Counted from the stretch's first letter, positions 1 through 64,000 are shown. The stretch: 64,000 bases of DNA from Gammaproteobacteria bacterium (GCA_050298595.1 JBNKUM010000024.1:91483-155482); one strand, 5' to 3'. A program made the numbers and translations. Notes: a model not told the origin generated them from the letters alone.

Positions 1-407
1 TGGGACAAATCGATAATACGATCATTAACGAACGGCCCCCTGTCGTTGACCTTAACCACTACAGTCTTTCCATTAGCTAGATTTTTAACACGTACCATAG
101 TCGGTAATGGCAGGGTTTTATGTGCTGCCGTCATCGCATGCATATTATAGGTTTCACCACTGGAGGTTCTTTTACCGTGAAAGTCTGGACCATACCATGA
201 AGCCGTGCCACGCTGTACAAAGCCCCTCGCTGACTGCATCACGAAATAGCGTTTTCCAAATACCACATAAGAGCCAGGGTTTCCATGTTTCGATTTTCCT
301 GTACTATCTAGCTCGATACTGTCAGATCCAGGGCTGTCTCCCATCGGCACGCCAAAGGTACAGCCAGATAGAATAACTAAAGCTATCAGAAGAGCCAGTA
401 AACGCAT
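1..407 (-). CDS. rlpA: Septal ring lytic transglycosylase RlpA family lipoprotein, 5' part (runs off the window edge)
   Basis: Not in the ORF track. Manual minus-strand translation from ATG at 407 gives MRLLALLIALVILSGC (lipobox)...ASWYGPDFHGKRTSSGETYNMHAMTAAHKTLPLPT...VKVNDRGPFVNDRIIDLS, the DPBB signature. Follows mltB. Confidence 0.95.
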   Translation of the reverse strand, partial: MRLLALLIALVILSGCTFGVPMGDSPGSDSIELDSTGKSKHGNPGSYVVFGKRYFVMQSARGFVQRGTASWYGPDFHGKRTSSGETYNMHAMTAAHKTLPLPTMVRVKNLANGKTVVVKVNDRGPFVNDRIIDLS

Positions 408-409
408 AC

Positions 410-1393
410 TTACTCTACGCCCTGCTTCAGTTTCTGACTGAGTTGATAAACCGCCATAGCGTATAAAGGGGAATGGTTATAACGGGTAATCACATAAAAA
501 TTCTGTAACCCTGCCCAATACTCAGCATGATCTTGCTGTTCAAACTTTAATAGTGCAACCTTCAGATCATCGTCCAGCGGGGTTTTACTTTTAAACCCAA
601 CGGCTGTTAAATCCTTCCAGTATTGATTGGGTTTCATTGCTGGCTCTATATCTATTTTTGAATTTTTCTGCTGTAAGCTGATGGGATAGGCAATCGGCTG
701 TCCTTCAACCCAACCGTGCTTTTTAAAGTAATTGGCGACACTTGTCAGAATATCCGGCAGGCTTTCAAACAGGTTCGCTTTGGCATCGCCGTCACCATCC
801 AGCGCAAAGTTTCTATAACTGGACGCGATAAATTGCGGCATACCCATAGCGCCTGCATAGGAACCCATGACAGCACGAGTATCCAGACCATTCTCTTTAC
901 TCAGGATCAGAAACTGTTCCAGTTCACGGGTAAAAAACTCGGCGCGCTTGGGGTAATCGAAGGCAAAAGTAACCAGGGTATCAAACACGGGTGATTTTCC
1001 TTTATAAACTCCGTAAAAGGTTTCTACACCGACAATAGCAATGATAATTTCAGCTGGAACCTTAAAAGTTTTTTCGATCTGACTGATTAATTCTCGATTC
1101 TCTTTCCAGAACTGAATCCCCGCATTGATGCGCTTATCTGTCAGGAAGATATTTCGATACTGGTGCCATTCCAGTTTTTCTGCCGGCCGGTCCATAAGCT
1201 CGAACAGCTCTCGCTGATTTTTGACCTGAGAAAACAGCTCAATCAACTCGGCCTCGCTATATTCACTAGTGGCAGCCATCTTGCGGATAAAGTCCTCAAC
1301 ATCAGTACGATAGCGGTAATCGCCTTTATTTAGTTTTGCGGCCTGTAGCGACAATGGCAACAAAAGTATCGATAACAGTAAAACTCTTAACAT
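410..1393 (-). CDS. mltB: Lytic murein transglycosylase B
   Basis: GVETFYG, GSYAGAMGMPQFIASSY and ITRYNHSPLYAMAV motifs; mrdA-rodA-mltB-rlpA synteny. Confidence 0.95.
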   Translation of the reverse strand: MLRVLLLSILLLPLSLQAAKLNKGDYRYRTDVEDFIRKMAATSEYSEAELIELFSQVKNQRELFELMDRPAEKLEWHQYRNIFLTDKRINAGIQFWKENRELISQIEKTFKVPAEIIIAIVGVETFYGVYKGKSPVFDTLVTFAFDYPKRAEFFTRELEQFLILSKENGLDTRAVMGSYAGAMGMPQFIASSYRNFALDGDGDAKANLFESLPDILTSVANYFKKHGWVEGQPIAYPISLQQKNSKIDIEPAMKPNQYWKDLTAVGFKSKTPLDDDLKVALLKFEQQDHAEYWAGLQNFYVITRYNHSPLYAMAVYQLSQKLKQGVE

Positions 1394-1458
1394 TCTGGCT
1401 CCTTTGGGCCCAGTTTATATATGGAAATTCCTGTCGGAAAATCCCTATTGAAAAATTT

Positions 1459-2580
1459 CTATCGTAAAAAACGCTTGGCTGATCCGACCGCCATTATCAT
1501 GCCGAACCCCGCCATAAGAGTCACCATAGAGGTGCCTCCATAACTCACCAGGGGTAAGGGTACACCAACCACCGGCAACAATCCTGTGACCATGCCGGTA
1601 TTTACAAACAGGTAGACAAAAAAGGTGAGACTTAGTGCACCAGCCAGCAGTCGACCGTAGTTATCCTGAGACATTGTGGCGATGAATAAACCACGATAAA
1701 TAATCAGTAAATACAGTAATATCAGAAATAAACTGCCGAACAATCCAAATTCTTCACCAAATACGGAAAAGATAAAATCTGTCTGTCGCTCTGGTAAAAA
1801 CTCCAGCTGCGACTGGGTACCATTCAACCAGCCTTTGCCATACACACCGCCTGATCCTATGGCGATTTTGGATTGAATAATGTGATAGCCGGATCCCAGA
1901 GGATCAGATTCAGGATTGAGCAGGGTTAGTATGCGTCCACGCTGGTAATCATGCAGCCCAAACTTCCATAATAAGGGAGCCATCGCTGATATCACCAGCC
2001 CCAGAATAAAAAAGATTTTCCAGCGCACTCCCGCCAGAAAGAGCACAAAATACCCTGCACTTGCGACTAGCAACGCAGTTCCAAGGTCGGGCTGACGGGC
2101 AATCAGTATAACCGGGATCAACACCAGCAAAGCAGAAACGGATAAATCTTTCCAGCCCACGGGTAATACCTTTTCCGATAGATAGGATGCCACCATCATA
2201 GGCATTGCCAACTTCATAAACTCTGAAGGTTGAAAGCGTATAAAGCCAAAATCCAGCCAGCGTTGCGCACCTTTACCGATCTCACCAAATATCATTACAG
2301 CGATCAGCAATAGCACACCGCCCAGATAAAACCACATAGACAGTTTTTTTAGTACGCGCATTGATATATTGGCGATGCCTATCATCAGCACCACCGCCAA
2401 TGCCAGACGCGTGATCTGCCTTATCAGCATATTAATATCGCTACCGCTGGCGCTAAATAGAATGACCAGCCCAAAACTGGACAGTATAAACAACAGCAAC
2501 ATAAGCACTGGATCAAGTCGAAATGCATCCAGTACACGACGCGAAATTGAATGCTGGTCATTCTCTGTATAATGATCCAT
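1459..2580 (-). CDS. rodA: Rod shape-determining SEDS glycosyltransferase RodA
   Basis: GAQRWLDFGFIRFQPSEFMK, QPDLGT, LPERQTDFIF and SYGGTS motifs; next to PBP2. Confidence 0.97.
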   Translation of the reverse strand: MDHYTENDQHSISRRVLDAFRLDPVLMLLLFILSSFGLVILFSASGSDINMLIRQITRLALAVVLMIGIANISMRVLKKLSMWFYLGGVLLLIAVMIFGEIGKGAQRWLDFGFIRFQPSEFMKLAMPMMVASYLSEKVLPVGWKDLSVSALLVLIPVILIARQPDLGTALLVASAGYFVLFLAGVRWKIFFILGLVISAMAPLLWKFGLHDYQRGRILTLLNPESDPLGSGYHIIQSKIAIGSGGVYGKGWLNGTQSQLEFLPERQTDFIFSVFGEEFGLFGSLFLILLYLLIIYRGLFIATMSQDNYGRLLAGALSLTFFVYLFVNTGMVTGLLPVVGVPLPLVSYGGTSMVTLMAGFGMIMAVGSAKRFLR

Positions 2581-4460
2581 TAATTACTCGCCTGTGTTTT
2601 ATTTTCATTTTCATCTGGTTCTTTTAATAGGTAGGCATCCATAATCTTGCGCGCTATAGGCGCTGCCACTGAGCTACCATGCCCGCCATTTTCGACCACC
2701 ACCGCCACGGCTATTTTTGGATCTTCTACCGGGGCAAAAGCCATAAATAGAGCATGGTCGCGTAACTTCTTCGTCACATTCTCTTCTTCGTATTCTTCAT
2801 CCTGGGCAATACCAAAAACCTGTGCGGTACCCGTCTTGCCCGCAATTTTATATTGAAGCCCCTGGGCGATACGGTGTGCGGTACCGCGTATATGATGTAC
2901 TACATTGGTCATACCTCGTACGACATGATCCCAGTTGAGTTTTTTCTTTAACTTATATTCACTACTGAGTACCACTTCGACAGGCTGATCTGTCTGATCG
3001 ACCGGGTTTTCTATGGATTTCACCAGATGAGGCTTATACAGCTTGCCCTGCATGGCCAAAGCTCCTGTAGCGCTACTTAACTGTAAGGGTGTAACCAGCA
3101 AAGCTCCCTGGCCTATACCCGTGATTAAAGTTTCACCCGGAAACCATGGCATGCCTCTGGCATTGCGTTTCCATTCGCGTGAAGGCATCAGGCCCGGGCG
3201 TTCACTGGTACTATCAATCCCGGTACGACTGCCAAACCCGAACTGTTTCATAAATTCAGACATGCGATCTATGCCAAGATTGTAAGAGAGCTCATAAAAG
3301 TAAACATCACAGGATTGGGTAATTGCCCCATCCAGCGTCATGTACCCATGCCCCCCCTTTTTCCAGTCACGGTATTTACGCTCATCGTTGGGCAATTGAT
3401 AGTAACCACCACAAAAAACCTTATGCCCTGGCCCGATAACATTAGATTCCAGGCCAGCAAGACCGAAAAACGGCTTGGTTGTTGAGCCGGGCGGATACTG
3501 TCCGGTAATTGCGCGATTAAACAGCGGGCGCCTGGGTGAGTCACGTAAAGCACTGTAATTGGCCATACTGATACCATTGACAAACAGATTCGGATCAAAG
3601 CTTGGCATGCTTACCAAAGCAAGGATTTCACCATTACGAGGATCAATCGCCACCATAGAACCTTTCTGACCGGTAAACAGGTATTCCGCCAATTGCTGTA
3701 GTGATGAATCTATCGTCAGGTGCAGATTTTTGCCTGCTTTCGGTGCCTGTTCGTCCAGTACCCGTAAAGTCCGCCCGGAGGCATTTACTTCAACGCGCTG
3801 ATAACCCACCTCACCATGTAACTCGGCTTCATAGTATTTCTCAAGCCCCAGCTTACCAATATGACTGGTGCCTGCGTAATTCGCTTCATCTAACTTGACC
3901 AGATCCCTCAGATCAATTCGCCCAACATAGCCCAGCGCATGCACAGCATGCTTGCCCAGGGGATAATTTCGCGTCAGACGCGCATTGATTTCCACACCAT
4001 TAAAACGATGGATATTGACTGCCAGTGCTGCGACTTCTTCATCGCTCAGATTAAGCAACAGAGGCACTGATTCAAATGACCTTCTGCGTTTGCTGGTTTC
4101 ACGAAATCTGCTGACTTCCTGATCGGATATCTCAACCAGTTGTCTCAATTGTTGCAATGTTTCATCCATATCCTCAACCTGCTCTCGAATAATCTCTAAT
4201 CGATAAGCAGGTAGATTATCTGCAAGCACAATGCCATTACGGTCATAGATCAGTCCGCGCGTAGGAGGCAGCGCTTTGAGACTGACTCGATTTGACTCGG
4301 ATAAGGTGGTGAAATGTTCATGATCAACGACCTGTAGCACATACAGACGCCCTAGCACCACCATCATCAACACAAAAACAATCAGCGCCGCTGCAATCAA
4401 GCGGTTCCTGATCAGTCTGGTTTCCAGATAATTATCTTTGAGTTTTTCTCGGTAGGCCAT
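2580..4460 (-). CDS. mrdA: Penicillin-binding protein 2
   Basis: N-terminal TM, RGLIYDRNG, SxxK (GSTTK), SCD and KTGTAQ motifs. Confidence 0.97.
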   Translation of the reverse strand: MAYREKLKDNYLETRLIRNRLIAAALIVFVLMMVVLGRLYVLQVVDHEHFTTLSESNRVSLKALPPTRGLIYDRNGIVLADNLPAYRLEIIREQVEDMDETLQQLRQLVEISDQEVSRFRETSKRRRSFESVPLLLNLSDEEVAALAVNIHRFNGVEINARLTRNYPLGKHAVHALGYVGRIDLRDLVKLDEANYAGTSHIGKLGLEKYYEAELHGEVGYQRVEVNASGRTLRVLDEQAPKAGKNLHLTIDSSLQQLAEYLFTGQKGSMVAIDPRNGEILALVSMPSFDPNLFVNGISMANYSALRDSPRRPLFNRAITGQYPPGSTTKPFFGLAGLESNVIGPGHKVFCGGYYQLPNDERKYRDWKKGGHGYMTLDGAITQSCDVYFYELSYNLGIDRMSEFMKQFGFGSRTGIDSTSERPGLMPSREWKRNARGMPWFPGETLITGIGQGALLVTPLQLSSATGALAMQGKLYKPHLVKSIENPVDQTDQPVEVVLSSEYKLKKKLNWDHVVRGMTNVVHHIRGTAHRIAQGLQYKIAGKTGTAQVFGIAQDEEYEEENVTKKLRDHALFMAFAPVEDPKIAVAVVVENGGHGSSVAAPIARKIMDAYLLKEPDENENKTQASN

Positions 4461-4556
4461 CAGCAGATGATGTCCAGTGGATACGGCATAAAATGATACG
4501 AAGCTTTAAAAAGTGACGCCATTAAACCACCGATTGCATGAATTTCAAGCTGAAAA

Positions 4557-4585
4557 AACAAAGCCTGCGCTATGCAGGCTTTGTT
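4557..4585 (-). terminator. Rho-independent terminator after hppA
   Basis: aacaaagcctgc-gctat-gcaggctttgtt perfect stem with a U-tract on the minus strand. Confidence 0.8.
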
Positions 4586-4609
4586 AGTGGAACTGTTGCT
4601 AATTGATTT

Positions 4610-6634
4610 TTACAGTAATGGCACCATCAACAGCGCTACGATATTGATGATTTTTATCAATGGGTTGATCGCTGGACCTGCAGTATCCTTATAAGGGTCA
4701 CCTACTGTATCGCCAGTCACTGCTGCCTTATGCGCATCAGAACCCTTGCCGCCATGATTGCCGTCTTCGATATATTTTTTCGCATTATCCCAGGCACCAC
4801 CACCGGTGGTCATAGAGATCGCCACAAACAAACCGGTTACGATAGTACCGATCAAAACGCCACCCAGTGCTTGCGCACCCAGTGTCAGGCCGACCACGAT
4901 TGGCACTGCAACCGGTAATAAGGAAGGAATAATCATTTCCTTAATCGCTGCACGAGTCAGCATATCCACAGCACGAGAATAATCCGGCTTCTGTGTTCTA
5001 TCCATAATGCCTGGCATTTCACGGAACTGGCGACGTACTTCATTCACGATACCACCGGCTGCACGACCTACTGCTTCCATTGCCATTGCACCAAACAGAT
5101 AAGGAATCAAACCACCAATAAACAGGCCAATAATGACCATATGGTTGGATAGATCAAAGGTTTCAGCCTTGCCTGCACTGGTCAACGAGCTGGTGTAATC
5201 GGCAAACAATACCAGAGTAGCCAGACCGGCAGATCCAATCGCATATCCCTTGGTTACCGCCTTGGTAGTATTACCCACTGCATCCAGTGCATCGGTAGTA
5301 TTTCGAATCTCTTCTGGTAGTTCGGCCATTTCAGCGATACCACCTGCGTTATCGGTAATCGGTCCATAAGCGTCCAGTGCTACCACAATACCCGTCATAG
5401 ACAACATGGCAGTTGCTGCAATCGCTATTCCGTACAGTCCAGCCAGATTATGTGCCCCCCAGATTGAAAGACAGACAGCCAGTACAGGCAATGCGGTTGA
5501 ACGCATCGAAATACCCAGGCCGGCGATAACATTGGTACCATCACCGGTAGTAGAAGCTTCAGCGATATGTCTTACCGGAGAGTATTCGGTTGCCGTGTAG
5601 TACTCAGTAATCACAATCATCGCTACGGTCAGCACCAAACCGATTAACGCAGCACCAAATAGAGCACCAGTGCTAAACATCCCGTTATCCGCCATCATAG
5701 AATTAGTTATCACATAGAAACCGATAGCTGAAAGAATGGCTGACACAGCAGTTGCCTTATACAGCGCAGTCATAATCTTGCCGCCTTCCTTATATTTAAC
5801 GAAGAAGGTGCCGATTACCGAACAGATGATCGAGATACCACCCAGTACCAGAGGATAGGTCACGGCCAGCGCCAGAGTTTCTGTACTCGATTTTACAAAC
5901 ACCAGACTGCCCAGCAACATAGTAGCGATAATGGTTACTGCATAGGTTTCAAACAAATCTGCCGCCATACCCGCACAGTCACCCACGTTATCACCCACGT
6001 TATCTGCGATAACTGCCGGATTACGTGGATCGTCCTCGGGAATCCCTGCTTCAACCTTACCAACAATATCAGCGCCCACATCAGCACCCTTGGTGAATAT
6101 ACCACCACCCAGACGGGCAAAGATTGAGATCAACGAACCACCGAAGGCCAATCCAACCATCGGATGTAGAGGATCATCTACACCCATCATCAGTAATATG
6201 CTGTAGTAACCAGCAACGCCTAATAAGCCTAGCCCAACCACTAACATTCCGGTAATTGCGCCGCCTTTAAAAGCGACCTGCAGGGCAGGATTGATTCCAC
6301 CTTTAGCCGCTTCTGCAGTACGTGAATTGGAACGCACAGAAACATGCATGCCTATATAGCCTGCAGCACCTGATAATAATGCACCCAATGCGAAACCAAC
6401 TGCGGTATACCAGTCCAGAGCCAGGCCAAGGCCCAGGAATAATATTGCGCCAACCATAGAGATAGCCGTGTATTGACGCGCCAGATAAGCCACTGCGCCT
6501 TCCTGAATAGCGCCTGCGATTCTTTGCATTTCTTCATTACCCTGAGGCTTTGCTAAAACGCTAAAGATTGAAACTACCCCATACCCGATCCCTACAAAAG
6601 CACAGATCAATGCCATAACTAATGCTGAACTCAT
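4610..6634 (-). CDS. hppA: Membrane-bound H+-translocating pyrophosphatase, K+-independent type
   Basis: [26 protein letters not shown] and [10 protein letters not shown] motifs. GNTTKA (Lys) marks the K+-independent subfamily. Confidence 0.93.
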
Positions 6635-6687
6635 TTTTTTATGTCCTATTTATTGTTAAATTAAAAAATTATTTTTGTGCTCAAAAA

Positions 6688-6718
6688 AAAACCGCCAGTT
6701 CAATGAACTAGCGGTTTT
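6688..6718 (-). terminator. Rho-independent terminator between adk and hppA
   Basis: aaaaccgccagttc-aat-gaactagcggtttt hairpin followed by a long U-tract on the minus strand. Confidence 0.75.
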
Positions 6719-6726
6719 GATATTTG

Positions 6727-7431
<705 letters not shown>

Positions 7432-7647
7432 TCAAATTCCATAGCCACCAGAATTAAGATTTGAAATACTCGATATTGCATCAATCTATACTCTTGTGCA
7501 CATTGTGCCACAGCAATACCCCTACTTCGAGCATGCTTTTTAAATTGACCGATTGAATTCACTTATGCCTGCATATCTCCATTAGCATGCAAATTTGCGC
7601 TTTTTATTGTATATTCGCCGCCCTGTATATCGATAGAACAACAAATT

Positions 7648-8004
7648 ATGGACGCCATTCCTGATATAAATGACACCGAACAACGTATTATCCGTAGCTC
7701 TCTGGATGAACGCTGGGGCAAGGACAAGGTAGAGTTTCACATTGTTGATGTGGAGGCCAGACTGGACCCCTCTGACCGTGAATTGACCGAATGCCCGGCT
7801 ATTTACTGGGAACAGGGCGAATGTCATTTTGTAGTCATCAAAACCGCCGAAAATCTCTACCGCACCCAGTTTTATTATGGTAACCGCGAACAATTCGGTA
7901 CTGGAATACGTGAATACAATGAGTTGGGAGACTGCGTCATCTCCCTGCTACGCCTGCAGTCAGATCATGAAAGAGATCGCCAGCAGGAGTTAAACCCAGA
8001 CTAA
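7648..8004 (+). CDS. Acidic hypothetical protein upstream of pfp
   Basis: 118-aa ORF with protein-like composition in the same orientation as pfp; no motif recognised. Confidence 0.75.
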   Translation: MDAIPDINDTEQRIIRSSLDERWGKDKVEFHIVDVEARLDPSDRELTECPAIYWEQGECHFVVIKTAENLYRTQFYYGNREQFGTGIREYNELGDCVISLLRLQSDHERDRQQELNPD

Positions 8005-8065
8005 TTAAAAATTTTTATATCAACTACAGGCTTTAAAAAAGCTGAATTCATTGCGGAGAAAAATA

Positions 8066-9322
8066 ATGAGTATAAAGAATGCATTCTATGCACAATCAGG
8101 CGGCGTAACCGCCGTTATCAACGCTTCGGGCTGTGGCGTCATCGAAACCTGTCGCAAACACGCCGACAAAATAGGTAATGTGTATGCCGGTCAAAATGGC
8201 ATCATCGGTGCATTAACCGAAAATCTAATCGATACCTCTAAAGAATCTGCTGAAGATATTGCCGCACTGAAAACCACGCCTTCGGGTGGATTTGGCTCCT
8301 GCCGCTTCAAGCTCAAAAGCCTGGAAGAAAACAAGCGCGAATATGAACGCCTGATCGAGGTGTTCAAGGCACACAACATTGGTTATTTCTTCTATAACGG
8401 CGGCGGTGATTCAGCCGATACCTGTTATAAGGTTTCTCAGTTGTCTGAAAAAATGGGATTTCCGGTACAGGCGATACATGTACCTAAAACGGTTGATAAC
8501 GATCTGCCGATCACCGATAACTGCCCTGGCTTTGGATCAGTCGCCAAGTATATTGCGGTTTCTACACTGGAAGCCTCGTTTGATGTGCGTTCCATGGCTG
8601 CAACCTCTACCAAGATTTTTGTTATCGAAGTCATGGGGCGTCACGCAGGCTGGATTGCTGCTGCAGGTGCACTGGTAGAAGACTATGGTATTCCAGTAGT
8701 CACACTATTCCCTGAAATTGAATTCGATAAAGAAAAATTCCTCGCCGTGGTTGATGCCAGGGTTAAAGAGCATGGCTACTGCACTATCGTAGTTTCTGAA
8801 GGCGCGCACTATCCTGATGGCACTTTTCTGGCAGAACAGGGCACCCGCGACTCATTCGGACACGCCCAACTGGGTGGCGCAGCGCCCATCGTAGCGAATA
8901 TGATCAAGGACGCACTGGGCTATAAATTTCACTGGGCGGTTGCTGACTACCTACAACGTGCAGCACGTCACCTGGCCTCGGAATCTGATGTACAACAGGC
9001 TTATGCGCTGGGTGAAGCGGCAGTCGAAAAAGCCCTGGAAGGCAAGAACTCCATCATGCCGACCGTGGTTCGTGAATCATCAAACCCTTACAAATGGAGC
9101 ATTGGCGAAGCCCCATTAAGCGAAGTGGCTAATGTTGAAAAAATGATGCCTATGGATTACATCAGTGAAGATGGCTATGGTATTACTGACAAGTGTAAGG
9201 AATACCTCTACCCCTTAATCAAGGGCGAAGCCTATCCTGAATACGATGACAACGGTATGCCCATATATGTCACTCTGAAGAATGAGCTGACTGAAAAGAA
9301 ACTACCGCTGTTTGAAATTTAA
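8066..9322 (+). CDS. pfp: Pyrophosphate-dependent 6-phosphofructokinase
   Basis: QSGGVTAVIN, NGGGDS (Asp at the PPi-specificity position), PKTVDND and MGRHAGW motifs; near hppA. Confidence 0.88.
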   Translation: MSIKNAFYAQSGGVTAVINASGCGVIETCRKHADKIGNVYAGQNGIIGALTENLIDTSKESAEDIAALKTTPSGGFGSCRFKLKSLEENKREYERLIEVFKAHNIGYFFYNGGGDSADTCYKVSQLSEKMGFPVQAIHVPKTVDNDLPITDNCPGFGSVAKYIAVSTLEASFDVRSMAATSTKIFVIEVMGRHAGWIAAAGALVEDYGIPVVTLFPEIEFDKEKFLAVVDARVKEHGYCTIVVSEGAHYPDGTFLAEQGTRDSFGHAQLGGAAPIVANMIKDALGYKFHWAVADYLQRAARHLASESDVQQAYALGEAAVEKALEGKNSIMPTVVRESSNPYKWSIGEAPLSEVANVEKMMPMDYISEDGYGITDKCKEYLYPLIKGEAYPEYDDNGMPIYVTLKNELTEKKLPLFEI

Positions 9323-9334
9323 CCAGCATACCTG

Positions 9335-9361
9335 AAAGGGCTGCACTTGCAGCCCTTTTTT
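9335..9361 (+). terminator. Rho-independent terminator after pfp
   Basis: aaagggctgca-ct-tgcagccc followed by a T run. Confidence 0.8.
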
Positions 9362-9370
9362 ATTCCACTT

Positions 9371-9568
9371 ATGACCCTTGAACGCGCCAGAGAACTACTG
9401 GAAACCCAGGTCTATATCGGCCAGGGTTATAATCGTCATGCCGCTCGCCTGATACTGGCTGAAGTTCAGCGTGATCTGGGACAGGGTGCTGTCGACCAGT
9501 TAATCACGGAATTGAATATGACTGAAGTGTTCGGATTTAACCCGGGCGAGCATTTTAAATCCCCCTGA
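9371..9568 (+). CDS. Small hypothetical protein (65 aa)
   Basis: MTLERARELLETQ...GYNRHAARLILAEV; ATG start just after the pfp terminator. Confidence 0.65.
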   Translation: MTLERARELLETQVYIGQGYNRHAARLILAEVQRDLGQGAVDQLITELNMTEVFGFNPGEHFKSP

Positions 9569-9624
9569 TGAATAGAATTCATAGTTTTTCCTTAGCGCCC
9601 CCTCTCTACAACCCCTTTCGACAC

Positions 9625-9633
9625 TGCTATAAT
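9625..9633 (+). promoter_or_regulatory. Extended -10 promoter for ppa
   Basis: TG-c-TATAAT followed by GC-rich cccgcgc, about 40 bp before the ppa start. Confidence 0.6.
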
Positions 9634-9670
9634 CCCGCGCTCTATTATCTATGAAGCATTGGCCAGATTT

Positions 9671-10219
9671 ATGAATCTTGATCGCGTTAACTCGGGTGTA
9701 AATTGCCCAAATGATATTAATGTCATTATCGAAATCCCTTCGCATAGTGATCCTGTCAAATATGAAGTCGATAAAGCAACAGGTGCTATGTTCGTCGATC
9801 GCTTCATGGGAACTGCCATGCATTATCCCTGTAACTATGGATATATCCCACACACACTGTCTGACGATGGTGACCCTGCCGACGTTCTGGTGGTCACACC
9901 GGTACCGCTGATCAGTGGTTCAGTGATCCGCGTTCGTCCTGTTGGCATGCTTAAAATGACCGATGAATCGGGTGAAGATGCCAAGATACTGGCCGTGCCT
10001 GTCGATAGCTTATCGCGTATGTATCGAGAGATTGACTCGGTACGTGATATGCCGCGTCCGTTGCTGGATTCTATCTCTCACTTTTTCGAACACTACAAAG
10101 ATCTGGAAGATGGCAAGTGGGTGCATATCGAAGGCTGGTTGGGTACAGAAGAAGCCAAGAAGGAAATCATGGATAGTATTGAACGTTATAACGCAGCGAA
10201 GGAAAAGCCTGCATTTTAA
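9671..10219 (+). CDS. ppa: Soluble inorganic pyrophosphatase, family I
   Basis: [26 protein letters not shown] and FFEHYKDLE motifs. Confidence 0.97.
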
Positions 10220-10899
10220 TCCTGTTCTGAATTAGCGAATAAAGCTGCTTTCTCTTCCGTAGATACTGCAGTAGCCGGTTTGGCAAGGGTGATATCAGGA
10301 TGACAGACCTGATTTCGCCCCTGTTGTTTGGCCTGATACAAATACTGATCCGCACTGTCCACAAAAGCTTCGAAACTCTGACTCTCATCTGCCTGATAAA
10401 CTGCGACACCCAGACTGGCTGTAATATTGAACCAGTTATCTGCAAATGCTACGGGTGTCTGCTGTAAAGTCAGTCGCACTCGATGTGCCACCCTTACCGC
10501 CATAGCTAAACTGGTTTGAGGTAATATTAGCGCAAATTCCTCTCCACCATAGCGACAAATAATATCCACCACGCGCAACTCCTGTCTAAACACAGATGCA
10601 GCAAGCTGTAGCGCCTTATTACCGCCTTCATGCCCCCAACGATCATTCACCTGCTTGAATAAATCAAGGTCGATCATCACAAGCGCGGTAGGATGACCCG
10701 TACGATTAGTTCGCTGCATTTCATTCTTCAACACAGATTCGAAATGACGATAATTGAATAAACCAGTTAAGGGATCAGTACTCACCTGGGTTTGCAACTG
10801 ACTGATTTCCTGTTGAAGACTGGCTACCTGACTCACCCAGTCACAATCGCGAATTCCAACTGGGCATAGTTCTATTTTTAATTCAGACTGACTCATCAA
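10216..10899 (-). CDS. Diguanylate cyclase with short Cys-containing coiled-coil N-terminus
   Basis: [15 protein letters not shown] active site with RxxD I-site (RVVD); N-terminal CPVG..C. Confidence 0.9.
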
Positions 10900-10962
10900 A
10901 CGGAGTATAACAACACAAAATCACATTGCACTGAGCATTTGTAAACAACGCAACAGGAATTC

Positions 10963-11544
10963 TTATTCGAGTATGGACAATAAATTATTTACCAGAGTAT
11001 GCAATGGTTCTCGCTCAATTCCAGTTTGACTATACAGGCGGATACCTCGCACACCCATCAGTAAGAAGGCAGCTAAAGACTCAGGATTTTTATCCTCACT
11101 CAGCTCTCCATTTTGCTGCGCTGTCAGCAATATCTGATAGAACTGTTGCTGATGACTGGCAAACATGGCCTGCAGGCGCTGGCGAACTTCCTCATCCTGT
11201 GACGCCAGTTCGGTAGCTGTATTGATCATCAGACAGCCCTTGATGGCCTTATCATCCAGCACATCCTCAATCAGCGCCGCAAAATATTGATGGATGCCAT
11301 CTAACGCTGCCCCATCACTTTTCAGGCGCTGGGTCAGCAAGGCGGAGCTTCTTTCGAAATACAGATCCAGTGCCTGTAAAAACAGTTCCCGCTTACTATT
11401 AAAAGCAGCATACAGGCTACCTGGCCGCATGTTCATTTGCTCGCCTAATTGCTGTATGGAGGTATTGCTATAGCCATTTTTCCAGAAAAGAAACATCGAT
11501 TGCTCGAGCACACGAGTACGATCAAATTGAGCAGGTCTAGGCAT
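10963..11544 (-). CDS. TetR/AcrR family regulator (NemR/ComR-like)
   Basis: MPRPAQFD...FWKNGYSNTSI...GSLYAAFNSKRELF HTH and GCLMINT. Confidence 0.92.
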   Translation of the reverse strand: MPRPAQFDRTRVLEQSMFLFWKNGYSNTSIQQLGEQMNMRPGSLYAAFNSKRELFLQALDLYFERSSALLTQRLKSDGAALDGIHQYFAALIEDVLDDKAIKGCLMINTATELASQDEEVRQRLQAMFASHQQQFYQILLTAQQNGELSEDKNPESLAAFLLMGVRGIRLYSQTGIEREPLHTLVNNLLSILE

Positions 11545-11589
11545 AGCTGAAACTGATATTGGTTAGAGTTGCTTTACCTTACCAGATAA

Positions 11590-11605
11590 TTGAGTGATCA
11601 CTCAA
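11590..11605. promoter_or_regulatory. Probable TetR operator
   Basis: Perfect 16-bp palindrome TTGAGTGATCACTCAA between tetR and a divergent start. Confidence 0.75.
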
Positions 11606-11648
11606 AAAATAATCTAATTTTTTTCATTTTTCTACTCAGGAGTCAAGC

Positions 11649-11708
11649 ATGAACCTTCAAGCTGAAATTGATAAAAACAAGCAACTAACCGGAGCCGGTA
11701 AACCTTAA
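11649..11708 (+). pseudogene. 5' remnant of the TetR-regulated divergent gene (MNLQAEIDKNKQLTGAGKP*)
   Basis: AGGAG RBS at 11638-11642 and ATG at 11649; the TAA stop coincides with the end of the repeat at 11708. Confidence 0.55.
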
Positions 11709-11914
11709 ACCTGGATTCCGCAGTTGACCGCTCGCATAGAAGGGCAACCCACTGTTTCGTTGAGAATAACAGTCGATTTATTTTTTCACCCAACAGCTGA
11801 GTCCCGCTACGAGATGAATTGCACGTTTGAGGCGGCGTATCTCTGCGTTGCCTATAGGACATAGGTAAGGGGCGTGAGCAGGACGCGGAAGCCTTGTAAC
11901 TCCTTGGAATAGCC
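11708..11914. mobile_element. MITE-like dispersed repeat, copy 1 (one nested module)
   Basis: 11708-11895 is the reverse complement of 58043-58231 (about 84% identity by hand alignment). Shares the ctgga(t/a)tccgcag end and gcggcgtatctctgc...gtaactccttg core with 20651-20756. Confidence 0.85.
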
Positions 11915-11944
11915 CTTTCCTTATCAAGAGCTGGAACGACGCTG

Positions 11945-12026
11945 TGGGCTGCTGGTGGGCTTCTCGAAGAGTGCGCTGCCGTTTATGAGATGAAAAACAC
12001 TTCCGTAGAAGTTAATCAGCAGCCCA
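11945..12026. repeat. Small element with terminal inverted repeats
   Basis: tgggctgctg...cagcagccca 10-bp perfect IR, extended imperfectly inward (cttct..gtg / cac..agaag). Confidence 0.5.
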
Positions 12027-12057
12027 TCTTAATATGCATTTTATTTAGAGCGCTACA

Positions 12058-13932
12058 CTAGAGCTCTCGAACCAGCCGGATACCTACGTTGTACTGGCCT
12101 GAATTACTTGGGAAAGTCTCTCGATTCTCTACGCGCATGGATGAAGCAGGGCTACGGAAAGCGCCCCCCCGAACCACACGTACACTACAGTCACCACCTT
12201 CCCAAATCGACCCGTCATCAGGAGCTCCATCATAGTTTCGGTGATAACAGTCGTACACCCATTCATAAAGGTTACCCGCAGTATCAAATAAACCAAAGGC
12301 ATTCGGCTTATAGGAGCCGACCTTAGCCGGCTTACTGGTAGTTAATTCAGATTCACAGTCATAGCAATGCGCATTACCTTTACCCTTATCGCTACCCCAC
12401 CAATATGTAGTTCTCTTTCCACCACGAGCAGCGTATTCCCACTCCGCTTCAGAAGGTAAACGATACTTCTTACCGGTCTGTTTACTTAGCCAGCTTGCAT
12501 AGGCTAAAGCATTTTCCCAGGAAACATTATTCACTGGATGGGTTTTACGATCCAAACCTGAGCTATCGGGTCTCAGTTTTTGAGTAGCCCTGGCGAATAC
12601 ATCATATTCAGCATAAGTCACCTCATAGATAGACATAGCGAATGCTCGAACCTTAACCTCATGACGAGGGGCTTCATCGGGTGAAATCAGGCCTGAAACA
12701 TTCCCCATCAGGAAGCTGCCAGCTGGCAGGGCAATCATTTTCGGCCCACGCCCACCAATTTTGAGGCGATCTGTGAACGGTTTTGAGAGGTTGACATACT
12801 CTTCCTGCATCAGCGGTTCTGGCGGCTGTACTGCCGGTTGCTTGACCAGTTCACGTCGTGGGGTTTTGACTTCAGGAACAGCCACTGGCGGCGGAGGCTC
12901 AACTGGTTTAGGTGTAGGTGTAGGTGTAGGTGTAGGTGCTATTTGCTCTTCAAGCTCAGTCATAACCTGTCCAATCATGCTATCCAGCATACCTTGCTGC
13001 CAGGCATAGTATCCAGCGCTGGCGATGACCAAAATCAGAATAAATTTAAGCAGCCCAGAAAATGACTTCTTCTCTTTCGGTGGCTCATAATTATATGAGG
13101 TATCGATGTCTGGGCTGGAGCGGGATAACGATTCTCTGGTAGCAGCGGTAACAGCCTCCTGCGGTATCGCCTTTTTCTTAATATCCACCACGATGATGGT
13201 GGTATTATCCTGATTGATCTTATTCGCTTCTTCTACAGCCTTGAGCAAAGCATAGACACATTCACGTGCGGTTGCAGACCATGATGAATATTGAATAATA
13301 GCACCAGCACCCAGTGTATCCAGACCATCACTGGAAATGATTAGACGATCTCCTTCTTTCAGCTTAACGGGATGTGTTGGGCAGTCAATACTGCTTATTT
13401 CTTCACCCGTCATGGCGCTCATTAGCATGTTACGAGACATACCGGGTTGTTCTTCAATATCCATCCCCTGTTCGCGCATCATATCGATATAGGCACCATA
13501 ACTATGGTCAGCGTTCTGCTTGATCAGCTCTCGGTCACGAATCAGGTATAGATGACTATCACCCACACTAACCCAGTAGAGGTTATTATTTTCCAGATAG
13601 GCAGTCACCATCGTGCAGCCCATGCCGCGTAGTGCGGGTGTCTCTTTTATTGAATCCTTAATTTGCTGATTCGCACGATTAAGCGCACTGGATAAAGACT
13701 CGGGAACATCTTTACTGGGAAAATCACTTTGAAAAGCTTTATTGAATGTTGCAACCACCATATTGCTTGCAACATTCCCTGCTGCATGCCCCCCCATTCC
13801 ATCAGCCATAATGACCAACGAGCAGGATTTTCCCTCATCATTCTCGCCCAGTTGCGACACCATATAAGCATCTTCCTGGTAATCTCGTGCACCATCGATC
13901 TGGTCACTGGCAATATCAAATTCAACATTCAT
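12058..13932 (-). CDS. PP2C/PPM Ser/Thr phosphatase fused via a TM and Pro-rich linker to an FGE-sulfatase (SUMF1)-like domain
   Basis: PP2C: RDYQED, ADGMGGH, VGDS, SDGL, DNTT. TM LLKFILILVIASAGYYAW. FGE fold: YRLPSEAEWEYAARGG, NAFGLFDTAGNLYEW, GIRLVR. Confidence 0.9.
   Translation of the reverse strand: MNVEFDIASDQIDGARDYQEDAYMVSQLGENDEGKSCSLVIMADGMGGHAAGNVASNMVVATFNKAFQSDFPSKDVPESLSSALNRANQQIKDSIKETPALRGMGCTMVTAYLENNNLYWVSVGDSHLYLIRDRELIKQNADHSYGAYIDMMREQGMDIEEQPGMSRNMLMSAMTGEEISSIDCPTHPVKLKEGDRLIISSDGLDTLGAGAIIQYSSWSATARECVYALLKAVEEANKINQDNTTIIVVDIKKKAIPQEAVTAATRESLSRSSPDIDTSYNYEPPKEKKSFSGLLKFILILVIASAGYYAWQQGMLDSMIGQVMTELEEQIAPTPTPTPTPKPVEPPPPVAVPEVKTPRRELVKQPAVQPPEPLMQEEYVNLSKPFTDRLKIGGRGPKMIALPAGSFLMGNVSGLISPDEAPRHEVKVRAFAMSIYEVTYAEYDVFARATQKLRPDSSGLDRKTHPVNNVSWENALAYASWLSKQTGKKYRLPSEAEWEYAARGGKRTTYWWGSDKGKGNAHCYDCESELTTSKPAKVGSYKPNAFGLFDTAGNLYEWVYDCYHRNYDGAPDDGSIWEGGDCSVRVVRGGAFRSPASSMRVENRETFPSNSGQYNVGIRLVREL
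12911..12938. repeat. Coding hexamer microsatellite (GGTGTA)4 encoding the PT linker
   Basis: ggtgta x4 plus ggtg, in frame. Confidence 0.9.
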
Positions 13933-14072
13933 AGATTTAATAATCTCAAAGTACTAGCCGTACTATAGATACAAGTTAAAGTAATTTATAGAATAAATGC
14001 TAAATACTCAAACATCCTAATACTTAAGTCTTTATTTGAGACTTTTATAGTCTCAACTGTATTTAACGGTCG

Positions 14073-14495
14073 TTAATCCCTTATGAACGGCGCGTAACTT
14101 GATTGTTTCAACCTCTTTAATGGCAGAAATAAAGGTTGTGGTAAATCATACCAGTCAGCCCATGTCCAGTCACTGCAATCCTTATTACGCTGCAGATCGA
14201 TGTCAGCAACATTCAGACATTCCATTTGAAAGTACAGGCTGACCGAATGCAGCCCGTTATCAAATAGATTCCTGGTAGAACTGACCAGCTCTGCTGCTGT
14301 ACATTCCAACCCGTGAAATCTGTGTTGTAAGCGATAAACCGCCTGTTGTGGTGACTCAATGTTTTGCAGCCAGCCACCTGGTAATTGCCAACTCAGTGGC
14401 ATGGGTTGTTTCTTTCTTCTTCCTATGAGCAAATAGCTCTTGTATGTCATAATCAGGGCAATCCCGATTCGGGGAGCTGGATTTGAATCAGTCAT
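14073..14495 (-). CDS. NUDIX-fold protein (NUDT15-like) with degenerate Nudix box
   Basis: WQLPGG..E and W.W..W..LPQPLF motifs; REUXEE replaced by RLQHRF. Confidence 0.75.
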   Translation of the reverse strand: MTDSNPAPRIGIALIMTYKSYLLIGRRKKQPMPLSWQLPGGWLQNIESPQQAVYRLQHRFHGLECTAAELVSSTRNLFDNGLHSVSLYFQMECLNVADIDLQRNKDCSDWTWADWYDLPQPLFLPLKRLKQSSYAPFIRD

Positions 14496-14517
14496 AGGCT
14501 TAAGGTTTCCGGATTTT

Positions 14518-15315
14518 ATGCAGAGTTTATTGCAACTAGAAGGTCAAATCAGATTATTTTCCTTTCTTGGTATATTCGCATTGATGGCACTCTGGGAAAC
14601 CAGACAACCCTACCGACAACTGCGTTTTAGCCGACGACAACGATGGCCACACCAACTTGGTCTTATTGTTTTAAACAGTTTTATTCTACGCATTGTGTTT
14701 CCTACTGCTGCTGCCGGTAGCGCAATGTATGCGCATCAAAACGAGCTAGGGTTAATGCACCTGCTGGGGTTCAATATCTTCATTGAATCATTTATCGGGT
14801 TTGTATTTCTCGATTTTGCGATTTACTGGCAGCATGTAGTTGCGCATAAACTCAACTGGTTCTGGAAATTGCATCGTACCCATCATGCTGATACCGATTA
14901 CGATCTGACTACCGGCTTACGCTTCCATCCATTGGAGATAATCATCTCCATGTTAATCAAAACAGGGATAATTCTATTACTGGGTATTCCATTACCCGCA
15001 GTGGTTTTGTTTGAAATCGTTTTATCCGGCTCAGCCATGTTTAATCACTCGAATATTGCCCTGCCACATCATATTGACGCGATAGTAAAAAAGATCATCG
15101 TCACACCGACCATGCACCGAATTCATCACTCAACACATCGTTTTGAGCACGATTCAAACTATGGTTTTTTTCTATCCGTGTGGGATCACTGGTTTGCCAG
15201 CTATACCGAAAAAGCCAGTGAAGATGACCGCACTATGCCGATAGGATTATCCAGTTTCCGAGACAGGCAGAATGTCAGCCTGCCCCGGATACTGATAATT
15301 CCTTTTAAAAGCTAA
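14518..15315 (+). CDS. Sterol desaturase / fatty acid hydroxylase family membrane protein
   Basis: His boxes YWQHVVAH, LHRTHH, FNHSN and HRIHHS, plus SNYG. Start moved to ATG 14518. Confidence 0.9.
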   Translation: MQSLLQLEGQIRLFSFLGIFALMALWETRQPYRQLRFSRRQRWPHQLGLIVLNSFILRIVFPTAAAGSAMYAHQNELGLMHLLGFNIFIESFIGFVFLDFAIYWQHVVAHKLNWFWKLHRTHHADTDYDLTTGLRFHPLEIIISMLIKTGIILLLGIPLPAVVLFEIVLSGSAMFNHSNIALPHHIDAIVKKIIVTPTMHRIHHSTHRFEHDSNYGFFLSVWDHWFASYTEKASEDDRTMPIGLSSFRDRQNVSLPRILIIPFKS

Positions 15316-15320
15316 CGCCT

Positions 15321-15740
15321 TCAGGGTCGAATGTATGAATAGCCCTGCTGCTGCAGCTCCATGATGCGTAACACACCCGTCGGCACTACCTTAACGCCAT
15401 TGATCAACTGAGGTTTCTTGCCGGTTTTTTTCTCCACAGCGTTCATGGTATTGGCACAGGCACTGAAAGTAATATCCTGCATGGCCAGACTGGAAACTCG
15501 AGAGGCTTGCGTGCTTTCATTCGTCAACAGGCTTAGTCCTGGCCCATAAGCAACAATCTCGACAATGACATTATCTATACCCAAAGACTTCTGCACATTC
15601 ACTGCATTATTTAATGCCAGACGCTGTGTAGCAGCATCATTACTACTGACCTGAATAACGAGTTTTTGAGGCTCAGCTGATACGACATTGCTAAACATCA
15701 ATGCCGCAGCCACAAATATTGCTGCAATAATTTTATTCAT
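15321..15740 (-). CDS. Exported DsrE-like family protein
   Basis: Signal peptide; EIVAYGPGL, FSACANT and ELQQQGYSYIRP motifs. Confidence 0.85.
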   Translation of the reverse strand: MNKIIAAIFVAAALMFSNVVSAEPQKLVIQVSSNDAATQRLALNNAVNVQKSLGIDNVIVEIVAYGPGLSLLTNESTQASRVSSLAMQDITFSACANTMNAVEKKTGKKPQLINGVKVVPTGVLRIMELQQQGYSYIRP

Positions 15741-15877
15741 ATTAACTCCCCCCGGAATTATTGATTAACTATTGAAAACAGCATACAGGCATGTCGCTTT
15801 ATACCCATAAACAGTTAGACGGCTAAACTGTATGCTATATTCCCTGTCTGTTTATTAAAATCACGAAAACAACGACA

Positions 15878-16843
15878 ATGCTTGATACCTGGCCACTACT
15901 TAAAGACTCACAGTTCCCAGACATTCAAAGAAGTAAACTTGAAATCCTTCAGGTCAATCTGGGGTATTTGTGCAATCAAACCTGCCAGCACTGCCATGTC
16001 AATGCAGGGCCTAATCGAACAGAATTAATAAGCCAGAGCAACATTGATGATTTATTGCACATACTCAGCAATCAGGAAGTTCATACCCTGGACCTGACTG
16101 GTGGCGCACCAGAAATGAATCCGCTTTTCAAAGAACTGGTAGTAAAAGCAAAGGCGATGGGGAAAAAAGTCCTTGATCGCTGCAACCTAACTATTTTAAG
16201 CGAACCGGGTTATCGGGATTTAACTGGTTTCCTAGCTAAAAACAAGGTGGAAATTGTTGCCTCCCTGCCCTGTTATCTGGAACAGAATGTTGATGGACAA
16301 AGAGGTAAAGGGGTTTATCAAAAGAGTATAGACGGGCTCAAAATGCTAAATCAGGCAGGTTATGCCCAGGCTGATTCAGACCTGATACTGAATCTGGTGT
16401 ACAACCCTACCGGCCCCTATCTCCCGCCCGCACAGCAGCAACTGGAAAATGATTATAAAAAGTACCTGAGCGATGAATTTGGCATTCAGTTTAACCATTT
16501 ATTTACCATCACCAATATGCCCATCGCACGTTTTGGCAGCGGCCTGATTTCGCAGGGTAAATTTGAGGAATATATGAATCTGCTGAAGGATTCGATGAAC
16601 CTCTCCAATCTGAATGGCGTGATGTGCAGAAATCAGTTAAGTATTGACTGGCAGGGTTTTGTATACGACTGCGACTTTAATCAAATGCTGAACTTGAATT
16701 TGAAAAACCCTGAAACCGGTAACAATCTGCACATTCAGGATTTAGTGCAGATAGGAATCGAGAACCTGCCCATTCTGGTGGCCGACCACTGCTTTGGATG
16801 TGTCGCTGGCGCAGGAAGCAGTTGCGGCGGTGCTCTGGATTAA
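15878..16843 (+). CDS. arsS: ArsS-like radical SAM protein (arsenosugar biosynthesis / Cys-rich C-terminus family)
   Basis: LQVNLGYLCNQTCQHCHV (CxxxCxxC), DLTGGAPE, YDCDFNQML and C-terminal HCFGCVAGAGSSCGG. Confidence 0.85.
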   Translation: MLDTWPLLKDSQFPDIQRSKLEILQVNLGYLCNQTCQHCHVNAGPNRTELISQSNIDDLLHILSNQEVHTLDLTGGAPEMNPLFKELVVKAKAMGKKVLDRCNLTILSEPGYRDLTGFLAKNKVEIVASLPCYLEQNVDGQRGKGVYQKSIDGLKMLNQAGYAQADSDLILNLVYNPTGPYLPPAQQQLENDYKKYLSDEFGIQFNHLFTITNMPIARFGSGLISQGKFEEYMNLLKDSMNLSNLNGVMCRNQLSIDWQGFVYDCDFNQMLNLNLKNPETGNNLHIQDLVQIGIENLPILVADHCFGCVAGAGSSCGGALD

Positions 16844-16861
16844 ATCCACGCCAATCTATTT

Positions 16862-17533
16862 ATGCGTTTCAGCATTATCATCCCGACACTTAACGAATCC
16901 AGCAACCTGTGCTATGCATTAGAGCAATTGCTGGACAGTATCGAATGCCTTTCTGAGGTTGAGATTATGATCAGTGATGGTGGTAGTAGCGATGACACCA
17001 TTCAACTAGCCACGCAATACCCGGTCAAGCTGATCAATGCAGCAAAAGGTCGAGCCCGTCAGATGAACGCCGGAGCGCAACATAGCACTGGCGACTGGCT
17101 GGTTTTTCTGCATGCCGATACACGCTTACCCGATAACTGGATGGCATTGATAGCGCGTACCGAATCAACCTGGGGACGCTTCGATATTCGCTTAAGCGGC
17201 AGCCACTGGATGCTGAGAATCATCGAGAAGGCGATCAATCTGCGTTCGCGTAAAACCTCAATAGCTACCGGTGATCAGGCATTATTTTTCCAGCGTGATT
17301 TTTTTAACCAGCTCGGAGGCTTTCCCGATATCCCACTGATGGAAGATATCGCAATGAGCAGTCAGGCTCGAAAGATAAGTACACCCGCCTGTATCAGGCA
17401 GGTAGCAATTACATCCAGCCGACGCTGGGAGCAAAACGGTATTCTGCGCACCATATTACTGATGTGGATGATACGATTTGCTTACTGGCTAGGCGTCAAA
17501 CCCGACACGCTGCGCCGAATTTATTACCCCTGA
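16862..17533 (+). CDS. GT2 glycosyltransferase, rSAM-associated (TIGR04283-like)
   Basis: SIIIPTLNE, DGGSSD, GRARQMNAGA, FLHAD, GDQ, LMED and TSSRRW motifs. Confidence 0.9.
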   Translation: MRFSIIIPTLNESSNLCYALEQLLDSIECLSEVEIMISDGGSSDDTIQLATQYPVKLINAAKGRARQMNAGAQHSTGDWLVFLHADTRLPDNWMALIARTESTWGRFDIRLSGSHWMLRIIEKAINLRSRKTSIATGDQALFFQRDFFNQLGGFPDIPLMEDIAMSSQARKISTPACIRQVAITSSRRWEQNGILRTILLMWMIRFAYWLGVKPDTLRRIYYP

Positions 17534-17534
17534 T

Positions 17535-18143
17535 ATGCCCACAAAGCCAGACACTGTGATTCAACTATTCGCTAAACAACCTGTTCAGGGAGAGGTTAAG
17601 ACCCGCTTGATTCCGCAAATCGGTGAATACAATGCCACTGCCGTCTACCGATATTGCCTGCAATATAATTTAAGCATGACTCAGCAAACCCCATACGACC
17701 GGCAGATATGGCTTAATCGTATGAATGACGATGAAATATTTGCACAGCAGCCCTGCCATCTTCAACAGGGCAAAGACCTTGGTGAAAAGATGTACAACGC
17801 TCTGAGTTTTGGCCTGGGGATGTATTCTAAAACCATATTGATCGGTTCCGACTGTTTAGAGCTGACGCCAGAGATACTTGCCGAGGTCGATACAAAATTA
17901 TCAGATAACAATCTGGTGATAGTCCCAGCGCTGGATGGCGGGTATGTATTGATCGCTGTAAGTCAACCAATAGCATCCGATATTTTTATAGACATAAGCT
18001 GGAGTACCGATAGCGTATTAAAACAAACATTAACAAAATGCATGCAACACAAAATCAAAACCTTCATACTTGATCCTTTACGGGATATTGATCACGCAGA
18101 GGATTTGAAACGCTATCCCGAACTTGCAATCTATCTTAACTAA
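17535..18143 (+). CDS. GT-A glycosyltransferase DUF2064 (TIGR04282-like)
   Basis: FAK.P..G.VKTRL, QQGKDLGEKM, IGSDC, PALDGGYVLI and DID..EDL motifs. Confidence 0.88.
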   Translation: MPTKPDTVIQLFAKQPVQGEVKTRLIPQIGEYNATAVYRYCLQYNLSMTQQTPYDRQIWLNRMNDDEIFAQQPCHLQQGKDLGEKMYNALSFGLGMYSKTILIGSDCLELTPEILAEVDTKLSDNNLVIVPALDGGYVLIAVSQPIASDIFIDISWSTDSVLKQTLTKCMQHKIKTFILDPLRDIDHAEDLKRYPELAIYLN

Positions 18144-18153
18144 ACTGATACTC

Positions 18154-19164
18154 ATGCCATCACTATACCCTCTGATCAGGCCTCTGGTTTTCAATCTGGA
18201 TGCCGAAACCGCTCACGAAACCAGTCTTGAATTACTCAACAGCCTGCGTTATCTGATCCCTAAACATCGCGTTGAAAAACCAGTGAATGTGATGGGACTG
18301 GAATTTCCCAATCCTCTGGGGCTCGCTGCTGGACTGGATAAAAACGCTGACTTTCTACCCGGACTATCTCGCCTGGGGTTTGGATTTATTGAAGTAGGTA
18401 CCGTTACACCCAAAGCCCAGTCGGGCAACCCTAAACCGCGCCTGTTCCGTGTTCCGGAACATCAGAGCATTATTAATCGCATGGGCTTCAACAATCGCGG
18501 TGTCGACTACCTGTTACACAATATCCGGCAACAGGAAAATCGTGATTATGTACTGGGTATCAATATCGGCAAAAACCTGACCACCTCGATAGATAATGCG
18601 CTTGATGACTATAACAATGCCTTTTCGCGCGTATACCTGGATGCTGATTACATCACCATCAATATTTCCTCACCTAACACTCCAGGATTGCGTAATCTGC
18701 AGGGTGAAGATGCACTTAAAGATTTGCTTTCGGGAATAGACCAATGTCGTATGGCGCTTCAGGATGTGCATCAGGTTAATCGACCCATAGCTCTAAAAAT
18801 TGCTCCCGACCTGGATACGCGTGCAATACAGCCAATATCCGATCTACTGGTCAAATACAATGTTGATGCGCTGATAGCGACCAATACAACACTGGATCGC
18901 GGCCAAATTATCGATCATCCATTAGCAACGCAAACCGGTGGATTAAGCGGCAGCGCACTCACCGAAAAATCCCGTACCATCCTGTATCAATTCCACCAGC
19001 AACTGCAGAATGAAATTCCAATCATATCCTCTGGTGGCATAGATAGTGCTGAAGAAGCCCAACTACGACTCGATCTGGGTGCCAAATTAATTCAAATCTA
19101 CAGCGCATTAATTTTTCAGGGACCGGGACTAGTTCGCAAAATTACAAATTCAATCACTCTATAG
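18154..19164 (+). CDS. pyrD: Quinone-dependent dihydroorotate dehydrogenase
   Basis: GLAAGLDKN, NRMGFNN, NISSPNTPGLR, KIAPD and GGLSG motifs. Confidence 0.97.
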   Translation: MPSLYPLIRPLVFNLDAETAHETSLELLNSLRYLIPKHRVEKPVNVMGLEFPNPLGLAAGLDKNADFLPGLSRLGFGFIEVGTVTPKAQSGNPKPRLFRVPEHQSIINRMGFNNRGVDYLLHNIRQQENRDYVLGINIGKNLTTSIDNALDDYNNAFSRVYLDADYITINISSPNTPGLRNLQGEDALKDLLSGIDQCRMALQDVHQVNRPIALKIAPDLDTRAIQPISDLLVKYNVDALIATNTTLDRGQIIDHPLATQTGGLSGSALTEKSRTILYQFHQQLQNEIPIISSGGIDSAEEAQLRLDLGAKLIQIYSALIFQGPGLVRKITNSITL

Positions 19165-19230
19165 TAGTTTTTATTTGAAACTTTATGCTAAGGTTAGTGT
19201 CTTAACTTAAATTAACCTTAGGCATAACAC

Positions 19231-19629
19231 ATGAACGCCGAACAGATTGCGCAGCACTGGATGGATCAATGCTGCATTACCATCCAGCAATATGATCACA
19301 ATGCACATATGGACCTGATATCCAAAGATGTACAGGTTTTCGGTGTACCCGGTTTTGAGGTTATCGGTTATAACGACTGGTTTTCGCAATGCGAATACGA
19401 ATTCAATGAGAAATTGATACAGCAAGCCAGTTATCAGGGCTTGAAGATACGCCAGAGTAATAAACAGCAGATAATGTTTATGGCCAATGAAACCATAAAG
19501 GCAACCGAAGGCACAGTAGATACACATTCCATAGAGGTCGTATTAAGCAAGGAACAGGACGGTAAATGGAGAGTCACCCAGGAACGTCTGTTGAGTAAGG
19601 AAGAAGCCACTCATCTGAGGATAATCTAA
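19231..19629 (+). CDS. NTF2/SnoaL-like fold protein
   Basis: Length and pattern (HMDLISKDV...DGKWRVTQERLL) fit NTF2-like proteins. Confidence 0.65.
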   Translation: MNAEQIAQHWMDQCCITIQQYDHNAHMDLISKDVQVFGVPGFEVIGYNDWFSQCEYEFNEKLIQQASYQGLKIRQSNKQQIMFMANETIKATEGTVDTHSIEVVLSKEQDGKWRVTQERLLSKEEATHLRII

Positions 19630-20348
19630 TGGGTAATCTCGCAACACTATTAGATGCTCGAGAGTATTTTAATCAGCAACCAGAACAATTACAGGAATAC
19701 TTCGACCCTGCCTATCAGGCAGCATTCGCCCATATCATGCAGTCACTGGAACAGTTTTTTAATGTGACTGCCACCATCAACCACCAGGCTGCAGAAAATC
19801 AGCCCATTACACATACCGAAGCCACCGAGATTGGTGAGCATGGTTTTGTCTTATTGCTCAAATTGATCGACCTTATGGAAAAGCTCGACCTGCCGCATAA
19901 ACGTAAGGAGCTCGAACAGATATCTTTGATCTTTGCACGCTGGGTTATTCTGTATGGCGGCAAATTGAATCATATAGAACCGATTGTTAATGCTTTTGCT
20001 CAAAACGCTAATAATTTGCAGGATAAACAATCTCTGGTCGCTCTGGTAGAACTGATGGGCATGGTAATTGATGCGAGCGCAGACGAAATCAGGTATGACC
20101 TGGACAGCAGCAGCCTGTATCGCCCCTGGCGTTTATTGCATATCAATAGAGGTATCGTGGCAACACGTACCAACGATGTCAACATCATGAAAAAAGTGTT
20201 TGATGAAATGATTCTATATCTCCCACAGGATGCAGCCAGCTTTTTTAGTGAAGGGATGCAGGAGATGGAAGAGCTCGAATACCCGCAAAATGTGCGCAAG
20301 GTCATTAAACAGTATTACCTGCATCAGCCCAGAGTGAAGCTACACTAA
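19629..20348 (+). CDS. Helical hypothetical protein
   Basis: 239-aa ORF translationally coupled (TAATG) to the upstream gene. Confidence 0.75.
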   Translation: MGNLATLLDAREYFNQQPEQLQEYFDPAYQAAFAHIMQSLEQFFNVTATINHQAAENQPITHTEATEIGEHGFVLLLKLIDLMEKLDLPHKRKELEQISLIFARWVILYGGKLNHIEPIVNAFAQNANNLQDKQSLVALVELMGMVIDASADEIRYDLDSSSLYRPWRLLHINRGIVATRTNDVNIMKKVFDEMILYLPQDAASFFSEGMQEMEELEYPQNVRKVIKQYYLHQPRVKLH

Positions 20349-20383
20349 GATCAGCCATAAGCGTATCTGGCTTTTTCGTTAAC

Positions 20384-20610
20384 GATTTCATATTCGAAGC
20401 TGAGACCGATAATTTTCATCACTGGCACTGCAAAACTCCGATAAGGGACCAGTCCTCTTCCATTTCTGATCACCCAAAGCTGATCCGAGTTTTCGCCTCT
20501 ACCCCGTTCTGGTAAAAATGGTTGCCGAATACCAGGGCACCTTTCTTCTCATCAATCTGAATGTAGATAGAAATAAATCCATATCACGCGAATAGTCAAT
20601 CACCAATCTT
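20384..20610 (+). pseudogene. Decayed thioredoxin-domain gene (YbbN/CnoX-like N-terminus)
   Basis: Manual translation: DFIFEAETDNF/(frameshift)SLALQNSDKGPVLFHF*SPKADPSFRLYPVLVKMVAEYQGTFLLINLNVDRNKSISRE*SITNL. TGA at 20467 sits at the conserved Trp; TAG at 20593. Confidence 0.75.
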
Positions 20611-20650
20611 ATTGTTAGCAACGAGTTATGCAGCTCTGCAGCAATATTCA

Positions 20651-20756
20651 TCCTGGAATCCGCAGCTGGACGAGTTGTAGTGCGTTTGAGGTGGTGTAGA
20701 TCAAGGAGTTACAGTGCAGAGATACGCCGCCGCAAACGCACTGCGGATTCCAGATT
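20651..20756. mobile_element. MITE-like repeat, copy 2 (internally deleted, both ends, no nested module)
   Basis: Perfect 13-bp terminal IR ctggaatccgcag (20653-20665) / ctgcggattccag (20741-20753); inner IR; core shared with copies 1 and 3. Confidence 0.8.
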
Positions 20757-21355
20757 CAAGCTTTAGGCACCAGAGCAACCTCATCGCCATCAAATAATAT
20801 TTGGTCCAGTGAGGAAAACTGCTTATTCACAGTAACCGTCAGATTTTGCTTATGTAGCGACTGCGCCCAGTTTTCACCCTTACCAGACAGGTAATCAATC
20901 AGTTGCGACACATTCTGGATGGCATCATCAAGTTCCAGCTCCAACGATTCATTTCCTAATAGCTCAACCAGGCCAATAAAAAATAATACCTTAATCCTGC
21001 GTCCGCTGGATGCCTCCTCAAGCTGACTGAGCTGTTGCTGGTATTGTTTCCAATTGCCCTCAAATTGCTCGCTCAGCAGTTTCAGGGTAGACCACGAGTA
21101 AACCCCACTATCATGGCCATCATCAAATATGATACGAATGGCATAGGAGCCCACTGGTTCGAGAGCATTGATGTTGACATCATTTTTCCCACGGATGATC
21201 TGTCCGCGATTTTTTGCCGCTTTAACCTCAGCTGAAGGAGAGAACACTCGCAGGTATTCACAGGGCAGATGGTATTGCCCACCGTCGCTGAAATGAATTT
21301 CCAGTTCACGCGACTTTTGATGCAATGCAATATGGGTAGGTGTAATCTCGCTCAT
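20756..21355 (-). CDS. DUF971 (GBBH-like N-terminal) domain fused to a MoaD/ThiS-like domain
   Basis: LPCEYLRVFSPSAEV, PVGSYAIRIIFDDGHDSGVYSW, then IKVLFF...VTVNKQF...DGDEVALVP. Confidence 0.85.
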   Translation of the reverse strand: MSEITPTHIALHQKSRELEIHFSDGGQYHLPCEYLRVFSPSAEVKAAKNRGQIIRGKNDVNINALEPVGSYAIRIIFDDGHDSGVYSWSTLKLLSEQFEGNWKQYQQQLSQLEEASSGRRIKVLFFIGLVELLGNESLELELDDAIQNVSQLIDYLSGKGENWAQSLHKQNLTVTVNKQFSSLDQILFDGDEVALVPKA

Positions 21356-22167
21356 AGAATTTCCAGACTCACTTCATAACCGGCATACTTGCGGATATTA
21401 ATCACACCATTTTTAAAAATCAGATACTGGCCCTTAATCGCCATCAAGGTATCGGCTATTAATGGATTTTTATCCAGATTATAGCTATTGATTTTTTGTG
21501 CATAACTCAAGGCCGGATAAGAAATATCCAGCTGATTAGCGTCTTCAGCAATAACTTCCACGTCACTTAACAGACTCTCATCAAGAGACATCTTAACTTT
21601 AGGCCAGATTTGTTGAAATATTTGATACAGGTTTTCTTGCGTATATTGATGCTTCAGCATATTGCGCCAATTGGTCTTATCATTTAACAAACCTTTGAAC
21701 GCAACCTCTACCAAACCCGCATGATATCGTTTTGAAACCTTTAATATTGCAAGCGCCTGCACTGCGCCCTGATCTATCCATCGCGTGGGTATTTGTGTAT
21801 GACGCGTTATTCCCACCTTAACCCCAGAGGTATTTGACAGGTAAATAATATGATCCTGCATACAATGATCCTCACCCCACTGCGGTTCGCGACAGCTGCC
21901 CTGATCAAAATGGCATTTTTCAGGAGAGACTATGCAGATGTCACATTGTGCAAGCGACCGAAAACAGGGGTAACAGTAGCCCTGATTAAAACTTTTTGTG
22001 GTTTTGCGGACGCAATGTATACAGTGAATTTTATCAAGCCATTCTAGCTTCAGCTGTTTTCCAACCGCTTCATGCAAATCCACTACAGCATCTTTTAATG
22101 CTAACTGGTAATGGACTGGATCTCCCAGTTGAACATGCATCTTGTGTAAATGACCAGAATATTTCAT
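21352..22167 (-). CDS. DUF2797 domain protein
   Basis: CIHC..KT.KSFNQGYCYPC, CDIC, KVGITR and TRWIDQGA motifs. Confidence 0.88.
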   Translation of the reverse strand: MKYSGHLHKMHVQLGDPVHYQLALKDAVVDLHEAVGKQLKLEWLDKIHCIHCVRKTTKSFNQGYCYPCFRSLAQCDICIVSPEKCHFDQGSCREPQWGEDHCMQDHIIYLSNTSGVKVGITRHTQIPTRWIDQGAVQALAILKVSKRYHAGLVEVAFKGLLNDKTNWRNMLKHQYTQENLYQIFQQIWPKVKMSLDESLLSDVEVIAEDANQLDISYPALSYAQKINSYNLDKNPLIADTLMAIKGQYLIFKNGVINIRKYAGYEVSLEIL

Positions 22168-22844
22168 TGCTTAACTTTTAATTTCAAAACAGTTTCTTTA
22201 AATGACTGTAAACCTCTCTCGCGCCAGCGTGGCTCCTTATCAATCATCTCTTCACAGAACAGGGTTTCGATGTGATAGCGCTGCGCATAATAAGAATCAA
22301 CTTCACTCTGTGTTACGGAAAAGGGAGGCCCAGCAATCGCATCTTGATCGTACTCCAGCAACACCATCAGCATAGCAGCACGATGAGGAATAATATGCAA
22401 CATATGCTGGCTATACAGATGGCGAATATCAGGCTCGATAGCCACGATGGCCGCTCGATCGTACACCAGAGTACAGGATGACAGATGCCAGGGTTTTAGA
22501 TCGATAAAATTGCCATGGTAAAGCTTGATTTTATCACTGTGATAACAGGTGAAATCTTCCATCGATTCAACCTTATAACTCAATTCAGACTCTTCAAAAA
22601 AAGACTTAACGGCAACCTCAGAAAGCTCGACTCCTGAAACAGTAAAGCCCTGATCAGCCAGCCACAGCATATCGACGGTTTTTCCGCACAAAGGTAGAAA
22701 TATATGATCACCAGGGTTTAGATCGAATGTAGCTAAAAACTGTTTCAGGTAGCTATTACCTTCTTCTTCGTGAAACCCTGGATTACCTTCTCTGGACCAG
22801 AAGTCATGCCAGTTTATCTTTTGCTCCATAATAAAGTCCCGCAA
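22164..22844 (-). CDS. tpm: Thiopurine S-methyltransferase family protein
   Basis: FLPLCGKTVDMLWLADQG, GVELSE, YDRAA and GPPFSV motifs. Confidence 0.9.
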   Translation of the reverse strand: MRDFIMEQKINWHDFWSREGNPGFHEEEGNSYLKQFLATFDLNPGDHIFLPLCGKTVDMLWLADQGFTVSGVELSEVAVKSFFEESELSYKVESMEDFTCYHSDKIKLYHGNFIDLKPWHLSSCTLVYDRAAIVAIEPDIRHLYSQHMLHIIPHRAAMLMVLLEYDQDAIAGPPFSVTQSEVDSYYAQRYHIETLFCEEMIDKEPRWRERGLQSFKETVLKLKVKQ

Positions 22845-22908
22845 AACTATTTAAACAACTAGCTTAACGAATTAACCAGGCAAAGAAAAACAGGATTTAT
22901 AGGGGATT

Positions 22909-22934
22909 ACGGCAGTATCGAGTGATACTGCCGT
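22909..22934. terminator. Stem-loop downstream of the DUF2892 gene
   Basis: acggcagtatc-gagt-gatactgccgt 11-bp perfect stem; no clear U-tract. Confidence 0.55.
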
Positions 22935-22943
22935 GGGGGTAAT

Positions 22944-23153
22944 TTAATCGGCTTTAGTACCGCAGGTATTAATACCCAGCAGTGCATAAGGAGGACACCA
23001 GCTAAGGACAGCCGTACCCAGCAATACCGCACCAACTACTAGAGCAACAATCCCTAAAGTGCCTTCGACCAGACCTAAAGCAAAAGCAGCGATAGCTGCG
23101 ATTCCCACAAGACCGCGAATTATACGATCAATCGTACCTACATTTTTTTTCAT
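22944..23153 (-). CDS. DUF2892 (YgaP-like) membrane protein
   Basis: MKKNVGTIDRIIR...WCPPYALLGINTC; RBS GGAG before ATG 23153. Confidence 0.9.
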   Translation of the reverse strand: MKKNVGTIDRIIRGLVGIAAIAAFALGLVEGTLGIVALVVGAVLLGTAVLSWCPPYALLGINTCGTKAD

Positions 23154-23209
23154 GATAGTTCTCCAATGAGTTAAAGCGCTAGTGTATGCCCTCAACCACA
23201 GGCAAGTCG

Positions 23210-23222
23210 GTGACAATGTCAC
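23210..23222. promoter_or_regulatory. Probable binding site of the adjacent Crp/Fnr regulator
   Basis: Palindrome GTGAC-aat-GTCAC about 60 bp upstream of the DUF2892 start. Confidence 0.6.
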
Positions 23223-23239
23223 TTAAAGAGGAAATATAC

Positions 23240-23917
23240 TTAAAGCCGCGCTAAATGTTGAATACTTTTCAGGTCTATCACTTCAATACTGCCTCGCGTC
23301 ATATTAATCAGTCCTCGCTCTGCAAAATCTTTCAGAATACGACTAATTACCTCACGAGAACTGCCTACATCTGCGGCTAACTCAGCATGAGTTTTTTGCA
23401 TAATTCTATTGCCATGCTCAAGATGACGTACAAGCTGTTCAGCAATACGCACATCAATCCGCTTGAAAGCCACCTCCTCTACCACCGATATGATGTCACT
23501 TAAACGAAACGATAACAATCCGAAGATAAACTTCTGCCATTCTGGATCTTTACAGAACCAGTCACGCACATGATTAGGCGATACCAAAATTGCAGAGACT
23601 GGCGTTTCTGTAGCAGCCATAGCCGGGAATGCATTCTGACTCATGATGCAGGAGGCCGTCAGAACACAGCTTTCACCGCCATTGATACGATACAACGTAA
23701 TTTCTCGACCTGAAGGTGACAGCTTGTAAACACGGCCAACACCATCCATTACCATCGCTAGATGAGCACACTGCTGTCCTTCATCACAGATAGAGACCCC
23801 TGCTGGTAATTGAATGTATTGTACATTTTGGAAAAATGTCTCTATAAATTCGGGGCTACATTTTTTGATAAATGGAAAATGAGATTTAAATAGTTGTTGC
23901 TGCTGGATAGAAATCAT
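23240..23917 (-). CDS. Crp/Fnr family transcriptional regulator
   Basis: cNMP-like domain (GREITLYRI..GESC) and HTH THAELAADVGSSREVISRILK. Confidence 0.93.
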   Translation of the reverse strand: MISIQQQQLFKSHFPFIKKCSPEFIETFFQNVQYIQLPAGVSICDEGQQCAHLAMVMDGVGRVYKLSPSGREITLYRINGGESCVLTASCIMSQNAFPAMAATETPVSAILVSPNHVRDWFCKDPEWQKFIFGLLSFRLSDIISVVEEVAFKRIDVRIAEQLVRHLEHGNRIMQKTHAELAADVGSSREVISRILKDFAERGLINMTRGSIEVIDLKSIQHLARL

Positions 23918-23944
23918 TGAGAAAGAATAGTTATTATTTAGTGA

Positions 23945-24254
23945 TCAAGGTAAATCAACCATAAGTTGACCGTCAACCTCGGAAACCTGATAGATTCGAA
24001 CCCCGCCAGCCGCTAATAGGAAAAGCCCCCTGCCCCGTGCGGATATCAAAATGCGCCTGATGCCAGGGACATGAGAGGGTATCCCGCTGTAAATCGCCTT
24101 CACACAAGGCTGCAGCCTTATGAAGGCAGAGGTTATCAAGTAGATAGAATTGCTGATTTTTATAAACTAAAACAAACTGATTACTATCAAGCTGTAGACA
24201 TTGCACGGCGTACCTGCTCAATTTCGCCACCTTGCCCAAGCTAATCAGAGGCAT
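23945..24254 (-). pseudogene. Rieske 2Fe-2S ferredoxin with a frameshift near the C-terminus
   Basis: CLH...CPWH Rieske ligands. The typical tail (VRIYQVSEVDGQLMVDLP*) is in another frame, joined by removing one base of the C5 run at 24026-24030. Confidence 0.7.
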
Positions 24255-24257
24255 AAC

Positions 24258-26147
24258 TTAAAGACGGACCTTTACACAATTCCGTCCATTTTTCTTGGCC
24301 ACAAACAGTGCCATATCAGCACGTTTGACCATAGAATCATAATTGCCTGTTTCATCGGTTATAGCCGCCACACCAACACTGACCGTAGCGCTGCGATCGC
24401 CACTGGGCGTCTTGAAGCTGGCTTGCTCGACATACTGGCGTATAGATTCGGCAAATTTTTCTGCAGCATTCATATCTACTTTGAGTAAAAGAACACTCAG
24501 ACCATTTTTACCATATCGACCTAACACATCTCGCTCTTTATCAATTTTGGAAAAGATATGCTTCACAATCCCGGCAAACACTTTATAGGCTGTTTGATCG
24601 CCATCTTTTTCCCTGATAGCGGATAAACCATCTACTTCAAACAGTAAAATTGAAAGCGGCTCACCCTCAACTGCAGCAGTGCGATATCGATCCACAGCTA
24701 TCTGATCCGCATTTTCTCGGCTAAGGAGTGTTATCGTTTTTTTAGCTGTTTCCGTTTCAGCCTGAATTTTTTCTATAACAGCCCTGGGAATGACCGTTTC
24801 ATCCCGACCATGGGTACTCGAAGAGTTAGCCTTAGCCACGACTGCGGTAATATCGCTGGTTATTTCAAGGTCAACAGCGTGGGGGGAAGTATTGCTTATA
24901 TCTTTTGCGTCCCCTGTTGGTTGCGGCCTTGAGGGTACTACTGAAACCACTTTTTTTTCTGGAGACGGTGATGGTGGCTGCTTAACTACCTGATGGGCAA
25001 CCTTCTGAAGCAAATTATCAGACATCTGAGCTGCCATATTGGTCCGCTTAAATATCATCATAGCCTGAGCCGTCAGGCTGACACTGGCTGTCATATCCAG
25101 ACCATCGAATGCTTCCGACTTTCTACGCAGACTAATTACTCCAGCCATGGTTGAATCATTAAAAACTGGAATATCCATCCTGAAATGTTGAAATATCTGC
25201 TTCTTACGGCCAAAAAAACCTTTTTTGATTTCGAACTGAGCACTGATATCGGCCTGACGAGTTTGTGAAAGCTTGGTTAAAAGTTCTTCTGACCAGACCG
25301 TGCTGTCTTCCATTTCAAACAAGGTACCATCAATTTTATCCGGGGCAGGTTTGGGGCCTTTACCCTCCAGACTGGTATACACATAGGAATCAAATTGAAT
25401 AACTGGCTTTATATACTCCAGTAAACGGTTGATCATTTCTTTAAAATCCTTGATACCGCTCAGCGCCATATCCAGATCAGTCAAGGTATAGGCCCAACTT
25501 TCCTGACGCTCATAAGTATCAAGTAAGGTACTATGGGTTAAAAAGATCATCCGACGGTATCTTTCCAGCAAATATGAAAGATATATCGCCAGAGTTATTG
25601 CAGCGATTTCAACAATAACCAGTCCTTTAAGCATGCTAGACGTAGCCTCGAACATATAAGCCATAGCTGTAAAAATCACTACACTGAGGACAGATAAGAT
25701 TGCTGTGAGCCTGAAATTTAATACACTCAAACTACCCAGCCAGACCACTAGCAGGCCAATCTCAATAGCATTGAGAATTCGATATTGCTGCAGGAATACC
25801 GCAACGAGCAGCACGATAAAGCTCATTAGTGACGGAATCAACACCCTCATTTTAAGTGCTGATTTACTGTCACTGGATACACCGAAAACTGCGATAGCAG
25901 CTGAAATCACTGCAACCACCAGAAAAGAATACATCGGAACTGAGGATGTCACACCCAGCACCCACTTCTCCAGCGCAGCAAAACTAAGATTTATCAGAGA
26001 TAGTGCCAGCAGTGCATAGCTGCCCGTACTGCGGCCACGATCGAGCTGAAACTTTTGATAGGAATTTTCTACCAGCTCGTCTCTAAATCTAAGCGTAGCA
26101 GTTTTTTTATATCGATTGATCCGTTCTATCGGCACTAAAAGACCCAC
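24258..26147 (-). CDS. Membrane protein with GAF-like region and degenerate GGDEF domain
   Basis: Several N-terminal TMs; C-terminal GGDEF fold (RADMALFVAKKNGRN) with RYGKNGL in place of RYGGEEF. An in-frame ATG lies at 26177 beyond a TAG. Confidence 0.8.
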   Translation of the reverse strand: MGLLVPIERINRYKKTATLRFRDELVENSYQKFQLDRGRSTGSYALLALSLINLSFAALEKWVLGVTSSVPMYSFLVVAVISAAIAVFGVSSDSKSALKMRVLIPSLMSFIVLLVAVFLQQYRILNAIEIGLLVVWLGSLSVLNFRLTAILSVLSVVIFTAMAYMFEATSSMLKGLVIVEIAAITLAIYLSYLLERYRRMIFLTHSTLLDTYERQESWAYTLTDLDMALSGIKDFKEMINRLLEYIKPVIQFDSYVYTSLEGKGPKPAPDKIDGTLFEMEDSTVWSEELLTKLSQTRQADISAQFEIKKGFFGRKKQIFQHFRMDIPVFNDSTMAGVISLRRKSEAFDGLDMTASVSLTAQAMMIFKRTNMAAQMSDNLLQKVAHQVVKQPPSPSPEKKVVSVVPSRPQPTGDAKDISNTSPHAVDLEITSDITAVVAKANSSSTHGRDETVIPRAVIEKIQAETETAKKTITLLSRENADQIAVDRYRTAAVEGEPLSILLFEVDGLSAIREKDGDQTAYKVFAGIVKHIFSKIDKERDVLGRYGKNGLSVLLLKVDMNAAEKFAESIRQYVEQASFKTPSGDRSATVSVGVAAITDETGNYDSMVKRADMALFVAKKNGRNCVKVRL

Positions 26148-26414
26148 CTAATTCAATAACATGCGAAAAATAAACATAGCACTCCATAAACTAACAGGCC
26201 TTATAACCCAATTGCTGATACGGAGTAAAAGTTTCAAAATAATATAACTCACGCCATAATGCATGGCAGAATACAGTGAAATAAACTTTCCTAACAATTC
26301 ATATTAGCATAAATATAGGAAATTCAAATGCTTAAGAAGAATAATTCAACTTAAATCTTAGCGAACTAAAATGACTCATGAGGCCATATTATTTTCAAAA
26401 CAAGCACTTAGAAA

Positions 26415-27233
26415 ATGTACGATTTATTTTTTTATAGTTCCAAACTTTTCTGGATACTCATTTCACCGGATAGTCTGTTTCTCATATTTTTAACAGCTGG
26501 CATTTTTCTGCTGTTCACCCGCTGGCAGAAAAAGGCTAGAAAGCTACTTCTATTATTGATATTTCTGGCATGGATACTGGCTCTTCTACCTGTTGGTGAC
26601 TGGCTTTACTACCCTCTGGAAAAACAGTTTTCCAGCCACCCAACCCTACCGGGGAAAATTGACGGCATCATTGTGTTGGGTGGTTCGGTGATCCCCTCAC
26701 TCAGTCAATACTGGCAACAGCTGGAAACTAATAATAGTCACGAACGCCTGAGTCAGTTTATCCTGTTGGCAAAACAATATCCAAATGCCCGACTCATATT
26801 CACCGGCGGTAACTCAAGCTTGCGCAAAGATTCACCAACCGAAGCGGAACAGGTAAAGGATTACATCTTACAATCGGGTATCAATGAAAGCAGATTGTTG
26901 CTGGAAAATAAGGCGAGGAACACCTACGAAAATGCTGTTTACAGTAAACGACTGGCCCAACCTGCATTAAATGAAAACTGGATATTGATCACTTCAGCCT
27001 ACCACATGCCAAGATCGATAGGTGTATTCTGCAAACAGGGCTGGGCAACTATCCCCTACCCAGTCGATCATGCCAGTCAGCCAGACAAGTTGTTGACTCC
27101 GAGCCTGGAACTATCTGACCACCTTTCTAATCTGATAGAAGCCAGCCATGAATGGCTCGGCTTACTGGCTTATTTTGTGAGCAGAAAAACCAGCCATTTA
27201 ATTCCAAAAGAGTGCAGCAACAGCCTCGAGTAA
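26415..27233 (+). CDS. YdcF/ElyC (DUF218) family protein
   Basis: IIVLGG, FTGG, ARNTYENA and LITSAYHMPRS motifs. Confidence 0.9.
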   Translation: MYDLFFYSSKLFWILISPDSLFLIFLTAGIFLLFTRWQKKARKLLLLLIFLAWILALLPVGDWLYYPLEKQFSSHPTLPGKIDGIIVLGGSVIPSLSQYWQQLETNNSHERLSQFILLAKQYPNARLIFTGGNSSLRKDSPTEAEQVKDYILQSGINESRLLLENKARNTYENAVYSKRLAQPALNENWILITSAYHMPRSIGVFCKQGWATIPYPVDHASQPDKLLTPSLELSDHLSNLIEASHEWLGLLAYFVSRKTSHLIPKECSNSLE

Positions 27234-27234
27234 A

Positions 27235-27606
27235 TCAATCAAACTGCTGGGTGCGCAACATCACCAGCGTACAGTCGGCTAATGTCTCTATACCATGCTG
27301 CTGGTATTCGCTCATTAACTCATCGGATTCGGTTCCGGGGTTAAAGATTATTCGGCGAGGTTTTGCCTGCAAAACATCCTGTATAATCGCCTGATGGCGC
27401 TGTGGATTTAAATACAGGGTAACAGTATCGATAGGCTGCGCTATCTCAGCAATAGACCGATATACCGCTACACCAAGAATTTCACGTCCATTGCCCGACA
27501 CTGGAAATACTGTATGCTGATGATCCATCAGCATTTCCTGAGCCTTATAAGCGTAGCGTTGAGGTTTATGGCTAGCACCGATAATTGCTACGGTTAAGGA
27601 CATCAA
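27235..27606 (-). CDS. CoA-binding protein
   Basis: IIGASHKPQRYA, IDTVTLY, IIFNPGTE and CTLVML motifs. Confidence 0.9.
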   Translation of the reverse strand: MMSLTVAIIGASHKPQRYAYKAQEMLMDHQHTVFPVSGNGREILGVAVYRSIAEIAQPIDTVTLYLNPQRHQAIIQDVLQAKPRRIIFNPGTESDELMSEYQQHGIETLADCTLVMLRTQQFD

Positions 27607-28250
27607 CTTGCCCCATACGATAACTTGAAATCGGCGGGTGCTAGATACTCAAACAGATCGTTCCCATCATTATCAACCATTATTCTCACACCCTGTTCAG
27701 GGTAAAACCATAGCTCAGCCGCTTCTTCCACCACTTCGCGTCTACCCGGCTCACCAAAACGTTCACGGATGAAATCCTGATCCATACCTCGATAACTCGG
27801 CATAAAAGTTAACGATTTGATTTTACGTAAACCCTGCTCTGCCTGTTTTTGCTGGGTCAGCGTCCATTTCAAACCTCCCTCCTTGGTGGACATACGTTTT
27901 ACCGTATCCTGAACCATTTGTTCTAGTTCCTGCTGAGAGGCATCCAGAGTGGCAATCATACGCGCACCAAATGGTCCTATGGTAACCTTGCCGAAATAAG
28001 CTTCCAGAGTGAAGATGCCGTCCTTTTTCCGATACAGGGCAATCCCATCCAGCTGGCCAAAATGTGCTCGCCCCTGTTCCAGATTAGTCTTATTCAATAC
28101 AATTCCAAAAACCTCGCTATGCATGGGATCATGCACCATCACTTGCCATGGGAGTTCCAGCTGTTGTTCATTTGGTTTTTGAGAGGTTAGATAAAATAAT
28201 GCGAAAGTCAGCAAGGAAACCAAACTGACAATAATGAGGGCTAGTTTCAT
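27603..28250 (-). CDS. Membrane-anchored hypothetical protein
   Basis: N-terminal TM, LPWQ, RFGEP..WFYP; no function assignable. Confidence 0.75.
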   Translation of the reverse strand: MKLALIIVSLVSLLTFALFYLTSQKPNEQQLELPWQVMVHDPMHSEVFGIVLNKTNLEQGRAHFGQLDGIALYRKKDGIFTLEAYFGKVTIGPFGARMIATLDASQQELEQMVQDTVKRMSTKEGGLKWTLTQQKQAEQGLRKIKSLTFMPSYRGMDQDFIRERFGEPGRREVVEEAAELWFYPEQGVRIMVDNDGNDLFEYLAPADFKLSYGAS

Positions 28251-28327
28251 GGGTATAACAAAATCAATCCAATTGGGCGAGCACTATAGCCGCTCTTGTA
28301 AAGCCTGTCAGCTGAAATGCTGGCAGG

Positions 28328-30988
28328 CTAAAAATTTAGTGAAATATCTTTATGATGAGCCAGACAACCCGCAAGAGACTCAGCCTGATCAACGGTTAAC
28401 TTAGCCTGTAATCTCAAACCGATATTATCTTTAACCACGTAGTCGAATTTAGCTAACAAAGGTAAAAACTCCTGCTTACCACGTTGCCTCCACTCGACTT
28501 CCTCATCAAGTAACTGCACTGCCTTGACTAACTCTCCAGCCGCCTTATCTCGATCAGCGCCTTTCTTGAGTGCCCGACGAGCTTTGGAAAGCTTTGATTT
28601 TATCGGACTGGCATTCTTAATATCCGATAAAGCACTTTCAACCGTTTTAATCTGCTGCATAGCAGAGTCGACATCATCATTGCGAATAGCCTGATGCAGG
28701 CCTTCGACCGTGGGCTTAATAGCGGTCAGATCATCTGCAGCTTCCAGGGTCAGACGCGTATCCAGAATCACCTGATAGCTATCATCCACCAGCCTGCGAT
28801 ATTTATTACGCGCGACCTTTTCGGCTTTACTGTGCTTTAGAAACTCATCTCGATTCTGTTGCCAGTTATCAGGTATCTGAGCTTTTAACTCAAGATATTC
28901 AGCTTCAAGTTGTGTATTTTGAGCCGTCAGCTTTTCAATACGCACTTGATCAGGCTTATCTGAAAACTCAATCCGTTTTATCTCCGCATCATTGCTATCG
29001 ATCTGTTTTTTACTGTTACGCATCGTGAGCTGCAGATCCCTGGTCTGATGATGCAATGCTGCATACTCAACAGAAAAATCTGCTAAAGATGATGCTGCTA
29101 CTTTCACATCATCAACAGCAGCAAATACTTTCGCCATATCTCGATAACTCTCGTTAAGATTTTGCTGATATTTCTCTGGCAGGTAATCAATTCGAGCCTT
29201 TTTCAACTCGCTCAGAGATGCCTCTATCAAAGACTGATTCTCTGAATACTTTTCAAACAGCATATCTTCCAGACAAAGTTGAATGCGAGGGTTATTGGGC
29301 GGTGGGGCGGTATCCGAAGTCAGATAGGTTCGGTTAGGAAGATAGTTGATCAGTGAAGGGAATGCGCCTGCTATCGTCAGACCCAGTATCTGTAGCGCAA
29401 TAAATGCTATTGCGCCTTTATAGATCTGCATAGTTGTTACTGAATCTGGCGCGACTCCACGCAGGTAAAAAAGCGCAAAACCGAATGGTGGCGTTAAAAA
29501 TGAAGTCTGTATATTCAGGCCGATCATCACACCCAGCCAAACTGCGGTAACATTTGCCTCAGGATTAGCCAATAAAATTGGCGCTACTATAGGCACAACC
29601 ACTACCGCTATCTCGATAAAATCGAGAAAAAAACCAAGCAGAAAAATCACCAGCATGACAACAAAAAACTGCACCCAGAAACCACCTGGCAAACTGGTCA
29701 GATAGTGTTTGACCAGCTCTTCTCCACCAAAAGCGCGGAAGGCCGAGGTAAGCATTGCTGCACCCAGCAGGATGATAAAAACCATTGAAGTCGTCTTGGC
29801 TGTTTCAACCATAACCTCATTAAGAACATTGCCTGTTCGATAGGCTCGAATAATGGCCCAGGCTACGGCATAAACAAGCACCAGTACCAGCACAAGCGCC
29901 ACATAGATCGCCATTTGATCGGCATCGTTTTTAACATTTTTGATATTAAGATCAAAACTGGATAACAGTAGACTAATACCAACAACCGAAACAAGTGCCA
30001 TAACAGCCGGATAATAACGTGTACGTATTCCTTCAGACAGGCGATAACTTCCCATGATTAAGGCACCTATCGCGCCGATGGCACCCGCCTGATTGACTGT
30101 AGCAACGCCCAGAATAATCGACCCCAGCACAACAAAAATAAGCAGTAATGGCGGTACCAGTGCTAAAAAAACCTGAAGAAAAAACTGGCGGTCATACTCG
30201 CCATCGTATGGAACAGGAGGTGCTTTTTCGGGTTTTAACATGGCCGATATAAAAATATAGGCCATATACAGCACAACCAGAATCAGCCCGGGAATGAAAG
30301 CGCCCATAAACATATCACCAGCGCTTGCAGAGACCACATCAAAATCTCCCGGCATGGAGTACTCACCAGTGATAAGCCGATAATCAGCTTTACGTGTAGT
30401 ATTAGCCTGATCTGCGGCACTGGAAAGTTGATCGGCAAGTATGATCAACACAATAGAAGGGGGAATAATCTGTCCCAGTGTGCCCGATGCACAGATAGTC
30501 CCACAGGCGAGCGATTTAGAGTAGTTATTACGCAGCATGGCAGGCAAGGAAATTAACCCCATTGCGATCACAGTTGCACCTACGATACCTGTAGTCGCAG
30601 CCAGTAAGGCACCCACAAAAACAACCGAGATACCCAATCCACCTGGGACAGGGCCAAATAACTGGGCCATAGCCACCAGCAGATCTTCAGCAATACGCGA
30701 GCGTTGCAGCATAATGCCCATGAATACAAATAACGGGATTGCGATCAGGGTGTCGCGCTCAACCTCCCAGTACAGACTTCGCAAATTGGTAACACCAGCA
30801 CTCAACCACTGGTTTGGCCCGCCGTTAGAGAAAAAAGCATCGGTATCACCGACAAAGATATAGCCACAAGTGGCCGCTATAGTAATCGCTAAAATCGCTG
30901 AGCCAGGCAAAGCAAACGCGACGGGGAATCCGGAAGATAGCGCAACCACCATCAATAAAATCAGTAATAACAGAAAATAGACTTCCAT
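28328..30988 (-). CDS. dctM: TRAP transporter large permease with long C-terminal helical extension
   Basis: GFPVAF, AIPLFVFMG, GTLGQIIPPS and SFLTPPFGFALFYL motifs, then about 330 hydrophilic residues. Confidence 0.9.
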   Translation of the reverse strand: MEVYFLLLLILLMVVALSSGFPVAFALPGSAILAITIAATCGYIFVGDTDAFFSNGGPNQWLSAGVTNLRSLYWEVERDTLIAIPLFVFMGIMLQRSRIAEDLLVAMAQLFGPVPGGLGISVVFVGALLAATTGIVGATVIAMGLISLPAMLRNNYSKSLACGTICASGTLGQIIPPSIVLIILADQLSSAADQANTTRKADYRLITGEYSMPGDFDVVSASAGDMFMGAFIPGLILVVLYMAYIFISAMLKPEKAPPVPYDGEYDRQFFLQVFLALVPPLLLIFVVLGSIILGVATVNQAGAIGAIGALIMGSYRLSEGIRTRYYPAVMALVSVVGISLLLSSFDLNIKNVKNDADQMAIYVALVLVLVLVYAVAWAIIRAYRTGNVLNEVMVETAKTTSMVFIILLGAAMLTSAFRAFGGEELVKHYLTSLPGGFWVQFFVVMLVIFLLGFFLDFIEIAVVVVPIVAPILLANPEANVTAVWLGVMIGLNIQTSFLTPPFGFALFYLRGVAPDSVTTMQIYKGAIAFIALQILGLTIAGAFPSLINYLPNRTYLTSDTAPPPNNPRIQLCLEDMLFEKYSENQSLIEASLSELKKARIDYLPEKYQQNLNESYRDMAKVFAAVDDVKVAASSLADFSVEYAALHHQTRDLQLTMRNSKKQIDSNDAEIKRIEFSDKPDQVRIEKLTAQNTQLEAEYLELKAQIPDNWQQNRDEFLKHSKAEKVARNKYRRLVDDSYQVILDTRLTLEAADDLTAIKPTVEGLHQAIRNDDVDSAMQQIKTVESALSDIKNASPIKSKLSKARRALKKGADRDKAAGELVKAVQLLDEEVEWRQRGKQEFLPLLAKFDYVVKDNIGLRLQAKLTVDQAESLAGCLAHHKDISLNF

Positions 30989-31025
30989 TAAAAACTCCGA
31001 GCCTTTCTGATCAATTTAATAGCTA

Positions 31026-32078
31026 TCATTCAGTCACTGGCCCCTGCGACGAAGTAGAAGACACATCACCATCAGTAACATTCGAGGTCGTCGTCTTTGG
31101 ATCGACCAGCTGAGCGATATTTTGCAGCAGATAACTGACAAACTGGATCATCATAGAAACTGAAAAAACCACCAGAAATGCCGCCATAATATATTTGACG
31201 TACATGCCGTAGCCACTCTGAGAGATTTCAAAACTCAACAGAGGACTATTAATACTATTTCCTTTACCGCCCATGCCATGCATCAGAATGACCCAGCACA
31301 AGGGTATGCCCAGAAACAGACAGCCGATGATATTAGACCAGGCTTTTTTTCTCTCACTGAACGCCGCATATAAAACATCCACCCGCACATGCCCTTCGTG
31401 TACCAGCGTATAAGCACTGGCAAACAAAAACAGCGCGGCATACCAGAAACGCACCAGATCTCCCATGAAAGCCTGTTCATAAGAAAATACAAAACGTGTG
31501 ATTACAATCTGGAATTCAGCCAGCACCACCATCAATGCCAGCCATGAAAAACTAATATTACGTACAAAAAAAGCAACCACAAAAGAAATGACTAGCAGCG
31601 GGTAATGTACATAGGTGCCGCGATAGGTAGGACGACCCAGTTCTGTTATCAGTGAGTCACTGATAAAAACTTCGAGAAGTTTTTCTACTCGCATAAAAGA
31701 AATGATCACATCGGCTGAGCCGATTAAAAGAACCGCCCAGAAAGCGGCGCGAACCAGATAGGCGGAAAGCTGCTCAAAGCGCTTGGCATCCTCACGCATA
31801 TCTCTGGTTTTATTTTTAATGATATAAAAGACTGCTAGCGCATACACTCCAGCATAAGCAATAACCTGCCACCAGCCCTGAGTGAGCTGCTCGGCATTCA
31901 AAGTGTCGGTTTCATCGCCAACCCAGCCAAAATGACTGAATAACAGATACGGTCCCGGCATATCCTGCCAGTAAACCAGATAGTTATTTAATAGATAGAG
32001 AAAAACCGAACTTACCATAAAGTAAGCCAGGATTTTACTTGCCAGAGAGATGTGATGGCACTTCAAAAATTTACTCAT
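31026..32078 (-). CDS. dctQ: TRAP transporter small permease with extra N-terminal TMs
   Basis: HEGHVRVDVLY motif. Start placed at ATG 32078, downstream of the intergenic hairpin. Confidence 0.85.
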   Translation of the reverse strand: MSKFLKCHHISLASKILAYFMVSSVFLYLLNNYLVYWQDMPGPYLLFSHFGWVGDETDTLNAEQLTQGWWQVIAYAGVYALAVFYIIKNKTRDMREDAKRFEQLSAYLVRAAFWAVLLIGSADVIISFMRVEKLLEVFISDSLITELGRPTYRGTYVHYPLLVISFVVAFFVRNISFSWLALMVVLAEFQIVITRFVFSYEQAFMGDLVRFWYAALFLFASAYTLVHEGHVRVDVLYAAFSERKKAWSNIIGCLFLGIPLCWVILMHGMGGKGNSINSPLLSFEISQSGYGMYVKYIMAAFLVVFSVSMMIQFVSYLLQNIAQLVDPKTTTSNVTDGDVSSTSSQGPVTE

Positions 32079-32114
32079 CAATTTGAGGTATATTGGAAAA
32101 ACAACCTGATAATC

Positions 32115-32139
32115 GAAACGGAGCCACCGGCTCCGTTTC
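32115..32139 (-). terminator. Intercistronic stem-loop after dctP
   Basis: gaaacggagcc-acc-ggctccgtttc perfect 11-bp stem. Confidence 0.65.
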
Positions 32140-32158
32140 AAATTAGACAGTACTGAAA

Positions 32159-33250
32159 CTACAGTCCCAGTACTCTATTGCGCTGACGAATGTATTCCAC
32201 ATCAGCAATCTTGGCCCAACCACCGACCTCGCTGCGTGATTTAAGAAAACTGTCATGGATACGTTTTGCCAGCTTTGAATGAGCGCGTACTTCAGCAAAT
32301 ACTTCATCAGCCGCTTCACCAAAACTGTCGTAGGTATCATCACTGAACTTACGCAGTTTTACGCCCTGTTCATTGACCAGCTTTGCGAGGTATTCACCAT
32401 TTTTAGCATTGTACTCAGACATCATCACCGAGTTTTCCTGTTCAGCAGCTGCATTTACCAGCATTTGATCAGCCTTGGACAGGCCATCCCAAAACTTACG
32501 GTTGATACCAACACTTAACATGGAACCAGGCTCATGCATACCTGGGTAGTAATAGTACTTGGCAGCTTCGTAGAACTTCATAAAACTATCATTCCAGGGG
32601 CCGACCCATTCGGTGGCATCAATTGCGCCAGAAACGAGATTTTCATAAATCTGTCCACCAGGCAGGGAAACCGGAGAGGCACCCAACTTGGCCAGAACAT
32701 CGCCACCAAGACCAGGCATACGCATCTTGAGACCTTTGAAGTCATCTGCCGAATTCATTTCCTTGCGGAACCAGCCCCCCATCTGTACGCCGGTGTTACC
32801 ACAAGCAAGGCACTTTACACCAAACCCACCCGCCAGTTCATCATGCAGTTGAGAACCACCGCCAAAATGGTACCAGGCATTAAATTCAGTGTTAGTCAGG
32901 CCAAAAGGCACAGCAGTGAAATAAGCCCAACCAGGGTGTTTGCCTTTCCAGTAGTAATCTGCGCCGTGATACATTTGGGCATTGCCAGAAGCAACTTCAT
33001 CCAGCGAATCGAAAGCTTTTACGCGCTCGCCTGCTGCAAAGTAATTGACCTTCATACGGCCATCAGACATACCTTCTAAACGTTGGGCAAAACGTTGAGC
33101 GCCTGTACCCAGACCCGGAAAATCTCGTGGCCAGGTCGATACCATATTGATTTCTATACGGCTTTTTGCAATTGCAGGTGCAGAGATTACGGCACCAGCA
33201 CTACCCAGAGCTGCTGCTACTCCCGTTTTTAATACATCACGACGTTTCAT
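32159..33250 (-). CDS. dctP: TRAP substrate-binding protein (TakP-like), Tat signal
   Basis: MKRRDVLK Tat motif; GNTGVQMGGWFRKE, GLKMRMPGLGG, IDATEWVGP and YYPGMHEPG motifs. Confidence 0.92.
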   Translation of the reverse strand: MKRRDVLKTGVAAALGSAGAVISAPAIAKSRIEINMVSTWPRDFPGLGTGAQRFAQRLEGMSDGRMKVNYFAAGERVKAFDSLDEVASGNAQMYHGADYYWKGKHPGWAYFTAVPFGLTNTEFNAWYHFGGGSQLHDELAGGFGVKCLACGNTGVQMGGWFRKEMNSADDFKGLKMRMPGLGGDVLAKLGASPVSLPGGQIYENLVSGAIDATEWVGPWNDSFMKFYEAAKYYYYPGMHEPGSMLSVGINRKFWDGLSKADQMLVNAAAEQENSVMMSEYNAKNGEYLAKLVNEQGVKLRKFSDDTYDSFGEAADEVFAEVRAHSKLAKRIHDSFLKSRSEVGGWAKIADVEYIRQRNRVLGL

Positions 33251-33402
33251 TGAATTTTTCCTCTCGTAAAACAAAAATTATTTATATTTTTAGGAGCTAA
33301 TGTCTGCCGCTAGAGAACCGGCAGTTTTAACTGCGACCGATTCTCTACCGATCAGAAATTGATTTCAAGTAAAAATCTGGTTTACTTGAAATCGATAAAT
33401 GT

Positions 33403-34227
33403 TTACTGAAGATTTTTATACAGGAACGCCAATGTACGTGACCAGGCCAGTGCTGCATCATCTGCATCGTAACGTGCCCCACTCGGGTTGGCGAAGGCAT
33501 GATTAGCGGTATACCAGTGGTGGGTATAGTTATGTTTACCTGCGGCATCCAGTGATTTTTCAAACCCTCCAACCATCTTTTCATTGATGTTTTTATCTAA
33601 AGTGCCGAAGTGTCCTAGCACTGGGCCACGCAAAGAGGCTAATTGAGCTGACGTTTTTTTCACATTGCCATAATAAATCACCGTGGCATCAACTGGTGCC
33701 AGTAGTGAGGCATTCAACGACCATCCACCGCCAAAACACCAGCCGCAGGTACCCACCTTACCATTGCCTTTTGAATTATCTTTCAGCCAGTTAACCCAGG
33801 CCACTACTGCTTCATTAGCCCATTTTTGATCCATTCCCTGCATCAGTGCCTTAGCACCTTTTGCCTCGGTTGCCGCCTTGCCGTTGTACATATCGACTGC
33901 TACGGTAAGAAAGCCCTGTTTGGCAAATTCACTGGCGACACTTTTTATCTGATCGTTAAGGCCCCACCATTCATGGATGAGCAGCAGGGTTGGTGCATTT
34001 TTCTGCTCAGGGTAGGCAACAACTGCCGAAGTACTAGCGCCAGAAGCGGTTTTAATTTTGACTGTTTCCAGCCCCTTGCCTGCCGCCTGTGCCAGCACAG
34101 GATCCGCTAATACGGCAGCAAGGGGCAAACTGATCAGGCCTTTGATAAACGCTCGACGTTTTTCTTCAGGTACGATAATGGGGGGCATATGGCTATAATC
34201 GGTGCCACAACCGAATTCATCACACAT
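33403..34227 (-). CDS. Dienelactone hydrolase family protein, Tat signal
   Basis: RRAFIKG, IHEWWGLN, GWCFGG nucleophile and HAFANPS. Confidence 0.92.
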   Translation of the reverse strand: MCDEFGCGTDYSHMPPIIVPEEKRRAFIKGLISLPLAAVLADPVLAQAAGKGLETVKIKTASGASTSAVVAYPEQKNAPTLLLIHEWWGLNDQIKSVASEFAKQGFLTVAVDMYNGKAATEAKGAKALMQGMDQKWANEAVVAWVNWLKDNSKGNGKVGTCGWCFGGGWSLNASLLAPVDATVIYYGNVKKTSAQLASLRGPVLGHFGTLDKNINEKMVGGFEKSLDAAGKHNYTHHWYTANHAFANPSGARYDADDAALAWSRTLAFLYKNLQ

Positions 34228-34338
34228 CTTTCTCTCCTCTGGTTATTCCGGTCAACCCGGATTGAAACTATTTTTATAATATTGCTTCTATAGATGATCA
34301 ATAATACCGTTCATTTATTCCCTGTTCAGCTCGAATCT

Positions 34339-37300
34339 TTAGCCTCTGGCAGCTTCCAGGCCCGATTCTTTAGTCGACTTGCTGGATATTTTTTGCAGGT
34401 ACTCATGCACATCCTCATAGATAGATAGCATCGCTGGAATCATGAGTAAAATCAACAAAGTCGCATAGGCCAGACCGAAAGCAATCGAAACTGCCATCGG
34501 AATCAGGAACTGAGCCTGACGTGAGGTTTCGAATAATAATGGCGTCAATCCTGCGACAGTAGTTAAAGAGGTTAACAGCACAGCACGTAACCTCTGGCAT
34601 GCTGCCTCCACCAGTGCTTCCTTAATCGCCAGCCCTTTGCCCCGGAGATGCTTGTAGAAAATCACCAGAATAATTGAATCATTCACCACGATTCCAGACA
34701 GTCCAAAGAAACCGAATAGCGACAGAATCGTCATATCCATACCCATCAGCCAGTGCCCAAGCACGGCACCCGTCAATCCAAGCGGGATAGCAACCATCAC
34801 CAGCAAGGGCCAGCCGTAAGAAGAAAACACCCACGCCAGCACCAGATAAATTAATGAAAGCCCAACGATACCCCCAATCATCAGATCGGCAAAGGCATCC
34901 CGCTGACTGGCGGCACGACCTTCCAGTGAATAATCGATAGAATACTTTGCAGCCAGTGCTGGAAGGGCAGATTTTCTGAGGTCGTTGGTAATATCCTGAA
35001 TACTATTCTGGCTAGAATCCACGTCGGCAGTCACCGACACCGCCAGCTTTCCATTGGCATGTCGCAGCGCTTCAAAACCCTGTTGAGACGACCAGGAAGC
35101 AACCGATTTCAGCGCTACGAAAGAGCCATCGGGTAAGCGAATCGGTAATTCCTCCAGACTGGCCAGATAGCGGCGTTCATTATCCGGCAGCTGTATGCGC
35201 ACTTCGACTTCATCGGCACCATCCTGAAATCGTTGCAGGCGGATACCATCATAAGCCGCTCTTAATTGATTGCCCAGATCAGCAATACTCAAGCCCAGAG
35301 CCTCTCCGGCTGGAGTGAGCGAATAGATCAACTGCTCATTACCATAGGGTAGGTCATCATCTATAGCGCTAACACCCGGCAAACCCTTAAGTGCTTCAGC
35401 AAGCTCCAGTGCCGCCAGCTTCATAGAAGATGGATCATTCCCCATCAGTCGAATATCCAGATCTCTGCTTGGTGGCCCCATACGCTGCGCTTCAATCTTG
35501 AAACTTTCCACACCCGCAGGCACCTTAATTTGTTTTCTCCAGGCTTTTATAAACGCATTATTACTCGTTTTCCGACTATCTGGTGCAACCAGCTCAACAT
35601 AAATAGAACCATTACGCTCTCCCGCCAGTGATCTCCCTGCCCCGCTGGAAGAAGCATGCAGTACATAATAGGTATCGACTACTTTTTCATCTATGCCCTT
35701 AACTGTTTTCTGCAGACTATCCTCGAGGTTATTCAGAAAACCATCCACAGACTCCTGCCCTGTACCCGCCACAAAACGCACATTCGCATACAGCGTACTG
35801 GAATCAGGTGAAGGGAAGAAAAACCATCCAACTCTGCTTCCTGCAATCAGCCCCACCGCAAAAATTAACATTCCAATACCTAAAGCAATCGTGCTCCAGC
35901 GATTTTTAATAGCCAATGTCACCAGCGGGCGGAATTTTTTATCCCTGAAGTTCGCAAAACCATCATCCAGACGTTTTTTGAATTTAGATTTTTTATCATC
36001 ATGCGAATCAACAAAGGCATGCCTTAAATGCCCCGGCAGGATGTAGAAGCTTTCAATCAGTGAAGCAATAATCACACTGATAATCACCATAGGAATCGCT
36101 GACATGATATTGCCCATACGGCCCCCGACCAGCAACAAGGGCATAAATGCCGCAATAGTTGTCAAGGACGAAGCCATAACCGGAGCCAGCATACGCCTGG
36201 CTCCTCCCTCGGAAGCCTTAAGTGCATCCTCACCCATATCAAAATGCGCCTGGGCATCTTCACCCACCACAATTGCATCATCTACGATAATGCCCAGCGC
36301 CATGATCAATGCAAACAGACTGATCATATTAATAGACTCGCCTGCAACCAGCATTACCGCAAGCGTTGCCATAAAGGAAACCGGGATCCCTACGGCCACC
36401 CAGAAAGCAACACGGGTAGATAAAAAGGCGTACAGAATCATCAACACCAGAACCAGTCCACCCGCACCATTTTTCACCAACAACATGATGCGCTGCTTAA
36501 GTAATTGCCAATTTTCATTGAACACCTTGATTTTTACCGATGGCGGTAGCGTGGGGGTAACTTCTTCAACCCACTTTGCAAGGATCTCTGCAGATTTTAA
36601 GGTGTCACCATTTTCACTGCGCCGTAATACCAGCACCGCTGTTTTTTTTCCATCCAGAGTAATGGTTTGTTTACCTGATTTGATACGTCTTTCAATGTCA
36701 GCAATATCTCCCAGGTTAACGCGATGATCGCGCTCACTGATCACCGGTAGATCTTCAAAACTAGCGGGGGTCCTGCGCTGATTAAGACTGCGCAATTCAC
36801 GTGTAGCATCGTTCTCGCCCACCAGACCTGCGGGTAAATCCTGACTTGCCTGGTCGACTCTTGTGCCGATTTGTGACAGGCTCAAACCTAGTCCATACAT
36901 CTGTTGCGAAGGTACGGTAATAAGAATAGATTCCTCAGGTAGCCCCACCAGATCGACCTTATCTATGCCCTTATCCAGCAATTGCTGTTCAAACTGACGT
37001 GCTAGTTTTCGCAAGTCCTCAATATTATCTGGACCGCTGATTAACACCCTTGCCACCGATTCATAACGCACAGCCTGAGCAATTCGAGGTTGTTCAGCAT
37101 CCTGCGGCAGGCTGGTGAAATCATCCACCTGTTTACGCACCTGATCCAGAGCCAGCACCATATCCGTGCCTTCATCGAACTCCAGATTAATACCAGAAAG
37201 CCCAGATGCAGAAGAAGAAGAGAGTTCTTTCAGGTTATCGACATTACGCAGGCGCTGCTCTAAAGGGTTGGTGATGCCTCGTTCAATATCTTCTGAGGTA

Positions 37301-37473
37301 GCGCCGCTCCAGACGGTACTGACACTAATAGTGTCCAGCTCAAAACTGGGGAAAAACTGTACGTTTAGCTTTTGAAGAGCAACCCAGCCTGCCATGATCA
37401 TAATGATCATCAGCAGATTGGGGGCCACCTTATGCTTGGCAAAAATGCCCAGCAAATCATCCTTATGTTTCAT
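34339..37473 (-). CDS. RND efflux permease (AcrB/AcrD/AcrF family)
   Basis: 1044 aa; GIIVDDAIVVGE, GIVVNDSI and RLRAVLLTSLTT motifs. Confidence 0.95.
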   Translation of the reverse strand: MKHKDDLLGIFAKHKVAPNLLMIIMIMAGWVALQKLNVQFFPSFELDTISVSTVWSGATSEDIERGITNPLEQRLRNVDNLKELSSSSASGLSGINLEFDEGTDMVLALDQVRKQVDDFTSLPQDAEQPRIAQAVRYESVARVLISGPDNIEDLRKLARQFEQQLLDKGIDKVDLVGLPEESILITVPSQQMYGLGLSLSQIGTRVDQASQDLPAGLVGENDATRELRSLNQRRTPASFEDLPVISERDHRVNLGDIADIERRIKSGKQTITLDGKKTAVLVLRRSENGDTLKSAEILAKWVEEVTPTLPPSVKIKVFNENWQLLKQRIMLLVKNGAGGLVLVLMILYAFLSTRVAFWVAVGIPVSFMATLAVMLVAGESINMISLFALIMALGIIVDDAIVVGEDAQAHFDMGEDALKASEGGARRMLAPVMASSLTTIAAFMPLLLVGGRMGNIMSAIPMVIISVIIASLIESFYILPGHLRHAFVDSHDDKKSKFKKRLDDGFANFRDKKFRPLVTLAIKNRWSTIALGIGMLIFAVGLIAGSRVGWFFFPSPDSSTLYANVRFVAGTGQESVDGFLNNLEDSLQKTVKGIDEKVVDTYYVLHASSSGAGRSLAGERNGSIYVELVAPDSRKTSNNAFIKAWRKQIKVPAGVESFKIEAQRMGPPSRDLDIRLMGNDPSSMKLAALELAEALKGLPGVSAIDDDLPYGNEQLIYSLTPAGEALGLSIADLGNQLRAAYDGIRLQRFQDGADEVEVRIQLPDNERRYLASLEELPIRLPDGSFVALKSVASWSSQQGFEALRHANGKLAVSVTADVDSSQNSIQDITNDLRKSALPALAAKYSIDYSLEGRAASQRDAFADLMIGGIVGLSLIYLVLAWVFSSYGWPLLVMVAIPLGLTGAVLGHWLMGMDMTILSLFGFFGLSGIVVNDSIILVIFYKHLRGKGLAIKEALVEAACQRLRAVLLTSLTTVAGLTPLLFETSRQAQFLIPMAVSIAFGLAYATLLILLMIPAMLSIYEDVHEYLQKISSKSTKESGLEAARG

Positions 37474-38717
37474 CAGCTTTTCGACACCGGTTTAACCTTC
37501 AGGCCATCCACTGCATTCGGCAGATGGGTAATGATTACCCTGGCGCCGGCTTCAATGCTGTCATTGCGTAACAGCATCCAGCTTTTACCAGCTTCATCGT
37601 CATACTGGCCGACCGATTCCACATCCAGCGATTTCATTCGATCCTGCTGCAGGATAAATATGCGGCTGTTACCGTAGATGGCGCTATAGGGTACAGCAAT
37701 CACCTGCTTTTGCTCTGGACGCTGAAGATTCACCTTCAATAGATTCCCAATACGCAACCGCTCAAAACCCTCAAGCACTCGAAAATACCCATCTATACCA
37801 CCAGGCGTTGCCGCTCCAGCCAGACGCGACAGTTGAAGCGATATCGAATCACCAGAAAGCTCCGCTTTTGCCATCAAGCTAGCTTGCGATTCCAGCGCTC
37901 GAGTAATTTCAGATTGATAACTGCTCGGAATCCGTGCACGTATCTCCAGAGATTCCATCTCATATAAAGACAGCAGAATCTCAGACTGTTTGACCTGGTC
38001 ACCACTAGACACCAGCACCTCAGACACAAACCCATCAAATGGCGCAACCACTTCACTACGAGTAATAGCCAGATCCGACTCGGTCAGTTTGGCACGTGCA
38101 CTGGATAAACGGGCTTTTAGCTGTTTGCTAGAACTGCCGTAGCTATCTACAGCCAGTTGAATAGCGATCAAAGACAGCTCCTGCTTGGCCAGCATTTCTC
38201 GAGCATTGTTGAGTGCCGAATCTGAACTGAGATTATTCTTTTTAAGACGTTGAACCCGCTGCAGCTCCTGCTTGCTGAGTTCTAGCAGGCTTTTCTCCTG
38301 TTCCAGCTTACGCAGATTGGCCTGATATTTAAGCTCATGCTCGCTTAATTGCGCTTCGAGATCTGCCACATTGGCGCGCGCCTGAAGATTGGCCGCCGCA
38401 AAATCCCGACTATCCATCAGCAGTAGCTTCTGTCCTTTCACGACACGATCGCCCGGCTTTACCAGCACCGCCTCGATATGCCCGGCACCGGGCGCTGCAG
38501 ATCTTAGCAGGGATGGGGTTTCTACCTCGCCGTATAGCGTCAAAAGCGGTGACAGACTTTGTGGCTGGGCGCTCATAGTCTCAACCTGCCAGACTTTCTC
38601 TCTGGGCTCGGGCTTAGTACGCTCCGGCCTGGTCGATTTCATATAGGCAAATGCGCTAGCAGCGACCAGCAGAATAAGCAGCGGCAATAACTTCAACAGA
38701 AGCCCTTTGTTGATCAT
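37473..38717 (-). CDS. RND periplasmic adaptor (membrane fusion protein)
   Basis: N-terminal anchor, lipoyl half-motifs (VKPGDRV, APFDG) and coiled coil; coupled to the RND gene. Confidence 0.9.
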   Translation of the reverse strand: MINKGLLLKLLPLLILLVAASAFAYMKSTRPERTKPEPREKVWQVETMSAQPQSLSPLLTLYGEVETPSLLRSAAPGAGHIEAVLVKPGDRVVKGQKLLLMDSRDFAAANLQARANVADLEAQLSEHELKYQANLRKLEQEKSLLELSKQELQRVQRLKKNNLSSDSALNNAREMLAKQELSLIAIQLAVDSYGSSSKQLKARLSSARAKLTESDLAITRSEVVAPFDGFVSEVLVSSGDQVKQSEILLSLYEMESLEIRARIPSSYQSEITRALESQASLMAKAELSGDSISLQLSRLAGAATPGGIDGYFRVLEGFERLRIGNLLKVNLQRPEQKQVIAVPYSAIYGNSRIFILQQDRMKSLDVESVGQYDDEAGKSWMLLRNDSIEAGARVIITHLPNAVDGLKVKPVSKS

Positions 38718-38906
38718 GTTAAAACACCTGAAAAAAAATTGTGACAAGTTTACAGTATGCGATACAGGATGCTACCAGATAACCTACAATCTCTTATGAC
38801 GAAAATTATCTTAATCTATTCCAAATCCATCTGAGTTTTAAGGTTGCATACCTTGGAAAACAGACGACAATTTCATAAAGTTAAAAGTAAACACAGGAGA
38901 AAATTA

Positions 38907-39587
38907 ATGAATTTCAAAATCCTTAGCACAGCCCTGATCTTAACCCTGACTCTAGGCTTGAGTGCCTGTAGCAGCATAGACCCATATACCGGTGAACAAA
39001 AAACCAGTAACACCACCAAAGGTGGAGCTATTGGCGCCGCAGTTGGTGCCGCCATAGGTTATATTTCAGCACGCAAGAAAAACCGTGATGACCGGAAAAA
39101 AGCTATTCTCAAAGGCGCGGCCATTGGCGGACTCGGAGGAGCTGCTGTGGGTGTCTATATGGATAAGCAGGAAGATAAACTACGTAAACAGCTCGAAGGA
39201 ACGGGTGTCAGCGTGACTCGTAATGGAGATGAGCTGATTTTAAATATGCCGGGTAATATTACCTTCAATACTGACTCATCCACGCTAAACCCTGACTTCA
39301 ACGAAGTGCTCAACTCGGTAGTGCTGGTATTAAAAGAATTTGATAAAACCCTGATCGAAGCTGCAGGCCACACCGACAGTGTCGGTAGCTCGAGCTATAA
39401 CCAGCAACTATCCTATAAGCGTGCCAGCAGTGTAGGCAGCTACCTGCTCAACAATGGCGTTGTTGCCGAGCGCGTTATGATGGTAGGCATGGGTGAATCA
39501 ATGCCGATTGCAAGCAACTCTACCCCTGCAGGCCGTCAACAAAATCGTCGTGTGGAATTAACCCTCATCCCGTTAAGCAAGGAATAA
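38907..39587 (+). CDS. OmpA family lipoprotein (YiaD-like)
   Basis: Lipobox LSAC, Gly zipper, GHTDSVG, NQQLSYKRA and NRRVE motifs; AGGAG RBS before ATG 38907. Confidence 0.93.
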   Translation: MNFKILSTALILTLTLGLSACSSIDPYTGEQKTSNTTKGGAIGAAVGAAIGYISARKKNRDDRKKAILKGAAIGGLGGAAVGVYMDKQEDKLRKQLEGTGVSVTRNGDELILNMPGNITFNTDSSTLNPDFNEVLNSVVLVLKEFDKTLIEAAGHTDSVGSSSYNQQLSYKRASSVGSYLLNNGVVAERVMMVGMGESMPIASNSTPAGRQQNRRVELTLIPLSKE

Positions 39588-39602
39588 TCTCCAAAGCAAC
39601 CT

Positions 39603-39637
39603 AAACAAACGGCCTTCATAATGTAGGCCGTTTGTTT
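39603..39637. terminator. Bidirectional terminator between convergent genes
   Basis: aaacaaacggcct...aggccgtttgttt 13-bp stem. Confidence 0.8.
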
Positions 39638-39666
39638 TTCACATTCACTGATCGAGAAACATCAAA

Positions 39667-41820
39667 TTATTTGAAAAGATCAAGCACTTCCGGGTCTCCC
39701 ATCATATTGTTCACTATCTGTCGACCCAGTTCACGATAAGCTTCAAATTGTACCTCATCAAAAAACTGATCCACCGTTGTCTGGTCAGGAAAATCAGGGT
39801 GGGTTCGTTTATACCCATGGATATCCGCGCCCAGATTGTTTGAAAGCGTTGTTTTTATGTAGATCAATTTACCTTTCACTGGACGATTACCGTAATCGAT
39901 GTCCGCGATAAGATAGCTTTTATTCGCCAGTGGATATTTCATATCGTTTTGACCCGGTTTGCTAGCGGGTATCAGCTCGTCCAGCATGGTTCGGGTAATC
40001 TCGATTTTCGCGCCAAAATCTACCCTTGCCTTTTCTACCGCATTCGCCAGATCGCCAAACTCATAATTCGGATCTGCGCCCGCATCACACACCACGATTA
40101 ATTCTGCGCGTCGGCGTAGCAATTCATACAATGCAAGGTTTTCGAAATGACCACCGTCTGATAACTGCACAAACTCTGCCTTTTCATTCATCTTACTGCG
40201 CCTAAATACCTCCCAGAACCCAGGGTAATAGTAACTGGGTATAGCTGACTGGTCTTGCTGGATATCAGGATCTGGGTTACTCGCCCAGTAACCCAGGCGC
40301 AGATTAAAAATCGACATCAAAATAGAAATCACCGTATTCGTAGTCAGTCCCTGACCAGCGACACCGGCATCTGGATTTGCCGCAGCACCCGAGATTGCAA
40401 CAGCACTGGGCAGGGTGATCCCTCCATTACAGAATTCTGCAGTATTACGCCAACCGGTCGCGTTACTCCCTGAATAAAGGGGACTGAGTATAAAATTATC
40501 CCCACCACGACCACGAAATTTTGCAATTTCAGATTCCACCAGAATGATATTGGCATTGATCAAATGGTAAGGCAGGTAAGTTTTTTTGCCATCTGAATAT
40601 TTGTTTCGATTTAATTCATGCACACCAGTCTGATTAGCCAGCATAGCCTCGCGTGTATCAGCATTAGCAAATACCTTTTCCACGTCTGGCATAAAGGTCT
40701 CCATCAGCCGATCACGATAATAACGATGAATCGAGATATTATTAATTGGCAGAAAGCGTGCCATAGCCAATACCGCTGCCGCCAATATAGTGGCGACAAT
40801 AATATGCAACATACCGAATTTATTGATCAGCATATTCGTCCAGCCATCGGCTAACACCAGAACACCGAAAATCATCAGCACCGCAGCGAACACAAGTTGA
40901 GTACTGTGCGGTATTATTGCCAGATATTTACGCCACTTCGAATCAGCTCCAAGCGACCCTAGCAACGCACCCAAAGCAGCAGCCATTCCACCCGCTGTTT
41001 CAGCATACATATTCAGTTCGATATACACCCAGTGGATCAGGCCAAACAGTAAAAACACCAGAAACCCTTTCAGCAAAACGGGCATCAAAGATTCGAACCA
41101 ACGCCGTTTTAGATAAGCGAGGCGCTCATTGCCGACTTTTTTATTCCTGCCCACATGGAACATATAAAAAACATGCAATGCGAGATAAGCCAGTAACGAG
41201 ATAATGGAAGCCGAGCGAAAAAAAGCTGAGGTAGCATGCTGCTGATCAAACAGGCCAAAGGTATACAGTGCAGAAAATACAAAGCCTACAAGCAACAGCA
41301 TACTCACAAAACCCATTACTATGCTGCGCAGCACAATTGAAATAAACGAAAGCATAGTAATGCCTTTGCCTGGCGTCAGATATTTACCATTTTGCTGCAG
41401 GTGGCGTAAAAGAGACGCCTGTAGTCGATTCAGGTCTTCATCATCTGAATGAAACTTTCGCCCTTCGGTACCGAAGGGAAAATTCTGCCTGTCCACCCCA
41501 AGGTCTGGGATTGAGCTAGATTTTTCCTTCCACAGATCGCTCCATAGCCAGGATAAGGAACCACCCAGATAACCACCGCCAGAAACGGTGGAGAGATAAT
41601 CAAATTTCTTCAAGCGGCCGTTTGCCGCCAGACCCTGTAGCACTCCCAGGCAAAAACTCGCTGAACGGATGCCTCCTCCTGATAATGCCAGTCCCCTCAC
41701 ATGCTCAGCATCAAAATCCTTACGGTGTTTTTCGAGGTATTCCCTTTCTAAATCTATCAGGCGCTGCGCGCCCGCATAATCCGCACCCGACTGATAGGCA
41801 ATATAGTCTGAATCACTCAT
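39667..41820 (-). CDS. Patatin/cPLA2-like phospholipase with internal TM helices
   Basis: GLALSGGGIRSA, STVSGG (catalytic Ser), SDGGHFEN (catalytic Asp); multi-TM insert. Confidence 0.88.
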   Translation of the reverse strand: MSDSDYIAYQSGADYAGAQRLIDLEREYLEKHRKDFDAEHVRGLALSGGGIRSASFCLGVLQGLAANGRLKKFDYLSTVSGGGYLGGSLSWLWSDLWKEKSSSIPDLGVDRQNFPFGTEGRKFHSDDEDLNRLQASLLRHLQQNGKYLTPGKGITMLSFISIVLRSIVMGFVSMLLLVGFVFSALYTFGLFDQQHATSAFFRSASIISLLAYLALHVFYMFHVGRNKKVGNERLAYLKRRWFESLMPVLLKGFLVFLLFGLIHWVYIELNMYAETAGGMAAALGALLGSLGADSKWRKYLAIIPHSTQLVFAAVLMIFGVLVLADGWTNMLINKFGMLHIIVATILAAAVLAMARFLPINNISIHRYYRDRLMETFMPDVEKVFANADTREAMLANQTGVHELNRNKYSDGKKTYLPYHLINANIILVESEIAKFRGRGGDNFILSPLYSGSNATGWRNTAEFCNGGITLPSAVAISGAAANPDAGVAGQGLTTNTVISILMSIFNLRLGYWASNPDPDIQQDQSAIPSYYYPGFWEVFRRSKMNEKAEFVQLSDGGHFENLALYELLRRRAELIVVCDAGADPNYEFGDLANAVEKARVDFGAKIEITRTMLDELIPASKPGQNDMKYPLANKSYLIADIDYGNRPVKGKLIYIKTTLSNNLGADIHGYKRTHPDFPDQTTVDQFFDEVQFEAYRELGRQIVNNMMGDPEVLDLFK

Positions 41821-41913
41821 CTTAGCTCCCTGAACGTAAATTATTCATGCTATGTTAATCTATCGTCCTTATATAATGGAACCAATTTTCCCACACACAA
41901 CAGGATTGCTGAT

Positions 41914-43320
41914 ATGCAAAAGTTTACCTTTACCCTGCTCAGCTGGACCTTACTCAGCCTGACACCCAATCTGTACGCCGATGAATTCAAAACCAGTGCC
42001 GATGACCAACAGGACATCAGCCTGACCATTTACAATGGTGGTCGTGCCCTGATCCGGGATTCGCGTAACTTCACGTTATCAAAGCCCTCACGAGAAATCG
42101 CTTTTATGGATGTCGCGCAAAACATCATGGCGCAGACGGTTGCCATCAAGGGACTGGATGTACAGGAACAGAATTATGATTTTGACCTGCTTTCACCGCA
42201 GGCGTTGGTGGAAAAAAATATCGGTAAAAACGTACGTATCGCACGCCGATCCAGTGAAACCGGTGAAACGCTGGAATGGGTAGAGGGAAAGATTCTCTCC
42301 ACCAATGGTGGCGTCATCCTGCAAATGAAAGACGGCAGTCTGGAAAGTCTGGCTAACAATGCCAGCTACCATATGGTGTTCGATCAGATACCCGAAAATC
42401 TACGCAGCAGCCCCACCCTGTCACTTACCCTGTTTGACGATATTCAGGGTCAGCAACAGGTCGAGATGACTTACCTGAGTGGCGGATTAAGCTGGCAAAG
42501 CGATTATGTGCTGCAACTCGACGCAAGCGAAAAACAGGCCACACTGGATAGCTGGATCACCTTAAAGAACCAGAGTGGTATCAGCTACCGAGACGCACAG
42601 CTGCAATTAATGGCAGGAGACATCAACATGCAGGCACCACAGCCCCGAGTGATGATGCGCGCCAATGCCATGAGGGAAATGGCATCTGACGGAGGTGGCG
42701 TATCGGAAGAGTCGATACAGGGCTACCACCTGTATAGCGTACCGCATAAAACCACCATCAAAAATAACCAGAGTAAACAGATCAAACTGTTTTCCGCCAA
42801 CACCATCAAAGTTTCAAAAAAACTTGAAGACAAGGCATGGGTTGATAGCAACGGCCTGAATAAACAGAAATCCAAACCCGATCAATTCTTATTGTTTGAC
42901 AATAAAAAGCCTGCACTCGGGTTGCCGCTGCCCAAAGGTACCGTGCGCGTTTATGGTAAAGACAGCAAAGGTGAAAACCAGTTTCTGGGTGAAGACAGCA
43001 TCGACCATACTGCAGTAAACGATGATCTGGAAATCAAACTCGGCAAGGCATTCGACATCAGCATCGAACGTCAGACTACCGATCATAAGCAGATTAGTAA
43101 AAAACAATTTCGTCTGACACGAAAAATTCATATCAATAACGGCAGCAAACAGGCACAAACCATCAATCTGACAGAAATTATGCCCAACCAGAACTGGCGC
43201 ATACTTAATACCTCAGACGATTACAACAAAGAGGCGCCCACACAGGCTTTATTTAAACTGAGCGTGCCCGCGATGAGTGAAAAGGCGTTGGAGTATCAGG
43301 TTGAGATAAGCTATCAGTAG
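41914..43320 (+). CDS. DUF4139 domain secreted protein
   Basis: Signal peptide, LTIYN, EQNYDFDLL, YLSGGLSWQSDY and PLPKGTVRVY motifs. Confidence 0.85.
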   Translation: MQKFTFTLLSWTLLSLTPNLYADEFKTSADDQQDISLTIYNGGRALIRDSRNFTLSKPSREIAFMDVAQNIMAQTVAIKGLDVQEQNYDFDLLSPQALVEKNIGKNVRIARRSSETGETLEWVEGKILSTNGGVILQMKDGSLESLANNASYHMVFDQIPENLRSSPTLSLTLFDDIQGQQQVEMTYLSGGLSWQSDYVLQLDASEKQATLDSWITLKNQSGISYRDAQLQLMAGDINMQAPQPRVMMRANAMREMASDGGGVSEESIQGYHLYSVPHKTTIKNNQSKQIKLFSANTIKVSKKLEDKAWVDSNGLNKQKSKPDQFLLFDNKKPALGLPLPKGTVRVYGKDSKGENQFLGEDSIDHTAVNDDLEIKLGKAFDISIERQTTDHKQISKKQFRLTRKIHINNGSKQAQTINLTEIMPNQNWRILNTSDDYNKEAPTQALFKLSVPAMSEKALEYQVEISYQ

Positions 43321-43451
43321 CGCAAGCTGGTCGGCGCTTTATTGGCTTGTCATATTAAACAAGGGCTCCTATACTCGGATGAGAAGTATGGAAACGGGCT
43401 ACATACTGTAGCCTAAGTAAAAATCGTCTTTTTTCCTACCTGAAGGATCAC

Positions 43452-44300
43452 ATGAAAATGACTATTTTACCCAAGCTTTTCAAACTATTCATCCTGCTAG
43501 CCTTACTCTATACCACTACAGCGATAACCCCGCTGTCTGCCGAGGATGACGCCTATATCATAGGCATAGTCCCTCAGTTTGAGGCGCGTAAGCTGCATCG
43601 GGTATGGCAACCCATTATTGACTACCTGTCTCGTGAAACCGGGTACCATTTTAAAATCAAAGGGTCACCCAACATCCCTGATTTTGAGAATGAATTCATG
43701 CGTGGAGAATTCGACTTTGCCTATATGAACCCTTATCACTTTGTCATTGCCAGCCAGCGACAAAACTATGTCCCTCTGGTCAAAGATATTGGCAAAACAT
43801 TACAGGGCATTCTGGTGGTTAAAAAGGACAGCCCTATAACCCGGGTTTCACAGCTGAAAAACAAAACCATTGCCTTCCCGGCACCTAATGCGCTAGGAGC
43901 CTCCTTACTCACGAGACAGGCGCTGAAAGATGATTTTAATGTTAAATTTTATTCCCGTTATGTCAAAACTCATGATTCAGTGTATCTCAATGTATTACTA
44001 GGAGAAGCGGATGCCGGCGGTGGGGTTCAAAATACCCTGTCCCGTCAACCCCCCGATTATCAGGCGGCATTAAGAGTGTTATATAAAACTCAACAGGTAA
44101 AACCTCACCCCTTGGCGGTTCACCCCAGAGTGCCGCAACAGGTGGCCGACCGGGTCAGGACTGCTTTATTAAAACTTGGAGATAGTCAACAGGGACAGTT
44201 ATTACTGTCTAAGATACCGATAAAAAAAATTGGCCCTGCTTCACTTGATGATTACCTGCCGCTAAAGAAATTAGGGCTTGAACGATTCACTGTCAACTAA
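43452..44300 (+). CDS. PhnD/phosphonate-type periplasmic binding protein (no ABC partners in window)
   Basis: IGIVPQF, DFAYMNPY, IAFPAPNALGAS and THDSVY motifs. Confidence 0.85.
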   Translation: MKMTILPKLFKLFILLALLYTTTAITPLSAEDDAYIIGIVPQFEARKLHRVWQPIIDYLSRETGYHFKIKGSPNIPDFENEFMRGEFDFAYMNPYHFVIASQRQNYVPLVKDIGKTLQGILVVKKDSPITRVSQLKNKTIAFPAPNALGASLLTRQALKDDFNVKFYSRYVKTHDSVYLNVLLGEADAGGGVQNTLSRQPPDYQAALRVLYKTQQVKPHPLAVHPRVPQQVADRVRTALLKLGDSQQGQLLLSKIPIKKIGPASLDDYLPLKKLGLERFTVN

Positions 44301-44306
44301 CCAGTC

Positions 44307-45605
44307 ATGACGGGGCTGCAGACAAAGTTAACGATCCCTGTTTTTATTGCATTTCTATTTTTCGCTTTAGTGATACATTTTTACTGGGGGCCGAAACAAT
44401 ACAAAACTGCAAAAGAAGAAATTTCAATGCAATTACAGCGTGAACTGAGCACGCTGGATCATAGCCTGATTCGCTATTTACTGGAGAATAATTACGCCGC
44501 TCTTTTTGCCACCCTGAAAGAACAGGATAGAGCCAGCAAGGGCAAATGGAGGCATCTAACCCTGTTTGATGATAGTCAAAAAAGGATATACCCCTTATTT
44601 CCAGATGAGAATAACAACAAACATGTGATCTATTACATTCCCTTCACACACCCCATACTATTTGAAGGTGAACAACTTGGGCTTATCCAGCTGCATATCG
44701 ACTGGGGCGAGGAGCATGCAAAAGCTCGACATCGAATTTATGAGCTCGAAGGCTACCTTCTTGGCACGGCCAGTGTGTTTATTTGCCTTATGATTGCCTG
44801 GCAATACCTGATTATTCTGAAGCCGATAAAGTATCTACAGAGTGCTGTGAATTTTATGACTAATGGAAATTTTTTCGCCCCCTTACCCGAGGTTTCTCAC
44901 GATGAAATTGGTCAATTAACCCTGGGATTTGATCATATGCGGCAAACCATCACCGAGTCACAACAGCAGCTTAAACAAGCCAATGAAGAAATCCAGCTGG
45001 CTTTTAAAGAAGTCTCTGAGATGAACATTAAATTACACAATGAAATTGGCGAACGTTTAAAAATTCAGGATCAGTTAAACCGCATGGCAACCCATGACGA
45101 ACTGACCACCCTGCCCAATCGCTACCTGTTAAAACAGGAAGCCATCAAGGCTTTATCCGCTGCCACACGCTTTAAGCATAACGTCGGCATCATGTTTATT
45201 GACCTGGATGAGTTCAAGGCGGTGAATGACCATCATAGCCATGAAATCGGCGATTGTGTTCTGGTTGAAATATCTTTACGAATTTCAGATGAGGTCAGGA
45301 ATATAGATATCGTGGGCCGTGTGGGTGGTGATGAGTTTGTTGTCATTCTTCCAGATTGTAAATCACCATCCAACCTGGAAAACATTGCGCAGAGAATTAT
45401 CGATAAAATCAATCTCTCCCTTGTATCCATCAACATCTCTCAAACGGTAGGTGCCAGCATAGGCATTGCTCTATTCCCGGATAATGGCCACAACTTTGAC
45501 TCCTTATTACATAAAGCCGATAAAGCGATGTATCAGGCCAAGCAGCAAGGTAAAAATCAATTTTGCTATTTCACCGAGGATAAGCCGAGTATTGTTGAAA
45601 GCTAA
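44307..45605 (+). CDS. Membrane diguanylate cyclase (periplasmic sensor-HAMP-GGDEF)
   Basis: Two TMs, HAMP (DEIGQL), HDELTTLPNR and RVGGDEF. Confidence 0.92.
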   Translation: MTGLQTKLTIPVFIAFLFFALVIHFYWGPKQYKTAKEEISMQLQRELSTLDHSLIRYLLENNYAALFATLKEQDRASKGKWRHLTLFDDSQKRIYPLFPDENNNKHVIYYIPFTHPILFEGEQLGLIQLHIDWGEEHAKARHRIYELEGYLLGTASVFICLMIAWQYLIILKPIKYLQSAVNFMTNGNFFAPLPEVSHDEIGQLTLGFDHMRQTITESQQQLKQANEEIQLAFKEVSEMNIKLHNEIGERLKIQDQLNRMATHDELTTLPNRYLLKQEAIKALSAATRFKHNVGIMFIDLDEFKAVNDHHSHEIGDCVLVEISLRISDEVRNIDIVGRVGGDEFVVILPDCKSPSNLENIAQRIIDKINLSLVSINISQTVGASIGIALFPDNGHNFDSLLHKADKAMYQAKQQGKNQFCYFTEDKPSIVES

Positions 45606-45619
45606 ACTATCGCGGCATT

Positions 45620-45637
45620 CGTAGGAATTTTCTGACA
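45620..45637. promoter_or_regulatory. Candidate GacA/UvrY-like box upstream of the GGDEF-EAL gene
   Basis: Reverse complement TGTCAG-AAAATT-CCTACG resembles TGTAAG-N6-CTTACA; a near copy lies at 1432-1449. Confidence 0.35.
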
Positions 45638-45753
45638 ATCCAAATACCTGCACCTATACTTAAATTAAGTTTCAAGTGTCTATGCTGGTTTTGTGACGAT
45701 AACCTACCTCTAAGTAGACCAGGCCTGATCTGGACAGCTGTCACAGGTAAAAA

Positions 45754-48555
45754 ATGAAGAAAAGGGGCACATCAATGATAATGACGCAAGTCCATGCGGA
45801 TCTGATCCGTATGGTATACGCTAATGCACCGTTAGCGCTTATCGCTTCATTACTGAATAGTGCCATACTGGTTTATTTATTATGGCCAGTCGTGGATCAA
45901 GCCTGGCTAATATCCTGGGCTCTGGCTACCATCCTGATTAGCCTGTTTCGCCTCATTCTGGCGCTACGTTTTAACCGTGTGCAGCCCGATAACTATCAAA
46001 CCATCAATACCTGGTCTAGCTGGGCGCTTGCGGGTGCATTATTTGCCGGCCTTGGCTGGGGTGCCGCGAGCTTGTTTCTGTTTGCTAACGATAGCTTACC
46101 GCATCAGGTTTTTCTGGCGTTCGTGATTGCCGGTACTACGGCCGGTGCGGTGTCCTCTCTCTCCGCAAGCCGTCTATCCATTTCTGGCTTTGCTCTACTA
46201 TCGACCCTGCCGCTAGCCTATCGCTTCTCACAGGCATCACATGAATTCTCCATAGCGATGAGCCTGATGATTGTGCTATTCACGATTTTAATACTATTGG
46301 TTTCACGATCTTTCTACCGGAATATTACGCAGATGCTCGTTGAACGCTATAAGCGAAAAAAGGCTCAACGGCATGATCGCTCAAGAAATAAGGTACTCGA
46401 GTTACTCACACTGGAGGCCCCCCTGGAGGAAATTCTGGAAATAATTATTCAGGATCTTGAACGCGACAATCCCGAGATGCTGTGCTCTATACAGCTGCTA
46501 AACGATGATGGCAGTCACCTGCGCTTTGGTGCAGCACCCAGTCTACCCAACGTATTTATGGAATATCTTCAGGGTATAGATGTCGCTGCAGGCGTCGGCT
46601 GTAGTGGATCAGCCGCTTACAGCGGTAAACGAGTCATTGCAGAAGACCTGACAACCCACCCTTACTGGGCGAATGCTCGCGAAATCCCCCAGAAAACGGG
46701 ACTGAGATCCTGTTGGTCGGAACCGCTATTCTCATCCAATGGAGATCTGCTGGGCACTTTTACCATCTATTACCGCCAGCCACATCTGCCGGATGAGCAG
46801 GAATTATCCATAGTCAAGCACTCTATCAAACTCGCCAGCATTTCCATCGAGCGCAATCAGACCGGTGCAGCTTTACGATTAGCTGACTCGATTTATCAAA
46901 ATACCAGTGAAGCCATGATGATTACTGATGTTGAAAATCGCATTCTGGCGATCAACCCTGCCTTTACTCAAACCACCGGGTACGAAAATGATGATGTCAT
47001 TGGCAAGGATCCAGGCTTGCTGGCTTCTGGCACTCATGACGACAAATTTTTTAAGAATATGTGGGATAGCCTTTACAAAACTGGGCATTGGCGAGGAGAA
47101 ATCTGGAATCGCCGTAACAATGGCGAGGAATTCGCGGTATGGATGACGATTAACACCATCTATGATAGTGAGGGCAAACCTTACCGGCGAGTCTCGCTAT
47201 TTTCTGACATCACCGAGCGTAAACAGGCCGATGCCCTTATCTGGAGGCAGGCTAACTACGATTCTTTGACCAAATTACCCAACCGTCGGCTTTTCAGCGA
47301 CCGTCTGGAACAGAGCATCAAGGTTGCCAAACGTGAGAATCATTATCTGGCGCTGCTGTTTATCGATCTGGATCGTTTCAAGGAGGTCAACGACACTTTA
47401 GGGCATCACATTGGTGATGAGTTACTAGTAGAAACGGCGCAACGCATCAATGCCTGTGTACGTGAATCCGATACGGTAGCACGGCTTGGCGGTGATGAAT
47501 TTACGGTCATTTTAAACGAATTACAGGATCTCTCGCATATAGAAAAGGTATCTCAAAAGATTATTGACGCGCTTTGCAGCCCATTCTTGCTGGGTAAAGA
47601 ACAGGTATTTATTTCCTGTAGTATCGGTATCACTGTTTATCCTGATGACGCTAAATTATCACATGAGTTATTGAAGAATGCAGATCAGGCCATGTTTGCT
47701 GCGAAGGAGAGTGGTCGCAACCGCCTGCACTATTTCACCCGATCTATGCAGGAAATCTCTCAGCAGCGTATGCGTCTGGCCCGTGACCTCCGTCTGGCAC
47801 TGCAAGACAGGCAATTCAGCGTCTATTATCAAGCCATTGTCAGCATTGAAGATGGCCATATCCACAAAGCCGAGGCATTGCTGCGCTGGCTGCATCCAGA
47901 GCATGGTTTTATCAGCCCCGCAGACTTTATCCCCATAGCGGAAGAGACAGGAGCCATCCATGAAATTGGCTTCTTTGTGTTCAAGCAGGCAACTCAGCGA
48001 ATAAAGGACTGGCGTGCACAATATAATCCTCACTTTCAAGTTAGTATCAATAAGTCTCCCGTTCAGTTTTTAGCCAGAGGAGATATTCGTCATAAGTGGT
48101 TAAACTACCTCGAAAAACATGATGTTTCGCCACATGGTATTGTGATTGAAATTACCGAAGGGGTAATACTGGAGGCGTCAGAGATCGTGTCTACAAAGCT
48201 ACGCCTGTTCAGAGATGCCGGTATGCAGATTGCTATTGACGATTTTGGTACCGGTTATTCATCCCTGGCCTATCTCAAAAAATTCAATATCGACTACCTT
48301 AAGCTGGATAAGTCTTTTGTAAAGAATCTGGAGACAGATTCCAGCAATCTGGCGCTGTCTGAGGCTATTATTGTCATGGCGCACAAACTGGGCATTCGGG
48401 TGATCGCTGAAGGTGTAGAAACAGAGGCACAGCTAGCCGCTCTGAAACAAATCCACTGCGACTATGCTCAGGGTTTTTTCCTCGCAAAACCAATGCCTGC
48501 AGAGGAATTCGAGTTATTGTTAAAAAACGACAACAACAAAACTCGCTCAGCCTGA
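45754..48555 (+). CDS. Membrane GAF-PAS-GGDEF-EAL c-di-GMP enzyme
   Basis: N-terminal TMs, GAF, PAS (WRGEIWNRR), RLGGDEF, EALLRW and DDFGTGYSS. Confidence 0.95.
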   Translation: MKKRGTSMIMTQVHADLIRMVYANAPLALIASLLNSAILVYLLWPVVDQAWLISWALATILISLFRLILALRFNRVQPDNYQTINTWSSWALAGALFAGLGWGAASLFLFANDSLPHQVFLAFVIAGTTAGAVSSLSASRLSISGFALLSTLPLAYRFSQASHEFSIAMSLMIVLFTILILLVSRSFYRNITQMLVERYKRKKAQRHDRSRNKVLELLTLEAPLEEILEIIIQDLERDNPEMLCSIQLLNDDGSHLRFGAAPSLPNVFMEYLQGIDVAAGVGCSGSAAYSGKRVIAEDLTTHPYWANAREIPQKTGLRSCWSEPLFSSNGDLLGTFTIYYRQPHLPDEQELSIVKHSIKLASISIERNQTGAALRLADSIYQNTSEAMMITDVENRILAINPAFTQTTGYENDDVIGKDPGLLASGTHDDKFFKNMWDSLYKTGHWRGEIWNRRNNGEEFAVWMTINTIYDSEGKPYRRVSLFSDITERKQADALIWRQANYDSLTKLPNRRLFSDRLEQSIKVAKRENHYLALLFIDLDRFKEVNDTLGHHIGDELLVETAQRINACVRESDTVARLGGDEFTVILNELQDLSHIEKVSQKIIDALCSPFLLGKEQVFISCSIGITVYPDDAKLSHELLKNADQAMFAAKESGRNRLHYFTRSMQEISQQRMRLARDLRLALQDRQFSVYYQAIVSIEDGHIHKAEALLRWLHPEHGFISPADFIPIAEETGAIHEIGFFVFKQATQRIKDWRAQYNPHFQVSINKSPVQFLARGDIRHKWLNYLEKHDVSPHGIVIEITEGVILEASEIVSTKLRLFRDAGMQIAIDDFGTGYSSLAYLKKFNIDYLKLDKSFVKNLETDSSNLALSEAIIVMAHKLGIRVIAEGVETEAQLAALKQIHCDYAQGFFLAKPMPAEEFELLLKNDNNKTRSA

Positions 48556-48629
48556 TCTGCGCGCTAGTGTTCCTCGTCATTAAGACAACCCTGATTAATT
48601 CACAGCTTCCTTTTTATAGCCACAGAGAA

Positions 48630-51600
48630 TCAACGCTCGATGGTGTAAAACAAATCCGCACTCTGAGTCTCACCGCTCTCAGCCTTGAGCTGCCATTTCT
48701 CACTCAACTGATAGCGCATACTGAAAGTATTGATCGATTCGATCAGGCCGACTCCGTAGCTGACATATAGTTTTGGTGATAGATAGCGCCCCACCACTAA
48801 TGAAGCCTGATCGCCAGATTCACTGCTTTCGACACGCATCTCATCCAGACCAAACTGATCCTGCATCATGCGTGCGATTTTATCTCCTCCACTCAAACCG
48901 AGTGCGAGCGCGGCTTTAGCGATCACTTCGCCATCCTGGTCGGAACTGGACTCCATCGGCCTGCCCAGAATAAGGTAGGCAAGTGCATCGGTTTGCCCCA
49001 TAGCTGGAATCGAATATAGATCGAGCTTGGGTTTTTGCAGCGAACCACTCACGATTACACCAGCAGTCACTCCATTAATGACGCGTTTGGCTTTAAAATC
49101 CAGCCCCGGATTCAAGATGGGACCACCACTAAAAACCAATCGCCCATTTTCAATCACCAGACGTTGACCATAAGCCCGGTAGCGACCTTCGGGCACCTTT
49201 ATCTCTCCAGTAGCATGGGTTAACCGACCCGGCCTGTCTTCTAACAATAGACTGCCACCTATATCCCCCTCGAAACCATAGCCATAAAAATGCACATGGT
49301 CAGAATCCAGCGTCAATCGTACACTACTTGTGATCGTCCATTTTTGTTGTTCGGTCTGCTCCTGACCTACAATGATCACATCATTTGAAACCTGTACCGC
49401 AGAAGACACATCCTTCGGATTAAGGCGTGCATAAGGCACATGCATATTGCCTTCGATATGTATCAAATAGGGTTTTATACTGATTTTTAAATCTGGAGAA
49501 ACCTCAACTTTGGCTTCAGGAATTTTCGATACCAGAAAATCTTTACCGGTAAGCTGAAGTTCACTGGACCAGTCACTGATGCTGTTTAACCTGGCCAGGC
49601 CTTTAACTGAGATATTACCTTGTCCCGAATGAGCCTTTAAATCTATCTGCAATTGATCAAGGTTGTCAGACACACCCTTTAAATCAACCCCGGATATATT
49701 CAAACCAAGGCGGGGGATATCAAAGGAACCATTCGCCAGATTAACATCCCCTTTTAGTCCCGGCCTGTGCAATGTCCCATTCGATTTAAGCTGTATCTTT
49801 ACTTCTCCTTTGGCATTCTGAACTTCGGGTATCAGGCTTTCGAGTAAATGAATATCCCGAATATCCAGCTGGGCCTCTCCCTCTATTGCCTGCTCGCTGC
49901 TAAGGCTGAATAGATTAGCTTCGGGCAGGCGCGCATTAATGCTTAAGGGGTCATTCTCATTGACCAGTAAGCTGGATTTGATATTAATACCTCGATCATT
50001 CAGCAACATACTCAACTGCCCCTCTCGATAGGACCAGTTCTGTTTCTCGCCATCGGCAAGAAGATAGTGAATAACACCTTCAGGCAGGAATAAGTTAACC
50101 TGCCCAGTAATATCTTTATCCGAGTTTAGCGACAGTGCCGCATTTGCATTTAGCATCCCAACTGCCTCGACATCTGCTGGAAACCAGGGTTTAAGTAAGG
50201 CAAGTGCTAGATGCTGTATATCAACTTCAGTTTGATATTGCTGACCCGTCTGCGTTAATTTTGCACAGGCTGACGCCTTTTTATCATTAAGCCAGCAGAG
50301 TTTCTCTACTTCAATATGGTCACTGCCCAGAGTTAAATGAGTCGGGGCCTGTAGCTGCCAGTTGGAAAATTGTGCTGTATTGAAGTTTGCACGCGTGACT
50401 TTTCCCTGCCATTGGTCCTGTTGAAAACTACCATTGAGCATGATATCAGCAGTAGCCCAGTTAGATTTAATTTTTGTCGAAATGCCCTGCTTGTTCGTTG
50501 CAATCACGGCAGACTGAAGACTGACTCCAGCCACCTCAATATCCTGCGCATCAAGTTTCAAATTCGCCTGATACCATTGACTTAAATCTACAGTCGTATT
50601 CCCTTTAACCGCGCCGATTTTGATATCCTGCCAGGCCAGATGTTCGGCTTTAAAATTACTCGTTACCACTATCTGCTTTTGTGATCCATTAATTGTTCCC
50701 TGAGCTTTAACCCTACCCAGCACTTCGGGATAAAGCTCAGCCAGATTCTGGCTATCTATCGACCATTGCATATCAAACCGATCTCCATAACGGCCATTTA
50801 AAGCAACCCTGGATCGTCCTGAGTGTAATCGGATTTTTTTCAGGTCCAGTTGATTATCAGCCCATTTTACTTTACCGCTGAGTGCTATCGGGTAGTCACG
50901 CAGTACCCCGGACAACTTTGATATATCTCCATGTATGAGCAATTTATCATCCTTATAGCTACCGTTAGTAAGCAAGCTGGCGGACACTTTACCGGGCCAC
51001 TCTGGCCATTCAGTCGCCGGATTGATATCTTTTAAATTGATAGCAGCATCCCAGTTTACATGCTCTTTCCAGTCCAGCCTGCCACTACCACTAATCTCGC
51101 CCTGCAGAGTTTTTATATTTATATCGGAAAACTTCAATCCTTCCAGATTACCCTGCCCGCTAACTTTCCAGTCCGATGGAGGAATCTGTACCCAGGGGCG
51201 TTCTGTTTGCACCGAAAACCGATAATTAGAAAGCTTGCCGCTCAGTGTGCCCTGACCCACTGGGCTATCAAACCAGCTTTCACCCTTCAATGGCCATTTC
51301 AAATGTTGCCATTTGAGTTTCAGGTCTACCTTCCCCCCTTGTTCACCGGGCATCCATTCTCCTTTAGCTTCGACACGCGTAGCACTCGCCACAGGTGCTA
51401 TTGAAAACCGCCTGACCAAAACAGGTTTGATGGTTGAAGCCGATATATCAAACAGAGAATCGAACGCACCCAGCTCGGGGGTTGTCCCAGCCAACGTGCC
51501 TTTCAAGTTCAGTTCAGTAATAGTGCCAGAGCCGTTAATATTCATCTGACCGCTCAGTGCTGGCCAGTCTGCAACAATATTTTTAGTATCAAACCGTTTT

Positions 51601-52355
51601 ACATTGAGGTCCGCCTGCCAGGTCAGATCTTGCATCAGGTTGTTTATCTGGGCCTTTAAATCCAGAGATACTGTACCCGCTACAGTATGAGTCAATTGAG
51701 TAGACCTGATATCACCCAACAGCTCACCATTGCCACGCAGATTCCTGTTATCGGTAAGATGATATTTCCACTCCAGGTTCAGCTTGTGACGATAATTCCC
51801 CGCCAGGCGTAAGCCACCACTAATATTCATGTGATAATCATCAGCATCGACAGATGCCTGCTGGATAGTCAACTGATCAAACAGGGTCGACGCAGTTAAT
51901 TGTATACGGTTGAAATGAACACTTTGCTGTTGCTGAATCAGGGTTAAATCTTCTATCAGCATATTATCAATCTGGATTTGAACCGGTAAATGAATTTCTG
52001 GCAGAGTTATTTTAGAATCACTGAAAGTTGAATCTGCCTGTGTCAGCTGTATAGTTTTCGCATGCAGCGATTGAATATCAAGTTTACTCGATAATAGAGA
52101 TAGCGGATTCCAGTCCAGCTCAATTTGCTCAATCCGGTATACACTGCCATCTGCTTGCTGATAGCTGAAACCACTGACTTTAACAGGCCCGCTTAAACGA
52201 CCTTCAAGTTTTTGCAAGGATATTTGTGCGGGGATATAAGGACTGGCTATTTGATAGGCCCATTGCAATCCACTGGCTGTCATACTTATCCAGCTAAAAA
52301 AACACAGCAACAGGACGAGCAATACGAGGAATATGAATAACCCGATACGTTTCAT
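48630..52355 (-). CDS. tamB: Translocation and assembly module TamB
   Basis: 1241 aa beta-rich; C-terminal DUF490 (YRAYGQRL, GRYLSPKLYVSYG); coupled to tamA. Confidence 0.92.
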   Translation of the reverse strand: MKRIGLFIFLVLLVLLLCFFSWISMTASGLQWAYQIASPYIPAQISLQKLEGRLSGPVKVSGFSYQQADGSVYRIEQIELDWNPLSLLSSKLDIQSLHAKTIQLTQADSTFSDSKITLPEIHLPVQIQIDNMLIEDLTLIQQQQSVHFNRIQLTASTLFDQLTIQQASVDADDYHMNISGGLRLAGNYRHKLNLEWKYHLTDNRNLRGNGELLGDIRSTQLTHTVAGTVSLDLKAQINNLMQDLTWQADLNVKRFDTKNIVADWPALSGQMNINGSGTITELNLKGTLAGTTPELGAFDSLFDISASTIKPVLVRRFSIAPVASATRVEAKGEWMPGEQGGKVDLKLKWQHLKWPLKGESWFDSPVGQGTLSGKLSNYRFSVQTERPWVQIPPSDWKVSGQGNLEGLKFSDINIKTLQGEISGSGRLDWKEHVNWDAAINLKDINPATEWPEWPGKVSASLLTNGSYKDDKLLIHGDISKLSGVLRDYPIALSGKVKWADNQLDLKKIRLHSGRSRVALNGRYGDRFDMQWSIDSQNLAELYPEVLGRVKAQGTINGSQKQIVVTSNFKAEHLAWQDIKIGAVKGNTTVDLSQWYQANLKLDAQDIEVAGVSLQSAVIATNKQGISTKIKSNWATADIMLNGSFQQDQWQGKVTRANFNTAQFSNWQLQAPTHLTLGSDHIEVEKLCWLNDKKASACAKLTQTGQQYQTEVDIQHLALALLKPWFPADVEAVGMLNANAALSLNSDKDITGQVNLFLPEGVIHYLLADGEKQNWSYREGQLSMLLNDRGINIKSSLLVNENDPLSINARLPEANLFSLSSEQAIEGEAQLDIRDIHLLESLIPEVQNAKGEVKIQLKSNGTLHRPGLKGDVNLANGSFDIPRLGLNISGVDLKGVSDNLDQLQIDLKAHSGQGNISVKGLARLNSISDWSSELQLTGKDFLVSKIPEAKVEVSPDLKISIKPYLIHIEGNMHVPYARLNPKDVSSAVQVSNDVIIVGQEQTEQQKWTITSSVRLTLDSDHVHFYGYGFEGDIGGSLLLEDRPGRLTHATGEIKVPEGRYRAYGQRLVIENGRLVFSGGPILNPGLDFKAKRVINGVTAGVIVSGSLQKPKLDLYSIPAMGQTDALAYLILGRPMESSSDQDGEVIAKAALALGLSGGDKIARMMQDQFGLDEMRVESSESGDQASLVVGRYLSPKLYVSYGVGLIESINTFSMRYQLSEKWQLKAESGETQSADLFYTIER

Positions 52356-54106
52356 AAATCAGGACCAATATTGATATGTAAGCGCCAGGGTCTATCTTCT
52401 CGACTAATCGCGCTTGCTATATCGAATCGAACCGGACCTATCGGAGAAATCCAGCGCAGGCCGAAACCCGCGCCCTGTTTCAGTTCATCATCCAGGCTAT
52501 TAACCGCATTACCTGCATCCAGAAATACGGCTATACCCCAACGAGGATTAATGCTGTATTCGTACTCTATACTGCCTTCTATTAAATACTGCCCACCAAT
52601 TACATCGCCATTCGCATCAACCGGGCCCAGCGATTGATAACGATAACCACGCACACTTTGTGCGCCACCAGCAAAGTAACGAATAGATGTCGGTAATTGA
52701 TCAAACTCTTCGGTATTGGTGTATCCCAGCCGCCCACGACTGATGATTCGATGCGCTGCGCCCAGGCGATTTATGGATTTAATTGAACCATTGTACTGAC
52801 TGAAATCCAGATCAGATAATAAGTCTTTGGTCGCCATACGAACCCCAAGATCAAGCCGTACTCCATCGAAAAAATCAATCACCTGATTACCCCAGAACTC
52901 CTTGCCCCACACACGGCTCCAGTTCATACCTGGAATAAATAATCTGGTTTGATCATCCACATCAGCTACGGTGAAATCCTCCTGTTGATAGTTAAGCGAC
53001 ATATTCGTGCGCCACAGCCCCTTCTTGCGATTGATGTTTACACCCACTGTCTTCAGCGTACTTTCAGTGCTGTCGGTTTTCTCGTTGACCTGACCCGCAC
53101 TGTAAACAAGCTGATCAGTTCGCGGGTTATAGATAGGGACGGTGTATTGTGTACTCAGGCTGTAACCCAACTGCGAGATGCTGGCCTGAGTATCAATATG
53201 ATGTCCACGCTTATTGTAACGAGGTATCTGCCAGCCGAATTTGGCACGTGCGCCCGTATCAGTACCATAACCAAGGCCTAGACTGAGACGGTGGCGCTTT
53301 CTTGCATTTAACTGGATATCAACAGGGACCTGCAGGCTATCAGCATCAGGCTCTCCAGAACTGACTTCAACCACAGAAAAGTAATCGCTATCGTTCAACG
53401 CCTGTTGCAGCTCAAGCAATCGATCAAGATGAAAAGGATCGCCCTGTTTAAATGTCAGATAACGGCGTAACAGGCTTTCATCCAGCACCATCTGTGAGAA
53501 TCTCACTTCACCGAATTGATAACGAGCTCCAGCCTCAAAGTGTAGATAAACATTGGCTTTATAGCTCTCCAGATCAACTTCAACCTGATTCAGGGTGAAT
53601 TTAGCCCTGACATAGCCACGCACAGAAGCCAGAAGTGCGAGCTCTGACTTTATACGCTCATATTCGACATGTTTGAATGCAGCACCGGGTTTGAGCTTGA
53701 AATCATCGATCAATTCGATAAATGCAGGATCGCTACTCACATCACCATTGAGCTGAAAATCAAAGATGCCTACAGGAATCCTTGGACCTGGATCGATATG
53801 ATAGTTTGCCTGCCAGCGCCCCCCTTCCAGCTTAAGCAGTTTTGCATCGACTTTGGCCTTGTAATATCCAAAAGGTTGCAGGGCTTTACTGATTTCCTGT
53901 GGAGCTTTTTTGTTCAACCTTTGCAAGCGCCCAGGACTCAGCAGGTCACTATATTTTTGTTGTTCAATACTCAGAAACAGTCGCACATTCTCTTCAAGCT
54001 CCTTATTCACCCCGGATATCAGCACGCTAACATCAACCTGAGCCTGAACTGGGAAAGCAATCAACACAATAAGGCAAAGCAACCCTGTTAAAATTTTCCG
54101 TATCAT
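52352..54106 (-). CDS. tamA: Omp85-family TamA
   Basis: POTRA region, GYGTDTG, FAGGAQSVRGY and WISPIGPVRFDIA motifs. Confidence 0.93.
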   Translation of the reverse strand: MIRKILTGLLCLIVLIAFPVQAQVDVSVLISGVNKELEENVRLFLSIEQQKYSDLLSPGRLQRLNKKAPQEISKALQPFGYYKAKVDAKLLKLEGGRWQANYHIDPGPRIPVGIFDFQLNGDVSSDPAFIELIDDFKLKPGAAFKHVEYERIKSELALLASVRGYVRAKFTLNQVEVDLESYKANVYLHFEAGARYQFGEVRFSQMVLDESLLRRYLTFKQGDPFHLDRLLELQQALNDSDYFSVVEVSSGEPDADSLQVPVDIQLNARKRHRLSLGLGYGTDTGARAKFGWQIPRYNKRGHHIDTQASISQLGYSLSTQYTVPIYNPRTDQLVYSAGQVNEKTDSTESTLKTVGVNINRKKGLWRTNMSLNYQQEDFTVADVDDQTRLFIPGMNWSRVWGKEFWGNQVIDFFDGVRLDLGVRMATKDLLSDLDFSQYNGSIKSINRLGAAHRIISRGRLGYTNTEEFDQLPTSIRYFAGGAQSVRGYRYQSLGPVDANGDVIGGQYLIEGSIEYEYSINPRWGIAVFLDAGNAVNSLDDELKQGAGFGLRWISPIGPVRFDIASAISREDRPWRLHINIGPDL

Positions 54107-54117
54107 GTTCCGAATTT

Positions 54118-55269
54118 TTACAGCCCGTTGATATACAGGTCCAGGCCTGTCTGCAGTCCAGCAACCTTGAACTTATCGCCCATTTCACCAGGTAGCGTGA
54201 GTGTCTTAACCTGTTGTGCGAGCGCCAGATGCTCTGATGCCTCATACGCGCTGTCTGCCAATAGATCCAGCAAACCATTATTCATCAGAAACTTTGCCTG
54301 AGTGGTCATTCCCATCAGCTTAAACCCACTGGCGCTCGCGGCATCTGCGAAGGCATCAAAGTCTACAAAAGCAGTAATATCCTGCAAACCAGGAAAGATA
54401 AATGGGTCAGGGTGGGCACGGTGCTGATAGAAACACATTAATGTTCCTGTATTGCGTGCGGCATGATAATACTGCTCGCGCGCATATCCGTAATCAATCA
54501 ACAGCATGACTGCCTGTTGGCAACTTTGCATAACACTCCTGCACCAGGGGGCATAATTCAAATTTATTTCAGTACAATAATTCTGTGGCAATTGATCATT
54601 CTGATCGATAACACGAATCGCCTGCACAGCTTCACTATCACGTGAGTATTCCAGCCACTGAAACTTCTGCTCAAAAAACCCAACACCCAGCTCAATCCAT
54701 TGCTGATCCTTTACCACCACATTCACCGGCATGGCATCCAGCACCTCATTACCCAGCATTAGGCCGTTAAAATTCTCGGGTAGCTGTGACAACCAGTGGA
54801 TTTTAGACCAGTCATCAGGGCTTAAGTGCTGTTGCAGATACTGTTGCTGTCTTTGCTGCAGATCGGCGCTGGTTTCGAGAATATGATAGGCCGCCCACTC
54901 GCAGCCCTGTGCATTCAGCCGTTGTAGGATATCCACGCATAGTTTGCCGGTACCCGCACCGAATTCAAGAATCTGCCGCGGCAAACCCTGATCAAACAAC
55001 TGCATGGCCTGATTGGCAAGGCACTGCCCGAACAGGCTGGAGATTTCTGGCGCGGTAACAAAGTCACCCGCAGCGCCAAACTTGGTAGAACCCGCTGTGT
55101 AGTAGCCAAGCCCTGGCTCATACAGACAATGCTGCATATAGTCCTGAAACGAGATCACCCCTCCGGCTTGCTCGATATGATGAATGATTTTCTCGATCAG
55201 CTGGATACTATGCTCCATCTGTTCGCTGGAAGGCTGTGGTAACTCGTTACTGGGGTGATATGATGACAT
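54118..55269 (-). CDS. SAM-dependent methyltransferase, MidA/NDUFAF7 family
   Basis: GDFVTAPEIS, LEFGAGTG, NEVLDAMP, IDYG and QDITAFVDF motifs. Confidence 0.92.
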   Translation of the reverse strand: MSSYHPSNELPQPSSEQMEHSIQLIEKIIHHIEQAGGVISFQDYMQHCLYEPGLGYYTAGSTKFGAAGDFVTAPEISSLFGQCLANQAMQLFDQGLPRQILEFGAGTGKLCVDILQRLNAQGCEWAAYHILETSADLQQRQQQYLQQHLSPDDWSKIHWLSQLPENFNGLMLGNEVLDAMPVNVVVKDQQWIELGVGFFEQKFQWLEYSRDSEAVQAIRVIDQNDQLPQNYCTEINLNYAPWCRSVMQSCQQAVMLLIDYGYAREQYYHAARNTGTLMCFYQHRAHPDPFIFPGLQDITAFVDFDAFADAASASGFKLMGMTTQAKFLMNNGLLDLLADSAYEASEHLALAQQVKTLTLPGEMGDKFKVAGLQTGLDLYINGL

Positions 55270-55285
55270 GCTTTAGTCGAATACG

Positions 55286-56035
55286 ATGATACAAATGAAA
55301 TTAACCGGTAAAACTGCGCTGATTACAGGCGCTGCAAAACGTCTGGGTACAGAAACAGCAAAGACTCTACATCAAAACGGCAGCAACATCATTATTCATT
55401 ATGCAAGCTCCACACAACAGGCTGAACAACTGGAGCAACAGCTGAACCAGATTCGACCCGCATCAGCCTGTGTCGTGCAGGCAGACCTGCGAAATACCGA
55501 TGAAATTCATCAACTGGCAGATCAGGCGACTAACTGTTTTGATGGTCTGGACATACTGGTCAACAATGCTTCCACTTTCTACCCCACGCCACTCGGGCAG
55601 ATCAGTGAAGATAACTGGGACGACCTGATGGGTACCAATTTCAAGGCTGCACTGTTTTTATCCCAGGCCTGCTTTCCAGCACTAAAATACAGCAAAGGAT
55701 GCATCATTAATATGCTGGATATCCATGCGCGCTCCCCACTAAGGAATCACACGCTTTACTGTTGCGCCAAAGCGGCCAGCGTGATGCTGACCCATTCACT
55801 GGCGCTGGAAATGGGTCCAGATGTTCGAGTCAATGGTATTGCCCCAGGTGCAATTTTATGGCCAGATAATGATGCCGATATGGAGCCAGCTACAAAACAG
55901 AATATTATTAAGAACATTCCATTAAACCGAACTGGGCAACCACAGGATATTGCCGATACTATTCTTTTTCTGGCAACCAGCGATTATATCAATGGCCAGA
56001 TCATTGCAGTGGATGGTGGCAGACAACTTTTTTAA
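55286..56035 (+). CDS. Pteridine reductase (FolM/PTR1-like SDR)
   Basis: TGAAKRLG, LVNNASTFYPT, YxxxK and VNGIAPGAILWP motifs. Confidence 0.9.
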   Translation: MIQMKLTGKTALITGAAKRLGTETAKTLHQNGSNIIIHYASSTQQAEQLEQQLNQIRPASACVVQADLRNTDEIHQLADQATNCFDGLDILVNNASTFYPTPLGQISEDNWDDLMGTNFKAALFLSQACFPALKYSKGCIINMLDIHARSPLRNHTLYCCAKAASVMLTHSLALEMGPDVRVNGIAPGAILWPDNDADMEPATKQNIIKNIPLNRTGQPQDIADTILFLATSDYINGQIIAVDGGRQLF

Positions 56036-56098
56036 TTCTTATCTGGAAACCCCTGGATAGGGGCCTGAGTAAATCCAACCTGTACAGGAGAAGCAGTT

Positions 56099-56572
56099 AT
56101 CAACAATAACGATATCTTACGCCGAATGCGTTATATTTTTGATTTTAGCGATCCGCTTATGCTTACTCTATTCAAGCTGGGCGGGTATGAAGTAAATAAG
56201 CCTGAACTGCTCAGCTGGTTGGCACGCGAAGGAGAACCAGAGTTTGTTTTATGTGAAGATGAAAAGCTTGCAGGCTTTCTAAATGGCCTGATCATAAAGA
56301 ATAGAGGCCCTAAAGGTGACTACAAAGCTGAACCAGTTCTGAACAATAACATGGTGTTGCGGAAGTTAAAAATCGCGCTAAACCTGCAGGCAGATGATTT
56401 TCTTGAGATACTTAAACTCAACAAGTTCACCTTAAGCAAGCATGAATTAAGCGCCCTGTTTCGACGCCCTGAGCATAAAAACTATCGGAAATGCAAAGAT
56501 CAATTGCTGCGTAACGTACTTGATGGAATGGAAAAGCACTACCGAAAAAATCAAACCAGGACTTTTCAGTAA
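56099..56572 (+). CDS. DUF1456 (YehS) family protein, apparent ATC start
   Basis: (I)NNNDILRRMRY, FLNGLI..RG, LNNNMVLRKLKIAL and SKHELSALFR motifs; AGGAG 8 nt before ATC 56099. Confidence 0.85.
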   Translation: MNNNDILRRMRYIFDFSDPLMLTLFKLGGYEVNKPELLSWLAREGEPEFVLCEDEKLAGFLNGLIIKNRGPKGDYKAEPVLNNNMVLRKLKIALNLQADDFLEILKLNKFTLSKHELSALFRRPEHKNYRKCKDQLLRNVLDGMEKHYRKNQTRTFQ

Positions 56573-56859
56573 GCCTGCTTTTCAATACTCCTGGTTATTC
56601 CACTAATTCTTAAAATCATCTTAAGATTTACTGAAAATTGCCTATCCAGGCCTATTGGCTGATTACTTCTGGGTTCACCGCAAGAATTTGTGGGGGTAGC
56701 CCTACGTCGGGACCGATGCCTCTAAGACGTCAACGGCGAGAAATTATAGTGCGTTAACTCTTCGGTTTTTTCCCAATTTCTTGAAATAAAATGTCAATAA
56801 TCTGTTAGCCTGATATATGATTAATTTTATTTATACCTATATAGATATATTTATTTTAT

Positions 56860-56888
56860 TTGACATCTCTTACTTATCGCAATAGGTT
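56860..56888 (+). promoter_or_regulatory. Candidate sigma70 promoter for the multiheme cytochrome
   Basis: TTGACA-N17-TAGGTT, preceded by a very AT-rich tract (about 56780-56860). Confidence 0.5.
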
Positions 56889-57080
56889 TTCATATGATAT
56901 TTTTATGTTTGGAAAATTATCGAAACTGGTTATTAACTGCTCCTGATACCCCTCAAGTATTGATTTGTTAGGAAACGGAAGCCCACAACTCGGAATAGTG
57001 CTAATGTCTGGACGATCACTCCCTCACGCTCCCCAAAGGAGACAGCCACATTTCAGCCCTAAGGAAGGGGGAGGATCACT

Positions 57081-57740
57081 GTGTTGAAAAATACTCTTTT
57101 ATCCAGATGGATAGATAAGCTGGTTGCGGTACTCTTGCTTGCTTCAGCACTCCCTGCGACTGCGGGTATTCAGGGCAGCCCTCATGACTTTTCTCAGCAT
57201 GGCTGGTCTGGTGGTGAAATCTGCAGGACTTGTCATGTACCTCACAACTCGATCAGCGGAAGCCAGCCCCCCCTGTGGAATCACGAAATTTCGAATGAAA
57301 CTTACAAATTATACAGCAGCCCAACCCTGAACCCGAAGCTTCCCACCGAGCAACCACCACCTGGCGGTCTCTCGCGGATGTGCCTCTCCTGCCACGACGG
57401 TACGATCGCGATAGATTCATTTGGTGGTAATAAGGGCGGTTCAACCATTACCGGTAAGGCTAATCTGGGAACAGATCTCAGCAATGACCACCCCATTGGG
57501 ATTGAATGGGGTCATCAGACAGGACAGGCACTTTGCTTAGGATGCCACAATCTCCAGTACAATCCAGAGACTTATACCAATGAATTTGTTGGTGAGACGG
57601 GACGAGGGCTCAAATTTTTCGACAGAAAAATCGAATGTCCAACATGTCATGACGTCCATAACAATCAGGTGATGGATGTGAAACTGCTAAGAAAGCCTCT
57701 GGCAGGTTCGCAGCTCTGCCTGCAGTGCCATCCCAAATAA
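57081..57740 (+). CDS. Secreted pentaheme c-type cytochrome, OmcE-like
   Basis: GTG start with GGAGG RBS and Sec signal. Five CxxCH (C48, C101, C152, C186, C213). Blocks HD.S, CHxPHN, PLWN, LYSS, CLSCHDG, ITGKANLGTDLSNDHP, ECxxCHxVH and AGSQLCLQCH match my recollection of Geobacter OmcE. Confidence 0.85.
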   Translation: MLKNTLLSRWIDKLVAVLLLASALPATAGIQGSPHDFSQHGWSGGEICRTCHVPHNSISGSQPPLWNHEISNETYKLYSSPTLNPKLPTEQPPPGGLSRMCLSCHDGTIAIDSFGGNKGGSTITGKANLGTDLSNDHPIGIEWGHQTGQALCLGCHNLQYNPETYTNEFVGETGRGLKFFDRKIECPTCHDVHNNQVMDVKLLRKPLAGSQLCLQCHPK

Positions 57741-57982
57741 TCTGCTATTACACGATACGTTTCATCCTGCCAGCTGTTGCCCGAGATAGATAAATATCGA
57801 GACCTTCGAGTATAACTGCATAACTGTGATCACCCATTAGCTGTCTCCAGACAGTGGACTAAACTCCCTCTCGCTATAAAGGGGACAGCAAGATTACCTT
57901 TTTACCGGTTATGGAGCGATCTATAAAATACCCATTCAGTTAAAACAGTGAACTTGGACAGAAGAAGGAGCCCCGCCTCGCA

Positions 57983-58006
57983 GTAGGAGCGCCGGTTACC
58001 CGGCGC
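57983..58006. repeat. GTAG-class REP-like palindrome
   Basis: GTAG-GA-gcgccgg-ttac-ccggcgc, a 7-bp perfect stem overlapping the start of the tandem module. Confidence 0.55.
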
Positions 58007-58231
58007 GTCCTGCTCACGCCCCTTACCTATGTCCTTATAGGCAAGGCTTCCGCGTCCTGCTCACGCCCCTTACCTATGTCCTTATAGGCAACACAGAGAT
58101 ACGCCGCCGCAAACGTGCAATTCAGCTGGTATAGGGATTCACCTCTTTGGTGAAAATACAAACCGACTGTGATCGTTTACGAAACAGAGGATTACTCACT
58201 AATACGAGTGCTCAACTGTGGAATCCAGGTT
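58004..58231. mobile_element. MITE-like repeat, copy 3 (inverted relative to copy 1; two tandem nested modules)
   Basis: 41-bp perfect direct repeats at 58004-58044 and 58051-58091 (period 47); the remainder aligns to the reverse complement of 11708-11850. Confidence 0.88.
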
Positions 58232-58405
58232 CAACAAAATAAGGCGTCAGCACTCATTGAAAGTCAGAGTGTGAAAGCCTCCTACCTGGAAGAAGTCGCT
58301 AAGGATTAATGTGTGTAGATTTATGGTATGCATAGATCTGCCATAGCCACTCACTGTGCTACACTTCGCAGCAATCACACACACCTTTCTTGCTGGAACT
58401 ACACC

Positions 58406-59509
58406 ATGGCCGATCTCGGACGCTACAACAACCTCACCGTCATTGACGAGCAACCTCAGGGTATATATCTCGACGACAACGAAGAAGGTCGCTTACTGCT
58501 GCCACGCAGTCAGGTTCCGGAAGGCACAAAGAAAGGCGACAGCCTCAATGTTTTCGTTTATCTCGATTCCAACGACCGCCCCATTGCGACCTTGCAGCGA
58601 CCACACGTACAGCTGCAGCAGGCCGCAGCTCTGCAGGTCAAACAGGTAACCCGCATAGGAGCGTTTTTAGACTGGGGCCTGGCTAAAGATTTGTTTGTAC
58701 CCTTTGGTGAAATGAATCAACGCATGGAAGAAGGTAAAACCTATGTTGTCTATGTTTACCTCGATAATACCGGTCGCTTAATTGCTTCGGCTAAATTAAA
58801 TCGTTTTATTAAAGACGAAGCTATTGCCAACTGGCCCGGTGATGCCGATCCATTCGAGAAAGGTGATAAGGTTAACCTGCTTATCGCTCAGCGCACCGAT
58901 CTTGGCTATAAGGCGGTGGTGAATAACGAATACTGGGGCTTAATTCACGAAAGTCAGATTCGTAGCGCGATTCGTATCGGCCAGCGAATGGATGGCTATG
59001 TTCGCCGTGTTCGTGAAGAGGACCATCGTCTGGATATCTCGCTAGAGCCTTTAGGGCATGTGCGCATGGACCCTGTTGCCGATCAAATCATGCAGAAATT
59101 AAACAACGGCGATGGTACCCTCGGCTTAAACGATAAAAGCCCAGCGGATTTAATTGAACTGAATTTAGGCGTGAGTAAACGCGTCTTTAAAATGGCTATT
59201 GGCAAACTCTATAAAGCGCGCGAAATCGTTATTGAAGACGGCGGTATTCGTTTAACAAGCGCTGAAGAAAAACTAAAGCCCAATCCAAAACCAGCGCAAA
59301 AACCAGCGCCCAAAAGAGCGGCTAAACAACCTGCCGCCAAGAAGACCTTCATCGGTAAGAATCCACACCCTGTGCGTAACAAAAAACCGGAAGCCGAGCA
59401 CACAGCAAAAGTGGCTATAAAAACTGACGAAGCAAAACCCGAGCCAAAGAATAGCATGTATAAAAATCCAAAACTAAGAGCCAGAAGACCTCTTTCTTTA
59501 AAAAAATAA
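58406..59509 (+). CDS. cvfB: CvfB/YitL S1-domain RNA-binding protein with Lys/Pro/Ala-rich tail
   Basis: VFVYLDS..RPIAT, GAFLDWGL.KDLFVP, TDLGYK, DKSPA and GVSKRVFKMAIGKLYK motifs. Confidence 0.9.
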   Translation: MADLGRYNNLTVIDEQPQGIYLDDNEEGRLLLPRSQVPEGTKKGDSLNVFVYLDSNDRPIATLQRPHVQLQQAAALQVKQVTRIGAFLDWGLAKDLFVPFGEMNQRMEEGKTYVVYVYLDNTGRLIASAKLNRFIKDEAIANWPGDADPFEKGDKVNLLIAQRTDLGYKAVVNNEYWGLIHESQIRSAIRIGQRMDGYVRRVREEDHRLDISLEPLGHVRMDPVADQIMQKLNNGDGTLGLNDKSPADLIELNLGVSKRVFKMAIGKLYKAREIVIEDGGIRLTSAEEKLKPNPKPAQKPAPKRAAKQPAAKKTFIGKNPHPVRNKKPEAEHTAKVAIKTDEAKPEPKNSMYKNPKLRARRPLSLKK

Positions 59510-59658
59510 CAGTACGAAGTACGCAAACTGTGATTTTCGTTTTTCTCACAAAATCAATGGCTTGTAGCCATCTTTTTTGACGGCACATTCCTTTACCGCA
59601 GGAACCTCTGAATTAATCAGACGTTCCCTAACTCTCTACACAGGCATTAAGTATTCTC

Positions 59659-60552
59659 ATGTCACGTTTACAGGCTAATCTCGTTCTTTTGCTCGCAGGG
59701 GCTATCTGGGGCATGGGCTTTATCGCCCAATCCAGGGCCATGGATTCGATAGGTCCTTTTATGTTCATTGGCTTGCGTTTCGCTGTGGCTACGATAGTGA
59801 TACTCCCCTTTGCATTTTTCGAGGCACGTAAGGCTGAACAACCTTTGCAGCACTCAGACGGGAAGGGTTTTATCTGGGTCGGTCTTGCGCTGTTTGCCGG
59901 GATGTCAGCTCAGCAGGTAGGTCTGTTAACCACCACAGTTACAAACTCAGGATTCCTCACAGGATTATATGTAGTGTTCACACCTATATTGACGGTGTTA
60001 GTACTACGTATGCAACCGCATTTTATAGTTTGGCCGGGAGCAGCTCTTTCCTTCACGGGTATTTACCTGCTCAGTAACGGTAATCTTTCAGACCTGCAGA
60101 CTGGTGACTTGCTGACTATACTCAGCGCCATTTTCTGGGCAGTTCAGGTCCTGTTGATCGGTAAATTCGGTAAGCAATCAGGAAGACCTCTTACCTTGTC
60201 AGTTGTACAGTTTGCCGTGTGTACGCTTTTGGGTCTGGGCACAGCACTGATTGTGGAACCTATCAATACACAAGCCATTATGGCCGCTTTACCCGAAATA
60301 CTTTTTACCGGAATTTTCGCCAGTGGTGTTGCATTCACTCTGCAAGTAATCGGCCAGCGTTATACTACAGCTCCGCAGGCCGCTATATTTCTTTCATCAG
60401 AAGCGCTGTTTGCTGCGTTATTTGGCGCACTGTTTCTCGGTGACAGACTCAGCATGATTGGATACATAGGGTGTTTGATGATGTTTTCCTCAATATTACT
60501 GGTAGAAGTGGTGCCTGAGCTGAAAATGCGTAAAGCACGAATTGAAGGTTGA
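59659..60552 (+). CDS. DMT/EamA family transporter
   Basis: About 10 TMs; IWGMGFIAQ, SGFLTGLYVVFTP and LSSEALFAAL motifs. Confidence 0.92.
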   Translation: MSRLQANLVLLLAGAIWGMGFIAQSRAMDSIGPFMFIGLRFAVATIVILPFAFFEARKAEQPLQHSDGKGFIWVGLALFAGMSAQQVGLLTTTVTNSGFLTGLYVVFTPILTVLVLRMQPHFIVWPGAALSFTGIYLLSNGNLSDLQTGDLLTILSAIFWAVQVLLIGKFGKQSGRPLTLSVVQFAVCTLLGLGTALIVEPINTQAIMAALPEILFTGIFASGVAFTLQVIGQRYTTAPQAAIFLSSEALFAALFGALFLGDRLSMIGYIGCLMMFSSILLVEVVPELKMRKARIEG

Positions 60553-60693
60553 AAAAGCAGCAACAACACCTTCCAGCATTGAGCGACTTTTGAGTTTCGC
60601 TGAGAACCTTAATTTCTCATTGCCGTAGGACCTATGGCATGGCACTCTAGAGCCATTCCATTTTTTACTAAATCCAACACCCTTAACCCGACT

Positions 60694-61746
60694 ATGAGCC
60701 AATACTGGACCCAGCTGGTCAATCAACTTGACCCCTATATACCCGGCGAACAACCGCAGGATCAGCAATACGTAAAACTCAATACCAATGAAAACCCTCA
60801 CCCCCCTTCTCCATGGGTGATTGAGGCTCTGAACAGCTACGACAAGCAACGTCTAAAGCTCTACCCTGACCCGGAATCTAAAAACCTGTGCAGCGCCCTG
60901 GCCAGGCGTTATGGCGTTGAGATGGAGAATGTTTTTGTTGGCAATGGATCAGACGAAGTACTGGCACATGCCTTTCAGGCCTTTTTCAAACAGCAAAAGC
61001 CGCTGCTGTATCCCAGCATCAGCTACAGCTTTTACCCGGTTTATTGTTGCCTGTATCAAATCGAATTTAACACCATTGATCTAAAACCAGATTTCACCAT
61101 TGATGTGGATGATTACCAGATCGACAATGGTGGCATCATCATCGCCAACCCTAATGCACCGACCAGCCGGGTACTCCCCCTGTCTGATATCGAGAAATTA
61201 TGTCAACGAAGCTCATCAGTAGTCATCATCGACGAAGCCTATATCGACTTTGGCGGTGAAAGTGCGATTGCCTTAACCCATAAATACGACAATCTGTTAG
61301 TCATACAGACCTTTTCCAAATCCCGCAGCCTTGCTGGATTACGCCTCGGTTATGCTATCGGTCACAAAGACCTGATTGAGGGATTAAATAGAATCAAGAA
61401 TTCATTTAATTCCTACCCGATTGATTCAATGGCGCAAGTGGCAGCGGTCGCTTCGATACAGGATGAAAACTACTTCCAGCAGGGCTGTCGGCAGATTATT
61501 GAAACCAGAGAGGTAATGACTCAACAACTGAGCGAGCTGGGGTTCAATGTACTGCCATCGGCCGCCAACTTCATCTTTGCCGAACATGCTACACGACCAG
61601 CTGAAGAGCTATATCTGGCGCTCAAGCAAAACGGGGTTCTGGTGCGTTATTTTAAAAAACCTGGTATCAGCAACTTCCTGCGCATCACCGTCGGTACGGA
61701 TGAAGAAGTGAATACGCTGGTTGAAAAGCTAAAAGCTATACTGTGA
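60694..61746 (+). CDS. hisC: Histidinol-phosphate aminotransferase
   Basis: KLNTNENP, GNGSDE, NPNAPT, DEAYIDF and TFSKSRSLAGLRLG motifs. Confidence 0.95.
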   Translation: MSQYWTQLVNQLDPYIPGEQPQDQQYVKLNTNENPHPPSPWVIEALNSYDKQRLKLYPDPESKNLCSALARRYGVEMENVFVGNGSDEVLAHAFQAFFKQQKPLLYPSISYSFYPVYCCLYQIEFNTIDLKPDFTIDVDDYQIDNGGIIIANPNAPTSRVLPLSDIEKLCQRSSSVVIIDEAYIDFGGESAIALTHKYDNLLVIQTFSKSRSLAGLRLGYAIGHKDLIEGLNRIKNSFNSYPIDSMAQVAAVASIQDENYFQQGCRQIIETREVMTQQLSELGFNVLPSAANFIFAEHATRPAEELYLALKQNGVLVRYFKKPGISNFLRITVGTDEEVNTLVEKLKAIL

Positions 61747-61828
61747 CGCTGATATAACTATCTGAAACCTGGACTCAACTCTAAAAGCAGGGGTTATAGA
61801 TCTGACGATTGCGGGTAGAATACGCTAT

Positions 61829-62683
61829 ATGCAACGCTATAAAATCTTACATCGCACCTATTATGGCTTTACCGGAAATGTTCAGCTCAAGCCACATGCT
61901 CTCAGATTGCGTCCACTGGAAGGTCATCAATTACGCATTGAATCCTCCAGGCTAAAGATTACGCCTGATGCCAGCATACGCTGGCAACGCGATATGGAAG
62001 ATAACTCGGTTGCTATCGCCAGTTTTGTCACCCCAAGCAGCCAGTTATTGATAGAAAGCGAGGTCATTATCCAGCAGTACGATGAAACTCCGCTGGATTT
62101 TCTGGTCGCTGATTATGCCATCAACTTCCCCTTCGAGTATCAGGAAGAGGACAAGGTGGTGCTATTACCCTATATGTTACTGACTCAACCTGAGCATGCC
62201 CCATTGCTGGCTGATCTGGTGGCAAAAATATGGAGCGGCGGTGAACAGCTACAGACCTATACCCTGTTGCAGCGACTCAATACCTATATCAATACAACCT
62301 TCGGCTATCAGGTGCGTGAAGAACCTGGCGTGCAAACCACACAACAAACGCTGTCACTGGGCACTGGTTCCTGCAGGGATTTTGCTTTTTTATTTATGGA
62401 GGTAGCACGCAGCATCGGCCTCGCCGCACGCTTTGTCAGCGGCTACCTGCACACACCCCCAACATTTACCGATAGCGGCTCAACTCATGCCTGGGCAGAG
62501 ATATATCTACCGGGTGTAGGCTGGAAAGGATTCGACCCCACGAATGGCAGCATAGTCGGCACCGATCACATTGCAGTTGCGGTAGCAAGGTTACCTGAAT
62601 CAGTGCCTCCGGTGTCGGGGTCATTCATCGGACCAGCAGGCGCTACACTCAATGTAGGTGTATGGGTCAGTGAACTACCCTGA
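61829..62683 (+). CDS. Transglutaminase-like family protein
   Basis: GSCRDFA, ARFVSGYL, HAWAEIY and FDPTN (Cys-His-Asp triad). Confidence 0.92.
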   Translation: MQRYKILHRTYYGFTGNVQLKPHALRLRPLEGHQLRIESSRLKITPDASIRWQRDMEDNSVAIASFVTPSSQLLIESEVIIQQYDETPLDFLVADYAINFPFEYQEEDKVVLLPYMLLTQPEHAPLLADLVAKIWSGGEQLQTYTLLQRLNTYINTTFGYQVREEPGVQTTQQTLSLGTGSCRDFAFLFMEVARSIGLAARFVSGYLHTPPTFTDSGSTHAWAEIYLPGVGWKGFDPTNGSIVGTDHIAVAVARLPESVPPVSGSFIGPAGATLNVGVWVSELP

Positions 62684-62758
62684 AAACGCATACCATCCCT
62701 GTAAAGGATTCACTTATAATACTCAGCAACCCGATAAAAATTTATAAGAAATAGCCAT

Positions 62759-63958
62759 ATGTTTCTCCTCCCTTACAGTACAGCCTTAACCTTAGCTCAT
62801 CCGCCCAAAGCAACCTATGCCACCGCAGCGCTTTGCACGATAGTCTTTTTTCTACAGCTTAGCTTCCCGATCACTGAACAATTATTGTACTACCCGGGAT
62901 CGTGGAACCCGGTCACCATGATTACCTCCTCTTTCATACATGGTGGCTGGCTGCATTTAATCTTTAACATGATATTTTTTCTGGCATTTACCCCGGCGCT
63001 AGAAGCGATTATTGGCAGTACAGTTCGATATATCAGCATTATTTTATTTCTCGCTTTTGTGGTCGGTATCTGTTACTCCCTGTGGACCCTGCTGGGTCTC
63101 TCTACCCCCTTGCCCACGCTTGGTTTTTCCGGTGTGGTGATGGGGTTTATCGGTCTTTCGGCCTATCTGATGCCACATGCCAGAATCCGGGTTTTCTGGT
63201 GGTACATCGTATTCTGGAAAACCCTCTACATACGCGCCTGGATTGTCGCCCTGTTTTTTATTGGTATAGATGCCTGGAAGATGTTTACTCTGGATGACTT
63301 TCAGGGAACCAATCTGGTCGCTCACGTCGCTGGAGGAATAGCAGGATATCTATACGGTTTTTTCTGGCTGACGGAAAGAAAACAGGAAATCGCCGATGAA
63401 CTCAACGAAGAAATCGAAGAGATGAAACAGGTTCAGCGTCATGGCATGGATAAAGGCATGCAGATACGCAGTAGAAAAAGACTTGATATTGAATTAGCTG
63501 AAAAAAAACAACTAATTGATCATGACCGTTTACTGGCCCAGGTTTATAAATTGGTAACGGCCAAACAGGATAGTTCAGCGATGGCATTATTGCTGCAGCC
63601 ATACGAACTGGAACAAATGACTAGTGCTCAGGTTGAGGTTATCTATGACAGGGTTAAGGCATGGGGCGCATCAAGAACGCTACTTTGCCTGGGACGTTTA
63701 ATGATATTTTTACTGGAACGAGAAAGAAACCAGGCACGCGCCATCTATTACATCAAACAATGTCAATTGATTAGCCCAGAGTTCCTGCTACCAGACCTTT
63801 CAAAAACCGTGTTATTTGCACAAATGTCGCTGTATACCGGAGATATCGAGGTTGCAAAAAACCTGCTCAACAAACCGAATAGCAGATACATTAAGTTTGT
63901 AAATATCAATGAGCTTAAGGATGTGATTCATCGACTTAAGATTGAAATGCAAAACTGA
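62759..63958 (+). CDS. Rhomboid intramembrane serine protease with C-terminal helical domain
   Basis: HGGWLHLIFNM, GFSG (Ser) and AHVAG (His) motifs. Confidence 0.9.
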   Translation: MFLLPYSTALTLAHPPKATYATAALCTIVFFLQLSFPITEQLLYYPGSWNPVTMITSSFIHGGWLHLIFNMIFFLAFTPALEAIIGSTVRYISIILFLAFVVGICYSLWTLLGLSTPLPTLGFSGVVMGFIGLSAYLMPHARIRVFWWYIVFWKTLYIRAWIVALFFIGIDAWKMFTLDDFQGTNLVAHVAGGIAGYLYGFFWLTERKQEIADELNEEIEEMKQVQRHGMDKGMQIRSRKRLDIELAEKKQLIDHDRLLAQVYKLVTAKQDSSAMALLLQPYELEQMTSAQVEVIYDRVKAWGASRTLLCLGRLMIFLLERERNQARAIYYIKQCQLISPEFLLPDLSKTVLFAQMSLYTGDIEVAKNLLNKPNSRYIKFVNINELKDVIHRLKIEMQN

Positions 63959-64000
63959 AAATTTTCTAACCTCAAGCATTAACCTCAGTAAAATTAAATT

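Follow-up and report, generated by a model that had tools for sequence, protein, structure and literature searches.

A five-heme OmcE-family cytochrome gene in a gammaproteobacterium and its possible role in heme-wire assembly

Introduction

Does a solitary multiheme cytochrome gene in a gammaproteobacterium encode the subunit of a cytochrome nanowire? The question arises from an open reading frame at positions 57081-57740 (+ strand) of a stretch of 64,000 nucleotides recorded as Gammaproteobacteria bacterium (GCA_050298595.1, JBNKUM010000024.1:91483-155482), which we analysed as a whole and refer to as the window. An original prediction, made from this DNA alone, had read the product as an exported four-heme cytochrome of the OmcE type and its host as a chemolithotroph that might build cytochrome nanowires, possibly for electron uptake.

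The OmcE family has only two solved filaments, each built from four-heme subunits and each from metal-reducing Desulfuromonadia. According to the literature, the interfacial heme of OmcE is completed by a His of the neighbouring subunit (PMC13712944; PMC9473688; PMC12954529), and the minimal omcE cluster consists of two multiheme cytochromes, two beta-propeller lipoproteins, OmcE itself and a large beta-barrel (PMC13712944). Petersen et al. (2026) single out OmcE-like proteins with five CxxCH motifs as what may be a new family of OmcE nanowires (PMC13712944). These proteins are of similar length, carry one additional CxxCH and come mostly from uncultured bacteria of several phyla, and in AlphaFold3 models their extra heme branches off the chain toward the solvent, with the four-heme core intact (PMC13712944). 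Judged by its sequence and predicted fold, the 219-aa protein encoded in the window is a member of this large, uncharacterised and already flagged five-heme branch of the OmcE family.

Results

A predicted exported cytochrome with five heme motifs

The coding sequence of this five-CxxCH OmcE-family cytochrome (57081-57740, +, stop included), which is supported by translation, phmmer and fold match, starts with GTG and has 219 codons. A Shine-Dalgarno-like GGAGG, read from the sequence at 57070-57074 (+), lies 6 nt before the start; only 6 codons separate the upstream in-frame stop from the GTG, the whole open frame being 225 aa long. We do not regard the frame as a chance one, because its product matches OmcE with a phmmer E-value of 2.1e-26 and has 2524 database relatives at E<=1e-3. 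The GC content of the gene is 0.50 against about 0.46 in its flanks, with no striking anomaly.

The translation contains, in order, SPHDFS, EICRTCHVPHN, PLWN, LYSS, CLSCHDG, ITGKANLGTDLSNDHP, IECPTCHDVH and LAGSQLCLQCH. Every block listed in the original prediction is therefore present, and the four His residues that it named (H35, H55, H137 and H193) are found at those positions. The N-terminus, with K3, R9 and K13 followed by LVAVLLLASALPATAG and without any Cys, resembles a signal peptide of the Sec type-I kind, and export, claimed along with the blocks, would be its predicted consequence. The signal peptide is predicted to span residues 1-28 (57081-57164, +), with cleavage probably after A-T-A, and the region is helical at residues 4-21 in the AF2 model described below.

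CxxCH motifs start at residues 48, 101, 152, 186 and 213. The proposed heme count thus stands only in part: the four OmcE-type motifs are there, but the total is five and not four, since an additional CxxCH, C152-L-G-C-H156, had been overlooked. Along the plus strand, the N-terminal H35 (57183-57185), which aligns with H31 of OmcE and is invariant in 150 of 150 aligned rows, is followed by heme motif 1, C48-R-T-C-H52 (57222-57236), aligned to CVFCH of OmcE, by the conserved distal-ligand His H55 of a PHN block (57243-57245) and by heme motif 2, C101-L-S-C-H105 (57381-57395). The next conserved distal-ligand His, H137 in NDHP (57489-57491), precedes W143-G-H145-Q146 (57507-57518), which row counts identify as a signature of the five-heme branch, and the extra (fifth) motif C152-L-G-C-H156 (57534-57548). 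The chain closes with C186-P-T-C-H190 (57636-57650), heme motif 4 by sequence order, with the conserved distal-ligand His H193 in DVHN (57657-57659) and with the C-terminal motif C213-L-Q-C-H217 (57717-57731), after which only PK follows. In the alignment on which these assignments are based, each of the four CxxCH motifs of OmcE and each of its four distal His has its exact counterpart, and across 150 rows all eight are either invariant or conserved to at least 90%. At the position of the extra motif, absent from OmcE, the alignment with the solved OmcE chain (7TFS) shows neither Cys nor His.

The gene is separated from its neighbours by about 500 nt of AT-rich sequence upstream and about 590 nt downstream. 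A simple scan for promoters and terminators returned numbers close to those of shuffled sequences (4 promoter-like sites vs 3.8 in shuffles, 1 terminator-like site vs 1.8), and it placed no plus-strand promoter-like site upstream of the gene. The pattern TGGCAC-N5-TTGCW, which we take to be the sigma-54 promoter consensus, was matched with up to 3 mismatches 313 times, against 324 expected by chance. A search for RNA data sets covering 56600-58300 returned none.

Sequence and predicted fold place the protein in the OmcE family

A phmmer search of all PDB chains returned the G. sulfurreducens OmcE filament (7TFS) at the E-value given above, aligning residues 16-219 of the query with residues 12-232 of the chain, and 9YUQ, a 218-aa 'putative multiheme cytochrome c' with 16 chains, at E 8.5e-19 over its full length. 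No other PDB chain matched at E<=0.001, and the next rows had E >1. The proposed relation to OmcE is thereby borne out by a significant full-length match, as is the near-identical ITGxANLGTDLSNDHP block: in the alignment with 7TFS, ITGEANLGTDLSNDHP of OmcE stands opposite ITGKANLGTDLSNDHP of the five-heme protein. Judging by the number of chains (16) and the length (218 aa), 9YUQ is probably the OmcE of Desulfuromonas soudanensis WTL. Both solved relatives are filaments.

The predicted structure agrees with the sequence match. An AF2 model computed from a 150-row alignment, which contains no hemes, reached a pLDDT of 88.4 and a pTM of 0.79; a model from only the 49 five-heme rows was set aside (pLDDT 54.5). 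Among 32 listed Foldseek matches to the former, 7TFS was the only one at E<=0.001 (E 5.7e-9, TM 0.53/0.57). Using VIA-align, residues 34-218 of the model were superposed on residues 30-231 of the 7TFS chain with a Z of 13.3 and an rmsd of 3.1 A over 170 of 202 residues (38% identity), the next entry reaching Z 2.0. The OmcE fold was in this way recovered for the monomer, in a model without hemes. Taking the sequence match and the predicted fold together, we consider membership of the OmcE family established.

General annotation is less specific. Pfam and NCBIfam gave only generic multiheme domains (Paired_CXXCH_1 and similar), neither library holds an OmcE-specific model, and the ESM Atlas returned only generic 'cytochrome c family' clusters and contains no structure of the protein. 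The ExtKL/c552 pentaheme family of cable bacteria (PMC11976967) was also considered and set aside: no solved chain beyond 7TFS and 9YUQ matched at E<=0.001.

The likeness to OmcE of G. sulfurreducens (GSU0618, 7TFS) extends to length, predicted fold, the block just described, a common His near the mature N-terminus and a C-terminus that ends two residues past the last heme motif. On the other hand, OmcE has four hemes per subunit where the protein described here has five CxxCH motifs, and it lacks both the fifth CxxCH and the W-x-H-Q loop. The gene neighbours of the omcE type are absent around the five-heme gene, and the hosts differ as well, OmcE coming from a metal reducer and the five-heme protein from an uncultured gammaproteobacterium that is probably a sulfur-oxidising autotroph. 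The comparison with OmcE of D. soudanensis WTL is similar, in that the conserved ligands are common to both proteins, while the latter has four hemes and is encoded in a minimal omcE cluster. Its filaments form anti-parallel bundles, and the bundling loops are described as unconserved across the family (PMC13712944).

A third CxxCH and a W-x-H-Q loop mark a five-heme branch

Among the query and the best 120 of its 2524 relatives, 102 of 121 proteins have five motifs, the extra one being always the third, and the remaining 19 have four. Several phyla are represented among the 102. When 1.84 billion cluster representatives were searched exhaustively, 4330 relatives reached E<=1e-3; the best 150 of these include 121 four-motif and 18 five-motif proteins.

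Ten invariant His are common to 49/49 five-heme relatives, namely those of the five CxxCH motifs together with H35, H55, H137, H145 and H193, which is exactly enough for five bis-His hemes. H145 belongs to the W-x-H-Q loop, with the extra CxxCH starting seven residues further on. Its position is occupied by His in 95/95 five-motif rows vs 4/55 four-motif rows, and that of W143 by Trp in 94/95 vs 6/55. H145 is therefore probably the distal ligand of the extra heme.

We also built a maximum-likelihood tree of 153 single-module proteins (180-290 aa, four or five motifs) in which the columns of the fifth heme were kept. All 25 five-motif rows fell on one side of 34 rows, at an SH-aLRT of 89, which is below the star threshold. 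That side includes 9 four-motif rows, apparently the result of secondary losses, and the other side consists of 119 rows, all four-motif, among them a four-heme paralogue from the genome of the window and a Geobacter sequence. On these alignments, the five-heme branch is a coherent one, defined by the extra CxxCH together with the invariant W-x-H-Q (H145). In length, OmcE-like sequence and additional CxxCH, the 219-aa protein fits the description of the set flagged by Petersen et al. That set has been described by AlphaFold3 models only (PMC13712944), and the W-x-H-Q/H145 signature, the tree and the gene context are added here.

The termini resemble those of chain-forming subunits

Single-module relatives end two residues after the last CxxCH in 110/116 five-motif and in 127/136 four-motif proteins, and in 99/116 five-motif proteins the spacing from the N-terminal His to the first heme Cys is 13. 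In the solved OmcE chain, residue 31, to which H35 is aligned, is the second residue of the aligned range 30-231.

Tandem fusions of the four-heme module offer a further view of these ends. They were found in P0122 (4 modules, 16 motifs), P0136, P0123, P0130 and P0250. At six of their junctions, the distance from the His of the last CxxCH to the N-terminal His of the next module is 8-9 residues, and at the seventh, in P0122, it is 17. A junction of 8-9 residues equals the two C-terminal residues plus a mature N-terminal tail of 6-7 residues, which matches cleavage after A28. We read these junction lengths as Rosetta-stone evidence for a head-to-tail contact of the two ends. All tandem fusions seen are of four-heme modules, and the search for longer relatives listed no fused relative of the five-heme protein above 42% identity. 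From the alignment, the chain numbering and the tandem fusions, we infer that each subunit donates H35 and that the C-terminal heme of the neighbour accepts it as a ligand.

A complex prediction with two copies of residues 29-219 gave ipSAE values of 0.01 and 0.01 (mark 0.42) with 4 hemes where 10 are needed, and weighs neither for nor against binding. A role as 'anchor' or terminator was rejected as the main reading, the protein having no extra capping His and no C-terminal extension.

The gene stands alone, and a four-heme cluster lies elsewhere in the genome

The genes around the cytochrome gene in the window encode TamB, TamA, a SAM-dependent methyltransferase, an SDR protein, a DUF1456 protein, a CvfB-like S1 protein, an EamA protein and an aminotransferase. 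No porin, propeller or cytochrome gene neighbours it within the window, the rest of which consists of housekeeping genes. The chemolithotrophy that had been proposed from the neighbouring genes has little support in these housekeeping genes, which are hardly informative about it. The gammaproteobacterial host is in agreement with the adenylate kinase encoded in the window, whose relatives at 83-89% identity belong to MAGs named 'Gammaproteobacteria bacterium'. It is the genome at large, which carries RuBisCO large subunit and DsrAB genes, that, together with these adenylate kinase relatives and not with the window neighbours, fits a sulfur-oxidising autotroph as the host.

The genome (5.49 Mb in 119 contigs) contains 24 CxxCH-rich ORFs with at least four motifs, including ORFs with 76, 38 and 37. 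The ccm genes, T2SS and paralogues to which the original prediction had pointed are represented by CcmE, two GspD secretins and two further OmcE modules. Both of these modules are encoded on contig C26, one in a four-heme protein of 253 aa (E 2.4e-24 to 7TFS, E 1.9e-24 to 9YUQ) and the other as the N-terminal domain of a 564-aa, 11-heme protein (E 1.2e-22 to 7TFS). Between the two genes lie an NHL propeller gene, a gene for a 705-aa protein without Pfam match and a second NHL propeller gene; more multiheme cytochromes, two cytochrome-b-like membrane proteins and an S26 signal peptidase are encoded thereafter. From its size, position and weak conservation, we take the 705-aa protein to be a putative beta-barrel. 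By predicted gene content, C26 is a canonical four-heme omcE/uet-type cluster in which the minimal omcE parts are complete. This cluster, and not the five-heme gene, may be the better evidence for possible cytochrome wires in the organism.

The uet cluster of 'Candidatus Tenderia electrophaga' (Tenderiales) has the same kinds of parts, with the tetraheme UetA, the beta-barrel UetC, the NHL propellers UetH/I and the undecaheme UetJ, the likeness to C26 being one of the parts list only; the five-heme gene of the window is not part of such a cluster. The uet cluster has been proposed to serve electron uptake, with cytochromes that might polymerise, and the term 'OmcE' does not occur in the preprint (bioRxiv 10.1101/2022.05.06.490989). 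Since C26 resembles it in parts and the host is a CO2-fixing gammaproteobacterium by its genes, an electron-uptake role, as in the original prediction, is a published idea for clusters of the uet type.

Relatives in Thiodiazotropha and a patchy distribution

A protein 99% identical to the one studied here is on record (P0002). The nearest named proteins come from Candidatus Thiodiazotropha MAGs, with 71% and 67% identity (70% and 68% at the level of the loci). The original prediction of an OmcE type well outside the Geobacteraceae holds insofar as a homologue is indeed present in a gammaproteobacterium, but such homologues are already published: Petersen et al. report them from five phyla, mainly Thermodesulfobacteriota and Pseudomonadota (PMC13712944). 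Clusters of the uet type in electroautotrophic gammaproteobacteria are likewise published (bioRxiv 10.1101/2022.05.06.490989).

We surveyed gene context at 79 loci from species-representative genomes, which include seven five-motif genes (two in L011 and one each in L012, L013, L015, L016 and L017). Counting the window, two of 8 five-heme loci lie near an omcE-type cluster. These are L015 and L016, from two Candidatus Thiodiazotropha genomes, where the five-heme gene and a gene for a sigma-54 response regulator are located about 3 kb upstream of the four-heme cluster. Near the other five surveyed genes, no propeller, barrel or undecaheme gene was found in the available flanks, which in L012 and L013 reach the contig ends. 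None of the window neighbours recurs at the surveyed five-heme loci.

The undecaheme gene of the cluster is present in 4/4 Thiodiazotropha genomes bearing five-heme genes, and a complete Phycisphaerales chromosome of 3.9 Mb lacks it at E<=1e-20. In all, 6 genomes with a five-heme gene were scored for a four-heme omcE/uet cluster. On that chromosome, the five-heme gene is the only OmcE-family match, there being no four-heme OmcE. Conversely, most of the omcE clusters seen, for example those of Phycisphaerae, have no five-heme gene nearby. Some genomes hold two to three five-heme copies (two in L011, plus L013).

The order of the host, which is the same as its family, was covered by 79 genomes, 10 of which have any match at E<=1e-15. 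No full-length orthologue of the five-heme gene was found in the 78 other genomes of the order, and one congener retains only a 197-nt 3' remnant with 84% nucleotide identity. The gene is thus accessory, patchy and dispensable in this order.

With regard to Thiodiazotropha, literature searches combining the genus with OmcE or with multiheme found nothing, supplementary tables aside. The combination with 'extracellular electron transfer' led to one paper, which by its title and the opening of its abstract deals with magnetic-field effects on mangrove communities.

Discussion

Considering the above results, we favour the reading of the 219-aa protein as a chain-propagating OmcE-family subunit with a side-branch heme, which would join head-to-tail via H35, either alone or with the C26 paralogue; we hold it with about as much belief as doubt. 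Head-to-tail joining appears the most likely behaviour because both propagating ends are kept, namely the short N-terminal tail with H35 and the C-terminus two residues past the last motif. According to this model, the protein would be exported by Sec and matured as a c-type cytochrome by the Ccm system. Four hemes at the conserved OmcE positions would form a linear bis-His chain, and the fifth, bound at C152xxCH156 with H145 as its probable distal ligand, would sit in a loop that OmcE does not have. H35 of one subunit would then complete the C-terminal heme of the next, giving a homopolymer or a polymer mixed with the four-heme paralogue of C26. The outcome might be a 'leaky' heme wire that exchanges electrons outside the cytoplasmic membrane. 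The interface His, polymerisation, cellular location and direction of electron flow in this model are what we infer from the sequence.

As a general observation, the lone position of the gene without porin or propeller, the Phycisphaerales case and the rarity of the gene in its order speak against a filament reading. So does the linkage of only two of 8 five-heme loci to an omcE-type cluster, which leaves passage through the outer membrane without an explanation.

Instead of polymerising, the protein could be a soluble periplasmic pentaheme carrier with the OmcE fold, that is, a shuttle of the PpcA/STC kind between inner-membrane quinol oxidoreductases and the several porin-cytochrome conduits of this genome. 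Such a carrier would be at home in a gene that stands alone with neither porin nor propeller near, as it would at the 6/8 five-heme loci unlinked to an omcE-type cluster and in the complete Phycisphaerales genome that has the gene without an omcE cluster. Furthermore, a genome rich in multiheme conduits, with its 24 ORFs of at least four CxxCH, needs periplasmic partners, and an additional solvent-exposed heme suits docking. A carrier, however, leaves the termini to be explained, since conservation of the N-terminal His tail and of the two-residue C-terminus is as strict as in the filament-forming four-heme members, and in a monomer the C-terminal heme would be without a sixth ligand by the published OmcE logic (PMC13712944). 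Moreover, the only solved relatives are filaments. We consider the carrier rather unlikely.

Petersen et al. ask whether an OmcE-like protein bearing more exposed hemes could form the filament tip, and report none in omcE operons (PMC13712944). In line with this idea, the five-heme protein might be a minor subunit, at the tip or interspersed, of the C26 four-heme filament, where its exposed fifth heme would contact minerals, electrodes or partner cells. The two Candidatus Thiodiazotropha loci (L015 and L016) with the gene about 3 kb upstream of a four-heme cluster, the undecaheme gene in all four Thiodiazotropha genomes with five-heme genes and the coexistence of five-heme and four-heme paralogues in the present genome would all agree with it. 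Yet a tip would hardly be expected to keep both propagating ends and no capping feature, one complete genome offers no four-heme partner, most omcE clusters seen (e.g., in Phycisphaerae) have no five-heme gene nearby, and two to three five-heme copies occur in some genomes, so that we judge a minor subunit improbable. We give still far less credence to a dispensable, possibly laterally acquired paralogue of little current function. Its closest full-length relatives (70% and 68%) are indeed in Candidatus Thiodiazotropha, outside the 79-genome order, the order itself has no other full-length orthologue and, in one congener, the 197-nt 3' remnant at 84% identity, and the flanking genes differ from those of the Thiodiazotropha loci. 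An intact frame in which no heme ligand is missing, a good ribosome-binding site, the 99% identical protein P0002 and a GC content of 0.50 vs about 0.46 in the flanks, with no striking anomaly, all argue against this reading.

Returning to the chain-propagating subunit, we may ask what it would mean for the branch as a whole. That five-heme proteins constitute a second class of heme wire, either by themselves or in copolymers with the four-heme paralogue, with one exposed heme per subunit off an insulated chain, is a tentative extension that we regard as doubtful. If it were true, a five-heme wire would be made beside the insulated four-heme wire by sulfur-oxidising autotrophs, relatives of clam symbionts among them. 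Such a wire could exchange electrons sideways with minerals, electrodes or neighbour cells, for instance for uptake or for dumping where oxygen or nitrate cannot be reached. Should the branch polymerise, the insulated chain of OmcE would be joined in it with an exposed heme like that of OmcZ, which would bear on how wires make contact with surfaces and with other wires, and it would extend cytochrome wires to sulfur-oxidising chemolithoautotrophs.

As its genome carries both the five-heme gene and a complete cluster of the four-heme type, the organism is a convenient test case for co-assembly. Finally, the W-x-H-Q loop, the third CxxCH and the rules for the two termini provide simple markers for sorting members of the OmcE family.

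A complete omcE/uet-type cluster in the same genome

We found a complete cluster of the omcE/uet type elsewhere in the organism's own genome, on contig C26 (positions 4205-19735). It comprises a four-heme OmcE homologue of 253 aa, a first NHL propeller, a barrel candidate of 705 aa, a second NHL propeller and an undecaheme cytochrome of 564 aa, whose N-terminal domain is an OmcE module. Downstream of the undecaheme gene lie two sets of multiheme and cytochrome-b-like membrane proteins, together with an S26 signal peptidase. Since the last CxxCH histidine of the undecaheme's OmcE module is followed by another histidine 11 residues further on, we speculate that this module could cap itself and act as the base of a filament.

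The five-heme gene and OmcE-like modules in other genomes

Two Candidatus Thiodiazotropha MAGs share an arrangement (locus L015, 3033-5191; locus L016, 9983-12151) in which an NtrC-type sigma-54 response regulator comes directly after a five-heme OmcE-like gene, with the four-heme omcE cluster coming next. In a genome of the window's own genus, what remains of the five-heme gene is a 3' fragment (locus L093, 1426-1700). It aligns over 197 nt at 84% nucleotide identity, covers the final ~43 codons plus ~70 nt 3' of them, and lies in an intergenic stretch whose flanks are unrelated. This remnant represents decay of the five-heme gene in a congener.

Five proteins (P0122, P0136, P0123, P0130 and P0250) are natural tandem fusions, with two to four OmcE-like tetraheme modules per polypeptide. 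They reach 1400 aa and 16-20 CxxCH motifs, and some also bear non-cytochrome C-terminal domains. These proteins look like covalently joined pieces of an OmcE-type wire.

Large multiheme cytochromes

The organism's own genome also encodes very large multiheme cytochromes on contigs C91, C5, C74, C62 and C103, with ORFs of 2101, 1181, 1100 and 527 aa that carry 76, 38, 37 and 21 CxxCH motifs, respectively. Altogether, 24 ORFs have at least four CxxCH motifs, an unusual count for a sulfur-oxidising autotroph.

Other features of the window

Downstream of the five-heme gene, on the minus strand, the stretch at 57982-58090 may be a sponge RNA of the Csr/Rsm type. It holds two copies of a 47-nt unit, both carrying the motifs AAGGACA and CAGGACG, and a GC-rich hairpin comes after them. 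At 23.6 bits, its Rfam match to PrrB/RsmZ falls below the gathering score of 44 (E 0.022 in a 6-kb search), and it does not reach genome-wide significance.

By family matches, three adjoining plus-strand genes (15878-18143) correspond to the set for arsenosugar biosynthesis, namely the radical SAM protein ArsS (TIGR04167) and glycosyltransferases TIGR04283 and TIGR04282. Finally, a membrane ion-translocating pyrophosphatase (4610-6634, minus strand) lies near a PPi-dependent phosphofructokinase (8051-9322, plus strand), accompanied by a soluble pyrophosphatase (9659-10219). The first two make up a PPi-based energy-saving pair also reported in chemosynthetic symbionts.
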